Below the pieces are notes generated by a model, which saw nothing but the letters and a program-made list of their open reading frames with translations, made no database searches and was not told the origin of the DNA. From IMG/VR virus record IMGVR_UViG_3300025769_000008, positions 1 to 57,718 of that record: a DNA stretch of 57,718 nucleotides; one strand, 5' to 3'. This document shows positions 1-57,718 of this stretch, one piece after another. This DNA is from a virus. Its lineage: Duplodnaviria; Caudoviricetes. A program made the translations under genes and the position numbers. Each line of letters starts with the position of its first letter. The stretch's first letter is position 1.

Positions 1-36
1 AGATGGTGTTGATGCTGACTTAGTTGAGGGCATAGA
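1..36. repeat. Terminal direct repeat, left copy (circular-assembly overlap)
   Basis: AGATGGTGTTGATGCTGACTTAGTTGAGGGCATAGA at 1-36 is identical to 57683-57718, and the reading frame of the giant ORF continues across the join. Confidence 0.95.
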
Positions 37-2854
37 AAGAACAGGTGGTAAAGGTAAGCCCCCAGAAAAATCTTGGGGTGCAAGATTAGTAGAAATAGCT
101 AAAGACCCTATTACTAATATAAGTAATTACTTTGGAAACTTTAGACAGAACTTTATAGATAAATTAGATGCTGTTGATAAAGCAATTGTTAATGCTATTG
201 AAACTAATGAAGAAGTAAGACAAGCTAATAATACAGCAGATACTGCAACTATGGCTGCTATTAGATTAGCAGATAGAGCCAGAGGTTTGTTTCAACAAAT
301 GCTTACTAAAGGCACTATAAATAGCCGTATAGAAGGAGAAGATTCTTTAGCTAATGTTATTAAAAGTGAAGATGGAGGGTTAATAGAAATACTATCTCCT
401 CTTTACTCAAGACCTGAATTAGATTTAGAAAGAATATTTAAGTTTTATGCTTCTCTTAAAAGAACACAAGAGTTTGATAAAAATGGTAGATTAGTAGCCT
501 CTCCTATTACAGAAGCTGATTTTGCTCTTATAGATAAAATTGAAGCTCAGTATCCTGAAGTTAAAAATGTATTTGATGCTTATCAAAGATGGAACAATGA
601 ATTAATTACTTTTGCAGAAGAAAAAGGATTATTAAGTAAATTTAAATCTAATAATGAAATTATAAAAGAACTTGCAGAAAAAGTAGAAAAAGGCGAAATA
701 ACTTTAGACCCATCTTTAATTCCTAGTTTAGTTGAATTATCCAATGCTAATAATGGACTAAGTGTAGAAGAGATTGTAAATATTGGTAATCAATACGGAA
801 TAGATACAAGAGGACAGGCAGAAATTTGGAGAGAGCAATCTTCATATTATCCTTTCTATAGGAATATGGTAGATGATTCTGGTATAACTGCACCAACAAT
901 AGCAGGTGGTGCATTACCTAATAATCCTTTAAGTATAAAACTAGAAGGTTCTGAAGATATATTAAATGTTGATCCTCTTGAAGCAATAACTAGAAACTCT
1001 TTATCTATTCTTACAGCTTCATTAAAAAATGATGGATTAAATAAATTAATAAGAGACCTAGAGTTAGTTGGTGAAGCTAAGTTAATAAGTCCTGAACAAG
1101 CAGGTAAAACAGATTCTATATTTGTTTTTAGAGAGGGAATTAAATATCACTATGCAGTAGATAGCAATTTAGTTGAAGGCATACAAGGTATAGGTGGTGT
1201 AGGAACTGGACCAATACAAAAAGTTTTAGCTCTACCAGCAGCTTTACTTAGAGATACAGTTACTCGTGACCCTGGATTTGTTGTAGTTAATATACTCAGA
1301 GATACATTGTCATCTGCTGTAACAAGTGGTGCTGACTTTGTGCCAGTCAAAGATTCTTTAGTCAATATGTTTAGAGACATGGAAGACTTAGAACAATTTG
1401 GTGTTTTAGGTGGATATGATTTTTCCAATGATGAGGGTAGTGTTAAACAATACATAACTCGTACCATGAGACAACAAGGACTATCACCTAGTAATGGTAT
1501 GTCCGCTAAAGATGCTTTCTTTAAATTATGGGATGGACTTGGAGCTTTAACTACAAAATCAGACGGAGCTACTCGTTTAGCGGTATATGAAGCAGTACAT
1601 AAAAAATTAAAAGACCAAGGATACACAGAAGCACAGGCTCAATCTGAAGCTGCTTATCAGGCACTAGAAATAATTAATTTCGGCAGAAGAGGACAAGACC
1701 CTTTATTTAGAGTTATAACATCTGCAATACCTTTCTTAAATGCAAGAGTACAAGGTCTAGATGTTTTATATAGATCATTTACTGGTCAATATTCTGCTGT
1801 AGAAAAACTACAAGCTAACGAAACATTAGAAGATGTACAAAATAGAATACTTAGAAAAGCAGCACTTAACGCTTCATTACTAACGTCTATCACTCTTTTA
1901 TACTATTTAATGGTGCATGATACAGATGAATACAGAAATCTAAAACGTGAGGTCAGAGATGATAACTGGGTAGTACCAACACCATTTGATTATGCTATTA
2001 AGATACCAATACCTTTTGAAGTAGGTATGTTATTTAAGGCTATACCTGAAAGAGTATTTGACTTAACCCTAGGTGATGATGCTTTCAGTCAAAAATCAGT
2101 TGATGAATTATTAACATCAACAGGTCGTCAATTAGAGACATCTTTAAATCTTCCATTTATACAACCTGGAGGTGGACTACAAATACTTAAACCTTTAGCT
2201 GAAGCAGTCAGTAATAGAAATAGTTACACAGGACAAGACATTGTTCCTTACTATCAACTTCAAAGAGAACCTGGATTGCAAGCTAGAACTACTACCAATC
2301 AATTAGCCAAAGAAATCGGTGAACTGTTTAACATATCACCCGCCAAGATAGAGCACGTTTTAAGAGGTTATACGGGTACTTTAGGAGGATATGTACTCGC
2401 ACTAGCAGACACACTAACTCGTGGTGCTACAGGCGAACCTATCCTTCCTAACAATGTTGATTTAGCCAAACAATTACCTGTTGTTAATAGGCTTCTATTG
2501 GACACAGAAAAGGCGGGAGGACTGCAACAACAATTCTATGAACTTAGAAGTGAAGTAGATAGAGCAGTAGCTACGATTAACGCTCTCAAGAAACAACAAC
2601 GCTTTGATGAACTATCAGCTTACAGAAGCAATATGAAAGGTGTTGTGGGGGTCAAGGGTCAAGTAAGAGCCTTAGAAAGATACTTGGACAATTGGAGAAA
2701 GAAAAGAGACAGATTGATGAGAAACGAAAACATATCTGTAATTGCCAAGTCAGACAAGCTTAGAGAAATGGAACTAGAAAGAGATAGAAGACTAGCCTTC
2801 GTTCCTGAACTAAGAAAAAGAGCTAGAGTGCCCGTCATAAATCTGAACCTCTAA
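2..2854 (+). CDS. C-terminal part of giant polyvalent/internal virion protein (LPD38-like C-terminus); continues from 52998 across the circular join
   Basis: The frame is open from position 2 and in frame with ORF 251..2854. The C-terminal pattern (INFGRRG, IPFLNARVQG, RDDNWVVP, IKIPIPFEVG) resembles large polyvalent protein domain 38. Confidence 0.8.
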   Translation, partial: DGVDADLVEGIERTGGKGKPPEKSWGARLVEIAKDPITNISNYFGNFRQNFIDKLDAVDKAIVNAIETNEEVRQANNTADTATMAAIRLADRARGLFQQMLTKGTINSRIEGEDSLANVIKSEDGGLIEILSPLYSRPELDLERIFKFYASLKRTQEFDKNGRLVASPITEADFALIDKIEAQYPEVKNVFDAYQRWNNELITFAEEKGLLSKFKSNNEIIKELAEKVEKGEITLDPSLIPSLVELSNANNGLSVEEIVNIGNQYGIDTRGQAEIWREQSSYYPFYRNMVDDSGITAPTIAGGALPNNPLSIKLEGSEDILNVDPLEAITRNSLSILTASLKNDGLNKLIRDLELVGEAKLISPEQAGKTDSIFVFREGIKYHYAVDSNLVEGIQGIGGVGTGPIQKVLALPAALLRDTVTRDPGFVVVNILRDTLSSAVTSGADFVPVKDSLVNMFRDMEDLEQFGVLGGYDFSNDEGSVKQYITRTMRQQGLSPSNGMSAKDAFFKLWDGLGALTTKSDGATRLAVYEAVHKKLKDQGYTEAQAQSEAAYQALEIINFGRRGQDPLFRVITSAIPFLNARVQGLDVLYRSFTGQYSAVEKLQANETLEDVQNRILRKAALNASLLTSITLLYYLMVHDTDEYRNLKREVRDDNWVVPTPFDYAIKIPIPFEVGMLFKAIPERVFDLTLGDDAFSQKSVDELLTSTGRQLETSLNLPFIQPGGGLQILKPLAEAVSNRNSYTGQDIVPYYQLQREPGLQARTTTNQLAKEIGELFNISPAKIEHVLRGYTGTLGGYVLALADTLTRGATGEPILPNNVDLAKQLPVVNRLLLDTEKAGGLQQQFYELRSEVDRAVATINALKKQQRFDELSAYRSNMKGVVGVKGQVRALERYLDNWRKKRDRLMRNENISVIAKSDKLREMELERDRRLAFVPELRKRARVPVINLNL

Positions 2855-3175
2855 TTCATCTATAAGTTTCTCTTCTTTCAACTGTTTCAGCCTAAAGAAC
2901 TCATTGTGTTCAGGGTAACGAGCATGGAATAAACGGGCATAGAAGCCTATATAGTCATTACTTATCTTGAACTCTCCTCCGTTAGTTTCTATCTCACTAT
3001 GCCACCTAATGCGATTAACTATCGCCCAATGAGAGTAATGCTTTCTTCCTGTGGCAATTGCTTCCAAAGTATACTGCTCAAACTTCTCCCACACTTCAGG
3101 GTTTTGTTTGTGCCATTCCCACCAAGCTTCCTTCCTTTCTTGTAAATCATCTTTTAATTGTTCTACTAATTTCAT
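2810..3175 (-). CDS. Hypothetical phage protein
   Basis: ORF track 2810..3244; GGAGG RBS at 3180-3184 favours the ATG at 3175. Confidence 0.75.
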   Translation of the reverse strand: MKLVEQLKDDLQERKEAWWEWHKQNPEVWEKFEQYTLEAIATGRKHYSHWAIVNRIRWHSEIETNGGEFKISNDYIGFYARLFHARYPEHNEFFRLKQLKEEKLIDELEVQIYDGHSSSFS

Positions 3176-3192
3176 ATCGCCTCCAGATTTAA

Positions 3193-3681
3193 TTAACCAG
3201 TAAATATTTTTTTCTCTGAGATGGTAAAGATTTCCAACAAACACCTCGGATTATCTTTATCCACCCCCCCAAATTTATAAACCACTTCTTTGATTTGTTC
3301 AAAGCTATCATCTTCTAGTATCTCTGCCTTCACCAAAGCATCACAAGCAAACTTGTCTATGATTGAACAGGGATTACTAATGTCTAATCTTCTATTACTT
3401 CTAGCGTAATAGGTAAATACCAACTTCACAGGCTCGGTAAACCTCGGATAATCTTTAATCCTTTCTACTAATTGTTCTGAGTAAAGTTTCTTTGAAGTAG
3501 ACAACACTCGGTAATGTGCGTTGCGGTAGTTGTTTAGGTTCAGTATGAACTTCTTTTTCTTGGAGTAGTAGATTTCGAGGGGCAGCTCGATAAGGATCGA
3601 ATTTTCTGTGACTGGTAAATATTTTTTTTGTGCAGCGTCACGCTGCGTGTTATTTTTCAATAAAAACCAAAAAGGTATCAT
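3193..3681 (-). CDS. rusA: RusA-like Holliday junction resolvase
   Basis: Motif RLDISNPCSIIDKFACDALVKAEILEDD matches the RusA D-x-x-N...K...D-A-L...DD pattern. Start codon uncertain. Confidence 0.75.
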   Translation of the reverse strand: MIPFWFLLKNNTQRDAAQKKYLPVTENSILIELPLEIYYSKKKKFILNLNNYRNAHYRVLSTSKKLYSEQLVERIKDYPRFTEPVKLVFTYYARSNRRLDISNPCSIIDKFACDALVKAEILEDDSFEQIKEVVYKFGGVDKDNPRCLLEIFTISEKKIFTG

Positions 3682-3820
3682 TATCTTTCCTCACCATTGC
3701 TACAACATCCTCATCCTTCATTTTCCTTTCTGCACCTGTAAATGACTTAGCTTTAATCTCGCTAGCTTCTATAACCAACTGTTCATCTGTACTGTCAAAC
3801 GTAATTGATTTAAGTCTCAT
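3650..3820 (-). CDS. Small hypothetical protein (56 aa, MRLKSITFDS...)
   Basis: Read by hand. Its ATG overlaps the end of the upstream gene and it fills the gap in the operon; it is below the ORF-track cutoff. Confidence 0.6.
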   Translation of the reverse strand: MRLKSITFDSTDEQLVIEASEIKAKSFTGAERKMKDEDVVAMVRKDNDTFLVFIEK

Positions 3821-4112
3821 CTAGTATTTCCTTTACTTGATCTAATAATTCTTGTTCTGTTCCGTATCGCTTTTCAAACTCTTTCTTCCAAGGATGCCTA
3901 CTGACCCACATACCATTCATTGTTCCTTCTCGGTGATGCTGAAAGCAAAGAGGTAACACTAATAAATGTGCATTATCTTTTGTCTTGCCTTGAGTATGGT
4001 GAATCTCACTCGGTACAAATAGGTTGCCTTGATTCCTACAGACAATACATCCTATTTGGCTTACCTTGTCCATATGTCTTTTCTCTTCAGCAGTAGGGTT
4101 TCTTCCTTTCAT
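3810..4112 (-). CDS. Ref/DUF968-like HNH-type recombination nuclease
   Basis: CIVC...EIHH...LPLCFQHHR zinc-binding/HNH-like motif. Confidence 0.7.
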   Translation of the reverse strand: MKGRNPTAEEKRHMDKVSQIGCIVCRNQGNLFVPSEIHHTQGKTKDNAHLLVLPLCFQHHREGTMNGMWVSRHPWKKEFEKRYGTEQELLDQVKEILDET

Positions 4113-4444
4113 GCACCATATCTAGCTTGCTCTTTCCTAGCAGATACTTGTTTAGTTCTCCACTCCTCAAAACCTACCTCTAATCCTTTCAGATTTACCT
4201 TGAGAGCAGACAAAGTTCCTTTTGCCACTCCAACTCTAAGTCTAGCTTCATACAACTCGTCTGAAGCTTCTGCGTAAGTTTCCTGTGCTGATGTTGTTTT
4301 GATTCCCTCTCCCAAGGCTTTGAGTTTTAACTGTGCTTGTAGTTTCTTTACTTTAGCTTCACACTTATGCACCTCATACTCGGTCTGTTCCATTGTCGGA
4401 GCAAGACTTCGGATTTTGTGCATCCAATTCTCTTGTTGTTCCAT
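4109..4444 (-). CDS. Coiled-coil hypothetical protein (weak resemblance to recombination mediators)
   Basis: ORF track 4109..4519; likely start MEQQENW at 4444; located in the recombination module. Confidence 0.65.
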   Translation of the reverse strand: MEQQENWMHKIRSLAPTMEQTEYEVHKCEAKVKKLQAQLKLKALGEGIKTTSAQETYAEASDELYEARLRVGVAKGTLSALKVNLKGLEVGFEEWRTKQVSARKEQARYGA

Positions 4445-4574
4445 GTTGATTTTCCTGTGACTGGTTAATATTTTTTTTGCTGATGGTAGCAGGATCAGAG
4501 TTTCTGAATATGCGATCAAAGTTTTCTTGAAACTTATTATTGTCTTCAGGTCTTCTTTTACTGCCCTTGCTCAT
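4374..4574 (-). CDS. Small phage peptide (MSKGSKRRP...FQENFDRIF)
   Basis: ATGA coupling to the upstream gene; the N-terminal motif resembles small basic peptides common in phages. Confidence 0.5.
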   Translation of the reverse strand: MSKGSKRRPEDNNKFQENFDRIFRNSDPATISKKNINQSQENQHGTTRELDAQNPKSCSDNGTDRV

Positions 4575-4768
4575 CTGTCTTTAAGTAGATTGCTGATAGT
4601 TTCTTTGATTGATTTTCTTCCATACTGTTCACTAAATACTCTCTCAGCAATAGTACGAGAGTAGGGTTCTTCGTTGTTATCCCTTCTCTCTTTACTGTTC
4701 ATGGAGTACCAAGTGTTGAAGTTACCTTCATAGGAATCGTTATCGTCATATTCAAATACTTCACTCAT
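4571..4768 (-). CDS. Hypothetical protein
   Basis: Translationally coupled ORF in the operon. Confidence 0.65.
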   Translation of the reverse strand: MSEVFEYDDNDSYEGNFNTWYSMNSKERRDNNEEPYSRTIAERVFSEQYGRKSIKETISNLLKDR

Positions 4769-5087
4769 GTTTCCCCCTTATTTCTTGAAATTCATCTAGT
4801 ATCTTTTTGGTTTTACCATACATATCATGGATAACCCTAGAATAGCTTTCAGATTTAATAGATACATGATTATCGTGTGCTTCATCTTCATGCACTATGC
4901 AATAATCTAAATAATCATTTATATCTTTTATCTTACTCATAACATCTTCATGCCTACAAATAGGACATCCATATCCTTTCAGATGTTCGTCAGGAGTAGC
5001 TAAGAAATCACCATGACGAGGACATCCTATTGTGGTGTCCTCATCCATGATTATATATTTATCTTCAGAAGGGGATATCATCATCAC
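4761..5087 (-). CDS. DUF723-like zinc-ribbon protein
   Basis: CPRHGDF...HLKGYGCPIC motif. Confidence 0.6.
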   Translation of the reverse strand: MMMISPSEDKYIIMDEDTTIGCPRHGDFLATPDEHLKGYGCPICRHEDVMSKIKDINDYLDYCIVHEDEAHDNHVSIKSESYSRVIHDMYGKTKKILDEFQEIRGKHE

Positions 5088-5370
5088 TCAATTCAGGCTT
5101 TGCTTGCTCAACAACAGGCGGTGTAGGTTCAGCCTGTCTTTGTGGTTGAGGTATATCCAAACGAGCATACTTGTACTCATTGCCATTCTTAGAAGTTCTA
5201 TCCCAAAGGGCAACTCGCATTTCTGCTTCTTCCCCACCTTTTACTTTCTCCACTAAAGCTTTAAGTAGATTCTTATCTAAAGTAACCTTGCCTGTCCAAT
5301 CAGGTTGCTTATCGTTCTGCTTATAGTTATTAGTGTAGATTGCTCCGTCACTCTGCATTCTCTCTTCCAT
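5065..5370 (-). CDS. Single-stranded DNA-binding protein (phage type)
   Basis: KQPDWTG motif, acidic C-terminal DDDIPF tail, adjacent to the annealase. Confidence 0.75.
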   Translation of the reverse strand: MEERMQSDGAIYTNNYKQNDKQPDWTGKVTLDKNLLKALVEKVKGGEEAEMRVALWDRTSKNGNEYKYARLDIPQPQRQAEPTPPVVEQAKPELSDDDIPF

Positions 5371-6074
5371 TACTTCACCTCCTTAGATGATTCTTTTAAA
5401 TTTTCTACATATTGAAGAGATAGATCATCTAACCTTTTCTTTTGGTCAGGGAATTTATCTTTCAACACCTTTATCTGTTCGGCATTAGCTTTGTATTGAC
5501 CTTTAACTTCTTCAGGAGTCTCAGCAATAGTTACTACCTTTAAAAATCCGTCAACAAAAGCATTCGCCCACGCTTCGTTATAATCAAAGTCGTCTTCCTG
5601 TTTAGGTTCTTCCTTTACAGGTTCTTCCTTCTTAGGTTCAGGCTTCTTTCCAACAGGCTTCTCTTCTTTGGCATCAGCATCAGGCAAGTCTTCACCCGCA
5701 TAAATGTAATGCCCTAAACCCCACATACCTAAACACTTAGTCAAACACCTCATCTTAGAAGTGTTTACTTGAAATGAATTAGGATTGATTACAGGTTGGT
5801 TCTTGTGGTTCATTATGGGTAGCCACATTTCCCTAACGAGATCACCTATGGAAACTCTACACCTAACTTCACAAGTTCCGTCAGGCAAGGTAACAAAAGG
5901 AACATGGTTATCATCCTCATAGAAACTATACTTAGCTTCAGGATAATGCTCCATTAATACACCCCATGCCCATGCCCAAGAAAGATAAGTTAAGTTCATC
6001 TTCTTCTCTGTATGCTCAGATACATCTACCTTAGATAAAGTATCCCATACATCCTTATACGTTAAATCAGCCAC
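5370..6074 (-). CDS. Sak/Rad52-like single-strand annealing protein (DUF1071)
   Basis: LTYLSWAWAW, MWLPIMNHKN and MRCLTKCLGMWGLGHYIYAGEDLP motifs. Confidence 0.85.
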   Translation of the reverse strand: MADLTYKDVWDTLSKVDVSEHTEKKMNLTYLSWAWAWGVLMEHYPEAKYSFYEDDNHVPFVTLPDGTCEVRCRVSIGDLVREMWLPIMNHKNQPVINPNSFQVNTSKMRCLTKCLGMWGLGHYIYAGEDLPDADAKEEKPVGKKPEPKKEEPVKEEPKQEDDFDYNEAWANAFVDGFLKVVTIAETPEEVKGQYKANAEQIKVLKDKFPDQKKRLDDLSLQYVENLKESSKEVK

Positions 6075-6436
6075 TACGCTACCTCCTTATTTTTAGTTAG
6101 TCGTTTATATTTATCTTCAAATTCACACATCATGTCAGATTCAGGCAAGTGCTTACTCATTATGATTGCATCTGTCATAGATAATTTTTTCATTGTTTGC
6201 ACGCTATAAAGTTCGTGATCACCCCAATAAGCATCTTGTTCTTCATCCCATTCAAGATCAGAACAACAAGCATATTCAAGAATAGTTTGCTCCTCTAAGT
6301 CCATGCCTTCGTTTTCAAACTTAATCTTAGAAAAGTATGTTTCCAAGTCAGGACAGATAATAAGAAATCTATCTATGAATTCTTTATCACCACTCCTTGT
6401 CCAAGTCTCAATATAGTAATTGCATCTAGGTATCAT
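6074..6436 (-). CDS. Hypothetical protein
   Basis: Coupled ORF in the operon. Confidence 0.65.
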   Translation of the reverse strand: MIPRCNYYIETWTRSGDKEFIDRFLIICPDLETYFSKIKFENEGMDLEEQTILEYACCSDLEWDEEQDAYWGDHELYSVQTMKKLSMTDAIIMSKHLPESDMMCEFEDKYKRLTKNKEVA

Positions 6437-6576
6437 CTGTCACCCCCCATATCTATGATTAAATGATCTTTCATCCACTCTCTGCTGATTCCTTCTTCAG
6501 CTAGCTTATCCTTCATGCGATTCTCATATCGCTTGAGCATAGCTTTATTTCGTCTTTCTTTTACTTTGTTATTCAT
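6433..6576 (-). CDS. Small hypothetical protein (47 aa, MNNKVKERRN...)
   Basis: Read by hand; overlaps both neighbours (ATGA at its 3' end), with GAGGTG upstream. Confidence 0.55.
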   Translation of the reverse strand: MNNKVKERRNKAMLKRYENRMKDKLAEEGISREWMKDHLIIDMGGDR

Positions 6577-7339
6577 CACCCACCTCGCTAGGGTCGTAGT
6601 TTTTATTTAATTTCCAATATGCCAATAAAGCATTGAACATATCCCTGTGTCTCGGATGTGTCACTTCATCCCATACATGACAAGCAATTAAGCTTGTGTC
6701 CTCTCTATCAATAAAGATAGAAATACGTTCCGCAGTCTCAAACCCACATCCTTGAACGTAGGCTGATAACTGCATACCATGTTCGTCATATACCAATCTA
6801 TTAGGGTCTTTGCCCCTCAAGTCATCTTTGGTTTTAAAATCTATAAATATCCCTGTTTCAGAATACAAGTCTATCTTTCCTCCATAGCCTTCTTTAGCAC
6901 AAAAGGAATCCTCTGCTATCCATGTTTCTAAGGGGTAATGTTCATCTAGCCAATCTTTTACTGCTAGATATGGTTCTGATTCTTTGCCTGATATAAATCC
7001 TTCTTCTATTTCGTAGTGTATCTCGCTTCCTCTTTCTGCTGATTTTTGTCCTACTAATTTAGAATGCTCTCTAGTCCTTCTTATATATTCATCTATGGTT
7101 TCATTAGGCTCTATATCCAAAACCATAGTAGACTTGATTGCTTCTTTTATTTTCCATTCCTCCAAGGCGGGCTTTGCAGATACACCAAGAATGCCTGTGA
7201 CTGAAGGAACGAATCTATGTTTTCTTGCATCAGCTAACGTGGTGTTTCTTTCTTTGCCATTAGCACCTATGATTGTGTACATAGGCTCACCTTCTTGTGT
7301 ATACCAATGCCCTGATTCTGAAGTGTGTTTATCTGTCAT
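6569..7339 (-). CDS. PD-(D/E)XK exonuclease
   Basis: PSVTGILG, RGSEIH, YGGKIDL..IDFKT and QLSAY motifs; likely partner of the Sak annealase. Confidence 0.8.
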   Translation of the reverse strand: MTDKHTSESGHWYTQEGEPMYTIIGANGKERNTTLADARKHRFVPSVTGILGVSAKPALEEWKIKEAIKSTMVLDIEPNETIDEYIRRTREHSKLVGQKSAERGSEIHYEIEEGFISGKESEPYLAVKDWLDEHYPLETWIAEDSFCAKEGYGGKIDLYSETGIFIDFKTKDDLRGKDPNRLVYDEHGMQLSAYVQGCGFETAERISIFIDREDTSLIACHVWDEVTHPRHRDMFNALLAYWKLNKNYDPSEVGDE

Positions 7340-7553
7340 CTTCACTTTCCTCTTTCTTATATGCACACACAACAAAGTTATATCCCTCTGCATCTGTATC
7401 TAAATCTAATAGGTCAGTAAGAATAGTTAGCACGTTTACTTTATGGGATTCAGCATAATCAACACCAAACCACACACCTTTAGGTGCTACTGTCCACCCC
7501 CCTTTTTCTAGTTCTTTTCTAGTTATCATTTCGTGTTTACTCATATTCTCCAC
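7329..7553 (-). CDS. Hypothetical protein
   Basis: ORF overlapping both neighbours in the operon. Confidence 0.6.
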   Translation of the reverse strand: MENMSKHEMITRKELEKGGWTVAPKGVWFGVDYAESHKVNVLTILTDLLDLDTDAEGYNFVVCAYKKEESEDDR

Positions 7554-7783
7554 ACCCCTACACCCTCTTCTCTAGTTAGGACACGAAACTTAGCTTCAGG
7601 ATGTTTGTGTGTATATCTCAGGCAATAGTTTCTAATTATCTTTATCTCTTGCCTTATCTTTCCTTTAGGAAGTTCAATCATAATATGATCACCCTCCTTC
7701 ATGTCCTCCAATGGGAGGTCATATTTCCTAGGCTTGCCCCTACCAACAGGCAAGGGTACACCTTCCTTAATTTCAAATTCCAT
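7541..7783 (-). CDS. Small putative DNA-binding protein
   Basis: IKEGVPLP..RKY..EDMKEGD...GVGVWR pattern common in phages; AGGAG RBS. Confidence 0.65.
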   Translation of the reverse strand: MEFEIKEGVPLPVGRGKPRKYDLPLEDMKEGDHIMIELPKGKIRQEIKIIRNYCLRYTHKHPEAKFRVLTREEGVGVWRI

Positions 7784-7801
7784 TAGTTACTCCTTTTGAT
7801 T

Positions 7802-7817
7802 TGTTCCACGTGAAACT
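7802..7817. promoter_or_regulatory. Chromosomal-type parS site
   Basis: TGTTCCACGTGAAACT matches the parS consensus TGTTNCACGTGAAACA at 15 of 16 positions; lies between divergent genes. Confidence 0.7.
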
Positions 7818-7873
7818 GTTGCTCATTTATCGCTCCAACTAATAATGATTTAATGATGTTACCATGAAGTCTT

Positions 7874-7902
7874 GATAATGTGCAAGTTATAATTTATAGT
7901 GT
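7874..7902 (+). promoter_or_regulatory. Putative sigma70 promoter (approximate coordinates), near-leaderless
   Basis: TTGATA-17nt-TATAGT ending about 6 nt before the ATG at 7907. Confidence 0.4.
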
Positions 7903-7906
7903 CTGA

Positions 7907-8164
7907 ATGGAGAAGCAACTAGCGAAAATAGACTCTTTAATTGTCAAACAGGCAGTAAGAGATGTAGCTAGTAAAGACGTGAATACATCTACTGAAGCAC
8001 TCTCCTATTTTATCTCAAAAGATTTTTATGATCTGTGCCAAAGAAATAATATGGATGCAGATATGATTCTAATGAGCATAAAAGAATTGAATAAATACCC
8101 ATTGTTATCACGAAAAAAAATGTCAAATGACATAGCTAGAGTTATTGATAGGCAGTTCGTGTGA
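7907..8164 (+). CDS. Hypothetical protein
   Basis: ORF track; first gene of the rightward replication unit. Confidence 0.65.
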   Translation: MEKQLAKIDSLIVKQAVRDVASKDVNTSTEALSYFISKDFYDLCQRNNMDADMILMSIKELNKYPLLSRKKMSNDIARVIDRQFV

Positions 8165-8172
8165 GGGGTATA

Positions 8173-8234
8173 TAGTAAGTATAGATATACTTACTAAGTT
8201 TTAATTAATAAGTAACTACTAAGTAGTAAGTATA
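8173..8234. repeat. TAGTAAGTATA inverted and direct repeats upstream of the primase-helicase
   Basis: Perfect 11-bp inverted repeat at 8173-8183/8186-8196 and a third copy at 8224-8234, in AT-rich DNA. Confidence 0.7.
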
Positions 8235-8254
8235 TACATCATGGAGCAAAAAAA

Positions 8255-10024
8255 ATGGAGAGTCAAGAAAAAAGAGAAAGAGAGGATATCAGAAATCACA
8301 TTCAGCATAATCCAAAAACGAATGATTATAGGCACGGACAATACAAAATAACTTGTCCTAGTTGTCAAAATCAAAGAACCAAAAACAGAGGTGACACACC
8401 TCTATCGGTGAACATAAATTCAGAGACAATAGTTTATCATTGTCATCATTGTGGCATACAGGGAGCAATGTCTAGAGATCAAGGAGCAAGAATGAAAGTA
8501 GTGAAAGCAGAACCAAAACCTAAAAAAATTAAATTACCTGAAACAAATACAGAGGGAAAGGCAGTCAAATGGTTGGCAGATAGAGGGATAAGTATTGAAA
8601 CGGCAGAAGCTTCTGGCTGTGTGCTGTCAGAAAAAAATAATTTACCAGTCATAGGTTTTACCTTCGCCTCGGAGGGGGAGACCATTGCGGTGAAGTGGAG
8701 GTCAGCAAATGGGAGTAAGGATTTTTGGTGGGATAACAACGCTACTAAATTGTGGGGCAGACAAGTACACAATGATAGTTTACCTACAATTGAATCAACA
8801 ATAGTAATCACAGAAGGGGAGATAGATACACTCGCTATCAAAGAAGCTTTTAAAGATCACAGTAACATAGACGTTTACTCAGTACCCAATGGTGCACCCA
8901 ACAAGATTACTGATACCAAGATAGACCCCTCAGAAGACGGAAGGTTTAAATATATATGGGAAGATAGACACTTGTTTGAAGGAGTTGATAGGATAATTCT
9001 CGCTACAGATTCAGATGATAATGGTCAGATACTTGCAGATGAGTTGTCTCGTAGACTCAACAAGGCTAGATGTTACATAGTAGATTACAAAGGTCATAAA
9101 GATGCCAATGAATTACTTATCAATACAGACTCGGATACTGTCAGGAAACAGATACTAAACGCAGAGCCTATCCCTTTACATGGTTTAAACAACATTGACT
9201 TCTATGCTGATGAGTTCCAAAACCTTTATGAACAAGGTAAGCCTAGAGGTGTAAGCACAGGCTTTGATTCGGTAGATAAACTATTCACATTACAGACAGG
9301 TTATCTCAACGTAGTAACAGGATACCCTGGTGACGGAAAGTCTGCATTTATAGATCAAGTCATAGTAAATGTAGCTAAAAACTATGGTTGGAAAACGTGC
9401 TTCTGTTCCTTTGAAAAACCGCCTACATTGCACTCAGTACAGATTGCTCAATGCCTTGTCGGTAAACCTTTCTTTGAAGGGCAGAATCAAAGGATGACAC
9501 AAGAAGAGAAAGACTTTGCTCAGAGTTGGATAAACGATCACATCTTATTCCAAGACTATCAAGACGGAGGATTGCCTACAATAGAATCAATACTAGAGAA
9601 AGGTGCTAGTGCGGTTATGCGATATGGCATAAGGATTCTAGTGATAGACCCTTATAACTTTATACATACAGACCACAAAGGATTAGAGACTGATGCGGTT
9701 AGCGATATGCTTACGAAGGTTCAATTGTTTGCGAAGCAACATGATGTAGCAGTTTTTTTTGTAGCACACCCAACAAAACCCGCAGAACGTGGTAAGAAGA
9801 CAATAGTAACAGGGGTTGATATAGCTAAGTCAATGGCATGGTTTAGTAAAGCAGATATGGGGTTGACTGTATTTAGAGGTGATAGTAGTGTTACAGTTAA
9901 TGTTTGGAAGGCAAGGTGGGGTTGGTCAGCACAATGCGGTTCAACAGACCTTACATTTAATCCTGTAAATGGGAGATATGCAGAAGCAGAAGAAATACAA
10001 GACGACTACGATTGGGATTTCTAA
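8255..10024 (+). CDS. DNA primase-helicase (T7 gp4/Twinkle-like)
   Basis: Zn finger CPSC...CHHC, TOPRIM motifs ITEGEID and ATDSD, Walker A GYPGDGKS, Walker B ILVIDPY. Confidence 0.92.
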   Translation: MESQEKREREDIRNHIQHNPKTNDYRHGQYKITCPSCQNQRTKNRGDTPLSVNINSETIVYHCHHCGIQGAMSRDQGARMKVVKAEPKPKKIKLPETNTEGKAVKWLADRGISIETAEASGCVLSEKNNLPVIGFTFASEGETIAVKWRSANGSKDFWWDNNATKLWGRQVHNDSLPTIESTIVITEGEIDTLAIKEAFKDHSNIDVYSVPNGAPNKITDTKIDPSEDGRFKYIWEDRHLFEGVDRIILATDSDDNGQILADELSRRLNKARCYIVDYKGHKDANELLINTDSDTVRKQILNAEPIPLHGLNNIDFYADEFQNLYEQGKPRGVSTGFDSVDKLFTLQTGYLNVVTGYPGDGKSAFIDQVIVNVAKNYGWKTCFCSFEKPPTLHSVQIAQCLVGKPFFEGQNQRMTQEEKDFAQSWINDHILFQDYQDGGLPTIESILEKGASAVMRYGIRILVIDPYNFIHTDHKGLETDAVSDMLTKVQLFAKQHDVAVFFVAHPTKPAERGKKTIVTGVDIAKSMAWFSKADMGLTVFRGDSSVTVNVWKARWGWSAQCGSTDLTFNPVNGRYAEAEEIQDDYDWDF

Positions 10025-10523
10025 ACAAGAAATTCACGTCAATGATGTCGGCAGTCCACATCTGCACAAACATCACGAAGTTGTAATAAGGGTTTTTAAT
10101 AATACAAAAGTTGGTCGAGCCATAGTGTTAGACCAACACCTTATTGACGTTCTATTTAACGAAGACCACTTAGACTCAAGACAACATAGTGTCTGTGATA
10201 AGTATCTCGGAATGATATCCAAGTCAGGAACTTTTCCAGCCGCTCCCCAGCTTTCAGAAAGAATATTTACTGGTAATAAGAATTCTCAGCCTCTACCCAA
10301 GTCCTGTATTTTGATCGGTGTTCAGAGAAACATTAAAGAAATCTGTGGGAATGCCAAAGAAAGAGTGTTTTGGAAACTCATGGTAGATAATCCCAATAAG
10401 ATAAGTATCTTAGAGTTAGAAATCATAAAGGAGTGTGCTAACGCACTATTGAATTATTGGTATGTCAGTCAGGAAAATCCTGTTTCTTTGTTTCAGCAAG
10501 CCCTGTTAAACCCACACCAATAG
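9969..10523 (+). CDS. Hypothetical protein
   Basis: 184-aa ORF downstream of the helicase; start uncertain. Confidence 0.65.
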   Translation: MGDMQKQKKYKTTTIGISKQEIHVNDVGSPHLHKHHEVVIRVFNNTKVGRAIVLDQHLIDVLFNEDHLDSRQHSVCDKYLGMISKSGTFPAAPQLSERIFTGNKNSQPLPKSCILIGVQRNIKEICGNAKERVFWKLMVDNPNKISILELEIIKECANALLNYWYVSQENPVSLFQQALLNPHQ

Positions 10524-10758
10524 AAACTGTTTCGCTTGTAACTGAACCTGAATAGATATCTTTTCCTTCTTGTTCTGCTATATCCTCTACTGCTTCTTTT
10601 GATTCTTGTAAAAGCTTTTCAACTGCAACATTCTTTTCATCTGCCATACTGTGAATCATATGAATGATCTGTTTGTTGAGTGATCGGCTTTCTTTTTTAG
10701 CTAGTGCATGGGCAAGATCATAAGTTTCTTGCGAGCATCTAATGAATAGACTTTTCAT
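10465..10758 (-). CDS. Arc/ribbon-helix-helix-like DNA-binding protein
   Basis: KSLFIRC...LAKKESRSLNKQIIHMI matches the Arc-family pattern (A...RSLN.EI). Confidence 0.7.
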   Translation of the reverse strand: MKSLFIRCSQETYDLAHALAKKESRSLNKQIIHMIHSMADEKNVAVEKLLQESKEAVEDIAEQEGKDIYSGSVTSETVSIGVGLTGLAETKKQDFPD

Positions 10759-11065
10759 CTTTACCTTCCTCTTCTTGTTCTCTGTAAACTATCTCAGGTG
10801 ACTCTTGCACTTCAGCTATAGCTACACTTTCTCTACCCACTTGATAAAATCTGTTTTCTTCTAGCTGATGTATGGCTGATTCTAATAGCCATTCGTTAGA
10901 CACAATCAAAGGGTCATCTAATAATGAAATAGCAAAACTCAACGCATCAATCTCACTATCAAAAACCCAAACTAAGTGTACCCATTTGGCACTACTCTTA
11001 GTTGAAAACACATTCCTAGGGTCAGGTATATCTAATTGATAAGTGTGTCTTACTACTGCAAACAT
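10739..11065 (-). CDS. Hypothetical protein
   Basis: ORF with a TATAAT -10 element 6 nt upstream of the ATG, so probably leaderless. Confidence 0.65.
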   Translation of the reverse strand: MFAVVRHTYQLDIPDPRNVFSTKSSAKWVHLVWVFDSEIDALSFAISLLDDPLIVSNEWLLESAIHQLEENRFYQVGRESVAIAEVQESPEIVYREQEEEGKDEKSIH

Positions 11066-11336
11066 CCATTCATTATAGGCAAAATGCTATCAAATTGAAA
11101 GCGACTGAACACATTGATTGGTAGTGTTACTACTTGCATTACTTGTAGTGTTACCCATTGCTGTATTTCCTACACCAGTTGTATTCAGTAGCACTAGAGA
11201 GAATATTTACTGGTTATAGATATTTATTCGGTTAATCACGCCTACTGCTGTATTATTACGCCATTCCTCATCTCTTTCCTACACTACCCCTTATTAGTGC
11301 CTGTAGTATTTGCAATGACTTTCACAAATTTAGACC

Positions 11337-11375
11337 AAAAAAAAGAGAGATAAGTATTTGACTACCTATCTCTCT
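11337..11375 (-). terminator. Rho-independent terminator
   Basis: Minus strand AGAGAGATAGGTA...TACTTATCTCTCT stem followed by a U-tract. Confidence 0.75.
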
Positions 11376-11459
11376 CTATACATCTACTAACTAGACATGG
11401 AGGTTTCATTCGTGAAAATGAATCACTAATATAAACGATCTGATTGCACAATGCAATAC

Positions 11460-11491
11460 TTATCCACAATTAATTCACAGATTTATCCACA
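11460..11491 (+). promoter_or_regulatory. Cluster of DnaA boxes
   Basis: Perfect TTATCCACA at 11460-11468 and 11483-11491, with a degenerate TAATTCACA at 11471-11479, all in the same orientation. Confidence 0.75.
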
Positions 11492-11527
11492 GAAATTTAC
11501 TGGTAAATAGAATATTTTTCACATCCA

Positions 11528-11574
11528 TACCAACATCTTGTGCCAAACCTGTACGTCAGACACTATATCTAGAA
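11528..11574. promoter_or_regulatory. Tandem NrdR boxes
   Basis: TACCAACATCTTGTG (11528-11542) and ACACTATATCTAGAA (11560-11574) keep all strongly conserved positions of acaCwAtATaTwGtg and lie 32 bp apart. Confidence 0.6.
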
Positions 11575-11742
11575 AATGTAAAAGTAGTTTAGATGTCAAG
11601 TTCTGTTTTCTCCTTAAAGCTAGGCAGTATCGTCAAGCTTTGTGAGTTAATCGTCATTAACTTCGTTCTTCTGCTAACCAAAGTCTCCACTTTGAAAATG
11701 TCAGGCATCTAAACTCTTTTACCTTGATGATTCTAGAATGTC
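11559..11742. ncRNA. Putative structured RNA / long imperfect inverted repeat
   Basis: Arms TCTAGAA..GTAAAAG.AGTTTAGATGTC and GGCATCTAAACT.CTTTTAC..TTCTAGA enclose internal hairpins GAGTTAAT/ATTAACTT and CAAAGT/ACTTTG. Confidence 0.45.
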
Positions 11743-11764
11743 TTAGCGACAAAGTATGTCGTAT

Positions 11765-11986
11765 CTAATCTTGCTTTTCATACATGGTTAAAAGTTCACC
11801 TCTTTTCAGTAGAAACTTCTGCCATTCAAATAGAAGGTAGTAAAAGTCCTCTTCGCTTTTCACCACAGGATAAGGCTCACCCCATTCCTCTACGCAATTT
11901 AGTTCTTTAAAGAATTCCAACATCAACCACATAGTAATTAACGTACCCATGTCTGCTTTATTTATATTTGCTTTTGTTATATCCAT
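11765..11986 (-). CDS. Hypothetical protein
   Basis: ORF track, 73 aa. Confidence 0.5.
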   Translation of the reverse strand: MDITKANINKADMGTLITMWLMLEFFKELNCVEEWGEPYPVVKSEEDFYYLLFEWQKFLLKRGELLTMYEKQD

Positions 11987-12217
11987 AATTATATTTAATT
12001 AAGATTGAAACTATTTCCAATCACTACTCTAATATGTCAACGAAAACCAAAAACAGCCGTTTTTTTATTGTCTTTTTTTCATTGACAAAATAACCAAAAA
12101 ACCACAGGTACGAAAAACACAGCAATAGGTCGTCTGTAACCCAATAAAAACCTATGACTGGTAAATATTTTATTTGCGGCAGGACAAAAGACGGGATTTC
12201 GCTGTAAAATTTAGACC

Positions 12218-12257
12218 AAAAAAAAAGGCGGTAACTACCTAAGTAGCTACCGCCTTT
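12218..12257 (-). terminator. Rho-independent terminator ending the early operon
   Basis: Minus strand AAAGGCGGTAGCTAC-TTAG-GTAGTTACCGCCTTT followed by a U-tract. Confidence 0.85.
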
Positions 12258-12270
12258 AATTTATTTTCTC

Positions 12271-12393
12271 CTATTCTTGATTCATATGTCCTTCGTGACA
12301 AACCTCACAACCGCAAGTCTCACCATTAACATATTCAACACTAGGATTTCCACATACTTCACAAGGATGTATTGTAATTACAAATTTATTCAT
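12271..12393 (-). CDS. Small Cys-rich (CxxC...CxxC) protein, 40 aa
   Basis: Read by hand as MNKFVITIHPCEVCGNPSVEYVNGETCGCEVCHEGHMNQE; ATGA coupling and GAGG RBS. Confidence 0.55.
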   Translation of the reverse strand: MNKFVITIHPCEVCGNPSVEYVNGETCGCEVCHEGHMNQE

Positions 12394-12896
12394 TGTGATA
12401 CCTCCTCATCTTCCCAAGGCAAACCCCTAGGGTATTTGCCAAAGGGAGGATTGAAACCAACAGGATAAACATACAGATGATATTGATCTGCGACATTCAC
12501 CAATTGACACTCAGGAGGGTATAACTCAACCGCCCACCTATCTTTTCCGTTTTCGCAAAGAGCATTTTTGATCTGTTGCAAGTCAGTCCAAGAACGAACA
12601 GGTTTTCTATCAAGTCTTTTGATAGATAGATATGCCATACCTAAACGACATAACTCATCATCATAAATTTCGTCAGTCTCCTTTCCAACGTAAACATAAA
12701 CTTGATAGGTATCATTCAAATAAACTTTGCATGAAGTTAGTCTGTTGTATTGCCTTTTAGCTTCCTCCCAAGAAAGGTTATAAGGATTCTTTTCCTGTAT
12801 GTCCTTTATCCTTTCTTTTATGGGCATATCTTCAGGGTACAAACTTCCTTCAACAAATTTATCCAAAGTTTTAGAACCTAGATTTCTATCAATCAT
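12390..12896 (-). CDS. Hypothetical phage protein
   Basis: LSIKR...W.DLQQIKN...AVELYP....LVNVA..YHL motif resembles a recurring phage family; GGAGG RBS. Confidence 0.7.
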   Translation of the reverse strand: MIDRNLGSKTLDKFVEGSLYPEDMPIKERIKDIQEKNPYNLSWEEAKRQYNRLTSCKVYLNDTYQVYVYVGKETDEIYDDELCRLGMAYLSIKRLDRKPVRSWTDLQQIKNALCENGKDRWAVELYPPECQLVNVADQYHLYVYPVGFNPPFGKYPRGLPWEDEEVSQ

Positions 12897-13243
12897 TTAG
12901 ACACCTCCAAGATTACTCTTTTCTCTTTACCTTTACCTTTCAAAGAAAAAGTAACAGTATCACCAACATCTGCTTGAGCCTTGATACCTTTAATAGATAT
13001 CCTCCTATCTGCTCTAGCATTTTTAGTCCTGTAACATTTGACGACTGTTTTAGTGCCATCCTCAAACTCAGCTTGAAAACTGTGCCAAGAACCACTCAAC
13101 ATATCATCAAAGAATACATCTTGAGTCTTAACAAACTCTCTAATGCTAGCATTAGCATCAATGATATGTTTGTTAAGCATTGTTTTAGTTAATTTAATAA
13201 CCGCATTGGTTTTTATAACCAACCATTCTTTTTCATTACTCAT
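12893..13243 (-). CDS. Hypothetical protein resembling accessory DNA-binding domains of restriction endonucleases
   Basis: LTKTMLNKHIIDA...IREF and YRTK...DRRISIKG...A..GD pattern; GGAGG RBS at 13249-13253. Confidence 0.55.
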   Translation of the reverse strand: MSNEKEWLVIKTNAVIKLTKTMLNKHIIDANASIREFVKTQDVFFDDMLSGSWHSFQAEFEDGTKTVVKCYRTKNARADRRISIKGIKAQADVGDTVTFSLKGKGKEKRVILEVSK

Positions 13244-13272
13244 AATTTCCTCCATTGTAAGTAATAGTTAGT

Positions 13273-13335
13273 AAAACTGATTTCAAGGATTTTTCCTCTC
13301 ATCAGGCAAAAACACACATTTTTGCTATCAGTTTT
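13273..13335 (-). ncRNA. Hammerhead ribozyme HH1 (type III)
   Basis: AAAACUGA-UA^GCAAAAA-UGUGUG-UUUUUGC-CUGAUGA-GAGGA-AAAA-UCCUU-GAAA-UCAGUUUU: full core and three stems; predicted cut between 13326 and 13325 (AUA). Confidence 0.92.
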
Positions 13336-13428
13336 TAAAAATTGGCTTTCATAAGTCCAACCTAAGAGCGAAACTGAAGGTAAGTTAACCTAGGACACCT
13401 CCTAAATTAACCTACCTTTAGAATCCAC

Positions 13429-14793
13429 TTATGCGTAGAAGTCAGCAGTATCAACGTAAACCACCTCACCAAAAGGAAGGTTTTCAGAGTAACGACTCTT
13501 ATCGGTTACGCACCACACTACAGGACACTCAGGCTCTTGCTCAGGCTCTACAGTTCCATATCCATCCGTAAAGTAAACAAAGGCTTGAACGTCTTCCACA
13601 TCATCAGACCATTCATTGAACAGATGAAAGGGAGGGTCAAAGGAAGTTCCACCCCCACCACGAACCTTGAGTTCTAGGTCTTCACCTTGATTAAGTTCGT
13701 AGATATCCCACCATTCACCTTGATCATTTTTCACTACTGTAGAAGCACAGTAGCAAACTCTAACCTTGTCCAATCCGCAGTCTTCAGCCATAGCTTGTAC
13801 TTCACTCGCAAACTGATCTAGTTCGTGTTGTGAAACACTTCCGCTAGTATCAACCGCAATAGCAAGTTCTCCTCCTTCAGGATTACGAACCTTGCTAGGT
13901 AAGTTGATACCTCTCCACGCATGACGTTTATTAAGTCTAGACCAAGAATAGTCATTGCAAGTCAACGACTGTAAGAAGTCATTCAACATATCTTTCCAAG
14001 ATATAGCTGATTCTTTCTCACTTTCAATGCCACCTTTCATATTAGAAGTACCGCTTCCAAATTGCTCTAGCTTGTCAGCTAGTGAAACTGCTCTTTGAAT
14101 CTCGCCTTTGAGTTCTTGCATTTCTGCTTCGTTCATTGGCTTGCCTTCTTCGTTAGTAGCATCCCAAACTTCTCCAATTGCGGAAGGAAGATTATCAAGA
14201 TCACTCGAAATTGATTTACCCCCCCTTGGGGAATCTTCATGATATTTTCCTTTACCAGTCAATGATTGATCTTCTCCTTGATCATCAGACTCAGAATCCC
14301 CCCCACCTTCGGAATCTTGCGACTCTTCAGGCTTGTGTTCTTCGTTGTCATTGTTGATCTGATCTACCGCATCTTGCAAGGCATCCTCATCTTTAATCAG
14401 ATGTTGATACACCTTCTCAGCAGTCCAACCTTTGTACTGATAATCAAGAAGACCGCCTGTTGGCAAAGTCATTCTTAGATCATAGTGAAGGTAGTTATTG
14501 ATTACATAATCGCAAGCAATATTCCAAACTTTAGGATGTCTCTTCCCTCTCCTTAAAGGATGTTCATAGACAACGTGTAAAGCTTCGTGGACAAGTACAC
14601 CTTGCAACTCTTCTTCGGTAACACCCTCAACAAAATCAGGAAAGAAATAAATCTTCTTTCCATCAGTTGCCATAGTGTCACACTTAGAAGAATCGACCTC
14701 CACTAATTCAAGGTGTAGGAGCATACTTGCCATACCTACATTGCCTTGCATTAGCTTTGATCTAGCCTTAATGATCTTATCTAAACTAGTCAT
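13429..14793 (-). CDS. Metallopeptidase-vWA protein (DUF2201-like)
   Basis: TMATDG, HEALH zincin motif, WNIACD, MIDAS DTSGS, GGGGT and FTDG. Confidence 0.88.
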   Translation of the reverse strand: MTSLDKIIKARSKLMQGNVGMASMLLHLELVEVDSSKCDTMATDGKKIYFFPDFVEGVTEEELQGVLVHEALHVVYEHPLRRGKRHPKVWNIACDYVINNYLHYDLRMTLPTGGLLDYQYKGWTAEKVYQHLIKDEDALQDAVDQINNDNEEHKPEESQDSEGGGDSESDDQGEDQSLTGKGKYHEDSPRGGKSISSDLDNLPSAIGEVWDATNEEGKPMNEAEMQELKGEIQRAVSLADKLEQFGSGTSNMKGGIESEKESAISWKDMLNDFLQSLTCNDYSWSRLNKRHAWRGINLPSKVRNPEGGELAIAVDTSGSVSQHELDQFASEVQAMAEDCGLDKVRVCYCASTVVKNDQGEWWDIYELNQGEDLELKVRGGGGTSFDPPFHLFNEWSDDVEDVQAFVYFTDGYGTVEPEQEPECPVVWCVTDKSRYSENLPFGEVVYVDTADFYA

Positions 14794-15769
14794 TTTTCTT
14801 ACCTCCAAAGGCACGTTCTAAGAACCCACCTTTAAGTCCATCAACAGACTGCTCAAGACCTTCAGCTACTTGCTTACGTTTTGATTCACCTAGTTCTGTA
14901 TCATCCCTTAGAGACTCCACAGAGTTGATAGAAGCAAGAACGCTTACAAGTTGTTGATGAGCATCAGAGATAGATTGATCATTGCCTAAGATATCTGAAT
15001 TAATAGAAGGAAGAGTTTCAACCGCCTGTCTCAATTTCTCGATACTGCTATTGTTGAAGAAACCCTTCTGTTTGTTTTCAGGGTCGTAGGCTTTTAGCTT
15101 CTCAGCTAAATGATCTACTTGAGAAACAAGTGCATCAACAGTAGTAACTAAAATGTTCTTAATGTTGGTGCTTGCTCTGTTTACTGCATCACTCTCTATC
15201 CTCTTTCTAAGTTCGTCAGATACATTTAATCTGATATCAGAACCAAAAGTTGGTAGCGGAGACATTTCAAACTGAAAGATAAATTTATCTCTCAGCCTTT
15301 GCAAATCCCAATCGTCAGTAGGGTAATCGTCTTCGTCAAACGCATCACCTAATCTGTCTTTTGCATTCGCAATGTCTAGAGGTAGTTGCTTGAAAAAACC
15401 TTCTACCTCTCTATCCCAAATCACTTTCGCTTGATTGACTTCGTACTGAAGCTTTTCAAGTTGTGAGTTAGGACACAATCGCCAACCACCGCCAACCTTG
15501 ACTCCGTTATCGTCTGAAGTATCAGACCAAGGCAAAGTAAGGGGATAGTAAAAGTCATTCCTAAACGCATTGATAATACTGCGAAACTCTTTGTTCACAT
15601 TCCTACCAAAGATATGCTTAGAAACATTTAACAAATCAGCATTAGATTTCACATCCTCTGCTAAATCATTTTTTAAACTCTTATCTGTTTTGATACCGCT
15701 CGGATGCCCTAGAGCAACACGAACCAAAGTAGCATTCTCAGATAGAGTTGTACTTAGTTTTTTATCCAT
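14786..15769 (-). CDS. DUF3150-like protein
   Basis: YPLTLPW and RLGDAFDEDDYP motifs; sits between the AAA and vWA genes as in known triads. Confidence 0.65.
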   Translation of the reverse strand: MDKKLSTTLSENATLVRVALGHPSGIKTDKSLKNDLAEDVKSNADLLNVSKHIFGRNVNKEFRSIINAFRNDFYYPLTLPWSDTSDDNGVKVGGGWRLCPNSQLEKLQYEVNQAKVIWDREVEGFFKQLPLDIANAKDRLGDAFDEDDYPTDDWDLQRLRDKFIFQFEMSPLPTFGSDIRLNVSDELRKRIESDAVNRASTNIKNILVTTVDALVSQVDHLAEKLKAYDPENKQKGFFNNSSIEKLRQAVETLPSINSDILGNDQSISDAHQQLVSVLASINSVESLRDDTELGESKRKQVAEGLEQSVDGLKGGFLERAFGGKKND

Positions 15770-15798
15770 AATTGAACCTCCATTCAGTTAGATAAAGT

Positions 15799-15856
15799 TA
15801 TCTGATTTCATGCTTTTGCAATCATCAGTTGAGATAACACATCTCAATATCAGATA
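15799..15856 (-). ncRNA. Hammerhead ribozyme HH2 (type III)
   Basis: UAUCUGA-UA^UUGAGAU-GUGUU-AUCUCAA-CUGAUGA-UUGC-AAAA-GCAU-GAAA-UCAGAUA; predicted cut between 15848 and 15847 (AUA). Confidence 0.9.
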
Positions 15857-15924
15857 GGCTTGAGGGGAGAAAAAGAACATTTACCAGTAAATAATAAATA
15901 TTTCTCTCTCTCCCGTCAGGCGGG

Positions 15925-16974
15925 TCAGACTTCTAAGTCAGAATTTTCTACCTTAAATTCTCCATAGGTAGAAGTATCTTTTAACTCAGGTCTCGCTCCA
16001 GTCACAGAACGCACAAAGAAGATTCCAAACTCAGGGGAAGGAAACTTATTTATGAAGTTGAGACTATTCTTAAAATGGCTTGTGACGTTGTTGTCATTCG
16101 CTTCTTTAATCACAGTCACTAATGCACAGATCGTAGCGTAGCAAATGCCCCCATGATCAGGAACATCTACTTCAAGACCTTCGACTATTCGGTCAAGATC
16201 AGGCACATCATTTTTAAGAGCTAAGAAAGACATAAATTCAATTGAAGCAGTCTCGCCAATATCACATTCACAAATCAATTGCTTCAGATCGTTGGAAGGA
16301 TTAGTCTTCAAAGTATCAGACAATCTTGTCCATGCTCTCGGTGAAGGCTGAGGAGTTTTGACTTTTGGGTCAAAGACATTCAACCACTCAGGCTGAAAGT
16401 TGATATAACCCAATACATCAGGATGCACATCATTATCAACCGCCCATTTCAACCAGTCATCCGTATTGTGTTCAAAGTTAATAATTGAACAACGACCAAC
16501 CACATGAGAAGGCAGAGCATTGCTACCCGCCCTGTCGGATGATCTGTTACCCGCACAGATAACTTTCCACCCTTCGGGCAAGATGTACTCGCCCAATCTT
16601 CTCTCGTAAATGATCTGTCCTACTATGGCTTGTACACTCGGATGAGCCTGTGCATATTCATCAAAGAATAAAACACCCTCACCACCAATCGGAAGATTAC
16701 CTAAGAAGGCTCGCTTCTGTTGGTTATCGTCACCAATATAAGGCAGACCACCAAGGTCAACGGATTCATAAAGAGATAGCCTAAAGTCAATCCACCCAAA
16801 CTGCTTCGCAGTTGGATTGATTTCATCTGAAACAATCTCTCTATCGTTAGCTAGTTCCTCCGCAAGTTGTTTAACAACCGCAGATTTACCAACACCAGTT
16901 CCTCCTAAGAGGAAGGGGGCATTGCCCCCATTTAATACAGACTTCATTATCTGTAATGCTTTACTAGGATACAT
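15925..16974 (-). CDS. MoxR-type AAA+ ATPase
   Basis: Walker A GGTGVGKS, Walker B LFFDEY, AGNR sensor, SPRAW; GGAGG RBS. Confidence 0.9.
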   Translation of the reverse strand: MYPSKALQIMKSVLNGGNAPFLLGGTGVGKSAVVKQLAEELANDREIVSDEINPTAKQFGWIDFRLSLYESVDLGGLPYIGDDNQQKRAFLGNLPIGGEGVLFFDEYAQAHPSVQAIVGQIIYERRLGEYILPEGWKVICAGNRSSDRAGSNALPSHVVGRCSIINFEHNTDDWLKWAVDNDVHPDVLGYINFQPEWLNVFDPKVKTPQPSPRAWTRLSDTLKTNPSNDLKQLICECDIGETASIEFMSFLALKNDVPDLDRIVEGLEVDVPDHGGICYATICALVTVIKEANDNNVTSHFKNSLNFINKFPSPEFGIFFVRSVTGARPELKDTSTYGEFKVENSDLEV

Positions 16975-17025
16975 AAGAACCTCCATTCTATTTATCTAGT
17001 TAATGTTGCTAGCACCACGCTAGCA

Positions 17026-17086
17026 CCTATACGAACCCAACCAAAGTTAAGTTCGTTTCATAGCATTTCAGCTAATCATCAGTAGG
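17026..17086 (-). ncRNA. Hammerhead ribozyme HH3 (type I)
   Basis: CCUA-CUGAUGA-UUAGC-UGAAAU-GCUAU-GAAA-CGAACUUAAC-UUUG-GUUGGGUUCG-UA^UAGG; predicted cut between 17030 and 17029 (GUA). Confidence 0.85.
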
Positions 17087-17264
17087 CTTTCTCAGGTATG
17101 AAAGGAACGACTTCCAACTCATACCCAAGGCTCTCGATTACCGCAACGTGGTAATCATTAAAAGTCTTTGATCTTGTCAGCTTTGCTAACTTCTCAGCAG
17201 TATCGCAAACAGGATAAAGAAGGTAATTCCCAAACACATTTTTCCAAACGACTTTAATCTTCAT
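17079..17264 (-). CDS. Small hypothetical protein
   Basis: GGAGG RBS; VVWKNVFGNYLLYPVCDTAEKLAKL pattern. Confidence 0.7.
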   Translation of the reverse strand: MKIKVVWKNVFGNYLLYPVCDTAEKLAKLTRSKTFNDYHVAVIESLGYELEVVPFIPEKAY

Positions 17265-17606
17265 TTAGACCTCCACCTTAGTGAAATACCATTGATCAGA
17301 ATCAATAGGCATTTGAGTATTATCTATATGGTCAACAAGGTAAGTCTGTCCTTTGATTTTACTTAAAGACATTTTGCCCTCAAACACATCTAGAACCGCA
17401 TTGATTCTCGCTCTAGTTGTTGGAGTATCCCAACCGCATAAAGTGAATTGAACCAATGTTGAATCCTTGAGGTTTCCTTCAGGCATGATTCTCACAATCT
17501 GATTACCATGCAACCAAACACCTTCACTTGTAACAACAGTATTACCGCCTTTAAAATCCTTAGATTCATAAAGAGCAACCGCACAATTTTTATCTATATT
17601 TCTCAT
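17265..17606 (-). CDS. Hypothetical early phage protein
   Basis: GNTVV...LHGNQI...GWDTPTTRARINA motif; GGAGG RBS. Confidence 0.75.
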   Translation of the reverse strand: MRNIDKNCAVALYESKDFKGGNTVVTSEGVWLHGNQIVRIMPEGNLKDSTLVQFTLCGWDTPTTRARINAVLDVFEGKMSLSKIKGQTYLVDHIDNTQMPIDSDQWYFTKVEV

Positions 17607-17637
17607 AGTTTTCTAACCTCCATAGTTAGTTATTAGT

Positions 17638-17692
17638 TATCTGTTTCATCCTTTTGGAATCGTCAGCCAAGGTACACACCTTGATACAGATA
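17638..17692 (-). ncRNA. Hammerhead ribozyme HH4 (type III)
   Basis: UAUCUG-UA^UCAAGGU-GUGU-ACCUUGG-CUGACGA-UUCC-AAAA-GGAU-GAAA-CAGAUA; predicted cut between 17685 and 17684 (GUA). Confidence 0.9.
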
Positions 17693-17722
17693 GGGGATAC
17701 TTATTAGGCATCCCCCACTTTT

Positions 17723-18103
17723 TTATTGATCTAATCTCTTTCCTCTGAAGTGATTCTCATCTTCTTCAATCAGAGCATGAATGTCTGCATTAGCCATATC
17801 CATGACATTCTGAAAACCTACGCTTCCTACTCTGTAGATGTCTCCGTTAAAGATCATCCTATCACCTACAGAAGTAGACCTATATTCAGCACCTCTAACA
17901 AAGGTAGATACACTAGAATTCTTAGTCCAAGACTCTTCTATGTTTTGAGTCTGTGCATAAGCAAATTCTAAAGCTTCAGTACCTTCACGCTCTCCCACAT
18001 TTACAAGACCAACGACTTCAGGTTTATCGAAAGTTTTACGACCTCCAAAGTCTTCAGTCATTAAAAATGCAGTATGGATAACAGTTATAAGATTTATTTT
18101 CAT
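17723..18103 (-). CDS. YodL-like domain protein
   Basis: RSTSVGD...YRVGSVGF resembles the YodL RSLSVSD...YYVD..GF motif; GGAGG RBS. Confidence 0.55.
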   Translation of the reverse strand: MKINLITVIHTAFLMTEDFGGRKTFDKPEVVGLVNVGEREGTEALEFAYAQTQNIEESWTKNSSVSTFVRGAEYRSTSVGDRMIFNGDIYRVGSVGFQNVMDMANADIHALIEEDENHFRGKRLDQ

Positions 18104-18138
18104 TGTTTTAATCCTCCACGAATTAAGTTAGTTAATTT

Positions 18139-18188
18139 ACTGTTTCTGCTTTCGCTTCATTCAGGCTAGATACACATCTAGCGACAGT
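18139..18188 (-). ncRNA. Hammerhead ribozyme HH5 (type III, variant core)
   Basis: ACUG-UC^GCUAGAU-GUGU-AUCUAGC-CUGAAUGA-AGC-GAAA-GCA-GAAA-CAGU; one extra nucleotide in the core and a minimal stem II; predicted cut between 18183 and 18182 (GUC). Confidence 0.72.
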
Positions 18189-18189
18189 T

Positions 18190-18475
18190 GGAGGACTGTC
18201 CTCAAAGTTTCGGAATATGTCTCTTTAATGTTTCGTTCCAATTAGGTATCTCTCGATAGCTAAACGACATACTCGTTCCCTTTGAGTTGTATGAGTCTTG
18301 CTTCTTCGGTTATCTTGCACCTAACCTTTACACTCTCTCACACTAGCCACTTTCTTAGGCGGATTCAGTTGCGACCTTCACTATATTTGAACCTAATCGC
18401 ATCCTACTTCTAGAACCTTCAATCTCTCGTGAGACTGGCAGACCTTTTAAGGAGGGTGACTCGTTTGCTCCGTAG
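18190..18475 (-). ncRNA. Putative ~290-nt structured leader/non-coding RNA
   Basis: No ORF in the track; multiple nested stems, with G-U wobbles favouring the minus strand; lies between the promoter and HH5. Confidence 0.55.
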
Positions 18476-18480
18476 GAGCA

Positions 18481-18508
18481 ATCTTAACACAGAAGCACAT
18501 CATTGCAA
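18481..18508 (-). promoter_or_regulatory. Putative sigma70 early promoter
   Basis: TTGCAA-16nt-TAAGAT with an extended -10 TG, upstream of the leftward operon. Confidence 0.55.
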
Positions 18509-18592
18509 ATCATATTAGCTAGCAGACTGTGAGCATACCCAAATACTCCTTACTGGTAGATAATAATTAACAGGTAATAGGAGAACAGAACC

Positions 18593-19084
18593 ATGACAGA
18601 CAAGACAGAGAAACCGAACCTCAAGATCGTGAACAAAGACACAGACCTAACCATAAAGCAGAGGGCATTCGTAGACGAGATTATCAGGGGCAAGTTAGGA
18701 AGCTATAAGGAAGCTTACGCAAAGGTATATGACGTTACGCTAACCAAGACAGGGAAGATACCTAAGTGGGTAGAGGTAGAAGCAAGCAAGCTTGTAGCTA
18801 ACCCTAAGATAGCACTAAGCTTACATAAGGCTATACAGAGGAAAGAGGATGTTGCAGTTGCTTCTTCCCTACGTACAAGAAACTACGTTCTTGAAAGGCT
18901 CATGTCAGAGAGTAAAGAAGCAGATAGCGATGCAACAAGGGTCAGAGCATTAGAATTGTTAGGGAAGACTGTATCGCTCTTTAACGACACCATAGAGATA
19001 AAGGAAGCAAGGGATAGCGAAACCATAGAAGAGGAGATAGAAGAGAAGATCATAGCCTTACTAAGTAAAGAGGAAGCAGAGTAA
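18593..19084 (+). CDS. terS: Terminase small subunit
   Basis: LTIKQRAFV...AY...ASKL..NPKI and RVRALELLGK motifs; upstream of terL. Confidence 0.8.
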   Translation: MTDKTEKPNLKIVNKDTDLTIKQRAFVDEIIRGKLGSYKEAYAKVYDVTLTKTGKIPKWVEVEASKLVANPKIALSLHKAIQRKEDVAVASSLRTRNYVLERLMSESKEADSDATRVRALELLGKTVSLFNDTIEIKEARDSETIEEEIEEKIIALLSKEEAE

Positions 19085-19483
19085 CCCCCCCTTTTGTTCG
19101 CAGAATCCACAGAGAGAGGACACCCCATACCCCCCTTGTGTGTGTACGGCTACCTGACTATCATATATACATAGTGATTCACACATTCATAGCTCTACTT
19201 TCATATACCCCCCCTATATATTGCATTTTGCTAGCAAGTTTTCACTAAGTACCCCCCCTTTCTTAGATAAAGACCTAGGATTCCTACACCCCCCATATTA
19301 TTTTTTCAAAAAAACAGTTGCTTTTTTTGTGAAGGGGGTGCAATATTGTAAAATCTGTAGGTATATATACCTAGTACATACCTAATACCCAGTTCCTACC
19401 TAATGAGTGCCTACCCTGTATGTACTTAATAAGTTTTTAATTTAAGAAGTATCTACTTAGTGGGTATATACTACATAGTAAGT

Positions 19484-20980
19484 ATGAATAAGAATGTTCT
19501 CAGTAAAGTAAAGAATTTATCTCCTGTAGAGAAGCAAGAGTTATTAGTTCTGTTAGAAGAACTAGAACAAGCGAAGAATAGGGAGAAATGCCACGAAGAG
19601 TTTATGTCCTTTGTTGGGGAGATGTGGTCAGCGTTTATTCATGGTAAACACCACGAGATAATGGCTGATGCGTTTGAAAGGGTCGCTAAAGGCGAATTAA
19701 AGCGTTTAATCATCAATATGCCCCCTAGACATACCAAGAGTGAGTTTGCCTCTTATTTGCTCCCTGCGTGGTTTCTAGGTAGGTTTCCTGATAAGAAGAT
19801 CATACAGACTGCCCATACTGCTGAATTAGCGGTTGGCTTTGGTAGAAAGGTCAGGAACTTAGTAAACAGTAACGATTACAAAGAAGTGTTTCCAGATGTT
19901 AGCTTGCAATCTGATAGCAAAGCAGCAGGAAGGTGGAATACTAATAAAGGCGGAGAATACTTTGCGATAGGGGTAGGTGGTGCAGTAACTGGTAAAGGTG
20001 CTGACCTACTTATTATTGACGATCCGCATTCAGAACAAGAAGGTGCAAGTGCCGATATAAACGTATTCAATAGAACATACGAATGGTACACATCTGGTCC
20101 GAGACAGCGTTTACAGCCAAATGGCTCAATTGTTGTGGTTATGACTCGATGGCACAATAAAGATTTAACAGGACAAGTGGTTGATGCTAGCATTAAACGT
20201 GGTGGTGCTGACCAATGGGAAGTCATAGAACTCCCAGCTATATTGCCTTCAGGTAATCCTTTGTGGGCTGAGTTCTGGAAAATGGAAGAATTACAGGCTC
20301 TAAAAGCCGAGCTACCCAACAGTAAATGGATGGCTCAATACCAACAAGACCCTACTTCTGAAGAAGGAGCTTTGGTAAAAAGGGAATGGTGGAAAATATG
20401 GGAAGGGAGAGAACCCCCTCATTGTGAATTTGTTATCCAGTCTTGGGATACAGCTTTTATGAAAAATCAAAGAGCTGACTTCTCTGCTTGCACAACGTGG
20501 GGTGTTTTTTACATGGAAGATGATGATGGTCTGCTAGCACCTAATCTTATATTGTTAGATGCGTATCAAGAAAGACTAGAGTTTCCTGAGTTGAAGAAAA
20601 TGGCTATGGAGAAGTACAGAGCCTATACACCTGATGCGTTTATAGTAGAAGCTAAAGCAGCAGGTATGCCTTTGATCTTTGAGTTAAGGGCAATGGGTAT
20701 TCCCGTACAAGAGTACACTCCAAGCAGAGGTAACGATAAGATATCAAGAGTAAATGCAGTATCTGATCTATTTGCTTCAGGAGTAATTTGGGCTCCAGAA
20801 ACCCGTTGGGCTGAAGAGACAATAGAACAATTTGCTGGATTTCCAAATATGGAGCATGATGATTTAGTTGATAGCACTACGCAAGCTCTGTTAAGATTCA
20901 GACAAGGTGGTTTTGTTTCATTGCATTCTGACGAAGAAGATGAACCTTTGGAACATAATCGTACTGCAAATTATTATTAG
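19484..20980 (+). CDS. terL: Terminase large subunit
   Basis: INMPPRHTKS Walker A, LLIIDDP Walker B, QSWDTA and HDDLVD nuclease motifs. Confidence 0.95.
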   Translation: MNKNVLSKVKNLSPVEKQELLVLLEELEQAKNREKCHEEFMSFVGEMWSAFIHGKHHEIMADAFERVAKGELKRLIINMPPRHTKSEFASYLLPAWFLGRFPDKKIIQTAHTAELAVGFGRKVRNLVNSNDYKEVFPDVSLQSDSKAAGRWNTNKGGEYFAIGVGGAVTGKGADLLIIDDPHSEQEGASADINVFNRTYEWYTSGPRQRLQPNGSIVVVMTRWHNKDLTGQVVDASIKRGGADQWEVIELPAILPSGNPLWAEFWKMEELQALKAELPNSKWMAQYQQDPTSEEGALVKREWWKIWEGREPPHCEFVIQSWDTAFMKNQRADFSACTTWGVFYMEDDDGLLAPNLILLDAYQERLEFPELKKMAMEKYRAYTPDAFIVEAKAAGMPLIFELRAMGIPVQEYTPSRGNDKISRVNAVSDLFASGVIWAPETRWAEETIEQFAGFPNMEHDDLVDSTTQALLRFRQGGFVSLHSDEEDEPLEHNRTANYY

Positions 20981-20988
20981 GATATTAA

Positions 20989-23472
20989 ATGGCAATAGAA
21001 AGACAACCAGCTACACCTGTAGATGGTCTTATAGAACAAGACCCAGAGGAAGCTGATATAAGTATCGCAATAGAAAACCCAGAATCAGTTGCTATTGAGA
21101 CTGATGATGGTGGCATGATTATTGACTTTGATCCTAATGCTTCACCTGTGGGTGACGAAGGATTTGATTCTAACTTAGCTGATTTCATGGATGATGATGT
21201 CCTAATGGAACTAGGTAACGAATTAGTAAGTGCTTATAACGGAGATAAAGAATCTCGTGCTGATTGGGAAGAGACTTACACAAAAGGCTTAGATCAACTA
21301 GGATTAAAGATAGAAGAAAGAACACAACCTTGGGCTGGTGCTTGTGGAGTATTTCACCCGATGCTTTCCGAGGCAGTAATACGATTTCAGTCACAATCTA
21401 TTACCGAGATGTTTCCAGCTCAAGGACCTGTTAAAACTAAGATAGTAGGCAAAATAACTGAAGCAAAAGAAAAACAAGCCAGAAGAGTACAAGACTATTT
21501 AAATTACTTACTGACATATGAGATGTCAGAATACAGAACTGAAACAGAGAAGATGTTATTTTCATTGCCTTTGGCTGGTTCAGCTTTTCGTAAAGTTTAC
21601 TTTGATCCTAGCTTAGATAGACCCAGTTCTATATTTGTACCAGCAGAAGATGTTGTAGTTAATTATGGTGCAAGTGATTTAGAGACTTGTGAACGTGCTA
21701 CTCATGTAATGCGTAAATCTTCTAATTCTGTTAGAAAAATGCAAGTTAATGGATTCTATAGAGATATAGAACTACCTGCTGGATCACAGAATACTTCTGA
21801 TATAACTAAAAAGTATAACGATATAACAGGGGAACAAGATACTTATAGCTATGATCAGAGCCATACCATATTAGAAATGCAAGTAGATTTAGACCTAGAA
21901 GGGTTTGAAGATACTAATGGTCAAGGTGAACAAACAGGTATAGCTATACCCTATGTTGTAACAATAGATTATCCAAGTGGAATTATATTAAGTATTCGTA
22001 GAAACTATTACGAAGATGATGCAAACAAACTCAGAAGAATGCACTTTGTTCATTATCAATACTTACCAGGTTTAGGATTTTATGGGTTTGGTTTAATACA
22101 TATGGTAGGTGGTTTAGCTAAATCAGCTACATCTATCCTTAGACAACTTGTAGATGCAGGAACATTATCTAATCTCCCTGGAGGACTCAAAGCACGAGGA
22201 CTGCGTATTAAAGGCGATGATACCCCCATTATGCCTGGAGAGTTTAGAGATGTAGATGTACCTGGTGGTGCTATTAGAGACAATATTACGTTTTTACCAT
22301 ACAAAGAACCATCAGGAACTCTATATCAACTTTTACAAAACATAGTTGAAGAAGGTAGAAGATTTGCCAGCATATCTGATATGAAGATATCTGACATGAA
22401 CAACCAAGCACCTGTAGGTACTACACTTGCCTTACTAGAACGTAATCAAAAAGTTATGAGTGCAGTACAAGCTAGACTTCATGCCTCTATGAGAAAAGAG
22501 TTTGATATTTTAGTAGGTATAGTTAAAGACTTTACTGAGCCTTCTTACCCATATGAAATGGATGATGAGGAGTTTATTAAAGGGTCAGACTTTGATAACA
22601 GAGTAGATATATTGCCTGTATCTGATCCAAATGCAGCAACAATGGCTCAAAGAATTATGCAGTATCAAGCTGCAATGCAATTGGCACAATCATCTCCTGA
22701 GATGTATAACTTACCAGAACTTCACAGACAAATGCTTGAAGTATTAGGCATAGAAGATGTAGATGCTATTGTTCCTGATGAAGATGATATTAAAGCTGTT
22801 GACCCAGTAACAGCAGTACAGAATTTAATTAATGGTAAACCTGTTAAAGCGTTTATTGAACAAGATCACGAAGCACATATTGCTACAGTAGCAGCAGCTC
22901 AACAAAATCCTGAAATAATGGAAATAGTTCAACAAAGTCCTAAAGCTCCTACTATTCTTGCAGCAGCTTCTGATTATGTAAATCAACATCTCACTATGCA
23001 ATATCGTAAAGAAGTTGAAAAAGAGATGGGTGTTGAGTTACCTCCTGAAGGTGAACCATTACCAGCAGATGTTGAGAAGCGTATATCAGCCCTTGTAGCT
23101 GAAGCTGCTCAAAGAGTCTTAGGAACATCTCAACAAAGAGCTGAACAAGAAAGAATTAGGCAACAACAACAAGACCCACTTATTCAAATGAAAGAAAGAG
23201 AAGTGGCTATTAAAGAAGGTGAGTTACAACGTAAAGCACAAGAGGGTCAAGCTAAGATTCAGCTAGAAGCAGCGAAAGCAGCCAATAGAGATGAAATAGA
23301 ACGTGAAAGGATATCTACACAAGCAGAAATAGCTGGAGCCAGAATAGGTCAGCAAACTGCTAGCGATTTGCTAGAAAATGCTCAAGATGATAAAAAACAA
23401 GCTTTAGAAGAATATAAACTTGGTCTTGACATGGCAAAAGATATAGTGAAAGATATCACTAAGAATGAATAA
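20989..23472 (+). CDS. Portal protein
   Basis: Follows terL; 827 aa with FYGFGLIH motif and a Gln-rich coiled-coil C-terminus as in podoviral portals. Confidence 0.85.
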   Translation: MAIERQPATPVDGLIEQDPEEADISIAIENPESVAIETDDGGMIIDFDPNASPVGDEGFDSNLADFMDDDVLMELGNELVSAYNGDKESRADWEETYTKGLDQLGLKIEERTQPWAGACGVFHPMLSEAVIRFQSQSITEMFPAQGPVKTKIVGKITEAKEKQARRVQDYLNYLLTYEMSEYRTETEKMLFSLPLAGSAFRKVYFDPSLDRPSSIFVPAEDVVVNYGASDLETCERATHVMRKSSNSVRKMQVNGFYRDIELPAGSQNTSDITKKYNDITGEQDTYSYDQSHTILEMQVDLDLEGFEDTNGQGEQTGIAIPYVVTIDYPSGIILSIRRNYYEDDANKLRRMHFVHYQYLPGLGFYGFGLIHMVGGLAKSATSILRQLVDAGTLSNLPGGLKARGLRIKGDDTPIMPGEFRDVDVPGGAIRDNITFLPYKEPSGTLYQLLQNIVEEGRRFASISDMKISDMNNQAPVGTTLALLERNQKVMSAVQARLHASMRKEFDILVGIVKDFTEPSYPYEMDDEEFIKGSDFDNRVDILPVSDPNAATMAQRIMQYQAAMQLAQSSPEMYNLPELHRQMLEVLGIEDVDAIVPDEDDIKAVDPVTAVQNLINGKPVKAFIEQDHEAHIATVAAAQQNPEIMEIVQQSPKAPTILAAASDYVNQHLTMQYRKEVEKEMGVELPPEGEPLPADVEKRISALVAEAAQRVLGTSQQRAEQERIRQQQQDPLIQMKEREVAIKEGELQRKAQEGQAKIQLEAAKAANRDEIERERISTQAEIAGARIGQQTASDLLENAQDDKKQALEEYKLGLDMAKDIVKDITKNE

Positions 23473-23668
23473 TGATATCACACAGCTATCACTTTCAGAG
23501 CATCTGAAAATAAAGCTGCGTGGTATGATGAATGAACATGCTGATCATATAGCTTCTGGAGCTTGTAAGAACTTTGATGAGTATCAGAAGATGACTGGCA
23601 TAATCGAGGGATTAGCCCTTGCAGAACGAGAACTGTTAGATTATATCGAAAGAGTTCTCACAGAATAG
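23465..23668 (+). CDS. Hypothetical protein
   Basis: EYQKMTGIIEGL small protein typical of the post-portal position. Confidence 0.7.
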   Translation: MNNDITQLSLSEHLKIKLRGMMNEHADHIASGACKNFDEYQKMTGIIEGLALAERELLDYIERVLTE

Positions 23669-23700
23669 GAACTCGACTCCTTAAAGTCGTGCAAAAAAAA

Positions 23701-24102
23701 ATGAGTAAAGCAGAAGTAAAAATACCAGAACCCGAAAGTGTAAAAACTCCTGAAATAGACAAAGACGCTAAGTCTCAATTACCAGAACCTACAGGTTGGA
23801 GAATATTAGTAGCTATGCCTAGAGCAGAAGAAAAAACTGATGGAGGTATTGTTAAAGCTACCCAAACTATCAAAGACGAAGAAGTAAGTAATATTTGCGG
23901 ATACGTTATGAAGTTAGGACCTGAGTGTTACAACGACACCAAAAGATTTCCGAGTGGACCTTGGTGTAAAGTTGGCGATTGGGTAGTGTTTCGTGGTTAC
24001 TCAGGCACTCGCATGAAAATGTATGGACAAGAGTTTCGCTTAATTAATGACGATACTGTGGAAGCAGTAGTTGATGATCCAACAGGAGTAGTTAGAGCAT
24101 GA
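23701..24102 (+). CDS. groES: GroES/Cpn10-like co-chaperonin
   Basis: PTGWRILV, KTDGGI, KVGDWVVF..YSG and FRLINDD motifs. Confidence 0.8.
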   Translation: MSKAEVKIPEPESVKTPEIDKDAKSQLPEPTGWRILVAMPRAEEKTDGGIVKATQTIKDEEVSNICGYVMKLGPECYNDTKRFPSGPWCKVGDWVVFRGYSGTRMKMYGQEFRLINDDTVEAVVDDPTGVVRA

Positions 24103-25124
24103 GTGAAACAGAAATCATAAATGAAGAACCAGTAATAGAGGAAAGTGTTAAACAGTCTGAAGAAGATAAATTCTTTGGTAAACAAACACAAATTGATAAC
24201 ACTATACCTGAAGGATTAGAAGTAGAAGTTATTGACGATACTCCACAAGAGGATCGTAGACCAGCAAAAGAAGAGACTACATCTGAAGTACCTGATGTTG
24301 ATGATGAAACTTTAGATAAAGAAATATCTGATTATAGCGAAAGAGCTGGTAAAAGAATTGCTCAAATTAAATATGAGTATCATGAAGAACGTAGAGCTAA
24401 AGAAGCTGCTACAAGAGAATCACAAGAAGCTGTAAAACGCTTACAAACTTTGATGTCAGAAAACCAAAGGCTACAAGCTATGGTAGATCAAGGTGGACAA
24501 GTTTTAAATAAACAGGCACATAACAATGCTTTGTGGGCTAAACAAAATGCACAAGAAGCATTTAAAAAAGCTTACGAAGAAGGTAATGCTGAAGAAATGA
24601 CAAAAGCACAAGAGTTATTGTCAAAAGCTACATTAGCTGAACAACAATCAACTAATATGGCACAAAACCTTCAACAACAAATAGCTCAAAATTTACCACA
24701 GCCTGAAATACAAGCTGCTCAACCTGATCCAGATATGCAAGCATGGGCACAAAAAAATCCTTGGTTTATGGGTAGTGAACCTGTACACAAAGAGATGACA
24801 TCTTATGCAATGTATGTAGATCAAAGCTTACAAGCTAAAGGGATTGACCCTGCTTCTAAGTCACAAGAATATTATGATGAAGTTGATAAAGCTATGCGTA
24901 ATCAATTTCCAACCTTTTTCGGTGCATCTTTACAAGAAGAGGTAAAAGTACCTCAAGAAGAAGCACCAAAACGACAACCTTCAACAGTTGTTGCATCCGC
25001 AACGAGGGATAGCGGTAACAAAAAACCTTCGCAAATACGATTGACTCAGACACAAGTTAAGCTAGCTCGCCAACTTGGAATTAGTCCAGAGCAATACGCA
25101 AATCAATTATTAAAGGAGGCTTAA
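24099..25124 (+). CDS. Capsid scaffolding protein
   Basis: Acidic N-terminus, coiled coil, W...NPWF and C-terminal ARQLGISPEQYA; upstream of the capsid genes. Confidence 0.7.
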   Translation: MSETEIINEEPVIEESVKQSEEDKFFGKQTQIDNTIPEGLEVEVIDDTPQEDRRPAKEETTSEVPDVDDETLDKEISDYSERAGKRIAQIKYEYHEERRAKEAATRESQEAVKRLQTLMSENQRLQAMVDQGGQVLNKQAHNNALWAKQNAQEAFKKAYEEGNAEEMTKAQELLSKATLAEQQSTNMAQNLQQQIAQNLPQPEIQAAQPDPDMQAWAQKNPWFMGSEPVHKEMTSYAMYVDQSLQAKGIDPASKSQEYYDEVDKAMRNQFPTFFGASLQEEVKVPQEEAPKRQPSTVVASATRDSGNKKPSQIRLTQTQVKLARQLGISPEQYANQLLKEA

Positions 25125-25646
25125 ATGTCAGAAGAAAATAATAACACTAATGAAGTGGAGGCAGTTTCTACTGATACTCCTGTAAACCAAGAGCGTACCC
25201 CGAGGGGAACAGATAGCCGAGAGGCTACCCAACACACACAAAGTTGGGAAAATGTGTCAAACCTTCCTACACCCAATCCACAAGAAGGCTGGGTATTTAG
25301 GTATATCAGAACATCCCTTTTAGGACAGTCTGATAATCCTAATGTATCAAGACGCTTTCGTGAGGGATGGATACCATGTGAATTGCAAGATCATCCTGAG
25401 TTGCAAATTCATATGATGGATCATGGCTCAGAGTGGGCAAAAAAAGGTAATGTAGAAATAGGTGGACAATTATTGTGCAAAATGCCAGCAGAAAAAGCGA
25501 AAGCCAGAGATGAACACTTTGCTAACTTAGCTAAGTCTCAACTTGAATCTGTTGACAATGTGTACTTTAAAGATCAGGACAATAGAATGGCGACCAAACA
25601 AGTGTTTGAGCGTAATTCTAAAACAACTTTTGGTAAAGATTCTTAG
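25125..25646 (+). CDS. Head-module hypothetical protein
   Basis: ORF with GGAGG RBS between the scaffold and capsid genes. Confidence 0.75.
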   Translation: MSEENNNTNEVEAVSTDTPVNQERTPRGTDSREATQHTQSWENVSNLPTPNPQEGWVFRYIRTSLLGQSDNPNVSRRFREGWIPCELQDHPELQIHMMDHGSEWAKKGNVEIGGQLLCKMPAEKAKARDEHFANLAKSQLESVDNVYFKDQDNRMATKQVFERNSKTTFGKDS

Positions 25647-25683
25647 GAGTCTTTAATAATTAATTTAATATAAGGAGACAATT

Positions 25684-26271
25684 ATGTCATCTAGTGCAAC
25701 TCCTCACGGAGCTAGACCTGTTGGAACAATTGTTGGAAGCCCTTATCAAGGAAAAGTTACACATTACAAAATTAAAAATGCGTATGGAACTTCTATATTC
25801 TATGGTGATTTTGTAAAGTGGGGTGACGATAACCCTAATACTACTATCCAAAAGGATACTGGTACTACAGCTTGTACACCTATAGGTGTTTTCCTTGGTT
25901 GTGCTTACACAGACCCAACTACAGGTCAATTCACACCTAATCAATATTTCCCAGCTTCAACTGCTGCGGATGATATTGTTGCGTATGTTGCTACAGACCC
26001 ATTCATACTTATGCAAATGCAATGTGATGGTGCAGCTGACCAAGACGACCTTGGTAAGAACTGTGCTGTTGTGCAAACTGCTGGAAGTACAGCAATTGGT
26101 ACTAGCAAAAATTCGGTTGATATATCTACTGTAGCAACCACTAACACACTACCATTAAAGATCGTTGACTTTGTTGATGGTCCAGATAGTGCAGTTGGTG
26201 ATTCTTACACAGATGTATTAGTAATGTTTAACGTAGGGCATCAATTGCTCAACACAACAGGTATTGGTTAA
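25684..26271 (+). CDS. Putative capsid decoration/cement protein
   Basis: Thr/Gly-rich, predicted beta-rich, directly upstream of the major capsid gene. Confidence 0.6.
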   Translation: MSSSATPHGARPVGTIVGSPYQGKVTHYKIKNAYGTSIFYGDFVKWGDDNPNTTIQKDTGTTACTPIGVFLGCAYTDPTTGQFTPNQYFPASTAADDIVAYVATDPFILMQMQCDGAADQDDLGKNCAVVQTAGSTAIGTSKNSVDISTVATTNTLPLKIVDFVDGPDSAVGDSYTDVLVMFNVGHQLLNTTGIG

Positions 26272-26282
26272 GGAGTACAATT

Positions 26283-27197
26283 ATGGCAGCTATATCAAGA
26301 GCTAATGAGCTCAAGCAGCTTCTTCCAGGACTTAATGCCCTGTTTGGAGAGGAATACAATAACTACGAGAATGAGCATGAAGAAATTTATGTAACTGAGA
26401 ATTCTGAAAGATCGTTTGAGGAAGAACTCAAGTTATCAGGTTTCGGAGCTGCTCCAGTAAAAGATGAAGGTTCAGCTATCAATTATGATACTGCACAAGA
26501 GTCTTTTGTAGCTCGTTACACACACGAAACAATAGCTATGGGCTATTCAATCACAGAAGAAGCAATGGAGGATAACCTCTATGTTTCTCTCTCTGGTAGA
26601 TATACTAAAGCTTTGGCTCGTGCAATGGCTTACACAAAACAAGTGAAAGCAGCGTATCCATTAAATAATGGATTCTCTACTACTTTCTCTTCAGGTGATG
26701 GTGTTGCTTTATTTAGCACAGCTCACCCACTTGTAAGTGGCGGAACTAACAGCAACAGACCTTCTTCAGGTGCTGACTTAAATGAAACATCTCTTGAAGA
26801 TGCTATCATTCAAATCGGTAAATATACTGATGAAAGAGGTCTTAAAATTGCAGCTAGACCAAGAAAACTAATAGTACCATCTGATCTTCAGTTTGTTGCT
26901 ACTAGACTATTGCAAAGTGACTTCAGAGTCGGAACTTCTGATAATGATATCAATGCAATCAAAACTAATGGAGTGATTCCAGAAGGTTATGCAGTTAACC
27001 ACTATTTAACTGATACTAATGCTTTCTTCATCACTACTGATGTTCCTGATGGCATGAAACATTTCGTCAGAAGTCCTATGACTACATCTATGGATGGTGA
27101 CTTTGACACTGGTAATGTTAGATACAAAGCTAGAGAAAGATATTCCTTTGGAGTATCTGATCCACTAGGTATCTTTGGATCACCAGGTAGTTCGTAA
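26283..27197 (+). CDS. Major capsid protein (Mu gpT-like family)
   Basis: LLPGLNALFG, YSITEEAMEDNLY, DGVALFSTAHP and RYKARERYSFG; strong RBS; followed by a terminator. Confidence 0.88.
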   Translation: MAAISRANELKQLLPGLNALFGEEYNNYENEHEEIYVTENSERSFEEELKLSGFGAAPVKDEGSAINYDTAQESFVARYTHETIAMGYSITEEAMEDNLYVSLSGRYTKALARAMAYTKQVKAAYPLNNGFSTTFSSGDGVALFSTAHPLVSGGTNSNRPSSGADLNETSLEDAIIQIGKYTDERGLKIAARPRKLIVPSDLQFVATRLLQSDFRVGTSDNDINAIKTNGVIPEGYAVNHYLTDTNAFFITTDVPDGMKHFVRSPMTTSMDGDFDTGNVRYKARERYSFGVSDPLGIFGSPGSS

Positions 27198-27204
27198 GAA
27201 CTTT

Positions 27205-27234
27205 AAGGGAGGCTCGCAAGGGTCTCCCTTTTTT
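27205..27234 (+). terminator. Rho-independent terminator after the capsid gene
   Basis: AAGGGAGGCTC-GCAA-GGGTCTCCCTT followed by a T-run. Confidence 0.85.
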
Positions 27235-27237
27235 CCT

Positions 27238-27291
27238 TCTAGGGTAATTTTTTTCTATCGACTGACCTAGCAGACAAGCCAAGACGATAGA
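27238..27291 (+). ncRNA. Candidate Mu-gpT-DE-like RNA element
   Basis: TCTATCG...CGATAGA stem enclosing ACTGACCTAGCAGAC; upstream CTAGG can pair with CCTAG; lies downstream of a gpT-like capsid gene. Confidence 0.4.
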
Positions 27292-27309
27292 TTTTAAGGA
27301 GACTTAATT

Positions 27310-27834
27310 ATGGCAAACTCAACTTTTTCAGGACCAGTCAGGTCTGAGAACGGCTTTAAGGTCGTTTCTAAAAATACAAGCACAGGAGCAATATCTACAT
27401 CCTTTACCCTTGATGGTTCAGGAATGCAAGTAGCACCTGTAGCTTTAGCTGATACTACAGCTATTTCATTAACAGCAGCAACGCATGGTGGCAGAGTATC
27501 AGTTGTACCTGCACTAACAGCTAACTGCACATTAACTTTACCCTCACCTTCAGAAGGAGTTTACTTTAAACTTATTTATGGTGGTGCAGCAGAAGAAACT
27601 GAAAACTTAATTATTAGCACAGGTTCTAATACTAACTTTTACATTGGTGGTATTATTCATTTAGATTCAAATGCAGATAATGTTTCTGTTTATTCTGATG
27701 GTAACTCAAATTCCATTTTGACTTTAACTGATTTTGGTTTATTTGAAGTAAACATTTTGGCTAAAGACTCTACCAATTGGTATATTTGGGGCAATCAAGA
27801 AGGTGCAGATGCACCAGCATTCTCTGACGCATAG
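27310..27834 (+). CDS. Putative virion structural protein
   Basis: MANSTFSGPVRS N-terminus; Ser/Thr-rich. Confidence 0.7.
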   Translation: MANSTFSGPVRSENGFKVVSKNTSTGAISTSFTLDGSGMQVAPVALADTTAISLTAATHGGRVSVVPALTANCTLTLPSPSEGVYFKLIYGGAAEETENLIISTGSNTNFYIGGIIHLDSNADNVSVYSDGNSNSILTLTDFGLFEVNILAKDSTNWYIWGNQEGADAPAFSDA

Positions 27835-27843
27835 GAGTAAATT

Positions 27844-28251
27844 ATGGCAGATGCAGTAACTTCACAAACCATCATTGATGGTGAAAGAAACTGTATTATG
27901 AAGTTTACCAATGTCAGCGATGGTACTGGCGAATCCGCAGTTGCTAAAGTAGATGTTTCTGCTTTAAATTCTAATGCAGCAGGTGTAGCTTGCTCAGAAG
28001 TTAGAGTTATGCGAGTTAGCCATGCTATCGTTGGTATGTCTGTCCAAATGTTTTTTAATGCTACTTCTAATGTTTTACTTATGGAACTTGCAGAAAGTAG
28101 TAATGGACATATGGATTTTCAAGACTTTGGTGGTATTCCTAATAATGCAGGAAGTGGTAAAAATGGTGACATTTTATTTACCACAAAAGGTCACAGTTCA
28201 GGAGACACTTATTCTATCGTTTTAGAGATGGTAAAAGTGTATTCTGATTAA
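27844..28251 (+). CDS. Putative virion structural protein
   Basis: ORF with AGGAG RBS in the structural operon. Confidence 0.7.
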   Translation: MADAVTSQTIIDGERNCIMKFTNVSDGTGESAVAKVDVSALNSNAAGVACSEVRVMRVSHAIVGMSVQMFFNATSNVLLMELAESSNGHMDFQDFGGIPNNAGSGKNGDILFTTKGHSSGDTYSIVLEMVKVYSD

Positions 28252-28263
28252 TAGGAATTTATT

Positions 28264-28581
28264 ATGGCTAAAACTAAAAATTATGTAATTTCAGAAACTG
28301 GTGAGTTTCCTGCTCAGTACAAAGTTTTACATCTTGATGAAGATGGTATCTACAGACCTGTATTTGGTCCTGATCCTGATCTAGAAGATGCAGAGCGTAA
28401 GTGTGCTGAGATGAACGGAGAGAGAGCTAGGAATGATAAAGGGCAATTAGTTGCTGACGATCCTTCTACTCCTGATGTTAATGAAGCTTATGTTGGTGGT
28501 AAAGCACCAAAGAAAAAGGCTACTAAAAAAGCACCAGCAAAGAAAGCTACAGCTAAAAAGAAAACTACTAAGAAAAAGTAG
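28264..28581 (+). CDS. Protein with Lys/Ala-rich histone-like tail
   Basis: ADDPSTPDVNEAY motif and C-terminal KKKATKKAPAKKATAKKK. Confidence 0.7.
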   Translation: MAKTKNYVISETGEFPAQYKVLHLDEDGIYRPVFGPDPDLEDAERKCAEMNGERARNDKGQLVADDPSTPDVNEAYVGGKAPKKKATKKAPAKKATAKKKTTKKK

Positions 28582-28651
28582 TATTATTTATATTTATAAT
28601 ACTCTGGTAAAACGGAGTATTATATTTATCTAATTTATACAAGGAGACAAA

Positions 28652-28885
28652 ATGGCAGGTAAAAAAACTAAATACATGGCTGGTGGTGGAAAAAACACTA
28701 AGTACATGGCTGGCGGTGGAAAAAATTCAAAATACATGGCTGCTGGCGGTATGAAAACTGAAGTTGGTAAAGAAGCTAAAGTTGAACAATACAGAGATTA
28801 TGTTAAAAGAATGTTTGGTGGTGGAGATACAAAAATGACTACTAAAGGTTCTTCTGCTGGTGGTCGTAGAGATAAAAGATCATAA
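28652..28885 (+). CDS. Small basic protein with KYMAGGG repeats
   Basis: Three tandem 27-nt repeats encoding (T/S)KYMA(G/A)GG; AGGAG RBS. Confidence 0.75.
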   Translation: MAGKKTKYMAGGGKNTKYMAGGGKNSKYMAAGGMKTEVGKEAKVEQYRDYVKRMFGGGDTKMTTKGSSAGGRRDKRS

Positions 28886-28896
28886 ACCAGTAAATA

Positions 28897-29190
28897 ATGT
28901 CTAGAGCAACAAAAGATTCCAGATTAAAAAGAGCTGGAGTTTCTGGATACAATAAACCTAAAAGAACACCTAATCATCCTAAAAAGTCACATATAGTTGT
29001 GGCAAAAGAGGGTGATAAGGTTAAAACTATACGTTTTGGAGAACAAGGTGCAAGCACAGCAGGTAAACCTAAGAAAGGTGAATCTGCTCGCATGAAAGCC
29101 AAACGTAAATCTTTTAAAGCTAGGCACAGAAAAAATATTAATAAAGGTAAGATGTCAGCAGCTTATTGGGCAAATAAAGTAAAATGGTAA
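28897..29190 (+). CDS. Small basic phage protein
   Basis: YNKPKRTPNHPKKSH...RFG...SFKARH...SAAYWA motif. Confidence 0.75.
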   Translation: MSRATKDSRLKRAGVSGYNKPKRTPNHPKKSHIVVAKEGDKVKTIRFGEQGASTAGKPKKGESARMKAKRKSFKARHRKNINKGKMSAAYWANKVKW

Positions 29191-29299
29191 TTAGCAGAAG
29201 TAATATGAAAAACCAAATTCTTAAAGCTCCGTCTTCTAAGAAAAAGGTATCAAAAACAAAATCTGGTATAACTATAACTAGAATTAAAAAGGATAAATA

Positions 29300-29995
29300 A
29301 TGGCAACGAGTGGTACTCATACATTTACTTTAGACATAAGCGATATTATGGAAGAAGCTTATGATATAGCGGGAGTTGAATTACGCTCTGGCTATAGCTA
29401 TATGAGTGCTAAACGTGCTTTAAATTTAGTTTTTCTAGAATGGCAAAACAAAGGATTAAATCTTTGGACTGTTGAACAAGGCACAGTTAGTTTAACTTCT
29501 GGTACAAATACATATAGCTTAGATAGTTCAGCTATTGAAGTTATTGATGCTTTTATTAGAACTGATGCTGGCAATGTAGATAAACAGTTTGATCAAAGGT
29601 TAAATAGAATATCTAGAACTGAATACAATCATCAAGCTAATAAATTAAATAAAGCTAAACCAACACAGTTTTTTGTAGATAAAAATACAGGAACTTTACA
29701 AATTGTTTTGTGGTCAACACCAGATGACGCAGACACATATACTTTGGTTTATGACTATATACAAAAAATAGAAGATGTAGGAACAGTAGCTACAAATAAT
29801 GCTGATGTTCCGTCAAGATATTTACCATGCTTGTCATATGCTTTGGCATACTCTTTAGCTAGTAAAAATCCTGAATCTGCACAAAGAATACCTTTTATAA
29901 AACAAAGATATGATGAACTTTGGAATGAAGTTAGTGATGCAGATAGAGAAAGAGCACCTGTAAAATTTGTTCCTGATTTAGCTACATATAGATAA
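29300..29995 (+). CDS. Head-tail connector/adaptor-like protein
   Basis: EWQNKGLNLWT and RISRTEY...PTQF motifs; position after the head genes. Confidence 0.65.
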   Translation: MATSGTHTFTLDISDIMEEAYDIAGVELRSGYSYMSAKRALNLVFLEWQNKGLNLWTVEQGTVSLTSGTNTYSLDSSAIEVIDAFIRTDAGNVDKQFDQRLNRISRTEYNHQANKLNKAKPTQFFVDKNTGTLQIVLWSTPDDADTYTLVYDYIQKIEDVGTVATNNADVPSRYLPCLSYALAYSLASKNPESAQRIPFIKQRYDELWNEVSDADRERAPVKFVPDLATYR

Positions 29996-30336
29996 TGGCA
30001 TACGCAAGAGGTAAAAAAGCATTAGGTCAATGTGACAGATGTGGCTTTACATATAAGTTAAATGAACTCCAATATGAAATATTTGATAGCAAACGAAATG
30101 GGTTGCGGGTTTGTTATGAATGTTTAGATGAAGATCAACCACAATTAAAACTTGGAGAACTAAATATAGTTGATCCACAAAATTTATATAATCCTAGAGT
30201 AGACACAGGGGAAAAAGAATCAACCACTTATTATGCTTTTGATCCTGTAGGAGGAGGTGTAACTGAGTTTGGTTCAAGTACAATGGGTTTGGATATCACA
30301 GCAGAGTTAGGTAAAGTTAAGGTAGTAATAACATGA
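29995..30336 (+). CDS. Zinc-finger protein
   Basis: CDRCGF...GLRVCYECLD...PQ motif. Confidence 0.7.
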   Translation: MAYARGKKALGQCDRCGFTYKLNELQYEIFDSKRNGLRVCYECLDEDQPQLKLGELNIVDPQNLYNPRVDTGEKESTTYYAFDPVGGGVTEFGSSTMGLDITAELGKVKVVIT

Positions 30337-30977
30337 GTTGGACATTTACAACATTAAAAACAGCTATACAAGATTATACTCAAAATACTGAGTCTACTTT
30401 TGTTACAAATTTACCTACATTAATAGTACAAGCAGAAAACAGAATAGTTAAATCTGTTGAACTACCTAACTTTAGAAAAAATGTAACTGGTACATTAACT
30501 TCTAGTAGTCCTTATTTATCGACACCAATAGATTATTTATATCCTTTTTCTTTGGCTGTTTTAGATAATAGTAGTAATTATGAATATTTATTAAATAAAG
30601 ATGTAAGTTTTATAAGACAATCTTTTCCATCTGCAAGCACTACAGGAACTCCTAAGTTTTATGCACAGTTTGATGATGATACTTTTATCATAGCACCAAC
30701 ACCTGATTCTAATTACACAGTTGAGTTGCACTATTTTTATATACCTACATCCATAACCACTTCATCAGATGGAACATCATGGTTAGGTACAAATGCCACA
30801 GAAGCTTTGCTTTATGCTAGTTTAGTAGAAGCTTATACTTTTATGAAAGGCGAACCTGATATTTTATCTAACTATGAAAAAAGATTTCAAGAAGCATTAC
30901 AAAGACTAACACTTGAATCAGATGGTTATAATCGTAAAGATGCTTTTAGAGATGGACAAAGGAAAGTAAATGTTTAG
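30333..30977 (+). CDS. Tail adaptor / tubular protein A-like
   Basis: GTPKFYA...IAPTPD...LHY...LLYASLVEA pattern of podoviral adaptors. Confidence 0.65.
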   Translation: MSWTFTTLKTAIQDYTQNTESTFVTNLPTLIVQAENRIVKSVELPNFRKNVTGTLTSSSPYLSTPIDYLYPFSLAVLDNSSNYEYLLNKDVSFIRQSFPSASTTGTPKFYAQFDDDTFIIAPTPDSNYTVELHYFYIPTSITTSSDGTSWLGTNATEALLYASLVEAYTFMKGEPDILSNYEKRFQEALQRLTLESDGYNRKDAFRDGQRKVNV

Positions 30978-31260
30978 TGTTGATATTGAATCAACTATTG
31001 GGCAGGTTGCTGTACAAACTACACAAAACAAAGGCTTGAGTCCTGAGTATTGGACTGAAAGAATTTTAGAAAGATTAGTGTCAGTAAGCGATAATGCTGA
31101 TCCTATGGTAAAAGCACAAGCAGATGCTTTTAAAGATCAAATAGAAAAAGTTATATTAATTTACATGAAACAAGCTATTTTAAGTGACAGATCAACTGTA
31201 GCAGGTATGCTAGAGAAACAAGGTCATAAAGAAATGGCAGATATTATAAGGAGACTATAA
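30970..31260 (+). CDS. Hypothetical protein
   Basis: Coupled ORF. Confidence 0.7.
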   Translation: MFSVDIESTIGQVAVQTTQNKGLSPEYWTERILERLVSVSDNADPMVKAQADAFKDQIEKVILIYMKQAILSDRSTVAGMLEKQGHKEMADIIRRL

Positions 31261-31691
31261 TGGCTATATCACAAGCAATGTGTACTTCTTTCAAGAAAGA
31301 GCTCTTGGAAGGTGTTCATAATTTTAAAAACTCAGGCGGAAGCACATTTAATTTAGCACTATATACAAGTAGTGCTAGTTTAGGTGCTGGTACAACTGCT
31401 TACACTACTTCTAACGAAGCTAGTGGAACTAACTACACAGCTAAAGGTGCTTCTTTAACAAGAGTAGACCCTACTACTTCTGGAACTACAGCATTTACTG
31501 ACTTTTCAGATTTAACTTTTAGCTCTGCTACTATTACTGCTAATGGTGCATTAATATTTAATGACTCAGCTTCTGGCGATCCAGCAGTATGTGTACTAGC
31601 ATTTGGAGGAGATAAAACTTCTACAAATGGTGATTTTACAATTCAATTTCCAACAGCAGACGCATCAAACGCAATTATTAGAATAGCTTAG
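31260..31691 (+). CDS. Putative virion structural protein
   Basis: CTSFKKELL...LALYT...GALIFN...FGGDKTSTNGDFTIQFP pattern typical of tail-region genes. Confidence 0.7.
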   Translation: MAISQAMCTSFKKELLEGVHNFKNSGGSTFNLALYTSSASLGAGTTAYTTSNEASGTNYTAKGASLTRVDPTTSGTTAFTDFSDLTFSSATITANGALIFNDSASGDPAVCVLAFGGDKTSTNGDFTIQFPTADASNAIIRIA

Positions 31692-31697
31692 TTTTAA

Positions 31698-32396
31698 ATG
31701 GCTAATATTACAGGCTGGGGTCGAGGTACTTGGGGCGAAGCCACTTGGGGTGAAGCTGCTCCAATTTTAGTTACAGGAGTAGCTGGAACAACAGCATTAG
31801 GCTCTGAGACTGTAATAGCAAAAGCATTAGTAGCTGTATCAGGTAATGCTGGTGTATCTGCATTAGGCAACACAGTTGTTGAAGGAGATGCAGTTCAAGG
31901 AGTATCTGCGGTAACATCAACATCTGGACTTGGTGATGAAAGTGTTGTTTGTACTGCAAACATAGCTGTAACAGGAAATGCTGGAACTACGGCATTAGGT
32001 TCAGAAACTGTTATAGCAGAAGCAAATACATCTGTAACAGGAAACGCAGCTACGACAGAAGAAGGCACAGTAATTGTACAAGCTATAGCAGTAGTAGGTG
32101 TAAGTGCAGTTGCTTCAACATTAGAACTAGGTGATGAAGTTGTTATATGTGAAAATAATTTAGATGTTACAGGACTATCAGGTACTGGTGGAATAGGTGA
32201 TGTTACCAGTATAAGCAAAGCTGTTGTGGCTGTAACAAATGTAACAGGAACTGGTTTTGTGAATGGAGTAAATGTTTGGGGTCTAGTTGATGATAGTCAA
32301 ACAGCAAACTATTCAGAAGTATCTACAACACAAACACCTAATTATAGTGAAGTTTCAACAACGCAAACTCCTGATTGGGAAGAAATTGCAGCTTAA
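31698..32396 (+). CDS. Putative tail-associated protein with Val/Gly/Thr repeats
   Basis: GWGRGTWG N-terminus and repeated VTG.AGTTALG units. Confidence 0.7.
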   Translation: MANITGWGRGTWGEATWGEAAPILVTGVAGTTALGSETVIAKALVAVSGNAGVSALGNTVVEGDAVQGVSAVTSTSGLGDESVVCTANIAVTGNAGTTALGSETVIAEANTSVTGNAATTEEGTVIVQAIAVVGVSAVASTLELGDEVVICENNLDVTGLSGTGGIGDVTSISKAVVAVTNVTGTGFVNGVNVWGLVDDSQTANYSEVSTTQTPNYSEVSTTQTPDWEEIAA

Positions 32397-32424
32397 TTAT
32401 TATATAATTTTTAGAGGAAAATAA

Positions 32425-35400
32425 ATGGCAAGCACATACGTAAATAACTTAAGACTCAACGAAATGGCGACAGGTGATGCGTCAGGAACTTGGGGTACAG
32501 TTACAAATACAAATTTAGAGTTGATTGGTGAAGCATTTGGTTACAATACGCAAGATTGCTTTAGTTCTGACGCAGACGCTACTACAACTGTAGCAGACGG
32601 AGCTACTGATCCAGCTAGAGCCTTCTATTTTAAGGTTACTTCATCAGCTACTTTAAGTGCTACAAGAACACTTACTATTGCCCCTAATACTGTATCCAGG
32701 GTAATGGTTATTGAGAACGCAACTACAGGTTCGCAATCTATTAACATTTCTCAAGGTTCAGGTGCTAACGTAACAATAACTACAGGGCAAGTTAGAGTTG
32801 TATACCTAGATGGTGCTGGTTCAGGTGCTGCGGTAGTAGACTCGTTTACAGATTTAGGTTTGTCAGGAACAACCACAACAGCTGCACTAACTGTTAGTGG
32901 AAACTTATCCGTAGACGGCGGAACAATCAAACTAGACGGAAACTATCCTACTGGCACAGGTAACGTAGCTTTGGGTGATACTGCACTAGGTGATGGGTCG
33001 TTGAGTGGTGCTAATAATACTGCTGTAGGTAATGCAGTATTATCATCTAATACATCAGGTAATCAAAATACTGGTGTTGGCTACAATTCATTAGCTGACT
33101 GTACTACTGCTACTGCAAGTACAGCAATTGGTACTGGCTCATTAAAAGGAGTGACCACAGGCGCAAACAATACAGGTCTTGGTTATCATGCAGGTAATGA
33201 TATTACTACAGGAGCAAAAAATACTTTTGTAGGTTCTCTGTCTGGTGATGCAACTACAACAGCAGACGATAATACGGGGATAGGTGTTAGTGCTTTAGGA
33301 GCAAATACCACAGGCGCTTCAAATACTGCGGTAGGAAGTTCTGCGTTACAAAATAATACGACAGCTTCAAACAATACAGCAATTGGTTTTACAGCTTTAT
33401 TAGCAAACACTACAGGGGAATACAACACAGCAGTTGGTTCTTTATCATCAGATTCAATTACCACAGGAAGTCTTAACACAGCTATTGGGTACTACACTTT
33501 AGCAGCAGCTACAACAGCATCAAACAATACTGCTCTAGGTGGTCAAGCATTGGCAGTTAATACATCTGGTTCTAGCAATACAGCAGTTGGAATGAACTCT
33601 TTGGTAGCAAACACTACAGGTGGTTCAAACGTAGCAGTAGGCGCAACTGCCTTAGATGCAAATACGACTGCATCAGGTAATAATGCGGTTGGAATGGCAG
33701 CTTTAGGAGCAAACACTACAGGTGCTTCAAATGTTGCAATGGGGCAACAATCCTTAACAACAAACACTACAGGTAGTAATAACACAGCCATAGGTCACGT
33801 TGCTCTCGGAGATAATACAACAGCATCTGACAATACTGCTATGGGTTATCTTGCTTTAAATGCAAACCAAACAGGAGACAGAAATACTGCTGTAGGCTCA
33901 ACTGCCCTTGATGCTTTAACAGCGGCAAACTACAACGTAGCTGTTGGTTGGACATCACTTGGAGCAACTACAACAGGTGCTAATAATGTTGCATTGGGTT
34001 CGTTTGCTCTTCAGACTAATACTACTGCAAATAATAATGTTGCTGTAGGATATGCAGCTCTTCAGGCTAACGCTACAGGAACACAAAACACAGCAATTGG
34101 ACACGAGTCTTTGTATAACAGCACAGTAAACGATAACACAGCAGTTGGCTATCATGCTATGAGAGCTACCACTACTGGAAGAATTAATGCTGCTTTTGGA
34201 TATAACGCTTTAGGTTCTAATACAACAGGTGGAGATAATACTGCTGTTGGTGGTGCGTCTTTAGATGCAAATACTACGGGTAGTTCTAATACAGGAGTAG
34301 GCTACGCAACTTTATCAGCAAATACAACAGCAAGTAATAACACCGCAGTTGGTCATTTGGCTTTGCTTAATAACACTACAGGGACAGAAAACGTGGCTGT
34401 TGGTGCTTTAGCGGGGGATGCAATTACAACTGGTTCTTACAGTACGGCTATAGGTTATATAGCTTTATCTGCCGCTACTACAGCCAGCGATAATACAGCC
34501 GTAGGTCGTGAGGCTTTAAGAGATACAACATCAGGTGATGATAACGTAGCCGTAGGTAAAGAAGCTGGAAAACTTAATACAACAGGGTCAGGCAATACGG
34601 CAGTTGGTAATCATGCTTTCAATGTAAATACAACAGGTTCTAATAATACCGCCATTGGCTCTAGTGCTTTAGACGCTAACACTACAGCAAGCGATAACAC
34701 AGCAGTAGGTAATGCGGCACTAGGATCAAACACTACAGGAGCAGACAATACTGCTGTGGGTAAAAGTGCTTTAACGGGCAATACTTCTGGTAGTTTCAAT
34801 ACGGCTGTAGGTTATCAGGCTATGTCTACATCAAGTGCGGGTCCTGCACGAAATGTTGCTGTGGGTTATCAGGCGGGTACGGCACTTACAAATGGTGCGT
34901 ATAATACTTTTGTAGGAATGTTTGCAGGTAATGATGCAACGACCGCGGGAGGATGTCTAGCTATTGGATATAACATGGGAGTCACAGCGGGAGGTTCAGT
35001 AAGAGGAGCTATTGGTTATAACAATGGCTCAACAGGAACAGCAGATTATGCCATAACCTTTGGTAGAAGTGGTACTGACTGGTCAAGACTTTCTTATGGG
35101 GGTTCTAGTTTTACTACTGGTTCTGATGAACGCAAGAAAAAAGATATTACAGACCATCCGCTAGGTTTAGATTTTATTAATCAATTAAGAACTGTTAATT
35201 ATCATTTTAAAGCCCCTTGTGATGTTCCTGAAGAATGGGATACCCATAAAGCATCTGAAAAAGAAGCAAAAATAACCACATGGCAAACAGGTATGTTGGC
35301 ACAAGATGTTAAAGCAGCACTTGACAATCTTGGCGTTGATGCTGAGAAATTTAATGGTTGGGGTCAAGAACCTGATGGTATGCAAACACTAGATTATGGT

Positions 35401-35493
35401 CAATTTGTTATGCCACTTGTAAAAGCAGTAAAAGAACTTTCTGCTAAACTTACAGCAGCAGAAGCAAGAATAACAACTTTAGAAGGAGAATAA
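32425..35493 (+). CDS. Tail fibre with ~17-aa repeats and C-terminal intramolecular chaperone (peptidase S74-like)
   Basis: GTWGTVTNTN N-terminus, dozens of NTAVGxxALxxNTTG repeats, SDERKK autocleavage motif and C-terminal LVKAVKEL coil. Confidence 0.88.
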   Translation: MASTYVNNLRLNEMATGDASGTWGTVTNTNLELIGEAFGYNTQDCFSSDADATTTVADGATDPARAFYFKVTSSATLSATRTLTIAPNTVSRVMVIENATTGSQSINISQGSGANVTITTGQVRVVYLDGAGSGAAVVDSFTDLGLSGTTTTAALTVSGNLSVDGGTIKLDGNYPTGTGNVALGDTALGDGSLSGANNTAVGNAVLSSNTSGNQNTGVGYNSLADCTTATASTAIGTGSLKGVTTGANNTGLGYHAGNDITTGAKNTFVGSLSGDATTTADDNTGIGVSALGANTTGASNTAVGSSALQNNTTASNNTAIGFTALLANTTGEYNTAVGSLSSDSITTGSLNTAIGYYTLAAATTASNNTALGGQALAVNTSGSSNTAVGMNSLVANTTGGSNVAVGATALDANTTASGNNAVGMAALGANTTGASNVAMGQQSLTTNTTGSNNTAIGHVALGDNTTASDNTAMGYLALNANQTGDRNTAVGSTALDALTAANYNVAVGWTSLGATTTGANNVALGSFALQTNTTANNNVAVGYAALQANATGTQNTAIGHESLYNSTVNDNTAVGYHAMRATTTGRINAAFGYNALGSNTTGGDNTAVGGASLDANTTGSSNTGVGYATLSANTTASNNTAVGHLALLNNTTGTENVAVGALAGDAITTGSYSTAIGYIALSAATTASDNTAVGREALRDTTSGDDNVAVGKEAGKLNTTGSGNTAVGNHAFNVNTTGSNNTAIGSSALDANTTASDNTAVGNAALGSNTTGADNTAVGKSALTGNTSGSFNTAVGYQAMSTSSAGPARNVAVGYQAGTALTNGAYNTFVGMFAGNDATTAGGCLAIGYNMGVTAGGSVRGAIGYNNGSTGTADYAITFGRSGTDWSRLSYGGSSFTTGSDERKKKDITDHPLGLDFINQLRTVNYHFKAPCDVPEEWDTHKASEKEAKITTWQTGMLAQDVKAALDNLGVDAEKFNGWGQEPDGMQTLDYGQFVMPLVKAVKELSAKLTAAEARITTLEGE

Positions 35494-35494
35494 T

Positions 35495-35818
35495 ATGGCT
35501 CAAACAGTAGCACAAGTATTAACAGCAGCAACTGACAGCGTGACAGTTATTAATGATATTAATACTAATGGCAATAAATCACTTCATGCAGGTGGTACAA
35601 CTGACGCAGACGGAAACGCTGTAGCAGGTGATTGGTCACAAGCAGATATAAATGAAAAAGTACAACGTAATGTTGACCACTTAGAAACTATCTTGGCTTA
35701 CGAACCTGTTGATTCAGATGACGATACACCTAACGTGGTTGGTTCATCTTCAAGCAAGAAAACTGCTTGTAGTACCGCTATAACTACAGGTAAAGCTTAC
35801 ATATCAGCTAATTCATAA
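35495..35818 (+). CDS. Hypothetical protein (possible fibre-associated)
   Basis: GGAG RBS; follows the tail fibre. Confidence 0.7.
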   Translation: MAQTVAQVLTAATDSVTVINDINTNGNKSLHAGGTTDADGNAVAGDWSQADINEKVQRNVDHLETILAYEPVDSDDDTPNVVGSSSSKKTACSTAITTGKAYISANS

Positions 35819-35827
35819 GGAGTAAAA

Positions 35828-36073
35828 ATGACTGAAGAGAAAGCAGTAGAAACAACTGAAACTACAGAACAACCTGTAGACCCACAACTACAACAAAGAA
35901 TCGCTTATACAGAAACTTTGCAACAAGAAATTAAAAATCTTCAAGAGCAAATGGCACAACTACAATATCAATTAGATATTAGAGTTACAGCTTTAGTTGG
36001 TTATCAAAGCACTTTAGAAGTTATAGACGAATCTGAAGAAGAAATTAAATTAAATGGAGAAGGAGAAAAGTAA
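35828..36073 (+). CDS. Small coiled-coil protein
   Basis: AGGAG RBS. Confidence 0.7.
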   Translation: MTEEKAVETTETTEQPVDPQLQQRIAYTETLQQEIKNLQEQMAQLQYQLDIRVTALVGYQSTLEVIDESEEEIKLNGEGEK

Positions 36074-36270
36074 TGGATACATTAATGAGTCTTGTGCAAT
36101 GGATTACTACAATAGTAACAGTTGCTTCTATAATAGCTGCATCTACACCTACACCTAAAGATGATGAATGGATTGGTAAGCTATATAAACTTATTGATTT
36201 ATTAGCCGTAAATATAGGTAAAGCTAAACAACAAGCACCTGTAGTTGAATCTAAAGATGGCGACAGCTAA
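36073..36270 (+). CDS. Putative holin-like membrane protein
   Basis: Hydrophobic helix followed by TPTPKDD..IGKLYK..LLAVN. Confidence 0.55.
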   Translation: MDTLMSLVQWITTIVTVASIIAASTPTPKDDEWIGKLYKLIDLLAVNIGKAKQQAPVVESKDGDS

Positions 36271-36442
36271 AGATGCTTTAAATGCGATTGAGTCGCATGA
36301 AAAAGAATGTAAATTAATTTATAAAAGCATAGATGCTAGACTAGAAGCTGGTTCTAAAAGATTTGATAAATTAGAAGCTATACTATGGGGTGTATATCCT
36401 TTTATATTGGCAACAATAATAGCATCAAGGTTTTTAGGATGA
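36257..36442 (+). CDS. Small coiled-coil protein with C-terminal TM helix (holin-like)
   Basis: HEKEC..Y..I..RL..GSKRFDKLE followed by a TM segment. Confidence 0.55.
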   Translation: MATAKDALNAIESHEKECKLIYKSIDARLEAGSKRFDKLEAILWGVYPFILATIIASRFLG

Positions 36443-36627
36443 GTAGATCAAAAAAGTCAAAATCAAGGGTTAATGAGGCAGGTAACTATACAAAACCTGC
36501 TATGCGTAAACGTCAATTCCAAAGAATAAAAGCTGGATCAAAAGGCGGAAAAGCAGGACAATGGAGTGCAAGGAAAGCACAAATGTTAGCAAAAGCATAT
36601 AAAGACGCTGGTGGTGGATATAAATAG
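36439..36627 (+). CDS. Small basic phage protein
   Basis: GNYTKP...GQWSARKAQMLAKAYK..GGGYK motif. Confidence 0.7.
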   Translation: MSRSKKSKSRVNEAGNYTKPAMRKRQFQRIKAGSKGGKAGQWSARKAQMLAKAYKDAGGGYK

Positions 36628-37316
36628 TGTCCTATTTAATCAGCAATATACCTCAGTTTAAATGCTGGGTTAGAAAAGAATTTACTTGTAATCATCAAAG
36701 ATATCACGGGGAATTTATTCATGCACTAGCTATTGCTGTTAATACTATTCCAGATAGATCATTAAGTTTTCAAGTAGTTTTTACTGGTTGTGAAATAGAT
36801 AACTATGAAGATATGCCTAATGTACATGGTGGTGCTATGTGGGCAAGAATGCCAATACAAGCCTTAGTTGCTGATATACCTGTAGAAGAGTGGGCTTTAC
36901 CAATGGAAGATCATTTAGCTCAACCTTGGGATTGTGAATCAAGAGATCACTCAGTAGTTGTAATGGATAGGGTAAGTTCTAGTCCTTGGATTTGTAAAAT
37001 TAATAATGAATTTTATCAAGGCAAGTATTTGTTTACTGTAGATTACACAAATAATTCTATTGCAGATGATCCAGCACAACACAAACAATCTCATGTTTTA
37101 TATATAACAGAAGATTGCGAATGGAAAGGTAATTTAGTTGCATTACCAAATAACAGAGTTAGAGCAACAAGTCCTGCATTATGGAGAACTGGAGAAGGTG
37201 CTCCTGATTTTGCACCATCACAACATATACATTCAGCAGAAGGACATGAAAGTTATTTAGACCCTTTAATTACATTTAACAATTTGTATAGCGAAGGTTT
37301 AAACGAGGAAGACTAA
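36627..37316 (+). CDS. Hypothetical phage protein
   Basis: 229-aa ORF with GTG start; GGAMWARMPI, QPWDC and QHKQSHV motifs. Confidence 0.75.
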   Translation: MSYLISNIPQFKCWVRKEFTCNHQRYHGEFIHALAIAVNTIPDRSLSFQVVFTGCEIDNYEDMPNVHGGAMWARMPIQALVADIPVEEWALPMEDHLAQPWDCESRDHSVVVMDRVSSSPWICKINNEFYQGKYLFTVDYTNNSIADDPAQHKQSHVLYITEDCEWKGNLVALPNNRVRATSPALWRTGEGAPDFAPSQHIHSAEGHESYLDPLITFNNLYSEGLNEED

Positions 37317-37555
37317 TGCCATTAAAAAAATCACAAAGAAGTTTAAAAAATTGGACTAATCAAAAATGGCGAACAAAGTCAGGAAAAAAATCTTCTGAAA
37401 CAGGAGAAAGATATTTACCTGAAAAAGCCATAAAAGCTATGTCTAGTTCTGAATATGCAGCTACTACTAGAAAAAAAAGAGCTGATACAAAAAAAGGTAA
37501 ACAATTTTCTAAGCAACCTAAAAAGGCTGCAAAAATATCAAAGAGGTATAGGTAA
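37316..37555 (+). CDS. Small basic phage protein
   Basis: SLKNWTNQKWRTKSGK..TGERYLP motif. Confidence 0.7.
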   Translation: MPLKKSQRSLKNWTNQKWRTKSGKKSSETGERYLPEKAIKAMSSSEYAATTRKKRADTKKGKQFSKQPKKAAKISKRYR

Positions 37556-37977
37556 TGTATGAATACGCTTGTAAAGTTGAAAGAGTCGTTGATGGTGATA
37601 CTGTTGACGTTGTGTTGGACCTTGGGTTCGATATTCTTTATAAGTCTCGTGTTCGTTTATATGGCATTGATACTCCCGAGTCACGCACTCGTAACAAAGA
37701 TGAGAAGGCTAGAGGAAAAATGGCTGCGTCTTTTTTAGAAGATGCTATTAATAATGGTAAGCAAGTAGTAATACAAACAAAATTAAAAGATTCTAGAGGT
37801 AAATTTGGTAGAGTTTTGGGTGATGTTGTTGTTGATGGAATAAATATTAACCAGTCAATGATAGATAATTATCATGCTGTTGCCTATTTTGGACAAAGCA
37901 AAGAAGCAATAGAAGCAGTACATCAATCTAATAGAACTAGACTTATAGAACTTGGAAAGTTTAGTCCAGTAAAATAA
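37555..37977 (+). CDS. Thermonuclease (SNase-like)
   Basis: RVVDGDT, RVRLYGIDTPE and GKFGRVLG motifs. Confidence 0.85.
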   Translation: MYEYACKVERVVDGDTVDVVLDLGFDILYKSRVRLYGIDTPESRTRNKDEKARGKMAASFLEDAINNGKQVVIQTKLKDSRGKFGRVLGDVVVDGININQSMIDNYHAVAYFGQSKEAIEAVHQSNRTRLIELGKFSPVK

Positions 37978-38327
37978 TGGAACAAGCAATCCAATTTATT
38001 AATGAAGTAGGTTTTCCAATAGCTGCTGCATTAGGACTAGGTTTTTTTATATGGAAGCTGATTAATAGAATTATTGACGGCATGGAAACTAAACTTGATG
38101 TGTTAGATGATAAGGTAGCAGATCAAATAGCACAAATGGAAGAGAGACTAGGTACTAAGTTAGATTCACAGCATGGTATTTTAGTTGCTTTAATTGATAG
38201 AGTAAGGTCATTAGATAACGAAATTATTAGACAAGATACACTTATAAAAACAATACTAGGTGTACCTCAACTAATAGATAGCAATAAAATCGCTAAAGCT
38301 GATCGTGATGATCAGAGGAAGGATTAA
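37977..38327 (+). CDS. Membrane protein with coiled coil (holin-like)
   Basis: VGFPIAAALGLGFFIW TM segment followed by a coiled coil. Confidence 0.55.
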   Translation: MEQAIQFINEVGFPIAAALGLGFFIWKLINRIIDGMETKLDVLDDKVADQIAQMEERLGTKLDSQHGILVALIDRVRSLDNEIIRQDTLIKTILGVPQLIDSNKIAKADRDDQRKD

Positions 38328-38789
38328 ATGCACATAGATAATTTAATAGCAATTATAGCTATTGTTTTTTTTACTTTACTTGTATCTTTAACAGTAGAAG
38401 CAGATCAAATAGTTCATAAATTTAAATCACCAAGTTTTAGCGGTGAAGCTACATCTAGTCATTATTTAACTATTGAAAATCAAGAACACAGCAGAAAGCT
38501 TACAATTAAAGAAGAAATAAAAGCTTTGCAAGATGAAATAGAAAGAGAAAAAGAAAATTCTACTTTAGCAAGGTTTATGCGTAATTTAGAGTCAAGAGTT
38601 TACGCAGAGCTTTCTAGACAATTAGTTAATAATTTATTTGGTGAAACACCACAAAGCGAAGGAATAATAACATTAGAAGGAAACATCATTGAATATACAA
38701 GTGATGGTGTAACTCTTACTTTAAAAATAACAGAAGCAGATGGAACAGTTACGGAAATTACCATACCTATCGGTACTTTTACTTTCTAG
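38328..38789 (+). CDS. csgF: Curli assembly protein CsgF-like
   Basis: Signal peptide, then IVHKFKSPSFSG (CsgF F.NP.FGG), F..NLESRVYAELSRQL and G.VTEITIP. Confidence 0.8.
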   Translation: MHIDNLIAIIAIVFFTLLVSLTVEADQIVHKFKSPSFSGEATSSHYLTIENQEHSRKLTIKEEIKALQDEIEREKENSTLARFMRNLESRVYAELSRQLVNNLFGETPQSEGIITLEGNIIEYTSDGVTLTLKITEADGTVTEITIPIGTFTF

Positions 38790-39612
38790 TTGTTCTATAT
38801 TCCAACAGTTTGAAGATACTTATGAACAAAGGTTTCAGGACAAAAATATTGTTACAATATCTGAATTGCAATCAAAAGAACTTGCAAATGTAGCTAAACC
38901 TTTGGTACAACCAGTAGTAGCTGTTTATCCTACTGCATTTACAGATCAAACAGGACAAAGAAAAAGCAATAGTGAGTTTGCTTTATTTAGTACAGCTATA
39001 ACACAACAACCTAGTGCATTATTAATTAGAGCTTTAAAACACGCTAGTAATGGTCAATTTTTTAGAGTTGTTGAAAGAGTAGGTTTAGATAATTTAACAA
39101 AAGAAAGACAACTTATAAGGTCGGCAAGAGAGCAATTGTCTGATGAAGAAGAACATAAAAAAACTCTACGACCTTTATTGTTTGCAGGGGTTTTAATAGA
39201 AGGTGCTGTAATTTCTTATGAAAGCAATCTTTCTACAGGTGGTACGGGGGCTAGATATTTAGGTATAGGCTCTAGTATTCAATATAGAGAGGATAGTGTA
39301 ACAGTATCTTTGCGTATGGTTTCGGTGGCAACAGGAGAAATACTTATAGAAGTAATGACTGAAAAAACAATTTTTAGTTATGGAAAATCTGAAGATGTAT
39401 TTCGTTTTATAGAAATGGGAACAGAACTTGTAGAAATAGAATTAGGTAATTCTAGAAATGAGTCCTCTACCATAGCTTTAATGAAAGCTATTGAAAGTGC
39501 TGTACTAGAATTAATAAATGTCGGATACGACAGGAGTTTTTGGAAACATGAAGAAGTTGAAATTAATAAGCCTGATTGCGATGCTGATTGCATTGCCAAT
39601 ATACGGGGCTGA
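38740..39612 (+). CDS. csgG: Curli secretion pore CsgG-like lipoprotein
   Basis: Lipobox LSSC; VAVY..FTDQTGQRK, FSTAITQ, FRVVERVGLDNLTKERQLIR, GGTGARYLGIG and VTVSLRMVSVATGEIL. Confidence 0.9.
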   Translation: MEQLRKLPYLSVLLLSSCSIFQQFEDTYEQRFQDKNIVTISELQSKELANVAKPLVQPVVAVYPTAFTDQTGQRKSNSEFALFSTAITQQPSALLIRALKHASNGQFFRVVERVGLDNLTKERQLIRSAREQLSDEEEHKKTLRPLLFAGVLIEGAVISYESNLSTGGTGARYLGIGSSIQYREDSVTVSLRMVSVATGEILIEVMTEKTIFSYGKSEDVFRFIEMGTELVEIELGNSRNESSTIALMKAIESAVLELINVGYDRSFWKHEEVEINKPDCDADCIANIRG

Positions 39613-40279
39613 TAACGAAATATATATTGATCAGTCAGGAACTGGTGCAAATATAGATTTAGAACAATTAGGTATTTCTAATATTATTGGAGGTTCTGAT
39701 GCGTCAGCAGGTAACATGACTGCTTTAGACCTAGATGGTAATTCAATGACATTGGATATAAACATGATAGGCGGAACAAATAAATTTTTAGGAGATATTT
39801 GGGCTGATAATTTTACTGGGTTTTATGAATTTACTGGAGGAAGCAATACTTTTAATATACAAGTTGATCCTTCAAATACTTATGGAGCAGATGATTCTGA
39901 TCAAAATGTACAAGTAACAGGAAGTTCTAATACATTTACTTTAAATCAAGCAACAACTGCTTTAGCTGATAGTTTAAATTTAGATTGGATAATACAAGGT
40001 TCTAACAATACTATTACATCAACTATTAATATTGATAATGCTACTAATTACATGGATATAGATGGTTCTGATAATACTTTGACCTATGTAGGTACTGGTG
40101 TTACAGCTTCTGCTGGTGGTTATTTTTACTTAGATCATACAGGAGGATCAAGAACTTTTAATATTCAACAATTAAGTACACAAGATAATGATTGGCTCAA
40201 AATTTTATCTACAAGCGGTACTTCTGCTTCTACTGTTTGTGTCATTCAAAACGACCAAGGTACAAGCACAAGTTGCTGA
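39548..40279 (+). CDS. Secreted curlin-like repeat protein
   Basis: Signal peptide, DNEIYIDQSG N-terminus and repeated xQxGxxN / GxxNT beta-strand units; adjacent to csgG. Confidence 0.65.
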   Translation: MKKLKLISLIAMLIALPIYGADNEIYIDQSGTGANIDLEQLGISNIIGGSDASAGNMTALDLDGNSMTLDINMIGGTNKFLGDIWADNFTGFYEFTGGSNTFNIQVDPSNTYGADDSDQNVQVTGSSNTFTLNQATTALADSLNLDWIIQGSNNTITSTINIDNATNYMDIDGSDNTLTYVGTGVTASAGGYFYLDHTGGSRTFNIQQLSTQDNDWLKILSTSGTSASTVCVIQNDQGTSTSC

Positions 40280-41303
40280 TATAGGAGATATATCTGAACT
40301 TAATGGTTTTGCTCAAATAGTTAGAGATAAACCATATGTAGCTAATTTAGATTTTGCAATACAAAGTAATGATGAAGCCATAACTACAAATGGAAGAATG
40401 GCTATTACTTTTTTAGATGATAGCAAGGTAAAACTTACAGAACATTCACAATTAATTATTGATGAATATATTTATGATCCTGATCCTAGTAAAGCCAAAA
40501 TGGCTCTTACATTTGGTTTAGGTACAGCTCGTTTTATAACTGGCAATCTTAATCGTATAGATAAACAAAACATAAGTCTTAAAACACCTACTGCTGATAT
40601 CGCTATAAGAGGAACGGATTTTACAGCTACAGTAGATGAATTAGGTCGTAGTTTAATAATACTGCTTCCAGACCCATTTGGGCTTTCTAGTGGCGAAATA
40701 GAAGTTGTGACTGCTATGGGTACTGTAATACTAAATAAGCCCTACGAAGCGACTACAGTAAGCGTATTTGAGTCTGCACCAAGTAAACCTGTTATTTTAG
40801 ATTTAACATTAAATCAAATAGATAATATGTTAATTGTTACTCCTCCCAAAAAAGAAGCAGTTATTGAAGAACAAATAGTCACTAAAAAAGCAAATATATT
40901 AGATTTTAATGATTTAGATATAGATTATTTAGCAGAAGATTTATTGGCTGAAGATGATTTAGAATTTAATGAATTAGATATAAATTATTTAGATGTTAAT
41001 TTTTTAGAAGATTTACTTAATGTTTTAGATGCTTTAGCAATAGAAGAAGAGGAAGATCAATTAGCACAAGCTACAAGCACACAAATAACAGGTACATTAT
41101 TAGGTAGAGACCCTGATACACAAATTACAACATTAATAACAGGTAATGTTATAAGTATGAGAAGAAGCATAAATGAATCTGTAAGAATAGATTTAGATGC
41201 CAGTAATTCTTATACAGTTATATTTATACAGGATGGAGTTTCTAATGTAGTTAAAGTAAATGGTGGTAGTGATTCAACAATAACTATAACTCAGAGTGAT
41301 TAA
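40188..41303 (+). CDS. FecR-domain periplasmic protein
   Basis: Signal peptide; ITFLDDSKVKLTEHS, GTARFITG and KTPTADIAIRGTDF FecR-domain motifs. Confidence 0.8.
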   Translation: MIGSKFYLQAVLLLLLFVSFKTTKVQAQVADIGDISELNGFAQIVRDKPYVANLDFAIQSNDEAITTNGRMAITFLDDSKVKLTEHSQLIIDEYIYDPDPSKAKMALTFGLGTARFITGNLNRIDKQNISLKTPTADIAIRGTDFTATVDELGRSLIILLPDPFGLSSGEIEVVTAMGTVILNKPYEATTVSVFESAPSKPVILDLTLNQIDNMLIVTPPKKEAVIEEQIVTKKANILDFNDLDIDYLAEDLLAEDDLEFNELDINYLDVNFLEDLLNVLDALAIEEEEDQLAQATSTQITGTLLGRDPDTQITTLITGNVISMRRSINESVRIDLDASNSYTVIFIQDGVSNVVKVNGGSDSTITITQSD

Positions 41304-43063
41304 TGAAAAAAATATTATTAGTTTTAGTTATAGTTTTATTTATTCCATTTATTACGCAAGTAAATATATTACAAATAATAAAACTTAAAACATTTGATGC
41401 TTTTGTAACTAAACAAAAACCTTCAGAATATTTTACTATTTTAAATATAACAGAAGAAGATATAGCTAATGAAGGTGGTTATCCCTTATCTAGACAAACA
41501 CTAGCACAAATACAAATAAATCTTTTACGTCAGGGTGCTATAGGAGTTGGATGGGTTATAGCTTTTCCACAACCTGATAGATTTGGTGGTGATTTTGAAT
41601 TTGCTAATGCTTTATCTTTTTCTCCTAGTGTATTAGCTATGTTTGAAGGCAAAGGAGATTATCCTCCTACAATAGGCACAGTTATATTGGGTGACGACAT
41701 TGGAGGTTTAAAAGCTGAAGGGGTAATACAAAACATAGAATTATTACAACAAAATGCAAATCAAGGTTTAGCTGTTGCAAGAACTGATATAGATAATTTA
41801 GTAAGAAGATTGCCTTTACTTATGAGAAGCAATGATGGATGGGTAGCTTCTTATGGAACAGAAGTTTTAAAAGTATTAGCTGGTGCGGATACTTATGTTA
41901 TTAAAACTAATGTTAATGGCATTGAAGAAATAAGAGTTAAAGGCTTACCGCCAGTTAAAGTAGATAGTTTTGGTAGAAAGTGGATTAGCTGGGTTAATAC
42001 ACCACAAACAAATTTACAAGAAATGAACGTGGAAGGTAAGTTTGTTTTTGTAGGTTTTACAGCAAAAGGCATAATGCCACAAATTGCTACACCAGCAGGT
42101 TTATTAGAACCACACAAAATACAAGCTGCATTAGCTGAATCTATACTTATACAAAATAGTCCACACATACCTGACTATGCACTAGCAGTAGAAGCAGTAT
42201 TATTAATTTCAATGATATTGTTAACTTGGGTGTTAATAAATATTTTTGGAATATCGTTAGGAATACTATTTACCAGTCTATTGTTTTTTTCTACAGCAGG
42301 AAGTGGGTATTATTTAATACAACAAGGTTTATTAATAGACGTAACATGGTCGCTTATATCTCAGTTTATTACAGCAGCAACAGCTTTTTATTTAAGATTT
42401 AGAGAACAATACAAATTAAGACAACAAATAAAACAACAGTTTGGAAAATACTTAGACCCAAGGATGGTTAAGAAATTACAAGATAATCCTGAACTTTGTC
42501 AGGTTAATGGTAAAAGAGTTGATTGTTCTATTATTTTTACAGACCTTAGAGGATTTACTAGCTTATCGGAATCAGTTGAACCTGAAGTAGTAACCTACAT
42601 TATGAATTCTGTATTAGATGCACAAGTACAAGCAGCTAATAAATATTTTGGATGCACAGATAAATTTATTGGAGATGCTGGTATGTTTCATTGGAATACT
42701 ATTATTCCACAAGAAGATCATTACAATCTTGCTTTACAAGCAGCAAAAGAAATAGAAAAAAATATTGACCAGTTAAATATTAAATTTGCAGAAGAAGATA
42801 TACCTGAAGTTGCTATTGGTATAGGTGTAAATTCTGGAGTTTGTATAGCTGGTAACTTTGGAGCAACAGATAGATTTGCATTTAGCCTTATAGGAGACCC
42901 TTGTAATGTAGCAGCTAGACTAGAATCAAGTACAAAGGTTGCAGGAGTAGGAGTTTTGATAGGTGAAGAAACTGCCAAATATAGCGATTTTAAGCTACAA
43001 TTATTAGAACCTATAGAAGTAAAAGGTAAAGCTAAACCATTACAGGTTTATACATGGGCATAA
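41303..43063 (+). CDS. CHASE2-domain membrane adenylyl cyclase (class III)
   Basis: CHASE2 motifs (GGYPLSR, FPQPDR, D.DNLVRRLPL), three TM helices, and cyclase motifs FTDLRGFT, DKFIGD, IGIGVNSG and SLIGDPCNVAARLE. Confidence 0.92.
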   Translation: MKKILLVLVIVLFIPFITQVNILQIIKLKTFDAFVTKQKPSEYFTILNITEEDIANEGGYPLSRQTLAQIQINLLRQGAIGVGWVIAFPQPDRFGGDFEFANALSFSPSVLAMFEGKGDYPPTIGTVILGDDIGGLKAEGVIQNIELLQQNANQGLAVARTDIDNLVRRLPLLMRSNDGWVASYGTEVLKVLAGADTYVIKTNVNGIEEIRVKGLPPVKVDSFGRKWISWVNTPQTNLQEMNVEGKFVFVGFTAKGIMPQIATPAGLLEPHKIQAALAESILIQNSPHIPDYALAVEAVLLISMILLTWVLINIFGISLGILFTSLLFFSTAGSGYYLIQQGLLIDVTWSLISQFITAATAFYLRFREQYKLRQQIKQQFGKYLDPRMVKKLQDNPELCQVNGKRVDCSIIFTDLRGFTSLSESVEPEVVTYIMNSVLDAQVQAANKYFGCTDKFIGDAGMFHWNTIIPQEDHYNLALQAAKEIEKNIDQLNIKFAEEDIPEVAIGIGVNSGVCIAGNFGATDRFAFSLIGDPCNVAARLESSTKVAGVGVLIGEETAKYSDFKLQLLEPIEVKGKAKPLQVYTWA

Positions 43064-43066
43064 AAT

Positions 43067-43462
43067 ATGAGTAAAGTTTTAATAGGTATAATTGCAGTAT
43101 TATTAATAATTGGTTATTTTCTTTGGAATGAAAATGCAAGATTATCTGCATTAAATCAAGCTTTTGAATTACGGGATCAAGAACAACAAGCTGCTATAGA
43201 GTCTTTGCAAAATGATTTCAAATTGCAAACAGAAGGTTTATTAGAGATACAAAGTAAAAATCAAGCTATAGAAGCTGAAATGTCTAGATACTTAGATGTA
43301 TTTAAAAGACATGATTTAACTAAACTAGCAGCAGCTAAACCATCTTTACTAGAGCCTAGGGTTAATAAAGGAACTAAAAATGTATTTGATAGTATTGAAG
43401 AAGACAGTCGCAGCATTGATGATCTTGATGATGGTCTCCAGTTGCAGTCTGTTTCCAAGTAA
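43067..43462 (+). CDS. Putative inner-membrane spanin (Rz-like)
   Basis: N-terminal TM anchor plus coiled coil; overlaps the downstream lipoprotein gene. Confidence 0.6.
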   Translation: MSKVLIGIIAVLLIIGYFLWNENARLSALNQAFELRDQEQQAAIESLQNDFKLQTEGLLEIQSKNQAIEAEMSRYLDVFKRHDLTKLAAAKPSLLEPRVNKGTKNVFDSIEEDSRSIDDLDDGLQLQSVSK

Positions 43463-43760
43463 ACAAAACGTACAAATAACTACTAAAGCTTTAGAAAGGC
43501 AAATAGCACAGCCTGTTATGCCTAGAGAAATAGATTTAAAAGAACCATATTGGTATGTAGTTTCAGATAAAAACATAGATGAGTTTTTGGCTAGAGTTGA
43601 AAAAGAACATGGGCAAATAGTTTTCTTTGCTATGTCTGTACCTGATTATGAACTCATGTCTTACAATATGCAGGAATTAAAGAGATATATAAATGAACTT
43701 AAACAGGTTGTGGTCTATTATAGAAAAGTTACTACAAATAAACCTGAAACAGGGGAGTAA
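43380..43760 (+). CDS. Putative outer-membrane spanin lipoprotein (Rz1-like)
   Basis: Lipobox VSSC; overlaps the Rz-like gene and sits next to the endolysin. Confidence 0.6.
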   Translation: MYLIVLKKTVAALMILMMVSSCSLFPSKQNVQITTKALERQIAQPVMPREIDLKEPYWYVVSDKNIDEFLARVEKEHGQIVFFAMSVPDYELMSYNMQELKRYINELKQVVVYYRKVTTNKPETGE

Positions 43761-43761
43761 T

Positions 43762-44205
43762 ATGAACATATCACAAGAGGGGATAGCTTTAATTAAAAAG
43801 TTTGAAGGTTGTGAATTAGAAGCTTATCAAGATTCTGTAGGTGTTTGGACTATAGGATACGGACATACTAAAGAAGTAAAAGAAGGTGACAAAATAAATC
43901 AAGATGAAGCCGAACATTTATTACAAGAAGAGATGCCTGAATACGAAGGCTATATAAATGACATGGTTACAGTACCTTTAAAACAATGTCAGTTTGATGC
44001 TTTAGTTTGTTGGGTCTATAACCTAGGACCAACTAATCTTGGCAATTCAACATTATTGAAATTACTTAATGCAGGTGATTATCATACAACACCATCACAA
44101 ATTAAAAGATGGAATAAAGCTGGAGGAAAAACATTGCAAGGATTAATTAGACGAAGAGAAGCAGAAGCACTTCTTTTTGAAGGTAAAGAATGGATTGAGG
44201 TCTAA
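43762..44205 (+). CDS. Endolysin, GH24 lysozyme
   Basis: IKKFEGC, DSVGVWTIGYGHT and GLIRRREAE motifs. Confidence 0.93.
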   Translation: MNISQEGIALIKKFEGCELEAYQDSVGVWTIGYGHTKEVKEGDKINQDEAEHLLQEEMPEYEGYINDMVTVPLKQCQFDALVCWVYNLGPTNLGNSTLLKLLNAGDYHTTPSQIKRWNKAGGKTLQGLIRRREAEALLFEGKEWIEV

Positions 44206-44206
44206 T

Positions 44207-46075
44207 ATGCCTTTAGCTAAATATGTTTTTAAACCAGGTATTAATAAAGAAGGAACAAACTACTCTAATGAGGGTGGTTGGTTTGATGCTGATAAAGTAA
44301 GATTTAGAAAAGGTAAACCTGAAAGAATAGGTGGCTGGTCTAAATTTACTACAGATTCTTTTATAGGAACTTGTAGAAAATTATATCCCTATAAAGCAAC
44401 AAGCGGAGATAGTTTTGTAATATTAGGCACTCATCAAAAATTATATAATCTTAGTGGTGATGTTTACTATGATATAACCCCTATTAGAGCTACAACTACA
44501 AATGGTATTACATTTTCTGCAAGCAATGGCTCTTCTACAATAACTGTAACAGATTCAAGTCATGGAGCAGTTACAGGAGATTTTGTTACTATTTCTGAAG
44601 CAGTTTCTTTAGGTGGATTAATTACAGCAGATGTATTAAATCAAGAGTATCAAATAGAAAAAGTTACAGGAGATAATACATACGAAATAATAGCTAAAGA
44701 TACTTCAGGAACAACAGTAACAGCAAATGCTAGTGATTCTGGTAATGGTGGTTCTGGAGTAGATGGTGCATATCAAATTAATTCAGGATTAGATGTTTAT
44801 GTAAGAAGCACAGGTTGGGGTGTAAATACTTGGGGAGCTGGAACATGGGGTTCTGCTAGTGATTTAACATTAACTAATCAACTTAGATTATGGTCAATAG
44901 ATAATTTCGGTGATGATACTATTGCTGCACCTAGAGCTGGAGCTTTATATTTTTGGGATAAATCAGATGGTCTTACTACAAGAGCAGTAGCTGTATCTTC
45001 AGAATCAGGTGCTAGTGATGTTCCAACAGCTTGCTTGCAAGTTATGACATCAGATGTAGATAAGCACGTTATAGCATTTGGAGCTAATCCTATAGGTAGT
45101 TCAACTATAGACCCATTATTAGTTAGATTTTCTGACAGAGAAAGTGCAGTTGATTGGACACCTACTGCAACAAATCAAGCTGGTGGTGTGCAATTATCTC
45201 AAGGTTCTACAATTGTAGGAGCTTTGCGTACTAGACAAGAAATACTTATATGGACAGATGCAGGTATTGTATCTATGCGTTTTGTTGGTGAACCTTTTGT
45301 TTTTAGTTTTACAGAAGTTGCCGAGGGTGTAAGTTTAATATCACCAAATGCTGCAACTAATGCAAATGGTAGAGTATATTTTATGGATCGTGATGGTTTT
45401 CATGTTTACTCAGGAACATCACAAAGGTTGCCATGTACTGTATTAGATTATGTATTATCTGATTTAAACCAAGATCAAGCTTATAAAGTATTTGCAGCTT
45501 CAAATTCAAGCGTTAATGAAGTTATGTGGTTCTATCCTTCAGGAACAAATACAGAAATTGATAAGTATGTATTATTTAATTATTTAGAAAATACATGGTC
45601 TATAGGAACAACATCAGATAATTTTGTAAGAACTGCATGGAATGAAGCTTCTATATATGAAAATCCAGTAGCAGCAAGTAAAAATAGCAGTACATCTAAT
45701 TTGAATTATGTATATAGCCATGAAATAGGACATGGAGATGACACAGATGCTTTTACAGCTTTTATAGAATCAAGTGATTTTGATCTAGCACCAGATGGAG
45801 AAAGATATACATTCATATCAAAATTAATACCTGACATAGAATTTAGAGATCAACAATCAACAAGTGATAGTGTTACTTTTACTATTAAAGGCAGAGACTT
45901 TCCTTTACAAGATTTATCTACTTTACAAACTATAGATGTAACACCAACTTCTACATTTGCAAATACGAGAGCAAGAAGCAGACAAGCAGCTTTGCGTATA
46001 TCAAATTCGTCTAGTGATTACGGCTGGAGATTGGGTGATTTAAGATTAGAAATTAGACCTGATGGTAAAAGATAA
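44207..46075 (+). CDS. Tail nozzle / DNA-stabilisation protein (beta-propeller, tubular protein B-like)
   Basis: FKPGINKE...WFDADKVRF N-terminus, DPLLVRFSD and C-terminal WRLG..R..IRPDGKR; size and position fit. Confidence 0.7.
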   Translation: MPLAKYVFKPGINKEGTNYSNEGGWFDADKVRFRKGKPERIGGWSKFTTDSFIGTCRKLYPYKATSGDSFVILGTHQKLYNLSGDVYYDITPIRATTTNGITFSASNGSSTITVTDSSHGAVTGDFVTISEAVSLGGLITADVLNQEYQIEKVTGDNTYEIIAKDTSGTTVTANASDSGNGGSGVDGAYQINSGLDVYVRSTGWGVNTWGAGTWGSASDLTLTNQLRLWSIDNFGDDTIAAPRAGALYFWDKSDGLTTRAVAVSSESGASDVPTACLQVMTSDVDKHVIAFGANPIGSSTIDPLLVRFSDRESAVDWTPTATNQAGGVQLSQGSTIVGALRTRQEILIWTDAGIVSMRFVGEPFVFSFTEVAEGVSLISPNAATNANGRVYFMDRDGFHVYSGTSQRLPCTVLDYVLSDLNQDQAYKVFAASNSSVNEVMWFYPSGTNTEIDKYVLFNYLENTWSIGTTSDNFVRTAWNEASIYENPVAASKNSSTSNLNYVYSHEIGHGDDTDAFTAFIESSDFDLAPDGERYTFISKLIPDIEFRDQQSTSDSVTFTIKGRDFPLQDLSTLQTIDVTPTSTFANTRARSRQAALRISNSSSDYGWRLGDLRLEIRPDGKR

Positions 46076-46278
46076 TGGCTGATATCAAAACGATAGCATT
46101 ACCATTAGCAAGCATAGAATATGATTCTAATGATGAAGCTTTAACTAGAAGAACTATAGAACAGGCTATAGAAGATATAAATGTAAAAATAACTAACATA
46201 CAAAGAATGCAGTCTACAGTTACAAGTAAAGCTTCTAAGAGACATCAATTTTTATTAATGGGATTAAAACATGGCTGA
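46075..46278 (+). CDS. Hypothetical protein
   Basis: Coupled ORF. Confidence 0.65.
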   Translation: MADIKTIALPLASIEYDSNDEALTRRTIEQAIEDINVKITNIQRMQSTVTSKASKRHQFLLMGLKHG

Positions 46279-46609
46279 TGATTTAAAAGTATTAGGTCAG
46301 TTAGACCCAGCAGCTACTACTACAACAGTTTTATATACTGTGCCAGATATGACACAGACCACAATTAGTTCAATTGTGGCAGCTAATAGAACAGGATCAG
46401 CTATAACATTTAGATTAAGTGTTCATGTTGCTGGTGCAGGTGCAGATGACAAACAATTTTTATACTATGACAAATCAGTTGCAGCTAATGATTCGTTAGC
46501 TATAGTTATAGGTATAACCCTTAATCAAACAGATGTGTTGAAGGTTTATACAAGTGCAGTTGATATGAGTTTTAATGTGTTTGGTTGCGAAACTAAAGAG
46601 GAAAGATAA
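46271..46609 (+). CDS. Putative virion protein
   Basis: TTVLYTVP motif in a predicted beta-rich small protein. Confidence 0.7.
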   Translation: MADDLKVLGQLDPAATTTTVLYTVPDMTQTTISSIVAANRTGSAITFRLSVHVAGAGADDKQFLYYDKSVAANDSLAIVIGITLNQTDVLKVYTSAVDMSFNVFGCETKEER

Positions 46610-49020
46610 TGGATATTAAACAACAAACTAAAAATGTAGCAGCTCAAGGTCGTTATGGCGACTCTATGCTTTTGCACGTTAATCCAGCAGAGGTAAAAGG
46701 ATTAGCGTCAGCTATGCCTATAACAGTAAATCCGCAAACTGGACAGCCAGAAGCCTTTTTACCTTTTCTTGCTCCTTTAGCAGGAAGTTTATTAGGAAGT
46801 AGTTTATTAGCTGGTGTAGGTGGCATGAGTGCTTTGACAGCAGGAGCTTTAGGTTCAGGTCTTGCACAATATGCAGCTACAGGCGATTTAAAAAAAGGAT
46901 TGCTAGCTGGTCTAACAGGATATGGTTTAGGAACAGCTATGCAAGGAGCAGGTGCAGCTAAAGCTGGAGCAGATGCAACAGCAGCAACCACACAAGCAGC
47001 AACAGAAGCAGCAACACAAACAGCTTTAACTAATCCTGCTAATTTAAATATAACAGACCCAACTTTACTTAATATTGCTTCAACTGATCCTACGTTAGCT
47101 TCTCAATTAGGAGCAGAAGCTTTAAATCCAGCAGGACAATTAGCAGTAGGAAAACAACTAGCAATGGCTCAACCAGCAATAGCACAAGCTGGTAGAACAG
47201 CAGCAGAAGCTTATACAGGTACTGGTGTAGATGCTTTAAAAGATGTGTTTACAGGTAATACTATTGGTGAAGGTTTTGGAAACCTAGCAACAGGATTAGC
47301 TGATCCTATGTCATACATACCAGCAGGTATAGGTATGGGCGGTACTGGCATAATGGAATCACAAGAAGCCTTTGCAAGAATGGTAGGAGAAAGCGAGGAA
47401 GCATACAGGAGAAGAAGAGAACAAAATCTTTTGGATAATCCAGAACCTATTCTTTATTCAGCAGAAGGCGGAAGAACAGGATATTTTATGGGTGGCGAGA
47501 TGAGAGCTGCTATTGATAGTGTAGGTGGTCGAGATATAACAGGTGGTAATTTGCCACAGATATTTGCACCTGCCAAACAAGCATATGATGTAAACCCTGA
47601 TTTTATGGCAGGATTCGCACCTGAAACTATGTATTTTAATCCAGCTACAATATCAGCCCCTGCGTCTGGTTTACAAGCAGGAGCACCTCCTATAGGGATA
47701 GATACATATGAAGGCTCTAAAGGCGGTTATGGAGGCAGACAAGCATCTATAGCACCTCAAGTATCTATAGACCCATACTCAGCTTATACAGGTTCTGCAC
47801 CTAAAGGTTTAGAATTTACTGAAGCACCCATGCCTGAACCAATACAACCTATGCCTGTCTTACCTATAACTCCACCTGATTTTGGAATAGGTGTACCTGA
47901 TATAGGAGGTATAGTTGGTATTCCTAATATAGGCAATATAGACATTCAATCAATAATAGATGGATTAGGAGATTATAATAGACCAGAAAGATTTATGCCC
48001 ATGACAGGAGAAGATTTAGGAATTACACAACCTTTTACTCTTGGTGAACAACTTCCAAAAGGTGTTGATAATAATATAGATATTTCAAATTATTTATCTA
48101 ATAAAGAAGATACTTTAGGAACTGCAAAAGATATTTTTGGACCACAAGTAGAATTTGCAACAAGTCCTGTTGAAGGCTCTAATTATATGATGACTGCTGC
48201 TGCATTAGAAGGTATGGGAATTGCTCCACAACCAGTTAGTGGTGGTGGATTAGGTGGTCTTTTTGGTGGTTTAACTCCACAAGAACCAATTGTTAGTGAA
48301 ATGAATACGCAAGTTGCACCTGCATTAGATGTAACTTCTGTACCTGCTTTAGATGTTTTAGACCCAGTTGTAGCTAAACAAGTAGTTGATATTCCAACTT
48401 ATAATTATAACGATCCAGCTAGATTAGCCAGAATAGATGATTATTTTGCAAGTGATAGATTTGCATCTGCATCAGGTGGTTCTACTAATTTTCAAGAAGG
48501 AGGAGCTCTAAAGCCTATTCCAGAAGATAATAAAGGTTTACCTAATTTACCTAAAGATGTAAGAAATGAAATGGGTTATATGCAAGAAGGTGGTATGACT
48601 GATATGCAAAGTGATCCACTTACTCAAGAAGTTACTATGTTTATTTTAGGTGAAACAGATAATGAACAAGCACTCAATGACTTTATAACAAAATATGGAA
48701 GTGATGCTTTTATGCAACTTAGAGAGGCAGTATTGCAGTCTATAGTTCCTAATGCCCAAACAGAAGGTTTAATTAGAGGTGATGGAGAAGGTGGAATGGA
48801 TGATGACCTTAGGGGCATGATAGGCGGTAAGGAACGTATTGCAGTATCTCAAGATGAATTTATTGTTCCTGCTGATGTAGTATCAATGTTAGGAGATGGC
48901 AGTTCAGATGCTGGTTCTAAAGAACTTTATGACATGATGGATAGAGTTCGTAAAGAAAAAACTGGTACTACAAAACAAGCACCTAAATTAGCTAATGCTG
49001 GAGGACTATTACCTGCATGA
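46609..49020 (+). CDS. Putative internal virion/ejection protein
   Basis: GRYGDSMLLHVN, TVNPQTGQPEAF, Gly/Ala-rich hydrophobic segment and C-terminal EFIVPADVVS.LGDGSS.AG. Confidence 0.7.
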   Translation: MDIKQQTKNVAAQGRYGDSMLLHVNPAEVKGLASAMPITVNPQTGQPEAFLPFLAPLAGSLLGSSLLAGVGGMSALTAGALGSGLAQYAATGDLKKGLLAGLTGYGLGTAMQGAGAAKAGADATAATTQAATEAATQTALTNPANLNITDPTLLNIASTDPTLASQLGAEALNPAGQLAVGKQLAMAQPAIAQAGRTAAEAYTGTGVDALKDVFTGNTIGEGFGNLATGLADPMSYIPAGIGMGGTGIMESQEAFARMVGESEEAYRRRREQNLLDNPEPILYSAEGGRTGYFMGGEMRAAIDSVGGRDITGGNLPQIFAPAKQAYDVNPDFMAGFAPETMYFNPATISAPASGLQAGAPPIGIDTYEGSKGGYGGRQASIAPQVSIDPYSAYTGSAPKGLEFTEAPMPEPIQPMPVLPITPPDFGIGVPDIGGIVGIPNIGNIDIQSIIDGLGDYNRPERFMPMTGEDLGITQPFTLGEQLPKGVDNNIDISNYLSNKEDTLGTAKDIFGPQVEFATSPVEGSNYMMTAAALEGMGIAPQPVSGGGLGGLFGGLTPQEPIVSEMNTQVAPALDVTSVPALDVLDPVVAKQVVDIPTYNYNDPARLARIDDYFASDRFASASGGSTNFQEGGALKPIPEDNKGLPNLPKDVRNEMGYMQEGGMTDMQSDPLTQEVTMFILGETDNEQALNDFITKYGSDAFMQLREAVLQSIVPNAQTEGLIRGDGEGGMDDDLRGMIGGKERIAVSQDEFIVPADVVSMLGDGSSDAGSKELYDMMDRVRKEKTGTTKQAPKLANAGGLLPA

Positions 49021-49490
49021 ATGAGCCAGCAATAAAACAAGAAGCATCTGGAGTCTACGAATTGTCTTTAGTTCCTGTAGAACAGATATCTTTAGTTTGG
49101 AGTCAAGTAGAAAAGTTTTTAAAAAAATCAGCTAGTCGTTCAGGCGGAAGAACAAGAATAGAAGATATATTTTATGAACTTATAAATAACCAAACACAGC
49201 TTTGGATAATTTTTGATACAGGTGATCTAAAGATAAATGGAGTACAAATTACTTTATTTAATACATATCCAACAGGTAAAAAAATGTTAAACCTAGAACA
49301 TACGTCAGGAAAGAATATGCAAGACTGGGTTGAACAAGGTATTGAAACTATGATTAAGTTTGCTAAAGCTAATGGATGTGAAGGCATAGAAGGTATGGGT
49401 CGTCATGGTCAATGGAATTGGGTTAAAAATAAAAAGGGTTGGAAAAAACCTGCAACATTTTACGAATATATATTTGAGGATGATAAATGA
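49017..49490 (+). CDS. Hypothetical protein, possible GNAT-like fold
   Basis: FAKANGCEGIEGMGR.G.W motif; embedded among the ejection genes. Confidence 0.5.
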   Translation: MNEPAIKQEASGVYELSLVPVEQISLVWSQVEKFLKKSASRSGGRTRIEDIFYELINNQTQLWIIFDTGDLKINGVQITLFNTYPTGKKMLNLEHTSGKNMQDWVEQGIETMIKFAKANGCEGIEGMGRHGQWNWVKNKKGWKKPATFYEYIFEDDK

Positions 49491-50917
49491 GAAAATTTAA
49501 AGGTGGTGGTGGAAGTTCTGCACCAACAGAACAAACTGTATATAGCACAGACTTACCTGAATACGTTGAGCCGTATTTTAAACGACTACTGCAACGTGGT
49601 GAGGCTGAATCATTACAAGGATATACTCCATATGGCGGTCAAAGACTAGCTTACTTTTCACCTGATGAATTAACCAGTCAAGCAATGACTAGGGGTTTTG
49701 CAACTGCTGGTACACCACAACAATTTACAGATGCAGCAGCAAGATATGGACAGACCACACCATTAACTTCTCAATATACAGCAGGAACATTTGATTCAGG
49801 ATATGCAGCAGGAGATGTAGGTCCAACTTATCAAGCAGGTACTATAGGTTCAGATTATAGAGGTAGACAAATAAGATCATCTTATAGACCTGATGCAAGA
49901 CGTTCACAGTATATGGCAGGAATAGTTGGTGATAGCTATACACCCATAGGCTATGAACAAAATCTTCAAAGGTTTATGTCACCTTATCAACAGAATGTTA
50001 TTGATGTAGAAAAAAGAGAAGCAAGAAGACAATCTGACATAATGGGAAAAGGTATTGGTGATGCAGCTACAGCTCAAGGTGGTTTAGGTGGATATAGAGA
50101 AGCTATACAGCAAGCTGAACGTGAACGTAATTTAGGACAACAACTAGGAGATATACAAACTAGAGGTAGTCAAGCAGCATTCCAATCAGCACAACAACAA
50201 TTAGCAGCAGAAAGAGCTGCTGGTTTAGGTGCAGCACAATTTGGTTTACAACAATTCCAAGCTGGTGAATCAGCACAACAAGCACAAGAAAAATTAATGC
50301 AAGCTGCATTCCAAGCTGGTGAGCAAGCCAAGCAACAAGCTGCTTCATTGGGCTTAACAGCAGAACAACAAACTGAAGCATCAAGACAAGCACAAGAAAA
50401 GTTCGCACAATCTGGATTCCAATTAAGTCAACAGGCTTTACAACAACAAGGTGCTCAATCACTACAAGCTTATCAAGCAGGTGAATCTGCTAGACAACAA
50501 GCAGCAAAACTTGGACTGACTGCACAGCAACAAGAAGAAGCTGCAAGACAAGCACAAGAGAAGTTTGGTCAAAGTGCATATGATTTATCTAATCGTTACA
50601 ACTTAGCTGCTGCACAGGGATTAATGGGTGCAGGTGAAACTATTAGCAGAGATGCTCTATCTAGAATAGCAGCATTACAAGGTATAGGTGAACAACAAAG
50701 AGCATTGCAACAAGCTAGTTTTGATGTTGGTTATGAAGATTTCCAAAGACAAAGAGATTTTGCACAAAATCAACTTGGGTTATTTAGTAACTTGTTAAGA
50801 GGTGTACCAGTACAACCACAACAAAGAATAAGTACGTTTCAACAACAACCTGGATTATTTCAAACAGCCGTAGGTGCAGGTTTATCAGGTCTAGGTTTAT
50901 ATAGAGGAATGAGTTAA
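49487..50917 (+). CDS. Putative internal virion/ejection protein (Gln/Ala-rich)
   Basis: KGGGGS N-terminus, PYGGQRLA, FMSPYQQNVID and internal QAGE..Q repeats. Confidence 0.7.
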   Translation: MRKFKGGGGSSAPTEQTVYSTDLPEYVEPYFKRLLQRGEAESLQGYTPYGGQRLAYFSPDELTSQAMTRGFATAGTPQQFTDAAARYGQTTPLTSQYTAGTFDSGYAAGDVGPTYQAGTIGSDYRGRQIRSSYRPDARRSQYMAGIVGDSYTPIGYEQNLQRFMSPYQQNVIDVEKREARRQSDIMGKGIGDAATAQGGLGGYREAIQQAERERNLGQQLGDIQTRGSQAAFQSAQQQLAAERAAGLGAAQFGLQQFQAGESAQQAQEKLMQAAFQAGEQAKQQAASLGLTAEQQTEASRQAQEKFAQSGFQLSQQALQQQGAQSLQAYQAGESARQQAAKLGLTAQQQEEAARQAQEKFGQSAYDLSNRYNLAAAQGLMGAGETISRDALSRIAALQGIGEQQRALQQASFDVGYEDFQRQRDFAQNQLGLFSNLLRGVPVQPQQRISTFQQQPGLFQTAVGAGLSGLGLYRGMS

Positions 50918-52998
50918 TGAATTTAGTAGATTTAGCAACAGAATTAGAATATGTGCCTAAAGAACAATTGGCACAAATGTCACAAGACCCTAGCAGTAGG
51001 TATCCTCAATACTTAGTATTGTCAGAAATACAAAGAAGAACTGCTAACGAAAAAGCTTATGCAGCAGCTAAACCTAGACCTACTACTACAGTAGCAGAAG
51101 AAGTTGTTGGTGAATTTATGCAACCTCAAAGTTTGCAAGCAGGTATGCCGTCTGAATCAGCTCCAACTGATGCTTTCTCTTCAGAGTCTATGGGTATACC
51201 TGCCTCTGCTCCTATGCAACAACCTATGATGATGGCTGGCGGTGGTCAAACTAAGGCAGAAGCTAGAGAAGGCATTATTGATATGATGTCTGATATAAAC
51301 ATAAAACGTGGTGAAGCTGGATTATCTGGATTAATGGATGCTGCTGGTGATGTTATAACTGCTGGTAGTGCTGTTATACCTATAAATGCAGCAGGTAAGT
51401 TAGCACTTATAGAAAAAGCCATGAAGCCTTTATCTGGTGCTTACAGAAAAGCTTTAGAAGCTTCTAGAAAAGGTAATGTTGAATATGCAAATTTAGACCC
51501 TCTAGTTAAAGAACAAGCAAAAAAATATATACAACTTAGTAAAGAATCTGATAAAGCTTCTTTTACTTTGGGTGCAGGTGCACCAACAGCTTTTTCTTTA
51601 GGTGTTGCTAATCAAGCAGGAAAGTTTAAATATCAAGATGAAGATAAAAAAGCTAGTGGTGGTTTAACTGAATATATGAAAGAAGTTGGCTCTGAACTTA
51701 AACGTATAAAAGAAAAAGAATCTAGATATGCAGCTAGAAACAAAAGAGAAAAAGAAGGAAAAACAATATTTTCTACTTCATTATCACCTAGAAAATATGT
51801 AATACCTGATGAAACATATAAAAAATTAACTGATAAAGGAATGGTTAGGGCTTTTGATGCCTATAGACCTATGGGATTATTGTTTAACGCTTTATCTGGA
51901 GAAGGTGCATTTAGTGGAATGGATAGAACAATACCTGAATCAAAATTAAAAAACTTAGAGTCTGCAATGAAACAGTCTCGTAATGAAATGCAACAAAGAC
52001 AATTAGGTTTAGCTAGTGGTGGTTTAACTGCTTATGCTAATGGTGGTGCATTAGAACAAAGTTTTGCAGACCCATATGAAAACGTATTAGGTTCATCTTC
52101 TAATCCTTACCCTATGGAATATATTGAAGATGAAGAAGATTTAACAATAGGAGATTTACGAGACCCATTAGCAGCAGCTACAGCGTTATTAGCCCTTGAT
52201 CCAAGAAGAAAAGCTTTAAGTTATTTAGGAGGTAAAGCCAAAGGTTTATTTGGTGCAATAAAAAGAAGATATAAAAAAGATGATATAGATTTAGGACCAA
52301 CAGGTATGCCAGCAGGTAAAGTTAAAGTTGGAAAAGAAACTTATGATCCATCAAAAGTAACTGTTCCACAAACAGGTATAGACTTAAAAAAAGTTATTAA
52401 AGACCCTTTAATTACAGTTCCTGCTGGATTAGGAACTGCATATTCTATATCGTCTTTATCAGATGAATCTGTTGATACAAATGATAAAAATAAAACAGAA
52501 ACAGATACAGAAAAACAACTTCGTTTGCAAAGAGAAGAATATGAAAAACAACTCGCAGAACTCAGAAATAAAGCCACAGGAATAGCTAAACCTAAAAAAG
52601 AAATAGACTATGACTTAGTAGGATTAGGTGGTCTTATAATGGGTGCTAGAAATATGAGTGAACTTGGTACAGGATTAGCTGGATTAGCTGAAAGAAGACA
52701 AGCTAGAGAAGATGCTTTATTAGAAGGACAAGCACAACAAGATTATTATAGAGCTAGTGCTGATAAAGTAAGAGCTGAAATAGAAGGTTTACCTTTAGAA
52801 AATAAAATGGATGCTTTAGAACAAGTAAATGATATTCTTACTAAAGCTTTAGAAGGTGAAATTGAGCTCACAGAAGAACAATTACAATATTATAATGTAG
52901 CCTCTCAAACTTTAACTTCACAAATTTTAGCGTTACAAGGAATAACTGCAAATTCATTAACAGGACTTGATCCATTAGAAGAAAATAGAATACAGTAA
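50917..52998 (+). CDS. Putative internal virion/ejection protein
   Basis: Coupled ORF between ejection genes, with multiple xAxGG motifs. Confidence 0.7.
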   Translation: MNLVDLATELEYVPKEQLAQMSQDPSSRYPQYLVLSEIQRRTANEKAYAAAKPRPTTTVAEEVVGEFMQPQSLQAGMPSESAPTDAFSSESMGIPASAPMQQPMMMAGGGQTKAEAREGIIDMMSDINIKRGEAGLSGLMDAAGDVITAGSAVIPINAAGKLALIEKAMKPLSGAYRKALEASRKGNVEYANLDPLVKEQAKKYIQLSKESDKASFTLGAGAPTAFSLGVANQAGKFKYQDEDKKASGGLTEYMKEVGSELKRIKEKESRYAARNKREKEGKTIFSTSLSPRKYVIPDETYKKLTDKGMVRAFDAYRPMGLLFNALSGEGAFSGMDRTIPESKLKNLESAMKQSRNEMQQRQLGLASGGLTAYANGGALEQSFADPYENVLGSSSNPYPMEYIEDEEDLTIGDLRDPLAAATALLALDPRRKALSYLGGKAKGLFGAIKRRYKKDDIDLGPTGMPAGKVKVGKETYDPSKVTVPQTGIDLKKVIKDPLITVPAGLGTAYSISSLSDESVDTNDKNKTETDTEKQLRLQREEYEKQLAELRNKATGIAKPKKEIDYDLVGLGGLIMGARNMSELGTGLAGLAERRQAREDALLEGQAQQDYYRASADKVRAEIEGLPLENKMDALEQVNDILTKALEGEIELTEEQLQYYNVASQTLTSQILALQGITANSLTGLDPLEENRIQ

Positions 52999-55900
52999 TG
53001 AGCGTATATAAAGCACCTGATGGAAGTAAATATAATATTCCTACAGAGCCTTTACAAAGAAAAAGATTTGTTGATGCTGTAAAAAATAAATACGGAGAAG
53101 ATTTAGATCAAACTTCTACATTAGATCAGGCAATAGAATTTGGTAAAGCAATACCTAGGGGTGCTGCTAGTTTAGCTTTGTCTGTACCTACAGGTATAGT
53201 TTCTTTATTTGATATTGGTGATGATAGTGCAGCACTTAAAGGTTTACGAGGTCTAGAAAAATCATTACGAGAAGATTCAGCACTTGCAGCCGATCCTAGA
53301 TACGCAGATAAATTTAGTACAAAACTAGGTGAAGGTATTGGATCATTTGTTCCTTTTTTAGGTGCTGCGAAAGTAGGTAGCACTTTAGCTAAAGCAGGAG
53401 CAGTAGGTCAAAAAACTGGACAATATGGTGTACCAGCAGCATTAGCTATACCAACAGGTATGTCTGCACAAGCTGATCGTATAAACATGGCTAGAGAAAT
53501 GGGTGAAGATGTTGGTGGTTTAACAGAAACAACTGCCACTCTATTAGGTGGTGCTATAGGTATTACAGAAATATTACCTGTTGCACACATATTTTCTAAA
53601 GTATCTAAAGCAGCTCCTAAATCTGTAAAAGAACAATTAGTATCTGCACTTAAATCAGGTGCATTTGAAGGTGGTCAAGAAGTAGGTGCAAGCATACTGC
53701 AAGATTTAACTGCTCGTGGTTTATATAGTGAAGAATTACCTATTGGTGAAAGTCTATTTGATGAGTTTACTATAGGTGGCATTATTGGTGCTGGTGCTGA
53801 TCTGGTTGTTACTAGCATGGGTAAGAAAGGTATAAAAGACTATCACGCAGAAGAAAAAGCTAGAAGAGAAACTTTAAACAAACAAGAATTATTAAAAACA
53901 AAAAAAGTGGAATTAGGTCTTGAACAAGGCACTATTCCAGAATTTCAAGAACCAACTCAAATTGATGTTCCAAACATCCCCGCCCCCGAATCCATACAAG
54001 ACCCTCTTAATTTAGATTATGTAGAAAATGCTGATGGCAGCTTTGCTATATTAGATTTAAATCAACCAGCCAATCCTATTATATCTACAGCACCTACACA
54101 GGCTGCTGCTGTTACAGGTATTGAGAAACTTAAAACAAAACAAAACAATGCTTTGTTAAAAAACCAACTAGATAATATGCTTTACCTACAAGGTAATGTT
54201 AATAGTGCTGCTGCGTTTGAATTAGGACAAACTTTATTAGACCCCATAGCTACAACTGTTACAGCTAATGATATAGCAGTTAATAACAGTAGACTTAAAG
54301 ACACAGGTAAAAAGAATTTTGTAGATCAAAATAAAAATAAAACTTTTAGTATGCCTGAAGCAAAAAAACTGCTTACTAAAAAAGATTTTAACACCATGAC
54401 AGAAAGTATGGCACAAGCCGTATTTAAACAATCAGAAAAGTCTGGAGAACCTTCTTTAACTGCTGGTAAACAAAAACTTAATACTACTCCTAAGTTTTTA
54501 AAGTCTATGCTTGCTTCTAAAAACATAGACCCAGATAGTATTATCTCACCTGCTTTTCAACACGCTGCTGAAGTATTTACAGGAACAAGTCAAATTTCAA
54601 GCATGACTAAAGGACAAAAAGAACTTTTGTTAGCTAGAATTCATGCTATGCCTAAGTTTAATAATAAAATTTCTTTTCCTGAATTTAGAAATAGAGAGTA
54701 TTCAGCCAAAGATATGGCTGATTTTGTAGCTAATATTGGTAAAACTGAATTTACAATAGATAATGTCAAAGATTTTTTAACTCAAAGATATACAGGTAAA
54801 AAAGCTAAATATCACAAAGGTAACTTTGAAGATAATTCTTTTTTAGCAATACAAGAAGCTGATACATTTTTAAGAGATTTAAAGGATAGTGGTAGAGCAG
54901 AATTACAAGAAGATTTTGTTACATACAAAATTAGAGACAACTTTGAATTTGATATTGCAAGACGAGCTGAAAGTTTTGGACAAACACCAGAAGAGTTTAG
55001 AGCCAAGTTAGAAGCAGAAAATAAATTACCACAAGAGATTATTGACCAGTTAGTAGAATCAGAAAGAGTAAAACAAGAAAAACTTTTACCTCCAGAAGAG
55101 GTTGAACCTAAAGTTATAAATTATCGTGAAGCAGTAGAAGAGGGTAGAACTAATAAGTTTGCTAAAGAAGCTCAAAGAATATTAAACGAAAGGGGCTTGA
55201 AAGATACTGGTGTAGTTATAAGTAATGAATTGTTATCTGCTAGCACATTAAGACAAGTAAAAGATAACGAACTTATTTATGATCCAAGAGCAGTAAAAGA
55301 TAGAGGCATATTAGGTGAGTATGATAAACAATCTGACATTATATTTTTATCACTTAATAGAATTAATCCTGATGGCAATCTTACAGAGTCAGATATACAA
55401 CAAAAGTTAAATAGAGTTCTTGACCATGAAATGATTCATGCGTTGAGAGCTAAAGATTTAATTAATGAAAGAGAATATAACTATTTACGCAATCAAGTTA
55501 AAAGTAAAAAAGTACCTGAATCGTTTGATTCTAATTTTAAAAATAAATCTTTTTATCAAAGAAGTGTAAGTATTAATTCCGCTACATTAGAAGGCAGAGA
55601 ACTTACAGAAGAAAAAAGAGAAGAGTTTTTTGTAGAAGAAGCCATAGCAGAAATGTTTAAGGCTAGAGAAGATATAAAAAATATGCCACCTAAATCACAA
55701 GGTATATTTAATAAAATTGTTGATTTCTTTAAAGGCATGGGTGAAGCAATGCGTTTATCAGGATATCAAAATGTATCTGATATATTTACTGATATTGAAC
55801 AAGGCAGAGTAGGTGCTAGAGCTAGAGGAGAAATAAGAACTACAAGAGAGCTTGATACAGGCGAAGCTAGAAGAGGTTTAGGTGAGTTAGCTGATGATAT

Positions 55901-57718
55901 AGAACAAAGAGAAGCAGCATTACCTGAAGCTGCTAGAGTCATTACTGGCGATCCTATAGTTACTACACAAGAACTATCTAAGTTACAAAGACTACCTATA
56001 CCTGAACCATTACCTGAACCTATTATAGAACCAGACCCAACTGAACCTGACCCTGACCCTGCTCCAGCTCCAGCTCCTGTTGAAACAGCAACACCATATG
56101 ATGTGCGTAAATTAAGCGGACAAGAATATGATAGTGACAGATTATTAATTACTAATGGTTTATTAAATAGTAAAGCAATAATTAAAGCTGGAAGTAATAG
56201 ACAAAAAGGATTTTATAAAGGTGATTCTGTCAAAATGATGAAATGGCTAAAAGACAATTCGCCTAATGAAGATTACAGAATTATAGCCTCTAAAACTTAT
56301 GAGACATTATTAAAGTTACAGAAAAAAGGTTTTAATTTTCCTTTAGAGTTTTCAAGTCGTTCTTTAGGTGGTGCAAGTGGACAAGTAGAATTACGTTTAT
56401 TTGATCGTACTACTATGCCAATGAAAATTAATAACTCTCAACAAAGTATAAATGATAGTAAATCACTTGGTGGAATGAATACTAATGGTGTTAATTTTGA
56501 AACACTATTACATGAAGCCATACATCAAGCAACTCTTACTACAGTCCGAGATTTTAATCTTTACATACAAGGTAAAAAATTACCCAAAGATTTAAGAGCA
56601 CCAGTTAAATTAAGTAAAAAAGCAATTAAAGCTTCAGAAGATTTAGAAAATGTTCAAGATAAAGTTAATGAATATATAAAAGAAAAAAAAGATTATTACA
56701 CAAAAGTTGGTGCAGAGTTAAAGCGTTTTTATGATATTGCAATGGAAGCAAGCACTAAAGAAATAACAGAAACTGCATATGATGAATTTAAAAGATTAAG
56801 AAATGAATATAGAACAGAAGTTAAAAAAGAATCTTCAACAATAAAAAAATTAGCAGCAACTCTTGTAGATAATCAATTTCCAACAAATGAAAGAGTTATA
56901 AAAGGTGTGGAAGGAAGTTATCTATCTTGGAAAAAATATTACCAAGATTATAAAGTTAATGGAGGATTTGCAGAAAAGGATTTATCTGAATTTATAACAT
57001 TTGGTTTAACCAATAGAGAGTTTCAAGAATTTTTAGAATCTATACCTTATAAAACTAAAAATGCTTGGAGTGAGTTTGTACAGTCTATAAGAAATATATT
57101 AGGTTTACCTGCAAAATCTAATACAGCTTTATCTGCATTTTTACAAAGTGCAAGTGATATTGTTGAAACAGGAGCACAAACAACAAGAATAGGTAAAACT
57201 GATACTGAGTTAATTGATACTGTTGATTTTGCTAATAAATCAATTGATGAAAATAGCAAAGAAGGTTTAGAGTTAAAACTTAGAGATTTAGAAACTCAAC
57301 TTTACAATGCTGAACGTATTGAAGCTGATGGAAGAGGTAGAGTTTCAGAAAGAATAGCTAAACAAGATAGAGACCGAATAAATAGAATTAAAAATGAAAT
57401 TCAAAGTATTCAAAACGAATTAGCACAATCTACTTTACCTGAACAACTACCTTTATTTTCTGAAGGAACAAGATTCCAAGGTGACAATAAAACATCTGAA
57501 CAAGTAAAACTTAAAAGGTCTGTAGAAGAGGTAGAGGAGCTAGTAAGACAGACTCCTAGGGGTGGAGTACCCTATTACAATTTAAATGCCTCAGACGTGG
57601 CTATAGACGCTGCATTAGAGTTTAATAAAGACCTTTCATCTGTAGCTCCTAACGATATACCTCTTTGGTCTGCACCTAGCTTAGATGGTGTTGATGCTGA
57701 CTTAGTTGAGGGCATAGA
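52998..57718 (+). CDS. N-terminal part of giant (~2,512 aa) polyvalent/internal virion protein with two zincin-like metallopeptidase motifs
   Basis: ATG at 52998 (TAATG coupling). Absent from the ORF track, consistent with no stop before the contig end; in-frame spot translations are open. HEMIH at 55425 and HEAIH at 56511 are in frame, and the frame joins 2..2854. Confidence 0.85.
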   Translation, partial: MSVYKAPDGSKYNIPTEPLQRKRFVDAVKNKYGEDLDQTSTLDQAIEFGKAIPRGAASLALSVPTGIVSLFDIGDDSAALKGLRGLEKSLREDSALAADPRYADKFSTKLGEGIGSFVPFLGAAKVGSTLAKAGAVGQKTGQYGVPAALAIPTGMSAQADRINMAREMGEDVGGLTETTATLLGGAIGITEILPVAHIFSKVSKAAPKSVKEQLVSALKSGAFEGGQEVGASILQDLTARGLYSEELPIGESLFDEFTIGGIIGAGADLVVTSMGKKGIKDYHAEEKARRETLNKQELLKTKKVELGLEQGTIPEFQEPTQIDVPNIPAPESIQDPLNLDYVENADGSFAILDLNQPANPIISTAPTQAAAVTGIEKLKTKQNNALLKNQLDNMLYLQGNVNSAAAFELGQTLLDPIATTVTANDIAVNNSRLKDTGKKNFVDQNKNKTFSMPEAKKLLTKKDFNTMTESMAQAVFKQSEKSGEPSLTAGKQKLNTTPKFLKSMLASKNIDPDSIISPAFQHAAEVFTGTSQISSMTKGQKELLLARIHAMPKFNNKISFPEFRNREYSAKDMADFVANIGKTEFTIDNVKDFLTQRYTGKKAKYHKGNFEDNSFLAIQEADTFLRDLKDSGRAELQEDFVTYKIRDNFEFDIARRAESFGQTPEEFRAKLEAENKLPQEIIDQLVESERVKQEKLLPPEEVEPKVINYREAVEEGRTNKFAKEAQRILNERGLKDTGVVISNELLSASTLRQVKDNELIYDPRAVKDRGILGEYDKQSDIIFLSLNRINPDGNLTESDIQQKLNRVLDHEMIHALRAKDLINEREYNYLRNQVKSKKVPESFDSNFKNKSFYQRSVSINSATLEGRELTEEKREEFFVEEAIAEMFKAREDIKNMPPKSQGIFNKIVDFFKGMGEAMRLSGYQNVSDIFTDIEQGRVGARARGEIRTTRELDTGEARRGLGELADDIEQREAALPEAARVITGDPIVTTQELSKLQRLPIPEPLPEPIIEPDPTEPDPDPAPAPAPVETATPYDVRKLSGQEYDSDRLLITNGLLNSKAIIKAGSNRQKGFYKGDSVKMMKWLKDNSPNEDYRIIASKTYETLLKLQKKGFNFPLEFSSRSLGGASGQVELRLFDRTTMPMKINNSQQSINDSKSLGGMNTNGVNFETLLHEAIHQATLTTVRDFNLYIQGKKLPKDLRAPVKLSKKAIKASEDLENVQDKVNEYIKEKKDYYTKVGAELKRFYDIAMEASTKEITETAYDEFKRLRNEYRTEVKKESSTIKKLAATLVDNQFPTNERVIKGVEGSYLSWKKYYQDYKVNGGFAEKDLSEFITFGLTNREFQEFLESIPYKTKNAWSEFVQSIRNILGLPAKSNTALSAFLQSASDIVETGAQTTRIGKTDTELIDTVDFANKSIDENSKEGLELKLRDLETQLYNAERIEADGRGRVSERIAKQDRDRINRIKNEIQSIQNELAQSTLPEQLPLFSEGTRFQGDNKTSEQVKLKRSVEEVEELVRQTPRGGVPYYNLNASDVAIDAALEFNKDLSSVAPNDIPLWSAPSLDGVDADLVEGI
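57683..57718. repeat. Terminal direct repeat, right copy
   Basis: Identical to 1-36. Confidence 0.95.

Follow-up and report, generated by a model that had tools for sequence, protein, structure and literature searches.

Why should self-cleaving ribozymes lie between the genes of a phage operon, and what purpose is served by the hairpins found beside them? The window analysed here, the whole 57.7-kb stretch of DNA, is a complete phage record. Its ribozyme operon runs along the minus strand from approximately 18.5 to 12.2 kb and contains five hammerhead motifs, four of type III and one of type I. These had been read from the sequence in the original prediction, and a descriptor scan recovered the same five. 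The ribozymes, with their predicted minus-strand cuts, and the terminator of the operon are as follows.

18139..18188, minus strand: HH5, type III, with a one-base insertion after A6 (CUGAAUGA); found by descriptor, predicted cut after 18183.
17638..17692, minus strand: HH4, type III; RF00008 match of 30.6 bits and covariation in alignment A5, predicted cut after 17685.
17025..17087, minus strand: HH3, type I; found by descriptor, predicted cut after 17030.
15799..15856, minus strand: HH2, type III; found by descriptor, predicted cut after 15848.
13273..13335, minus strand: HH1, type III; found by descriptor, predicted cut after 13326.
12224..12257, minus strand: canonical intrinsic terminator (15-bp stem and U run) closing the ribozyme operon; found by terminator scan.

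The descriptor (core CUGANGA, GAAA, UH and three stems) matches the window exactly five times, always on the minus strand, with no match on the plus strand or in the reversed sequence; over 871,041 bases (the window and 99 loci) it gives 136 matches, compared with two on reversed sequences. Rfam returned no match at the gathering threshold for the whole window and no hammerhead at E<=10 for a 7-kb region. In a 681-nt search HH4 matched RF00008 from end to end (E 1.6e-4), its score falling below the gathering value of 48.5 bits; the hammerhead of phage PaP3 is likewise missed by Rfam at gathering. The full conserved core (C3 U4 G5 A6 N7 G8 A9, G12 A13 A14, A15.1-U16.1, H17) is present in HH1–HH4, and HH5 departs from it by one extra A after A6. 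Alignment A5, comprising 17 distinct hammerheads selected by a descriptor that itself demands pairing, is 95.2% paired (slid controls 32-46%), with compensatory changes at 11 of 16 pairs, and stems I and II of HH2 covary among its orthologues. The UGA within the CUGAUGA core of HH3 is also the stop codon of ORF 17079-17264. No Watson–Crick pair is found at position 10.1/11.1, which is U-U in HH2, HH3 and HH4, G-U in HH1 and A-A in HH5, and is non-standard in 13 of the 17 A5 rows. The PaP3 hammerhead (45468-45418) is of the same subtype as those of the window, with U-U at 10.1/11.1; passages of PMC3088659 list a PaP3 hammerhead among active variants and report this mismatch as tolerated. On this evidence the window hammerheads are real motifs for which self-cleavage is predicted. 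Contigs assembled from four RNA-library runs span the cut sites of HH2 and HH3 and match portions of the operon, a pattern compatible both with cleavage and with its absence. A blastn search with 13000-18600 gave no match among cultured phages and the best tblastn identity there for the VWA-like protein was 28.5%; no close cultured relative is available to serve as a model.

The original prediction placed an extra hairpin at every ribozyme. Such hairpins are indeed present at HH1–HH4, with z-scores of -2.8 to -6.2 against shuffled sequences, and the claim fails at HH5.

17692..17716, minus strand: H4, 9 bp, with a conserved 7-nt loop, CUAAUAA; dG -13.5 kcal/mol.
17007..17025, minus strand: H3, 7 bp, with a 5-nt loop; dG -10.5 kcal/mol.
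15864..15914, minus strand: H2, 22 bp, rich in A/U and G-U, with an invariant palindromic apex; dG -23.8 kcal/mol, z -6.05.
13377..13418, minus strand: H1a, 19 bp, directly past the stop codon of ORF 13429-14814; dG -24.4 kcal/mol, z -6.2.
13341..13361, minus strand: H1b, a weak second hairpin at HH1, followed by five U; dG -4.7 kcal/mol, z -2.8.

The predicted positions needed little adjustment. Over 17693-17715 the HH4 hairpin folds at -11.9 kcal/mol (z -3.7), and the hairpin downstream of HH3, placed at 17006-17024 (-9.8 kcal/mol, z -2.9), truly spans 17007-17025. The 22 bp and many G-U pairs proposed for H2 were recovered with five G-U pairs, and the 19 bp of H1a with three. For both long hairpins the sense strand is favoured by 10-13 kcal/mol (H2, -23.8 versus -10.3 kcal/mol antisense; H1a, -24.4 versus -14.7 kcal/mol). 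H4 and stem III of HH4 share one base, the last of the former and the first of the latter, and 7 nt separate H2 from stem III of HH2 and 5 nt separate H1b from that of HH1. After the predicted cuts, the single-stranded tails would measure 7 nt at HH4, 16 nt at HH2 and 15 nt at HH1. H3 begins 4 nt past the HH3 cut, at the 5' end of the downstream fragment, which would carry a 4-nt 5' overhang.

Comparison with relatives indicates that the hairpins are under selection as RNA. Hairpins upstream of type III ribozymes (alignment A1) are 99.4% paired, with slid controls at 38-69%, and those downstream of type I ribozymes (alignment A2) are 99.2% paired, with slid controls at 13-55%; these percentages are partly a product of construction, since rows were chosen for the loop motif or hairpin, whereas the compensatory changes, at 8 of 10 and 5 of 7 pairs, respectively, are not so affected. 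The 7-nt loop of A1 stays constant while eight of the ten stem pairs change. In H2, 15 apex columns are invariant across nine sequences with differing lower stems, and 6 of 14 consensus pairs show compensatory changes. H1a is kept in five sequences, with such changes at 4 of 27 consensus pairs. The 15-nt palindrome of H2 occurs 13 times in the window, both strands counted, compared with 1.6 times expected, a number reached by none of 100 shuffles.

HH5 differs from the others in lying in the leader of the first gene of the operon, with no gene upstream. Its orthologues carry a canonical CUGAUGA and a covarying stem I; an insertion after A6 such as that of HH5 is reported as giving low activity in a passage of PMC3088659. 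Two hairpins compete for the flank.

18191..18203, minus strand: the originally predicted HH5 hairpin, 5 bp with a triloop; dG -4.3 kcal/mol, z -2.0.
18183..18200, minus strand: an alternative HH5 hairpin, 6 bp with a CCUCCA loop; dG -5.8 kcal/mol, z -3.4.

The first is weak and not conserved: its pairing across nine distinct relatives is 68.9%, which does not exceed that of shuffles, and covariation is absent. The second takes in both the 5' strand of stem III and the nucleotide at which cleavage is predicted; the cut would create a 3' end with no tail beyond this hairpin (0 nt). It is 98.1% paired in nine distinct sequences, with one compensatory change from G-C to A-U, and 51 of 500 shuffles score as well. 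These values are suggestive of conservation of the alternative hairpin, including the cut site, in place of the one first proposed. In the three cases in which the upstream fragment holds no gene (HH5, locus L002 and PaP3) the hairpin is weak or absent, and where present it overlaps the cut site. This fits a reading in which hairpin strength would track need, being low where there is no upstream gene to protect.

The side on which the hairpin lies switches with ribozyme type: upstream for type III and downstream for type I. When a flush hairpin is defined as one of at least 6 bp with a gap of at most 2 nt to the open helix, 20 of the 43 type III families possess one upstream (p 1e-10) and five possess one downstream; of the 13 type I families, eight have it downstream (p 2.7e-6) and one has it upstream. 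At random positions the frequency is 8.7-8.8%. Folding energies of 40-nt flanks follow the same pattern. For type III (n=85) the upstream mean is -9.57 and the downstream mean -4.25 (Wilcoxon 2.8e-9), for type I (n=29) the downstream mean is -8.60 and the upstream mean -5.89 (p 0.0056), and random 40-nt windows average -4.80. A laxer energy measure, which accepts any single hairpin of up to 65 nt no more than 12 nt away, separates type III (59/88 upstream versus 5/88 downstream) but not type I (13/30 downstream versus 17/30 upstream at -8 kcal/mol or better; random 0.36-0.38). A first, crude hairpin test (at least 6 bp within 12 nt) was dropped as too lax because its background was 24-28% and it scored 54/88 type III downstream flanks. 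Hairpins of any kind are lacking in 5 of the 13 type I families and in several type III families, such as those of L059, L063, L082 and L098. One relative, L014, packs seven ribozymes into 2.4 kb; they delimit six short intervals, within which lie seven ORFs (58-135 aa), and four of these ORFs are each enclosed on their own. In the operon of the window, nearly every predicted cut has a conserved hairpin on the side not keeping the ribozyme, and the same arrangement is seen again in numerous aquatic phages, both related and unrelated. In principle the hairpins could be of the ordinary kind found at gene ends, lying beside ribozymes only because both elements have to fit into the little space that separates a stop codon from a ribosome-binding site, and other intergenic regions of the window hold hairpins too. 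Such a coincidence is most improbable: the side depends on ribozyme type, abutment is far commoner than at random positions, and the downstream flanks of type III ribozymes are as unstructured as their mean energy, close to the random one, implies.

The same geometry suits another role equally well. Each hairpin might stack on the open helix of the ribozyme (stem III for type III, stem I for type I) and strengthen this helix of only 4-8 bp, acting as a folding helper or insulator that also prevents mispairing between the ribozyme and adjacent coding sequence; in type I it may take the place of the far end of stem I, the region docking with loop II. Of 43 distinct hairpins upstream of type III ribozymes, 22 have a gap of zero, as do 23 of the 26 hairpins downstream of type I ribozymes (30 instances examined), and the open helices are short (stem III 3-8 bp, stem I 5 bp). 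Against this, the HH2 and HH1 classes have gaps of 5-12 nt, ribozymes of the same subtype occur without a hairpin and stem III lies outside the known loop–loop tertiary contact. No pseudoknot or complementarity between the loops of the accessory hairpins and those of the ribozymes was seen by eye. The synthetic RiboJ insulator (PMC6206723) likewise joins a hammerhead to an extra hairpin. Overall we regard a folding role as possible but unlikely. Abutment bears equally on end protection: a hairpin that usually abuts the open helix leaves a short single-stranded tail.

Hairpins that follow stop codons might also be leaky terminators or pause sites that set the ratio of upstream to downstream expression, with the ribozyme tidying the read-through transcript. 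Some hairpins preceding type III ribozymes in other phages are rich in G+C and run through U7-8 into stem III (L043:4898, L045:4282, L067:3748), and the 5' strands of stem III are U-rich. In the window, the terminator scan calls two canonical minus-strand terminators, 12257-12224 and 11377-11342, both outside the ribozyme region, and no ribozyme-adjacent hairpin on that same strand. The original prediction, which would have fallen had its hairpins been terminators, is upheld here, none of H1a, H1b, H2 and H4 being called. Its statement that minus-strand U-tracts are absent is nearly right, the exception being the weak H1b, which precedes five U, a run that is not kept in relatives L005 and L006. 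The ribozyme-adjacent hairpins of the window are thus not canonical terminators. The ribozymes downstream of hairpins are conserved with covariation and must therefore be transcribed, and termination leaves the hairpin after type I ribozymes unexplained; we consider this explanation very unlikely.

RNase III needs a duplex of about 20 bp, a length reached between genes by H1a (19 bp) and H2 (22 bp), H3 and H4 being too short. If these long perfect duplexes were its substrates, they could lose rather than protect the ends. The hairpins might more generally be sites recognised by RNase III or by a phage or host RNA-binding protein, as the constant 7-nt loop, the invariant H2 apex and the excess of its palindrome would suggest; the apex may even be a DNA-level operator. 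Against such sites, the G-U pairs make the long stems RNA-specific. Other phages' hairpins bear unrelated loops (GAAA-type or longer), so that the general rule is independent of any one loop sequence, and no candidate binding protein was identified in the analysis. Recognition of this kind seems quite unlikely.

We give about an even chance to the reading that the hairpins belong, as conserved RNA elements, to processing cassettes placed between genes and have a role in end protection. The components of each cassette would be the accessory hairpin, the hammerhead and a brief leader of standard form that contains the ribosome-binding site UGGAGG. A single minus-strand transcript, extending from ~18.5 kb to the terminator at 12257-12224, would cut itself at five sites, yielding one leader fragment plus five coding ones. 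Where the ribozyme is of type III, the downstream piece would keep it and begin with a 5'-OH end flush with the stem I hairpin, and the accessory hairpin lying upstream would come to form the 3' terminus of the upstream piece. Where it is of type I, the upstream piece would keep it as a 3' structure, and the accessory hairpin 4 nt past the cut would supply the 5' structure of the downstream piece. The hairpins would then block 3' exonucleases and 5'-end-dependent decay with no need for a host processing enzyme. The analysis establishes the motifs, the hairpins, their covariation, the side rule and the absence of scan-called U-tracts; cleavage in vivo and any effect on stability are inferred. 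The claim that every product is structured at both ends holds as a prediction for the five coding fragments, with a hairpin within 16 nt of each end, and not for the HH5 hairpin first proposed. The proposed stabilisation of mRNA is partly supported: the switch of side, the compensatory changes, the sense-RNA-specific long hairpins and the short tails would all fit it. The tails at HH2 and HH1 are long enough for exonuclease loading, which counts against protection, and the conserved CUAAUAA loop and invariant H2 apex are unexplained by it. A 5'-OH end is a poor substrate for 5'-monophosphate-dependent decay, and the 5' hairpin may for that reason be redundant.

The cassettes also coincide with borders of gene replacement. 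In the comparison with L003, the cassettes flanking ORF 17723-18103 are conserved and the ORF between them is exchanged, and 240 bp of additional sequence separates a pair of type I ribozymes; synteny also breaks at cassettes in comparisons with L004 and L007. A broader proposal, which we put forward tentatively and consider somewhat improbable, is that many aquatic phages use a host-independent cassette of end-protecting hairpin, hammerhead in either permutation and standard ribosome-binding leader that, by always placing the hairpin on the fragment losing the ribozyme, would make each gene or gene pair its own stable mRNA, and that this cassette acts as a recombination joint for small genes. 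The side rule itself suggests a self-contained way to make stable single-gene messages. If this is true, long-unexplained phage hammerheads would gain a defined job within a processing system independent of host RNase, a naturally occurring equivalent of synthetic ribozyme insulators that could supply compact parts for building multi-gene constructs, and the link to gene-swap borders would bear on how phages shuffle small genes.

Among the closest known systems are the phage and prophage clusters of Perreault et al. (2011; PMC3088659), in which several type I and type III hammerheads likewise lie between genes of one transcript and were proposed to cut it into gene-length mRNAs; the paper also describes the U10.1-U11.1 mismatch and the insertion after A6 found in the window. 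They differ in that the main-text passages contain no accessory hairpin or polarity rule ('terminator' is used 0 times and 'hairpin' twice, once for loops closing stems), and the supplementary figures could show flanks. The polycistronic-processing proposal of that paper had little supporting anatomy, and a covarying hairpin that depends on ribozyme permutation is a feature it predicts. What self-cleaving ribozymes do in bacteria and phages was described as 'largely elusive' by a review of 2019 (PMC6765202). A full-text literature search, together with the consulted parts of these two papers, found no earlier description of the flanking hairpins, subscription journals and supplements being outside its scope. 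The PeSL cassettes of T4-type phages (PMC2839356, PMC4122927) are similarly composite intergenic stem-loop cassettes that flank small variable genes and mark gene-shuffling joints. In PeSL the new 5' end comes from a promoter, whereas here it is predicted to come from a ribozyme; no early promoter of that type was found, promoter-like sites in the window showing no excess (33 versus 46.6 in shuffles) and only one 9-of-12 match overlapping H2.

Intrinsic terminators and 3' stabiliser hairpins share with the present elements a stable hairpin directly past a stop codon; the ribozyme-adjacent hairpins of the window lack a scan-called U-tract, which some of those in other phages possess. Among the early genes of phage T7, intercistronic cuts by RNase III leave on the upstream mRNA a 3' hairpin that is held to be stabilising. 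The cassettes resemble this in providing a 3' hairpin after an intercistronic cut, but the T7 cut is made within the hairpin by an enzyme of the host, whereas in the window the predicted cut is self-catalysed beside a separate hairpin and would therefore need no host enzyme. RiboJ, which is man-made, combines a type III hammerhead with a downstream hairpin in the 5' leader before the ribosome-binding site, giving a standard 5' end. Its hairpin lies downstream of the ribozyme, while that of the window lies across the cut, where it would serve the neighbouring fragment.

The window is a complete virus record (57,718 bases, direct terminal repeats) to which no cultured phage is closely related: a blastn search of the phage collection gave no match for the ribozyme region, and the best protein match to cultured phages is only 28.5% identical. 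Minus-strand genes run from about 18.1 to 2.8 kb. The ribozyme stretch codes for a MoxR-like AAA ATPase (15925-16986, minus strand), a DUF2201 metallopeptidase/VWA-like protein (13429-14814, minus strand), a 327-aa protein that belongs to no known family, and small proteins, of which one has a Kyanoviridae Gp96-like domain. Elsewhere, at 41303-43063 on the plus strand, the phage encodes a protein that combines a CHASE2 sensor domain (E 3.8e-27) with an adenylate/guanylate cyclase domain (E 3.3e-15).

A hammerhead descriptor (core CUGANGA with one extra base tolerated, GAAA, UH and stems I-III) matched the window exactly five times, always on the minus strand (HH1-HH5; HH3 is type I, the others type III), while neither the plus strand nor the reversed sequence gave any match. 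Across the window and 99 loci (871,041 bases) it gave 136 matches versus two on reversed sequences. Nineteen related loci (ATPase 68-100% identical) hold 79 further matches, 84 with the window's five, and a flank-blind pattern scan for type III cores supplied 80 loci from other viral contigs, 27 of which held 53. In 18 type III examples of 51 nt (17 distinct), stems I-III are 95.2% paired, against 32-46% in slid controls, with compensatory changes at 11 of 16 pairs; since the descriptor itself demands pairing, it is these changes and the reversed-sequence control that carry weight. Rfam gave no match at gathering in the window and none at E<=10 over 7 kb, and HH4 aligned with RF00008 over its full length but scored 30.6 bits (cut-off 48.5; E 1.6e-4 in a 681-nt search). 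The low scores arise because position 10.1/11.1 is U-U, G-U or A-A instead of G-C. Perreault et al. (2011; PMC3088659) describe the U10.1-U11.1 mismatch as tolerated and list a hammerhead of phage PaP3 among active variants. In PaP3, a type III hammerhead located at 45418-45468 (minus strand) is of the window's subtype, with U-U at 10.1/11.1 and a 3-bp stem II, and is likewise missed by Rfam at gathering. HH5 bears an extra A after A6, an insertion given in the same article as a low-activity variant. Its orthologues in 11 loci have a canonical core; the extra A recurs in the HH5-like ribozyme and two type III ribozymes of locus L014, where seven hammerheads in 2.4 kb (1562-3949) mark off six short stretches; these contain seven ORFs (58-135 aa), and four ORFs are bracketed singly. 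In the window, the stop codon of ORF 17079-17264 (17079-17082) is the UGA within the CUGAUGA core of HH3, so that a ribosome terminating there would occupy the core.

The original prediction placed a hairpin beside every ribozyme, on the side of the cut that does not keep it, i.e. upstream of type III and downstream of type I. Folding bore out the hairpins at the predicted positions, with H3 shifted by one base.

Accessory hairpins of the window
13377-13418, minus strand: H1a, beside HH1; 19 bp, 3 G-U, -24.4 kcal/mol, z -6.2
13341-13361, minus strand: H1b, beside HH1; -4.7 kcal/mol, z -2.8
15864-15914, minus strand: H2, beside HH2; 22 bp, 5 G-U, -23.8 kcal/mol, z -6.05
17007-17025, minus strand: H3, beside HH3; 7 bp, -10.5 kcal/mol
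17692-17716, minus strand: H4, beside HH4; 9 bp, -13.5 kcal/mol
18191-18203, minus strand: HH5 hairpin as first proposed; 5 bp, -4.3 kcal/mol, z -2.0

The opposite-strand folds of H1a and H2 are 10-13 kcal/mol weaker, and both are therefore features of the sense RNA.

The polarity extends to the wider collection. In 40-nt flanks, mean energies are -9.57 upstream and -4.25 downstream of type III ribozymes (n=85; Wilcoxon 2.8e-9), -5.89 and -8.60 for type I (n=29; p 0.0056) and -4.80 on either side in random windows. We then clustered flanks into families at 75% identity and counted perfect hairpins of >=6 bp lying <=2 nt from the open helix (stem III in type III, stem I in type I), which random positions show in 8.7-8.8% of cases. 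Among 43 type III families, 20 have such a hairpin upstream (p 1e-10) and five downstream (p 0.31); among 13 type I families, one has it upstream and eight downstream (p 2.7e-6). Further families (the H1, H2 and L031 kinds) carry a hairpin 5-12 nt away. Two results run counter to the rule: with a laxer energy measure the two sides of type I ribozymes are not told apart, and some families lack a hairpin altogether. Of the 43 distinct hairpins upstream of type III ribozymes, 22 have a gap of zero. This flush geometry fits a role as folding helper, in which the hairpin stacks coaxially on the short open helix, just as well as it fits end protection.

The hairpins are conserved as structures. Upstream hairpins of the HH4 kind (17 distinct sequences, selected by loop motif rather than stem, four duplicate L049 rows omitted) are 99.4% paired, with compensatory changes at eight of ten pairs and 38-69% pairing in slid controls. 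Type I downstream hairpins (18 sequences) are 99.2% paired with five of seven pairs compensatory; this set leaves out six hairpin-less instances (L005:3601, L018:2439, two in L034, L052, L083) and two duplicates, and scores a misaligned L029 row as gaps. H2 has 15 invariant apex columns in nine sequences above a divergent lower stem (6/14 consensus pairs compensatory), and H1a is retained in five sequences. The 7-nt loop of the HH4 kind stays constant while its stem varies, and this, with the invariant H2 apex, hints that the hairpins may be a binding site for some partner. One copy of a 15-nt palindrome, TATTTACYRGTAAAT, forms that apex. With <=2 mismatches it occurs 13 times in the window, both strands counted (15878-15893, 11494-11509, 3191-3206, 1776-1791 and others), versus 1.6 expected and with none of 100 shuffles reaching 13; another copy, in the intergenic region at 11066-11764, is not set in a long hairpin. 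The palindrome may be a protein-binding site at the DNA or RNA level. End protection, folding help and partner binding are compatible with one another.

HH5 is where the prediction failed: the hairpin at 18191-18203 is not conserved (68.9% paired, zero covariation). Presence and conservation hold for HH1-HH4 and, with that exception, the observation is largely confirmed and generalized. An overlapping 6-bp hairpin (18183-18200), which takes in the cleavage base and the 5' strand of stem III, shows 98.1% pairing and a single G-C to A-U change, although 51 of 500 shuffles equal it. Its CCUCCA loop lies upstream of the cut and is the complement of the UGGAGG ribosome-binding site on the far side of the ribozyme (18108-18120). 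Both are invariant, and they pair with each other in the lowest-energy fold of the entire region; in this model HH5 cleavage could release the UGGAGG site. Several ribozymes are followed by a 6-bp hairpin that has part of the UGGAGG site in its loop and 3' arm (17609-17634 in the window); it is found at the same place in L003, L004, L006, L007, L011 and L014 and may tune translation.

Transcription runs from HH5 to HH1, and cleavage at each site would give the following pieces.

Predicted products (minus strand)
up to 18183: leader; 3' end can refold into a flush 6-bp hairpin
18182-17685: piece 1; 5' HH5 stem I, 3' H4 plus 7 nt
17684-17030: piece 2; 5' HH4 stem I, 3' HH3 body
17029-15848: piece 3; 5' 4 nt and then H3, 3' H2 plus 16 nt
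15847-13326: piece 4; 5' HH2 stem I, 3' H1a and H1b plus 15 nt
13325 to about 12224: piece 5; 5' HH1 stem I, 3' terminator

On the best reading, hairpin, hammerhead and UGGAGG leader would act as a self-contained processing cassette, the hairpin giving terminal structure to the fragment that loses the ribozyme. The sequences show the anatomy, its conservation and its polarity; cleavage and end protection in vivo are what we infer from them, and a stabilizing role for the hairpins is plausible. Every intergenic gap of >50 nt in the operon contains a cassette, and at all other junctions the neighbouring genes abut or overlap. No gene precedes HH5, which is in the leader, either in the window or in locus L002. 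The PaP3 ribozyme likewise heads an operon, the leftward early one, immediately before orf71, and its one hairpin is weak and overlaps stem III; a strong hairpin is absent exactly where nothing upstream needs protection (HH5 in the window, L002 and PaP3). Synteny breaks between the window and L003, L004 and L007 coincide with cassettes (18109/17723, 17089-17076 and 17603). In L003, another gene replaces ORF 17723-18103 between conserved cassettes, and an additional 240 bp lies between two type I ribozymes in place of the window's single chimeric one; from L007, the gene and the cassette that separate HH5 from HH4 are missing. On sequence comparison, the cassettes look like recombination joints.

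The hairpins had also been described as free of U-tracts. A terminator scan of the window called canonical terminators at 12257-12224 and 11377-11342 on the minus strand and at 27205-27235 on the plus strand, and the host therefore reads ordinary intrinsic terminators. The scan called no ribozyme-adjacent hairpin; in the window, U-tract hairpins stand without ribozymes and ribozyme-side hairpins without U-tracts. This description needs one qualification, as a run of five U, not kept in relatives, comes after H1b. In three other phages, 7-8 U follow the upstream hairpin and merge into stem III, so that a terminator-like version of the cassette exists elsewhere.

The bacterial roles of self-cleaving ribozymes were called 'largely elusive' in a 2019 review (PMC6765202). 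Perreault et al. (2011) described clustered phage hammerheads and proposed transcript processing; the main text of that article contains no 'terminator' and two occurrences of 'hairpin', one concerning stem-closing loops. A full-text literature search, covering the main texts of openly accessible articles, found no account of hairpins flanking phage hammerheads. One of the closest analogues to the cassettes is provided by the RNase III sites of phage T7. Also among the closest are the synthetic RiboJ part (PMC6206723) and the PeSL cassettes of T4-type phages (PMC2839356, PMC4122927).

What the first reader, a model, noticed from the sequence alone, without database searches (positions are those of the whole stretch)
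18190..18475. ~290-nt highly structured leader that HH5 would release as a free RNA
Seen on the minus strand, between the promoter (18481-18508) and HH5, with no ORF in the track. Domain 1 is closed by GAGUC/GACUC and contains CAGUCUC-ACGA-GAGAUUG, GGAU/AUCC around UGCGAUU/GGUCGCA and UUCA/UGAA, and GGUUA/UAACC. Domain 2 has CUCAAAG/CUUUGAG, GAGUAUGUC/GACAUAUUC and a UAUC-GAGA-GAUA GNRA hairpin. Inference: the first RNA made from this promoter is a discrete ncRNA whose 3' end is set by a ribozyme. It could be a decoy or antitoxin mimic against RNA-sensing defence, a protein sponge, or a put-like antiterminator. I cannot assign it to a known family.
Basis: partly seen in the sequence, partly recalled or inferred. 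Interest (0 to 1): 0.8.

Follow-up and report, generated by a model that had tools for sequence, protein, structure and literature searches.

The report
Swappable structured phage RNA before hammerhead
A roughly 290-base folded, non-coding RNA sits at the start of an ocean phage's early operon, just before a self-cutting hammerhead motif; related phages carry unrelated RNAs at the same spot, and its function is unknown.

Summary
Window 18183-18474 (minus strand) is a conserved, non-coding, structured RNA. A core model finds it in 64 loci of related marine viral and metagenome contigs. It matches no Rfam 15 family.

- **Structure:** on a structure-blind alignment of 46 sequences, 89.3% of cells pair, against 76.3% when shuffled. 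There are 297 double-change cells, against 99.6 shuffled and 31-63 with slid partners.
seven are supported. The closing helix GAGUC/GACUC and the GGAU/AUCC helix are not.
- **Hammerhead:** the 3' flank parses as a type III hammerhead in 82 of 86 sequences, with 14 stem I variants. The window's copy has a one-base core insertion, reported to give low activity (PMC3088659).
- **Cassette:** window 18201-18497 is replaced by unrelated RNA between 92-100% identical flanks. At least five leader classes and one leaderless relative exist.
- **Anti-Shine-Dalgarno loop:** an invariant CUCC loop lies just before the cut site. It can pair with the first gene's ribosome site.

Best reading: an accessory RNA gene released by the ribozyme, with unknown function. 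Expression is not shown.

The parts
18481..18508 (-). Promoter of the leftward operon. The -35 hexamer TTGCAA is at 18503-18508, followed by a 16-nt spacer with TG at 18488-18489, then the -10 hexamer TAAGAT at 18481-18486. The predicted start is near 18473-18475.
   Evidence: Sequence read. It matches only 8 of 12 consensus positions, so one search does not list it. An extended -10 of the form TGnTAnnnT stays in register in relatives. The transcription start is inferred, not mapped.
18440..18471 (-). 5'-terminal hairpin H1 (18468-18471 with 18451-18454), plus a pseudoknot from its loop (18458-18461) to 18440-18443.
   Evidence: H1: 100% of cells pair and 3 of 4 pairs change on both sides. Pseudoknot: all 3 pairs change on both sides, but only 78.8% of cells pair. 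It fits the window-like subfamilies and is unclear in the main subfamily.
18420..18437 (-). Hairpin H2, CAGUCUC-ACGA-GAGAUUG. Most relatives have a three-way junction of two small hairpins here instead.
   Evidence: Compensated variants are seen. The closing pairs of the three-way junction also covary (read by eye).
18362..18417 (-). Long irregular hairpin of the conserved core. The outer helix is 18413-18417 with 18362-18366. It has a conserved 8-nt one-sided bulge (UAGAAGUA). The 8-bp helix is 18397-18404 with 18367-18374, and the tip UUC/GAA is 18389-18391 with 18377-18379.
   Evidence: 8-bp helix: 8 of 8 pairs change on both sides on A4 and 6 of 8 on A5. The outer helix is nearly invariant, so it is unproven. 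An AGUA/GAA loop-E-like reading of the same bases is possible; that motif is recalled from memory.
18343..18361 (-). Highly conserved segment with unresolved pairing. Positions 18362 and 18348 covary as C-G, U-A and A-A.
   Evidence: Invariant columns. The covariation was read by eye. No helix register fits all sequences.
18290..18342 (-). Helix UGUGAG/CUCAUA (18337-18342 with 18290-18295). It encloses the conserved GAGAG and AAGAC strands and a variable hairpin, GGUUA/UAACC (18322-18326 with 18308-18312).
   Evidence: In one search the inner pairs (helix 7) include 2 that change on both sides, and the variable hairpin (helix 8) also has 2 such pairs. Some relatives replace the hairpin with a 2-3 bp mini-hairpin.
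18201..18286 (-). Domain 2. The closing helix CUCAAAG/CUUUGAG is 18280-18286 with 18201-18207. The second helix is 18266-18274 with 18213-18221. The tip hairpin UAUC-GAGA-GAUA is 18247-18258. The interior varies in length.
   Evidence: Closing helix: 97.2% of cells pair and 6 of 7 pairs change on both sides. Second helix: 8 of 9 pairs change on both sides and 77.5% of cells pair on an unfitted alignment.
18183..18200 (-). 3'-terminal hairpin of the released RNA, GACAGU/ACUGUC, with loop CCUCCA at 18189-18194. Its 3' strand is also the 5' strand of hammerhead stem III and ends at the cut site, after C18183.
   Evidence: 100% of cells pair. The two inner pairs covary. CUCC is invariant in all classes. 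Fold energies: hairpin state -16.1 kcal/mol, hammerhead state -11.4 kcal/mol.
18139..18188 (-). HH5, a type III hammerhead-like motif. Stem III is 18184-18188 with 18139-18143. The cleavage triplet is GUC. Stem I is 18177-18182 with 18165-18170. The core CUGAAUGA has one extra base. Stem II is 2 bp with a GAAA loop, followed by GAAA.
   Evidence: Read by hand. 82 of 86 homologous sequences parse, with 14 stem I variants; position 17 is C in 80 and U in 2. No Rfam hammerhead hit in the window. The 8-nt core is seen in 21 of 85 relatives.
18113..18118 (-). Shine-Dalgarno UGGAGG of the first ORF (ATG at 18101-18103). With its 3' flank it is complementary over 9 bases to 18189-18197.
   Evidence: In the MFE of the uncut RNA, this pairing extends stem III (-23.9 kcal/mol). 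The CUCC:GGAG pairing appears in the MFE of 44 of 68 distinct modules. No control was run for that count.
18201..18497 (-). The exchangeable cassette: the -10 region plus the whole leader, up to the 3' hairpin loop.
   Evidence: blastn of the window against L002, L020 and L004 gives flanks of 87-100% identity, ending at 18492-18498 and starting again at 18199-18200. Nothing aligns between them.

Best explanation
This is one class (here called class A) of a set of interchangeable, promoter-proximal RNA genes in relatives of the HTVC023P/HTVC027P pelagiphages.

Proposed sequence of events:
1. Host RNA polymerase starts at a sigma-70-type extended -10 promoter. It first transcribes about 290 nt of multi-domain RNA: a 5' hairpin with pseudoknot, a conserved core of about 130 nt, a variable second domain and a last hairpin.
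2. A hammerhead directly downstream cuts after C18183.
3. Before the cut, the CCUCCA stretch and the stem III strand can pair with the ribosome-binding site of the first gene and with the ribozyme's 3' strand. This holds the active fold and masks the site.
4. After the cut, the same bases fold back into a blunt 3' hairpin. This frees the mRNA, which now has a 5'-OH end, and leaves a stand-alone RNA capped by hairpins at both ends.
5. The released RNA then acts in trans as an accessory factor, most likely binding a host or phage protein early in infection. Host takeover or defence evasion are candidate roles.

Shown here: conservation, structure, strand, cassette exchange, and the conserved ribozyme shape.

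Inferred: transcription start, cleavage, the refolding switch and action in trans.

The molecular target is unknown.
For: - **Conserved structure:** strong covariation. It is strand-specific, with 224 G-U against 60 A-C cells.
- **Distribution:** the core model finds 64 loci. An exact-pattern scan of genomes of 185,579 prokaryote species found none, and blastn against cultured phages found none.
- **Synteny:** 70 of 75 loci found by DNA motif alone have the small terminase gene divergently adjacent; 4 of the other 5 are at a contig edge. The first downstream gene is homologous in only 5 of 75. The RNA therefore goes with the promoter locus, not with a regulated gene.
- **Clean cassette exchange:** identical-type flanks, unrelated interior.
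- **Alternative classes:** at least four further unrelated leaders occupy the same site. Classes B and C have visible compensatory changes. Classes D and E are seen in few sequences. All are followed by a hammerhead-like motif; class E's copy deviates at the 15.1 position.
- **Leaderless relative:** L090 has neither a leader nor a hammerhead before its first gene.
- **Hammerhead shape conserved:** 82 of 86 sequences parse. Other hammerheads in relatives' operons reach Rfam Hammerhead_3 E-values of 5.7e-5 to 3.5e-3.
- **Published precedent:** hammerheads that flank genes in phage operons cut in vitro and in vivo. One sits 13 nt before the first ORF of an early halovirus transcript, whose mapped 5' end lies within three nucleotides of the cut site (PMC3088659, passages and section 8).
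- **No terminator** in the leader.
- **Fold energies** fit the before-and-after switch.
Against: - **No evidence of expression or cleavage.** One contig from an RNA library (X6, 18116-18266, no differences) bridges the cut site. Another (X3, 18112-19135) spans both divergent transcription units, so those libraries may hold DNA.
- **Core insertion:** the window's hammerhead has the insertion after A6, reported as low activity (PMC3088659, section 8). Its stem II has only 2 bp flanked by an A-A mismatch.
- **Rfam hammerhead models** do not hit it even at E up to 10.
- **Competing hairpin:** the upstream hairpin is predicted to be more stable than the hammerhead fold when the ribosome site is left out (-16.1 against -11.4 kcal/mol). 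Cleavage could therefore be slow or regulated.
- **Weak single-sequence fold:** z is only -1.82.
- **No partner found:** nothing identifies a trans target or binding partner. Antisense matches to the phage's own transcripts are at chance level, 18 observed against a mean of 14 in shuffles.
- **Uncontrolled count:** the 44 of 68 figure for the anti-Shine-Dalgarno pairing has no control. Both partners are constrained for other reasons.
Confidence: 0.5

Rival explanations
1. The element is a cis-acting regulatory leader. The folded RNA senses a ligand, a protein or the temperature. It sets how fast the hammerhead cuts, or whether the first ribosome site is exposed, so it controls the operon in cis. 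This would be a natural allosteric hammerhead or a riboswitch-like leader.
For: - It sits in a 5' UTR.
- Long unpaired stretches are nearly invariant, as in ligand or protein pockets.
- The hairpin carrying the anti-Shine-Dalgarno loop competes with stem III and abuts the closing helix of domain 2.
- The slow 8-nt core variant recurs in 21 of 85 relatives. PMC3088659 (discussion passage) suggests that slow phage hammerheads might be regulated.
Against: - The first downstream gene differs between relatives.
- Near-identical phages carry unrelated leaders, and one relative has none.
- There is no terminator in the leader.
- The competing hairpin and ribozyme module is the same in classes A, B and C, and no base of the variable upstream domains overlaps a ribozyme stem. 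Classes D and E show no CUCC hairpin.
- There is no match to any Rfam riboswitch.
Confidence: 0.22
2. The element is an immunity-type antisense RNA, like the leader-derived c4 RNA of phage P1 or the CI RNA of P4 (both recalled from memory). The released RNA pairs with sites in the same or a competing phage's transcripts, and the classes are immunity types.
For: - It is processed from the leader of the operon (inferred).
- The classes are swapped between close relatives, as immunity types would be.
- The conserved loop is complementary to the strong UGGAGG ribosome sites that follow each hammerhead in the operon.
Against: - Complementarity of 10 nt or more to the phage's own transcripts is at chance: 18 observed against a shuffle mean of 14 and a maximum of 28.
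- The complementary loop belongs to the hairpin that classes A, B and C share, not to the class-specific part.
- The size and complexity are far beyond the roughly 80-nt antisense RNAs of P1 and P4 (recalled).
Confidence: 0.1
3. The element is a put-like processive antiterminator. The nascent leader binds the transcribing polymerase and lets it read through the 15-kb operon.
For: It is the first RNA made from the promoter of a long operon. No protein antiterminator was looked for.
Against: - The hammerhead would cut the tether between the RNA and the polymerase.
- A leaderless relative exists.
- At least five unrelated classes would all have to fit one conserved host polymerase.
- The scan found no terminator-like site in 17600-18700. 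The rest of the operon was not scanned.
Confidence: 0.06
4. The element works at the DNA level, as a packaging site, replication origin or operator array next to the terminase genes. The apparent RNA structure would then be incidental.
For: It lies in the divergent intergenic region next to the small terminase gene in 70 of 75 loci. A conserved box lies between it and that gene.
Against: - Compensatory changes keep the helices.
- The pairs are strand-specific: 89.3% paired on the minus sense against 82.2% on the complement.
- The segment is replaced wholesale while the terminase stays 96-97% identical.
Confidence: 0.03

Closest known systems
Hammerheads that flank genes in phage and prophage operons, and the halovirus HF1/HF2 'HHphage' (Perreault et al. 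2011, PMC3088659; I read passages and section 8)
   Same: - Several hammerheads lie between cistrons of one phage operon.
- One lies just before the first ORF of an early transcript.
- Stem II starts with a U-U mismatch or has only 2 bp.
- An insertion after A6 is described.
- The proposed role is cutting a long transcript into units.
   Different: That paper describes no conserved structured RNA upstream of the ribozyme, no exchangeable leader classes and no anti-Shine-Dalgarno hairpin at the cut site. I could not see its alignments (Dataset S1) or Figure S6, because supplements are closed, so I cannot say whether any member of this family is listed there.
[quoted passage not shown]
   Same: Both are conserved RNA structures of mostly unknown function found near hammerheads, often in phage-like contexts. 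One of them, RAGATH-18, turned out to be a protein-binding scaffold.
   Different: No RAGATH family in Rfam 15 matches the window. The only RAGATH hits in relatives are weak RAGATH-1-hammerhead matches with E of 0.29-1.6. This RNA is larger, and it is defined by a fixed place between a promoter and a hammerhead.
Leader-derived regulatory RNAs of phages P1 (c4) and P4 (CI). Both are recalled from memory; no call supports this comparison.
   Same: In those phages an RNA encoded in the leader of an operon is cut out of the transcript and then acts on its own.
   Different: Those RNAs are about 80 nt, are cut out by host RNase P and act by antisense pairing to mapped sites. Here the cut would be made by a ribozyme, the RNA is about 290 nt, and no class-specific targets were found.
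RiboJ-type synthetic ribozyme insulators. Recalled from memory; no call supports this comparison.
   Same: A self-cleaving ribozyme removes a variable 5' leader, so the mRNA starts at a fixed 5'-OH end and a hairpin governs exposure of the ribosome site.
   Different: Those are engineered parts. Here the removed leader is itself conserved and structured, which suggests it is a product rather than waste.

Membership tests
Hammerhead ribozyme, type III (for HH5, 18139-18188) | Core C3-U4-G5-A6-N7-G8-A9 | tested here: inconclusive
   The window has eight bases, CUGAAUGA, which is one extra base. Of 85 relatives, 60 have a seven-base core, 21 have eight and 4 are cut off. PMC3088659 section 8 reports low activity for an insertion after A6.
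Hammerhead ribozyme, type III (for HH5, 18139-18188) | G12-A13-A14, the A15.1-U16.1 pair, and a cleavage site NUH | tested here: met
   GAAA is followed by the stem III strand, and the triplet is GUC. Position 17 is C in 80 and U in 2 of the 82 parsed sequences.
Hammerhead ribozyme, type III (for HH5, 18139-18188) | Three helices around the core, kept by compensatory change | tested here: met
   Stem I has 14 distinct fully paired variants. Stem III has 3-5 contiguous pairs. Stem II covaries in the second subtype. In the window's subtype, stem II has 2 bp flanked by an A-A mismatch and does not vary.
Hammerhead ribozyme, type III (for HH5, 18139-18188) | Reaches the Rfam Hammerhead_3 gathering score (48.5 bits) | tested here: not met
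   No hit in the window at gathering score or at E up to 10. Other hammerheads in related loci score 32.1-38.4 bits, which is also below the cut-off.
Hammerhead ribozyme, type III (for HH5, 18139-18188) | Self-cleavage | not testable with these tools
   This needs an in vitro transcription assay.
Any described RNA family (Rfam 15: riboswitches, RAGATH motifs, large structured RNAs, phage RNAs) | Match to the family's covariance model | tested here: not met
   No match over the leader at gathering score or at E up to 10. None for leader classes B-E at E up to 5.
Riboswitch or cis-regulatory leader | An aptamer joined to an expression platform (terminator or ribosome-site sequestering helix), in front of functionally linked genes | tested here: inconclusive
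   There is no terminator. The downstream genes vary. A ribosome-site-pairing loop exists, but it belongs to the hairpin module that classes A, B and C share. Ligand binding cannot be tested here.
Antisense immunity RNA (P1 c4 / P4 CI type) | Class-specific complementarity to target sites in phage transcripts | tested here: not met
   18 matches of 10 nt or more, against a mean of 14 in 200 shuffles. None falls in the conserved core loops at a ribosome site.
put-like antiterminator RNA | Stays tethered to the elongating polymerase and is needed for read-through of downstream terminators | not tested
   The only evidence is indirect and against it: a ribozyme directly downstream and a leaderless relative.

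The most novel reading that the evidence does not exclude
The first-transcribed position of these abundant ocean phages is a hypervariable locus of RNA effectors. At least five unrelated structured RNAs, each cut free by a hammerhead, would act as RNA counterparts of protein anti-defence or host-takeover genes, swapped between phages in an arms race with the host. The shared hairpin would couple their release to the start of translation of the operon.
Probability: 0.25. Interest if true: 0.9.

Novelty: new variant of a known kind. Interest (0 to 1): 0.72.

Why it matters
Large structured RNAs of unknown function are rare, and several have led to new biochemistry. This one is about 290 nt, has covariation support across dozens of uncultured marine phages related to pelagiphages, and is absent from Rfam.

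Its setting is unusual in three ways:
- A ribozyme would define the 3' end of a non-coding RNA, rather than only separating cistrons.
- The RNA is an exchangeable cassette with at least four unrelated alternatives at the same site.
- A conserved anti-Shine-Dalgarno loop sits exactly at the cut site.

If the RNA is a trans-acting effector, it opens a class of RNA-based phage-host interactions in one of the most abundant virus-host systems in the ocean. If instead it controls the ribozyme, it would be, as far as I recall (no literature search was run on this point), the first natural ligand- or factor-controlled hammerhead. Either way it offers a clear, testable role for phage hammerheads, whose function has stayed open since they were found.

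Tried and rejected
- **Rfam:** the whole window at gathering score and at E up to 10 gave nothing relevant. The only weak hits lie elsewhere and look like chance.
- **Cultured phages:** blastn of 17600-19100 found no match. The closest cultured relatives by large terminase are Pelagibacter phages HTVC027P and HTVC023P, at 52-59% identity. HTVC027P has a different gene order near its terminase, and the core model found nothing in that locus.
- **Prokaryote genomes:** an exact pattern scan gave 0 hits.
- **RNA libraries:** 16 runs were listed, all with small shares. I laid four. All are contigs, so they cannot show ends or levels. Leader-covering contigs exist in X5, X6 and X7. Their ends (18223-18518, 18116-18266, 18212-18420) match neither the predicted start nor the cut site. 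One X3 contig spans both divergent units, so DNA is probably present. I draw nothing from covered or uncovered parts.
- **Antisense targets** within the phage are at chance level.
- **tRNA-like, T-loop, SRP-like and cobalamin-riboswitch-like readings** of the conserved strings were considered by eye and dropped. The resemblances are short, the order of elements does not fit, and Rfam gives no hit.
- **Homology between classes A, B and C:** the core model does not hit classes B or C at E up to 1. A shared UAGAAGU one-sided bulge in classes A and C is noted but unexplained.
- **Pairing of 18343-18361** could not be resolved.
- **Coding potential:** there is no conserved frame.

- Supplements of papers are closed. 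Dataset S1 and Figure S6 of PMC3088659 might list members of this hammerhead group.
Full report
**Setting**

The window is a complete viral record of 57,718 bp with direct terminal repeats. Its large terminase is 52-59% identical to those of Pelagibacter phages HTVC027P and HTVC023P.

The finding lies in a 489-bp divergent intergenic region, 18104-18592. To the right, the small terminase gene (18593-19084), the large terminase gene and further plus-strand ORFs run on the plus strand. To the left, an operon of about 15 kb runs on the minus strand. Its genes include:
- an unknown ORF of 126 aa (17723-18103);
- a Kyano_Gp96-like gene;
- an AAA ATPase;
- a DUF2201 metallopeptidase/VWA-like gene;
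- further left, a Sak-type annealing protein.

A primase-helicase is encoded on the other strand.

**The observation**

The stretch has no ORF of 60 aa or more and no terminator-like site.

The promoter hexamers match only 8 of 12 consensus positions, and the scan tool does not list them. An extended -10 does stay in register in relatives.

On its own the sequence folds only slightly better than shuffles: z -1.82, with 7 of 200 shuffles as good. The case therefore rests on comparison.

**Relatives**

Protein-anchored searches with the first ORF and with the small terminase gave 97 loci. DNA patterns from the conserved core gave 34 viral and 42 metagenome stretches. The same pattern gave none in genomes of 185,579 prokaryote species.

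nhmmer with a profile of the region found 85 distinct homologous loci. Of these, 61 carry the full window-like leader, here called class A. A covariance model of the core (R1: 129 positions, 22 pairs) finds 64 loci at E up to 0.001. Two divergent ones have about 50% G+C.

**Structure**

On the model-fitted core alignment, 94.5% of cells pair, against 82.0% in shuffles. There are 129 cells changed on both sides, against 31.4 shuffled and 9-25 slid. All 8 pairs of the long helix change on both sides.

Such an alignment leans towards its model, so I repeated the count on a plain MAFFT alignment of 46 diverse full-length leaders, using a 54-pair model:
- 89.3% of cells paired, against 76.3% shuffled and 24-46% slid;
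- 297 double changes, against 99.6 shuffled and 31-63 slid.

G-U cells outnumber A-C cells 224 to 60, so the fold belongs to the minus-sense strand.

The supported elements, in order, are:
1. A 5' hairpin right after the predicted start, whose loop pairs downstream as a pseudoknot in the window-like subfamilies.
2. A small hairpin that most relatives replace by a three-way junction.
3. A long irregular hairpin with a conserved one-sided 8-nt bulge.
4. An invariant stretch that I could not pair.
5. A helix enclosing conserved GAGAG and AAGAC strands and a variable hairpin.
6. A second domain closed by a 7-bp helix that is among the best-supported (97.2% of cells paired, 6 of 7 pairs changed on both sides).
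7. A last hairpin.

The others hold.

**The ribozyme**

The window has five hammerhead-shaped motifs on the minus strand, all between genes:
- about 13273-13335;
- 15799-15856;
- 17026-17087;
- 17638-17692;
- 18139-18188 (HH5).

Rfam does not detect any of them. Three have a U-U mismatch at the base of stem II. HH5 has a 2-bp stem II and an extra base in the core. PMC3088659 describes all three peculiarities in phage hammerheads and reports low activity for the insertion (section 8).

At the HH5 position, 82 of 86 sequences parse as a hammerhead, with 14 different, fully paired stem I sequences and C or U at the cut site. The eight-base core is seen in 21 of 85 relatives. Other hammerheads in related operons give sub-threshold but significant Rfam Hammerhead_3 hits.

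The ribozyme shape is therefore conserved. Whether this copy cuts fast, slowly or conditionally is open.

**The junction**

The last hairpin of the leader (18183-18200) ends exactly at the cut site. Its 3' strand is also the 5' strand of stem III.

Its loop contains CUCC in every class A, B and C sequence seen. With three flanking bases it is complementary to nine bases at the ribosome site of the first ORF.

RNAfold gives these energies:
- without the ribosome site, the hairpin state is more stable (-16.1 against -11.4 kcal/mol);
- with the ribosome site, the best fold (-23.9 kcal/mol) keeps stem III and extends it by this pairing.

The CUCC:GGAG pairing appears in the best fold of 44 of 68 distinct modules. 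I ran no control for that count.

I read this as a two-state device. It masks the ribosome site and clamps the ribozyme before the cut. It folds back after the cut, releasing the mRNA and capping the leader. This reading is inference.

**A cassette with alternatives**

Against L002, L020 and L004, the window aligns at 87-100% identity up to 18492-18498 and again from 18199-18200. The roughly 297 nt between are unrelated. L002 has 96% small-terminase identity and a 90% identical first ORF.

The same site holds the following alternatives:
- Class B, in three size variants.
- Class C, a multi-branched fold with clear compensatory changes.
- Class D (L064, L068) and class E (L098).
- A hybrid (L082, L083) that keeps the class A ends but has a different middle.
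- No leader at all, in L090.

Each leader is followed by a hammerhead-like motif, although class E's copy deviates at the 15.1 position. The leaderless relative has none before its first gene. None of the classes matches Rfam.

Of 75 loci found by DNA motif alone, 70 have the small terminase divergently adjacent, and 4 of the other 5 are at a contig edge. Only 5 have the window's first ORF downstream.

**What it most likely is**

The leader behaves like a gene of its own rather than a control element of a particular gene:
- it travels with the promoter;
- it is swapped as a unit;
- it can be absent;
- it has hairpins at both predicted ends;
- it is always paired with a ribozyme that would set it free.

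That favours a released, trans-acting accessory RNA. I cannot name its target.

A cis-regulatory role, including control of the ribozyme, is the main rival. The invariant unpaired stretches and the recurrent slow core variant keep it alive.

An antisense immunity RNA lacks targets. A put-like antiterminator conflicts with the ribozyme and with the leaderless relative. A DNA-level element conflicts with the strand-specific covariation.

**Limits**

There is no evidence of transcription, ends or cleavage. The RNA-library contigs were uninformative and probably include DNA. The transcription start is inferred.

The outer helix of the long hairpin and the 18343-18361 segment are unresolved. The counts come from a model-fitted alignment. 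Classes D and E rest on one or two sequences each.

The comparisons with P1 c4, P4 CI, put RNA, RiboJ and the loop-E motif are recalled from memory, not tested.

Noticed in passing
window 13273-13335, 15799-15856, 17026-17087, 17638-17692 (minus strand): Four more hammerhead-shaped motifs lie between cistrons of the leftward operon. Three are type III and one is type I-like. Three have a U-U mismatch at the base of stem II. Each is followed by a strong UGGAGG ribosome site. None is detected by Rfam at E up to 10.
   Followed up: partly
window 17638-18188 (minus strand): The first ORF (17723-18103) is flanked by two hammerheads. Its mRNA would therefore carry a 5'-OH and a 2',3'-cyclic phosphate, which are the ends an RtcB-type ligase joins. 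A circular mRNA is conceivable. PMC3088659 looked for such products in other phages and found none.
   Followed up: no
window 18513-18537: A box of about 25 bp lies between the leader promoter and the small terminase gene. It is conserved in relatives carrying leader classes A to D, but not in the class E relative (L098) or the leaderless one (L090). It could be the late promoter, an operator or a packaging signal.
   Followed up: no
loci L048, L056, L089 and about 45 others, at the position of HH5: A second hammerhead subtype in relatives always has two extra A residues between stem II and the GAAA of the core. It has a 5-6 bp covarying stem II and only 3-4 bp in stem III.
   Followed up: partly
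L082 and L083 (same contig region): A hybrid leader keeps the class A 5' elements and the class A second domain, but has an unrelated middle of about 230 nt in place of the core. Exchange therefore also happens at the level of domains.
   Followed up: no
window 18405-18412 and class C loci such as L084: The one-sided bulge UAGAAGU, between two helices with no unpaired base opposite, occurs in both class A and the otherwise unrelated class C. It could be a shared docking or protein site, or chance.
   Followed up: no
window 13429-16986 (minus strand): An AAA_5/MoxR-like ATPase (353 aa), a 327-aa protein with no significant Pfam match, and a DUF2201 metallopeptidase with a VWA-like domain (461 aa) lie in a row. 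This is a chelatase-like or MoxR-VWA-like trio within the early operon.
   Followed up: no
window 24213-24335 (plus strand): A weak hit of the core model lies inside a structural gene (21.4 bits, E 0.044). It is probably chance.
   Followed up: no

Follow-up and report, generated by a model that had tools for sequence, protein, structure and literature searches.

Gene content of the locus

In the window, by which we mean the whole 57.7-kb stretch IMGVR_UViG_3300025769_000008, five tightly coupled plus-strand genes lie where the sequence-only reading had placed them, preceded by a sixth gene and followed by genes for two spanins and an endolysin (Table 1). From the 116-aa gene to the cyclase gene the intergenic spacings are 0, -50, -65, -92 and -1 nt, i.e. 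all of the genes abut or overlap. The i-spanin gene starts 3 nt past the cyclase stop, and cassette, spanins and endolysin form one unbroken gene string.

Table 1. Genes of the cassette and of its downstream neighbours
Gene product	Position	Strand	Family match (E value)	Remarks
116-aa membrane/coiled-coil protein	37977-38327	+		Sixth module gene; 'HK' in PMC9599517
CsgF-like secreted protein (cap/adaptor of CsgG pore)	38328-38789	+	PF10614 (4.3e-17)	
CsgG-like outer-membrane lipoprotein (T8SS channel)	38740-39612	+	PF03783 (3.3e-50)	
Curlin-like all-beta repeat protein (CsgB/A position)	39518-40279 (ORF)	+		Probable start 39548
FecR-domain protein with signal peptide	40188-41303	+	PF04773 (5.7e-9)	
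CHASE2 and class III adenylyl cyclase	41303-43063	+	PF05226 (3.8e-27); PF00211, Guanylate_cyc (3.3e-15)	
Rz-like i-spanin	43067-43462	+	phrog_739 (1.6e-12)	Outside module
Rz1-like o-spanin	43380-43760	+	phrog_812 (1.6e-12)	Outside module; lipobox-like VSSC
Endolysin (phage lysozyme)	43693-44205	+	PF00959 (4.1e-50); phrog_7 (1.7e-60)	Outside module

The export signals described in that reading were found as N-terminal hydrophobic segments in CsgF, the repeat protein, the FecR-domain protein and the cyclase, and as a lipobox-like LSSC (residues 15-18) in CsgG; the proposed spread of the products across the envelope holds as a prediction. Pfam bears out the domain assignments for CsgF, CsgG, FecR and CHASE2/cyclase, but not the curlin assignment, which falls below the Curlin_rpt threshold.

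The genome carries terminal repeats, and its completeness is rated at 100 %. Its core genes share 63-68 % DNA identity with those of HTVC023P, HTVC027P and 023Pt_psg01, and what had been called a podovirus-like genome is classed here, by its sequence, as a complete HTVC023P-type podovirus.

Occurrence and conservation in phages

The cassette is the pelagiphage 'viral curli' or T8SS module, which is real and conserved but not new. A podovirus cassette including FecR and the cyclase was published by Wittmers et al. (2022, mSystems; PMC9599517), whose text describes it in HTVC023P-type podoviruses as well as the myoviruses HTVC008M and Melnitz, with the gene order HK-CsgF-CsgG-CsgA/B-FecR-(CsgA/B)-AC in nine podovirus genomes plus myoviruses. 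The window shares the backbone, genes, order and lack of CsgE of these podoviruses, and is without the optional second CsgA/B gene. What the present analysis adds is the cassette in alphaproteobacteria, the lack of support for the HK label, the intact catalytic residues of the cyclase and the scarcity of cNMP-binding domains.

HTVC008M (KC465899) and Melnitz (MZ577097) contain both csgF and csgG, in line with the precedent in SAR11 and OM43 myoviruses cited in the sequence-only reading, and beyond these the whole cassette, in the same order, with proteins 30-50 % identical to those of the window and with a homologue of the 116-aa gene upstream of csgF. However, in both of them an additional curlin-repeat gene separates fecR from the cyclase gene, their cyclases are 611 and 683 aa long (586 aa in the window), and their genomic neighbours differ.

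The genes are also kept together in other phages, co-conservation on which the earlier interpretation depended. Every upstream gene is retained in all 24 cyclase-anchored viral loci whose upstream flank exceeds 5.2 kb, and the repeat protein, FecR and the cyclase are retained in all 43 CsgG-anchored loci whose downstream flank exceeds 4.8 kb. The viral collection yielded 221 and 376 relatives, 6459 of the 8000 candidate proteins scored matched FecR at E <= 0.001, and the gene order is common to two viral families. Relative to six related loci, dN/dS is 0.03-0.40 across all six genes. Given these dN/dS values and a gene order that holds in all related loci whose flanks are long enough, the gene set is far from a chance assembly. 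The genes could be functionless passengers, and the text of PMC9599517 and PMC9004378 reports that the host lineage itself has no curli genes, but the conservation data already contradict this reading and we give it almost no credence.

The gene at 37977-38327 was overlooked in the earlier reading. Its product combines a single hydrophobic segment at the N-terminus with a predicted coiled coil, and matches phrog_18771 (function unknown) at 1.7e-15. No Pfam family was found at E <= 0.01, nor anything significant up to E <= 10, and only viral hypothetical proteins were found in the protein atlas. A tblastn search of the phage collection recovered homologues only in Melnitz (x4) and HTVC008M (x2), just 5' of csgF. 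The gene is present in 24/24 cyclase-anchored and 56/63 CsgG-anchored related loci, whereas tblastn did not recover it from the alphaproteobacterial loci described below. On this distribution we assign it to the module as a phage-specific member. The text of PMC9599517 labels it a histidine kinase; however, no HisKA/DHp or HATPase_c domain was detected in the 116 aa at E <= 10, nor HATPase_c in the rest of the phage at E <= 0.1, and we see no support for this label.

Curli-type secretion genes

CsgF scores 62.9 bits against PF10614 (cut-off 25.8) and matches phrog_35372 at 4.3e-41, with its hydrophobic segment at residues 5-23; no CsgF chain in the PDB was matched at E <= 1. In the PDB, residues 46-271 of CsgG match chains of E. 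coli CsgG (1.4e-46), and the protein is 50 % identical to HTVC008M CsgG. Compared with E. coli csgBAC-csgDEFG, CsgG is thus clearly homologous and the CsgF family is shared by Pfam, whereas CsgE is missing and the subunit is a distant relative of curlin. In an alignment, the constriction loop of the phage CsgG is one residue longer than that of E. coli CsgG. The Asn that we take to precede the conserved Phe in the E. coli loop is replaced by Leu.

A search of the entire phage at E <= 1 found no CsgE homologue (PF10627), in agreement with the sequence-only reading. According to the text of PMC9599517, alphaproteobacterial curli systems likewise do without CsgE. PMC9599517 also reports CsgC and CsgD as absent.

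The repeat protein scores 13.6-17.3 bits against Curlin_rpt (cut-off 20.7). However, in hhalign its family (A2) aligns to a Curlin_rpt-positive paralogue family (A5) of related phages with 98.5 % probability (E 2.6e-15). Its AlphaFold2 model has a pLDDT of 83.6 and strands throughout, and gave no significant match among PDB folds, the CsgA fibril 8enq ranking 26th (E 3.4). The name 'curlin-like' therefore holds only with the qualification that the protein is apparently homologous to curlin-positive paralogues while itself below the Pfam threshold. A second repeat gene, which clearly passes Curlin_rpt in one related locus, L040 (3e-13), is missing in 53 of 68 loci, the window among them.

The absence of CsgE and the loss of the canonical curlin gene from the window leave room for a pore without a fibre. 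Ungated CsgG-CsgF, with the small membrane protein, may alter late outer-membrane permeability or lysis timing, as Buchholz et al. proposed for Melnitz in the text of PMC9004378; the FecR protein and cyclase would tune the effect. The gapless passage of the cassette into i-spanin, o-spanin and endolysin fits this, as do holin-like leads for the 116-aa protein (phrog_4898 at 7e-4; Holin_BhlA at 0.87 in the protein atlas), but these leads are under any threshold. Among the 45 loci with >3.5 kb downstream, an endolysin homologue adjoins the cassette in only 26, and the myovirus neighbours are different. The repeat protein, moreover, is retained in all loci with enough flank and is under purifying selection, with a dN/dS of 0.11-0.17. 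We regard a fibreless pore as decidedly unlikely.

FecR-domain protein

The FecR-domain protein matches phrog_37870 at 4.1e-71. In its model, a FecR/PupR-like fold at the N-terminus is followed by a disordered acidic linker and then by a small beta domain at the C-terminus; residues 30-205 are confident, and residues 213-296 have pLDDT <50. Foldseek retrieved the anti-sigma protein 4m0h (3e-4) and PupR 6ovk (8e-4). The periplasmic domain fold is thus shared with FecR/PupR anti-sigma signalling. However, the phage protein has a signal peptide in place of the cytoplasmic anti-sigma domain, for which there is no space: a signal-like hydrophobic segment occupies residues 2-20 and the conserved domain begins at about residue 30. 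No sigma factor (Sigma70_r2) was found in the phage, and the cassette has no gene for a TonB-dependent transducer. The C-terminus gave matches below significance to curlin repeats (hhalign E 5.7e-4, probability 29 %; controls 0.14 and 0.97) and to the 'cell surface anchoring domain' 5ix9 (E 0.029).

Adenylyl cyclase and its possible read-out

CHASE2 spans residues 10-310 of the cyclase and PF00211 residues 407-579, with hydrophobic segments at residues 4-22 and in a second block from about residue 294. The best PDB match is Pseudomonas aeruginosa CyaB (1e-23; alignment to 3r5g), and all catalytic residues (D414, K454, D458, S528, N535 and R539) are present. D414, K454, D458 and R539 are kept in 23/23 aligned relatives and N535 in 21/23; position 528 is occupied by S (14 relatives), T (7) or D (2). 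We take D414 and D458 to be the two metal-binding Asp of class III enzymes, K454 and S528 to represent the adenine-specifying Lys and Thr/Ser/Asp, and N535 and R539 to be the transition-state Asn and Arg. With this K454/S528 pair and the remaining catalytic residues in place, the predicted activity is ordinary cAMP synthesis. A C-terminal extension of about 100 aa found in bacterial and myovirus-type relatives is absent from the window cyclase (586 aa).

No cNMP-binding domain (PF00027) was found in the phage, nor in 59 of the 61 genomes examined from the presumed host family, which is inferred from cultured relatives of the phage. Within this search, which covered the PF00027 family alone in MAG-sized genome samples, no candidate receptor therefore accounts for a read-out of the cAMP that the earlier interpretation places 'in the infected cell'. 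PF00211 was likewise found in 2/61 of these genomes, in both cases with a CsgG match some 3.5 kb away on that contig, and for this reason we consider both to be copies of the cassette.

These counts could mean that the cyclase acts without a classical cAMP receptor, its product hitting an unrecognised target or leaving the cell, or the enzyme mainly draining ATP. However, one receptor family was covered, the catalytic residues fit ordinary cAMP synthesis, and the alphaproteobacterial carriers of the cassette have 4 and 7 cNMP-binding matches. Such a mode of action is, in our judgement, very improbable.

A parallel is found in Sinorhizobium meliloti, where, as described in PMC13001267 and PMC5498481, CyaD1, CyaD2 and CyaK have the same cyclase architecture, an outer-membrane protein acts upstream of the signal and the periplasmic FecR-domain protein SMc02177 belongs to the same regulon. 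These CHASE2 cyclases are reported to answer a signal received via the outer-membrane barrel NsrA (PMC13001267), and deletion of CHASE2 from CyaD1 to give constitutive cAMP (PMC5498481). The read-out described there is the CRP-type regulator Clr, whereas none of this type was found for the phage or the presumed host family.

Bacterial counterparts

Three alphaproteobacterial genomes, a Henriciella MAG (L090, on a 396-kb contig) and two Caulobacteraceae MAGs (L084 and L085), carry csgF, csgG, one or more repeat genes, fecR and a CHASE2 cyclase gene, ordered as in the window and all on one strand, with 28-46 % identity to the window proteins. They differ from the window in lacking a 116-aa homologue, in having two repeat genes or one encoding 504 aa, and in the C-terminal extension of the cyclase. 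The flanking genes are metabolic. The GC content of these cassettes is 0.505-0.527 (most flanks 0.53-0.56, the L084 left flank 0.65), compared with 0.315 in the window. The text of PMC9599517 places FecR and the cyclase outside bacterial T8SS operons; contrary to this, the three genomes hold both in the cassette, though the figures or supplements of that paper may show such operons. The bacterial cassette is rare: among 151 genomes from the order to which the Henriciella MAG belongs, this MAG alone had a strong CsgG match with a same-strand CHASE2 gene beside it.

The three clades of the cyclase tree are not resolved, and the tree therefore gives no direction of transfer. FecR-domain genes do neighbour CHASE2 cyclase genes in bacteria, as the sequence-only reading stated. 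In eight Campylobacterota loci, fecR is immediately 5' of the cyclase gene, with no Csg match, and the text of PMC5192318 describes a FecR protein adjoining a CHASE2 kinase in Burkholderia.

The pairs without Csg genes bear on the surface-sensing relay inferred in the sequence-only reading, in which the FecR-domain protein would contact the CsgG/CsgF pore or the fibre and signal its state to CHASE2, so that cAMP would track secretion or surface contact. The five genes occur together in phages and in the three alphaproteobacterial genomes, the FecR N-domain resembles the fold that PupR/FecR use toward outer-membrane partners, and by analogy the S. meliloti barrel feeding CHASE2 cyclases offers a precedent. 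However, the Campylobacterota pairs do without the secretion genes, FecR is constant in viral curli regions while the cyclase is sometimes missing (according to the text of PMC9599517), and the weak hints in favour of the relay, the likenesses of the FecR C-terminus to curlin repeats and to 5ix9, are below significance. We consider such a relay unlikely.

Interpretation

We think it probable that the complete HTVC023P-type podovirus carries a viral T8SS/curli cassette made up of two co-inherited units. The first would be a curli-type secretion unit, with CsgG as the outer-membrane channel, CsgF as its cap, one secreted curlin-like subunit and no CsgE gate. The second would be an envelope sensor pair, consisting of the periplasmic FecR-domain protein and a cyclase in the inner membrane, with CHASE2 on the periplasmic side; its class III centre being intact, this cyclase should convert ATP to cAMP. 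Against this stand the sub-threshold repeat protein, with no CsgA fold match and no clear Curlin_rpt gene beside it in the window, the lack of clumping reported for Melnitz-infected cells in the text of PMC9004378, the near absence of cNMP-binding domains, the rarity of the bacterial cassette, the cyclase tree and a host known by inference.

For a cassette of two co-inherited units, we infer that pore assembly and fibre export would take place in the infected cell, with cAMP synthesis controlled from the periplasm and with whatever benefit the phage may draw from this. As a few alphaproteobacterial chromosomes hold these five genes in this order too, the pairing of the units would be older than the phages, or at least not peculiar to them.

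Gene content of the cassette

The virus record is a whole genome with terminal repeats, rated 100 % complete, with packaging and tail genes of podovirus type and core genes that share 63–68 % DNA identity with HTVC023P, HTVC027P and 023Pt_psg01. Six forward-strand genes with zero intergenic space occupy positions 37977–43063, a 5.1 kb stretch that makes up ~9 % of the 57.7 kb genome. The sequence-only reading had recognised five of them as a module of CsgF, CsgG, a curlin-like protein, a FecR-domain protein and a CHASE2 cyclase. The Pfam and PDB matches listed in the table bear this out, and one gene, encoding a 116 aa protein, was added at the upstream end. A phmmer search of CsgF against PDB sequences returned four matches at chance level (E 0.55–0.95), no CsgF among them. 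In the cyclase, a second membrane block begins at about residue 294.

Genes of the cassette, with position, strand and the evidence for each
Gene product	Position	Strand	Evidence
116 aa protein, one hydrophobic segment and coiled-coil-like tail	37977–38327	+	Sequence features
CsgF	38328–38789	+	PF10614, 4.3e-17; N-terminal hydrophobic segment
CsgG	38740–39612	+	PF03783, 3.3e-50; E. coli CsgG chains, 1.4e-46; lipobox-like LSSC
Repeat protein, 243–253 aa	39518/39548–40279	+	N-terminal hydrophobic segment
FecR-domain protein	40188–41303	+	PF04773, 5.7e-9; N-terminal hydrophobic segment
CHASE2 and class III cyclase domain protein	41303–43063	+	CHASE2, 3.8e-27; class III cyclase domain, 3.3e-15; N-terminal hydrophobic segment

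The GC content of the cassette (37977–43063) is 0.315, lower than that of the remaining phage genome (0.368). Upstream of it lie a gene whose PHROG, from the category of auxiliary metabolic genes, is annotated as 'ferredoxin' (36627–37316; phrog_3704, 3.6e-29) and a gene for a staphylococcal-nuclease-like endonuclease (37555–37977; PF00565, 2.4e-13; phrog_452, 1.4e-39).

No convincing terminator was found at gene ends within the cassette, and promoter-like sites were fewer than in shuffled sequences (29 versus 52.7), the scan being uninformative for this organism. Two sequencing runs labelled metatranscriptomic (X2 and X4, from two studies) yielded contigs on parts of the csgG, fecR, cyclase and spanin genes at 90–99 % likeness. 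Every run contained less than half of the sampled words, and the uncovered parts carry no meaning. As DNA can occur in metatranscriptomic libraries, these contigs were not accepted as proof of transcription.

The 116 aa gene is a phage-specific member of the module. Its product has no Pfam match, and in PHROGs it falls in a family of unknown function (1.7e-15), with a weak match to a holin family (7e-4). The protein atlas returned viral hypothetical proteins only, with named leads (Holin_BhlA, YvrJ and a CdvA-like coiled coil) all below 0.9. Within the phage collection the gene occurs only in six cassette-bearing myovirus records. A native podovirus holin was considered and rejected, as the gene was found in neither HTVC023P nor HTVC027P and only in cassette-bearing phages. 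The 'histidine kinase' label given to it in PMC9599517 is unsupported, there being neither a Pfam match for the protein nor a HATPase_c domain in the phage, and we recommend that it be dropped.

Precedent and conservation in phages

The cassette was already known. Passages of Wittmers et al. 2022 (PMC9599517) describe it in pelagimyophages and in nine podovirus genomes of the HTVC023P type, as 'HK', CsgF, CsgG, CsgA/B, FecR, an optional second CsgA/B and adenylate cyclase. In the pelagimyophages HTVC008M and Melnitz the cassette is complete and ordered as in the window, and the FecR and cyclase domains are already named in the Melnitz record. The novelty that had been attached to finding the module in a podovirus-like genome is thus lost. 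The same passages report alphaproteobacterial affinity, cross-family transfer, global distribution and metatranscriptome hits. Literature searches on CsgG with HTVC008M, on CsgG and FecR in phage, and on curli with CHASE2 found no other treatment. An unannotated 1499 bp entry in the phage collection (OR851715.1, Salmonella phage S.Kent 1-2-1) is 41.8 % identical to the window CsgG over 84 % of its length, and may be a bacterial csgG fragment.

The viral collection contained 221 relatives of the cyclase and 376 of CsgG, and the best 80 of each were fetched (minimum identity 71 % and 76 %, respectively). The 116 aa gene, csgF, csgG, the repeat gene and fecR were present in order in all 24 cyclase-anchored loci with >5.2 kb upstream, and the repeat gene, fecR and the cyclase gene in all 43 CsgG-anchored loci with >4.8 kb downstream. 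Upstream of csgG, csgF was found in 63/63 CsgG-anchored loci and the 116 aa gene in 56/63. Co-conservation in other phages, on which the sequence-only reading depended, therefore holds among these closest relatives; samples so chosen do not give the frequency of cyclase loss in more distant phages, and PMC9599517 mentions some viral curli regions that lack the cyclase. An extra repeat gene lies between fecR and the cyclase gene in 15 of 68 loci, and the window is among the 53 without it.

Pairwise dN/dS against six loci was 0.03–0.40 across all six genes, similar to the values for the spanin and endolysin genes, and by this measure the cassette is under purifying selection. The spanin and endolysin proteins of one related phage locus, L008, are 100 % identical to those of the window (43067–44205; dS 0.03–0.07), and its cassette genes have dS of 0.4–0.7. 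In three others (L009, L010 and L012) the cyclase is 89–92 % identical, and CsgF, CsgG, the repeat protein and FecR (window 38328–41303) only 56–65 %. The module is a mosaic, and recombination breakpoints seem to lie at both ends of the cyclase gene, where it meets fecR and where it meets the spanin gene.

The curlin-like repeat protein

The window repeat protein scores below the Pfam cut-off for Curlin_rpt (13.6 bits in the protein search and 17.3 bits in the DNA search, cut-off 20.7). The second repeat protein, encoded between fecR and the cyclase gene in related phages, passes it clearly (L040:5718–6500, 3.1e-13), and an alignment of the window protein's family (19 sequences) matched one of the second-repeat family (7 sequences) with 98.5 % probability (E 2.6e-15). 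The AlphaFold2 model is confident and all-strand (pLDDT 83.6, pTM 0.80). Foldseek returned no PDB match at E <= 0.001, only assorted beta-helices with the CsgA fibril at rank 26 (E 3.4), so the fold search gives the protein no name. Taken together, the sub-threshold Curlin_rpt score, the homology between the two families and the all-strand model without a fold match lead us to regard it as a distant curlin relative. No other curlin gene was found elsewhere in the window genome, which has lost the more canonical one.

The FecR-domain protein

The model of the FecR-domain protein comprises a confident N-domain (residues 30–205), a disordered acidic linker (213–296, pLDDT <50) and a small C-terminal beta domain (pLDDT ~65–72). 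The N-domain fold is matched by 4m0h (3e-4), a putative anti-sigma factor, and by 6ovk (8e-4), the cell-surface signalling domain of PupR. However, FecR-type anti-sigma factors have a cytoplasmic domain at the N-terminus, where the window protein has a signal-like sequence, and no sigma factor was found in the phage. Despite its FecR fold, the protein is not an anti-sigma factor of the FecR type. Its C-terminal residues 296–371 (window 41073–41300) end in ITITQSD, an I-x-I-x-Q-x-D strand shared with curlin-like C-termini. Matches of this domain to the curlin paralogue family (hhalign E 5.7e-4, probability 29 %, controls 0.14 and 0.97) and to a 'cell surface anchoring domain' (Foldseek, 5ix9, 61 columns, E 0.029, TM 0.69) are both below significance.

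The cyclase, the lysis genes and the presumed host

The best solved relative of the cyclase is the catalytic domain of Pseudomonas aeruginosa CyaB (1e-23). In an alignment of 23 sequences D414, D458, K454 and R539 are invariant and N535 is found in 21; position 528 is S in 14, including the window, T in 7 and D in 2. We take D414 and D458 to be the metal aspartates and N535 the transition-state Asn, and presume the roles of K454, R539 and position 528 to be likewise those of class III cyclases. On these residues the cyclase looks active and ATP-specific. Two myovirus-type cyclases (L088:2040–4088 and L089:7204–9240) have Ser at position 535. Unlike bacterial and myovirus-type relatives, the podovirus cyclases lack a C-terminal extension of ~100 residues.

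An Rz-like i-spanin gene starts 3 nt past the cyclase stop codon, followed by o-spanin and endolysin genes, so that in this genome the cassette is embedded in a late lysis gene string. An endolysin homologue was found downstream in 26 of the 45 loci with enough downstream sequence, and adjacency is not universal. A role of the cassette as a pore or in lysis timing, to which this gene order is pertinent, we consider rather unlikely.

No cNMP-binding domain was found in the phage. Among 61 genomes of the presumed host family, that of Candidatus Pelagibacter sp. TMED203, PF00027, the sole receptor family covered, occurs in two. Class III cyclases also occur in two; in each case a CsgG match ~3.5 kb away on that contig marks them as copies of the cassette. 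By comparison, a Henriciella genome has four cNMP-binding matches and a Caulobacteraceae genome seven. As far as this goes, for one receptor family and a presumed host, the infected cell has no recognised receptor for phage-made cAMP. Non-canonical use of the cyclase would bear on this point; given also the residues of an apparently ATP-specific enzyme, we hold it to be improbable.

Cellular counterparts

A scan with the FecR alignment, one genome per prokaryote species, found 399 relatives, and among the best 80 kept there were eight full-length matches, seven with csgF and csgG upstream. Three of the loci, in a Henriciella MAG (L090, on a 396 kb contig) and two Caulobacteraceae MAGs (L084 and L085), are convincingly cellular. 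They contain csgF, csgG, one or more repeat genes, fecR and a CHASE2 cyclase gene on one strand and lack the 116 aa gene, and their neighbours are metabolic and transport genes. GC content is 0.505–0.527 in these cassettes and 0.53–0.56 in most flanks (0.65 in the left flank of L084). Linkage of curli, fecR and cyclase genes in cellular Alphaproteobacteria is the new point here. In the passages of PMC9599517, FecR and cyclase lie outside bacterial T8SS operons, and the three loci are exceptions, though rare ones. Among 151 genomes of the order to which the Henriciella genome belongs, one of them unpublished and used for the counts alone, CsgG-family matches occur in 102 and CHASE2 matches in 58, and a strong CsgG with an adjoining CHASE2 on the same strand is limited to the Henriciella genome. 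Three (G099:C69, G119:C1 and G134:C56) have a weaker CsgG match (1e-27 to 1e-30) ~1.2 kb from a divergent CHASE2 protein of 632–655 aa, which may be another CsgG-like/CHASE2 pairing.

The other loci, L086–L089 and L091, have one or two copies of the 116 aa gene. In L086, L087, L088 and L089, whose MAGs are assigned to Planctomycetaceae, Candidatus Pelagibacter, Pirellulales and Legionellales, the cassette has its phage form. L086 contains IscU/IscA-like genes as well, and the cyclase tree places L088 and L089 with Melnitz; these four are probably pelagimyophage contigs mis-binned into MAGs. The L091 cyclase groups with those of bacteria. In this tree the bacterial, myovirus-type and podovirus clades form an open three-way fork and the podovirus stem is very long (2.27 changes per column), a topology that favours no direction of transfer, be it from bacterium to phage or from myovirus to podovirus.

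FecR and CHASE2 also occur together in other settings. In eight Campylobacterota loci with no Csg match, a full-length CHASE2 cyclase gene directly follows a fecR-type gene. In 17 of 80 bacterial loci picked by likeness to the phage FecR, a CHASE2 ORF was found with our own HMM, which was built from cyclase-linked CHASE2 only. The other 63, mostly from Betaproteobacteria, were not used as evidence of absence since this HMM may miss kinase-linked forms. Passages of PMC5192318 describe a biofilm-regulating operon of Burkholderia in which a LysM/FecR protein with a signal peptide adjoins a CHASE2 histidine kinase. In Sinorhizobium meliloti, CyaD1 is constitutive once CHASE2 is deleted (passages of PMC5498481), and CHASE2 cyclases respond to a plant protein sensed via the outer-membrane barrel NsrA (passages of PMC13001267). 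By analogy, these cases support FecR plus a CHASE2 cyclase as an envelope sensor unit.

Function of the cassette

We consider it probable that the cassette consists of two units inherited together from a rare alphaproteobacterial operon, or shared with one. One unit would be a curli-type channel without a gate, its subunit a distant curlin relative, and the other a FecR/CHASE2 sensor making cAMP. The sequence-only reading had the FecR-domain protein report the state of the CsgG/CsgF pore or fibre to the cyclase. The observation behind it is real, and the interpretation, a hypothesis, is a reasonable elaboration of the published system. A relay from outer membrane to cyclase is made plausible by the Campylobacterota, Burkholderia and S. 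meliloti cases, though the curli pore as its input goes beyond what these show. The pore-to-cAMP relay as such we consider unlikely; it overlaps with pore or lysis timing and with non-canonical cyclase use, so that the likelihoods we give these three are not exclusive.

A more elaborate form of the relay, which we regard as very improbable, makes the FecR-domain protein the physical coupler of the curli and sensor units. The PupR-like N-domain would engage the CHASE2 sensor and the C-terminal beta domain would dock on the CsgG–CsgF channel or nascent fibre, so that cAMP would tell the phage 'pore busy or surface engaged'. This signal would be private to the phage because the presumed host lineage would have neither class III cyclases nor cNMP-binding receptors of its own, and it could help to time the lysis genes directly downstream. 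Functions proposed in the literature are aggregation or 'sibling capture', the exclusion of other phages, import, and a part in the timing of lysis.

The linkage of curli, fecR and cyclase genes in cellular Alphaproteobacteria means that it can be studied in a bacterium. That the usual cAMP receptor was not found in the presumed host family, beyond the two genomes with PF00027, sharpens the question of the purpose of the cyclase. SAR11 phages are among the most abundant marine viruses, and the cassette would give the host structures that are otherwise absent from it.
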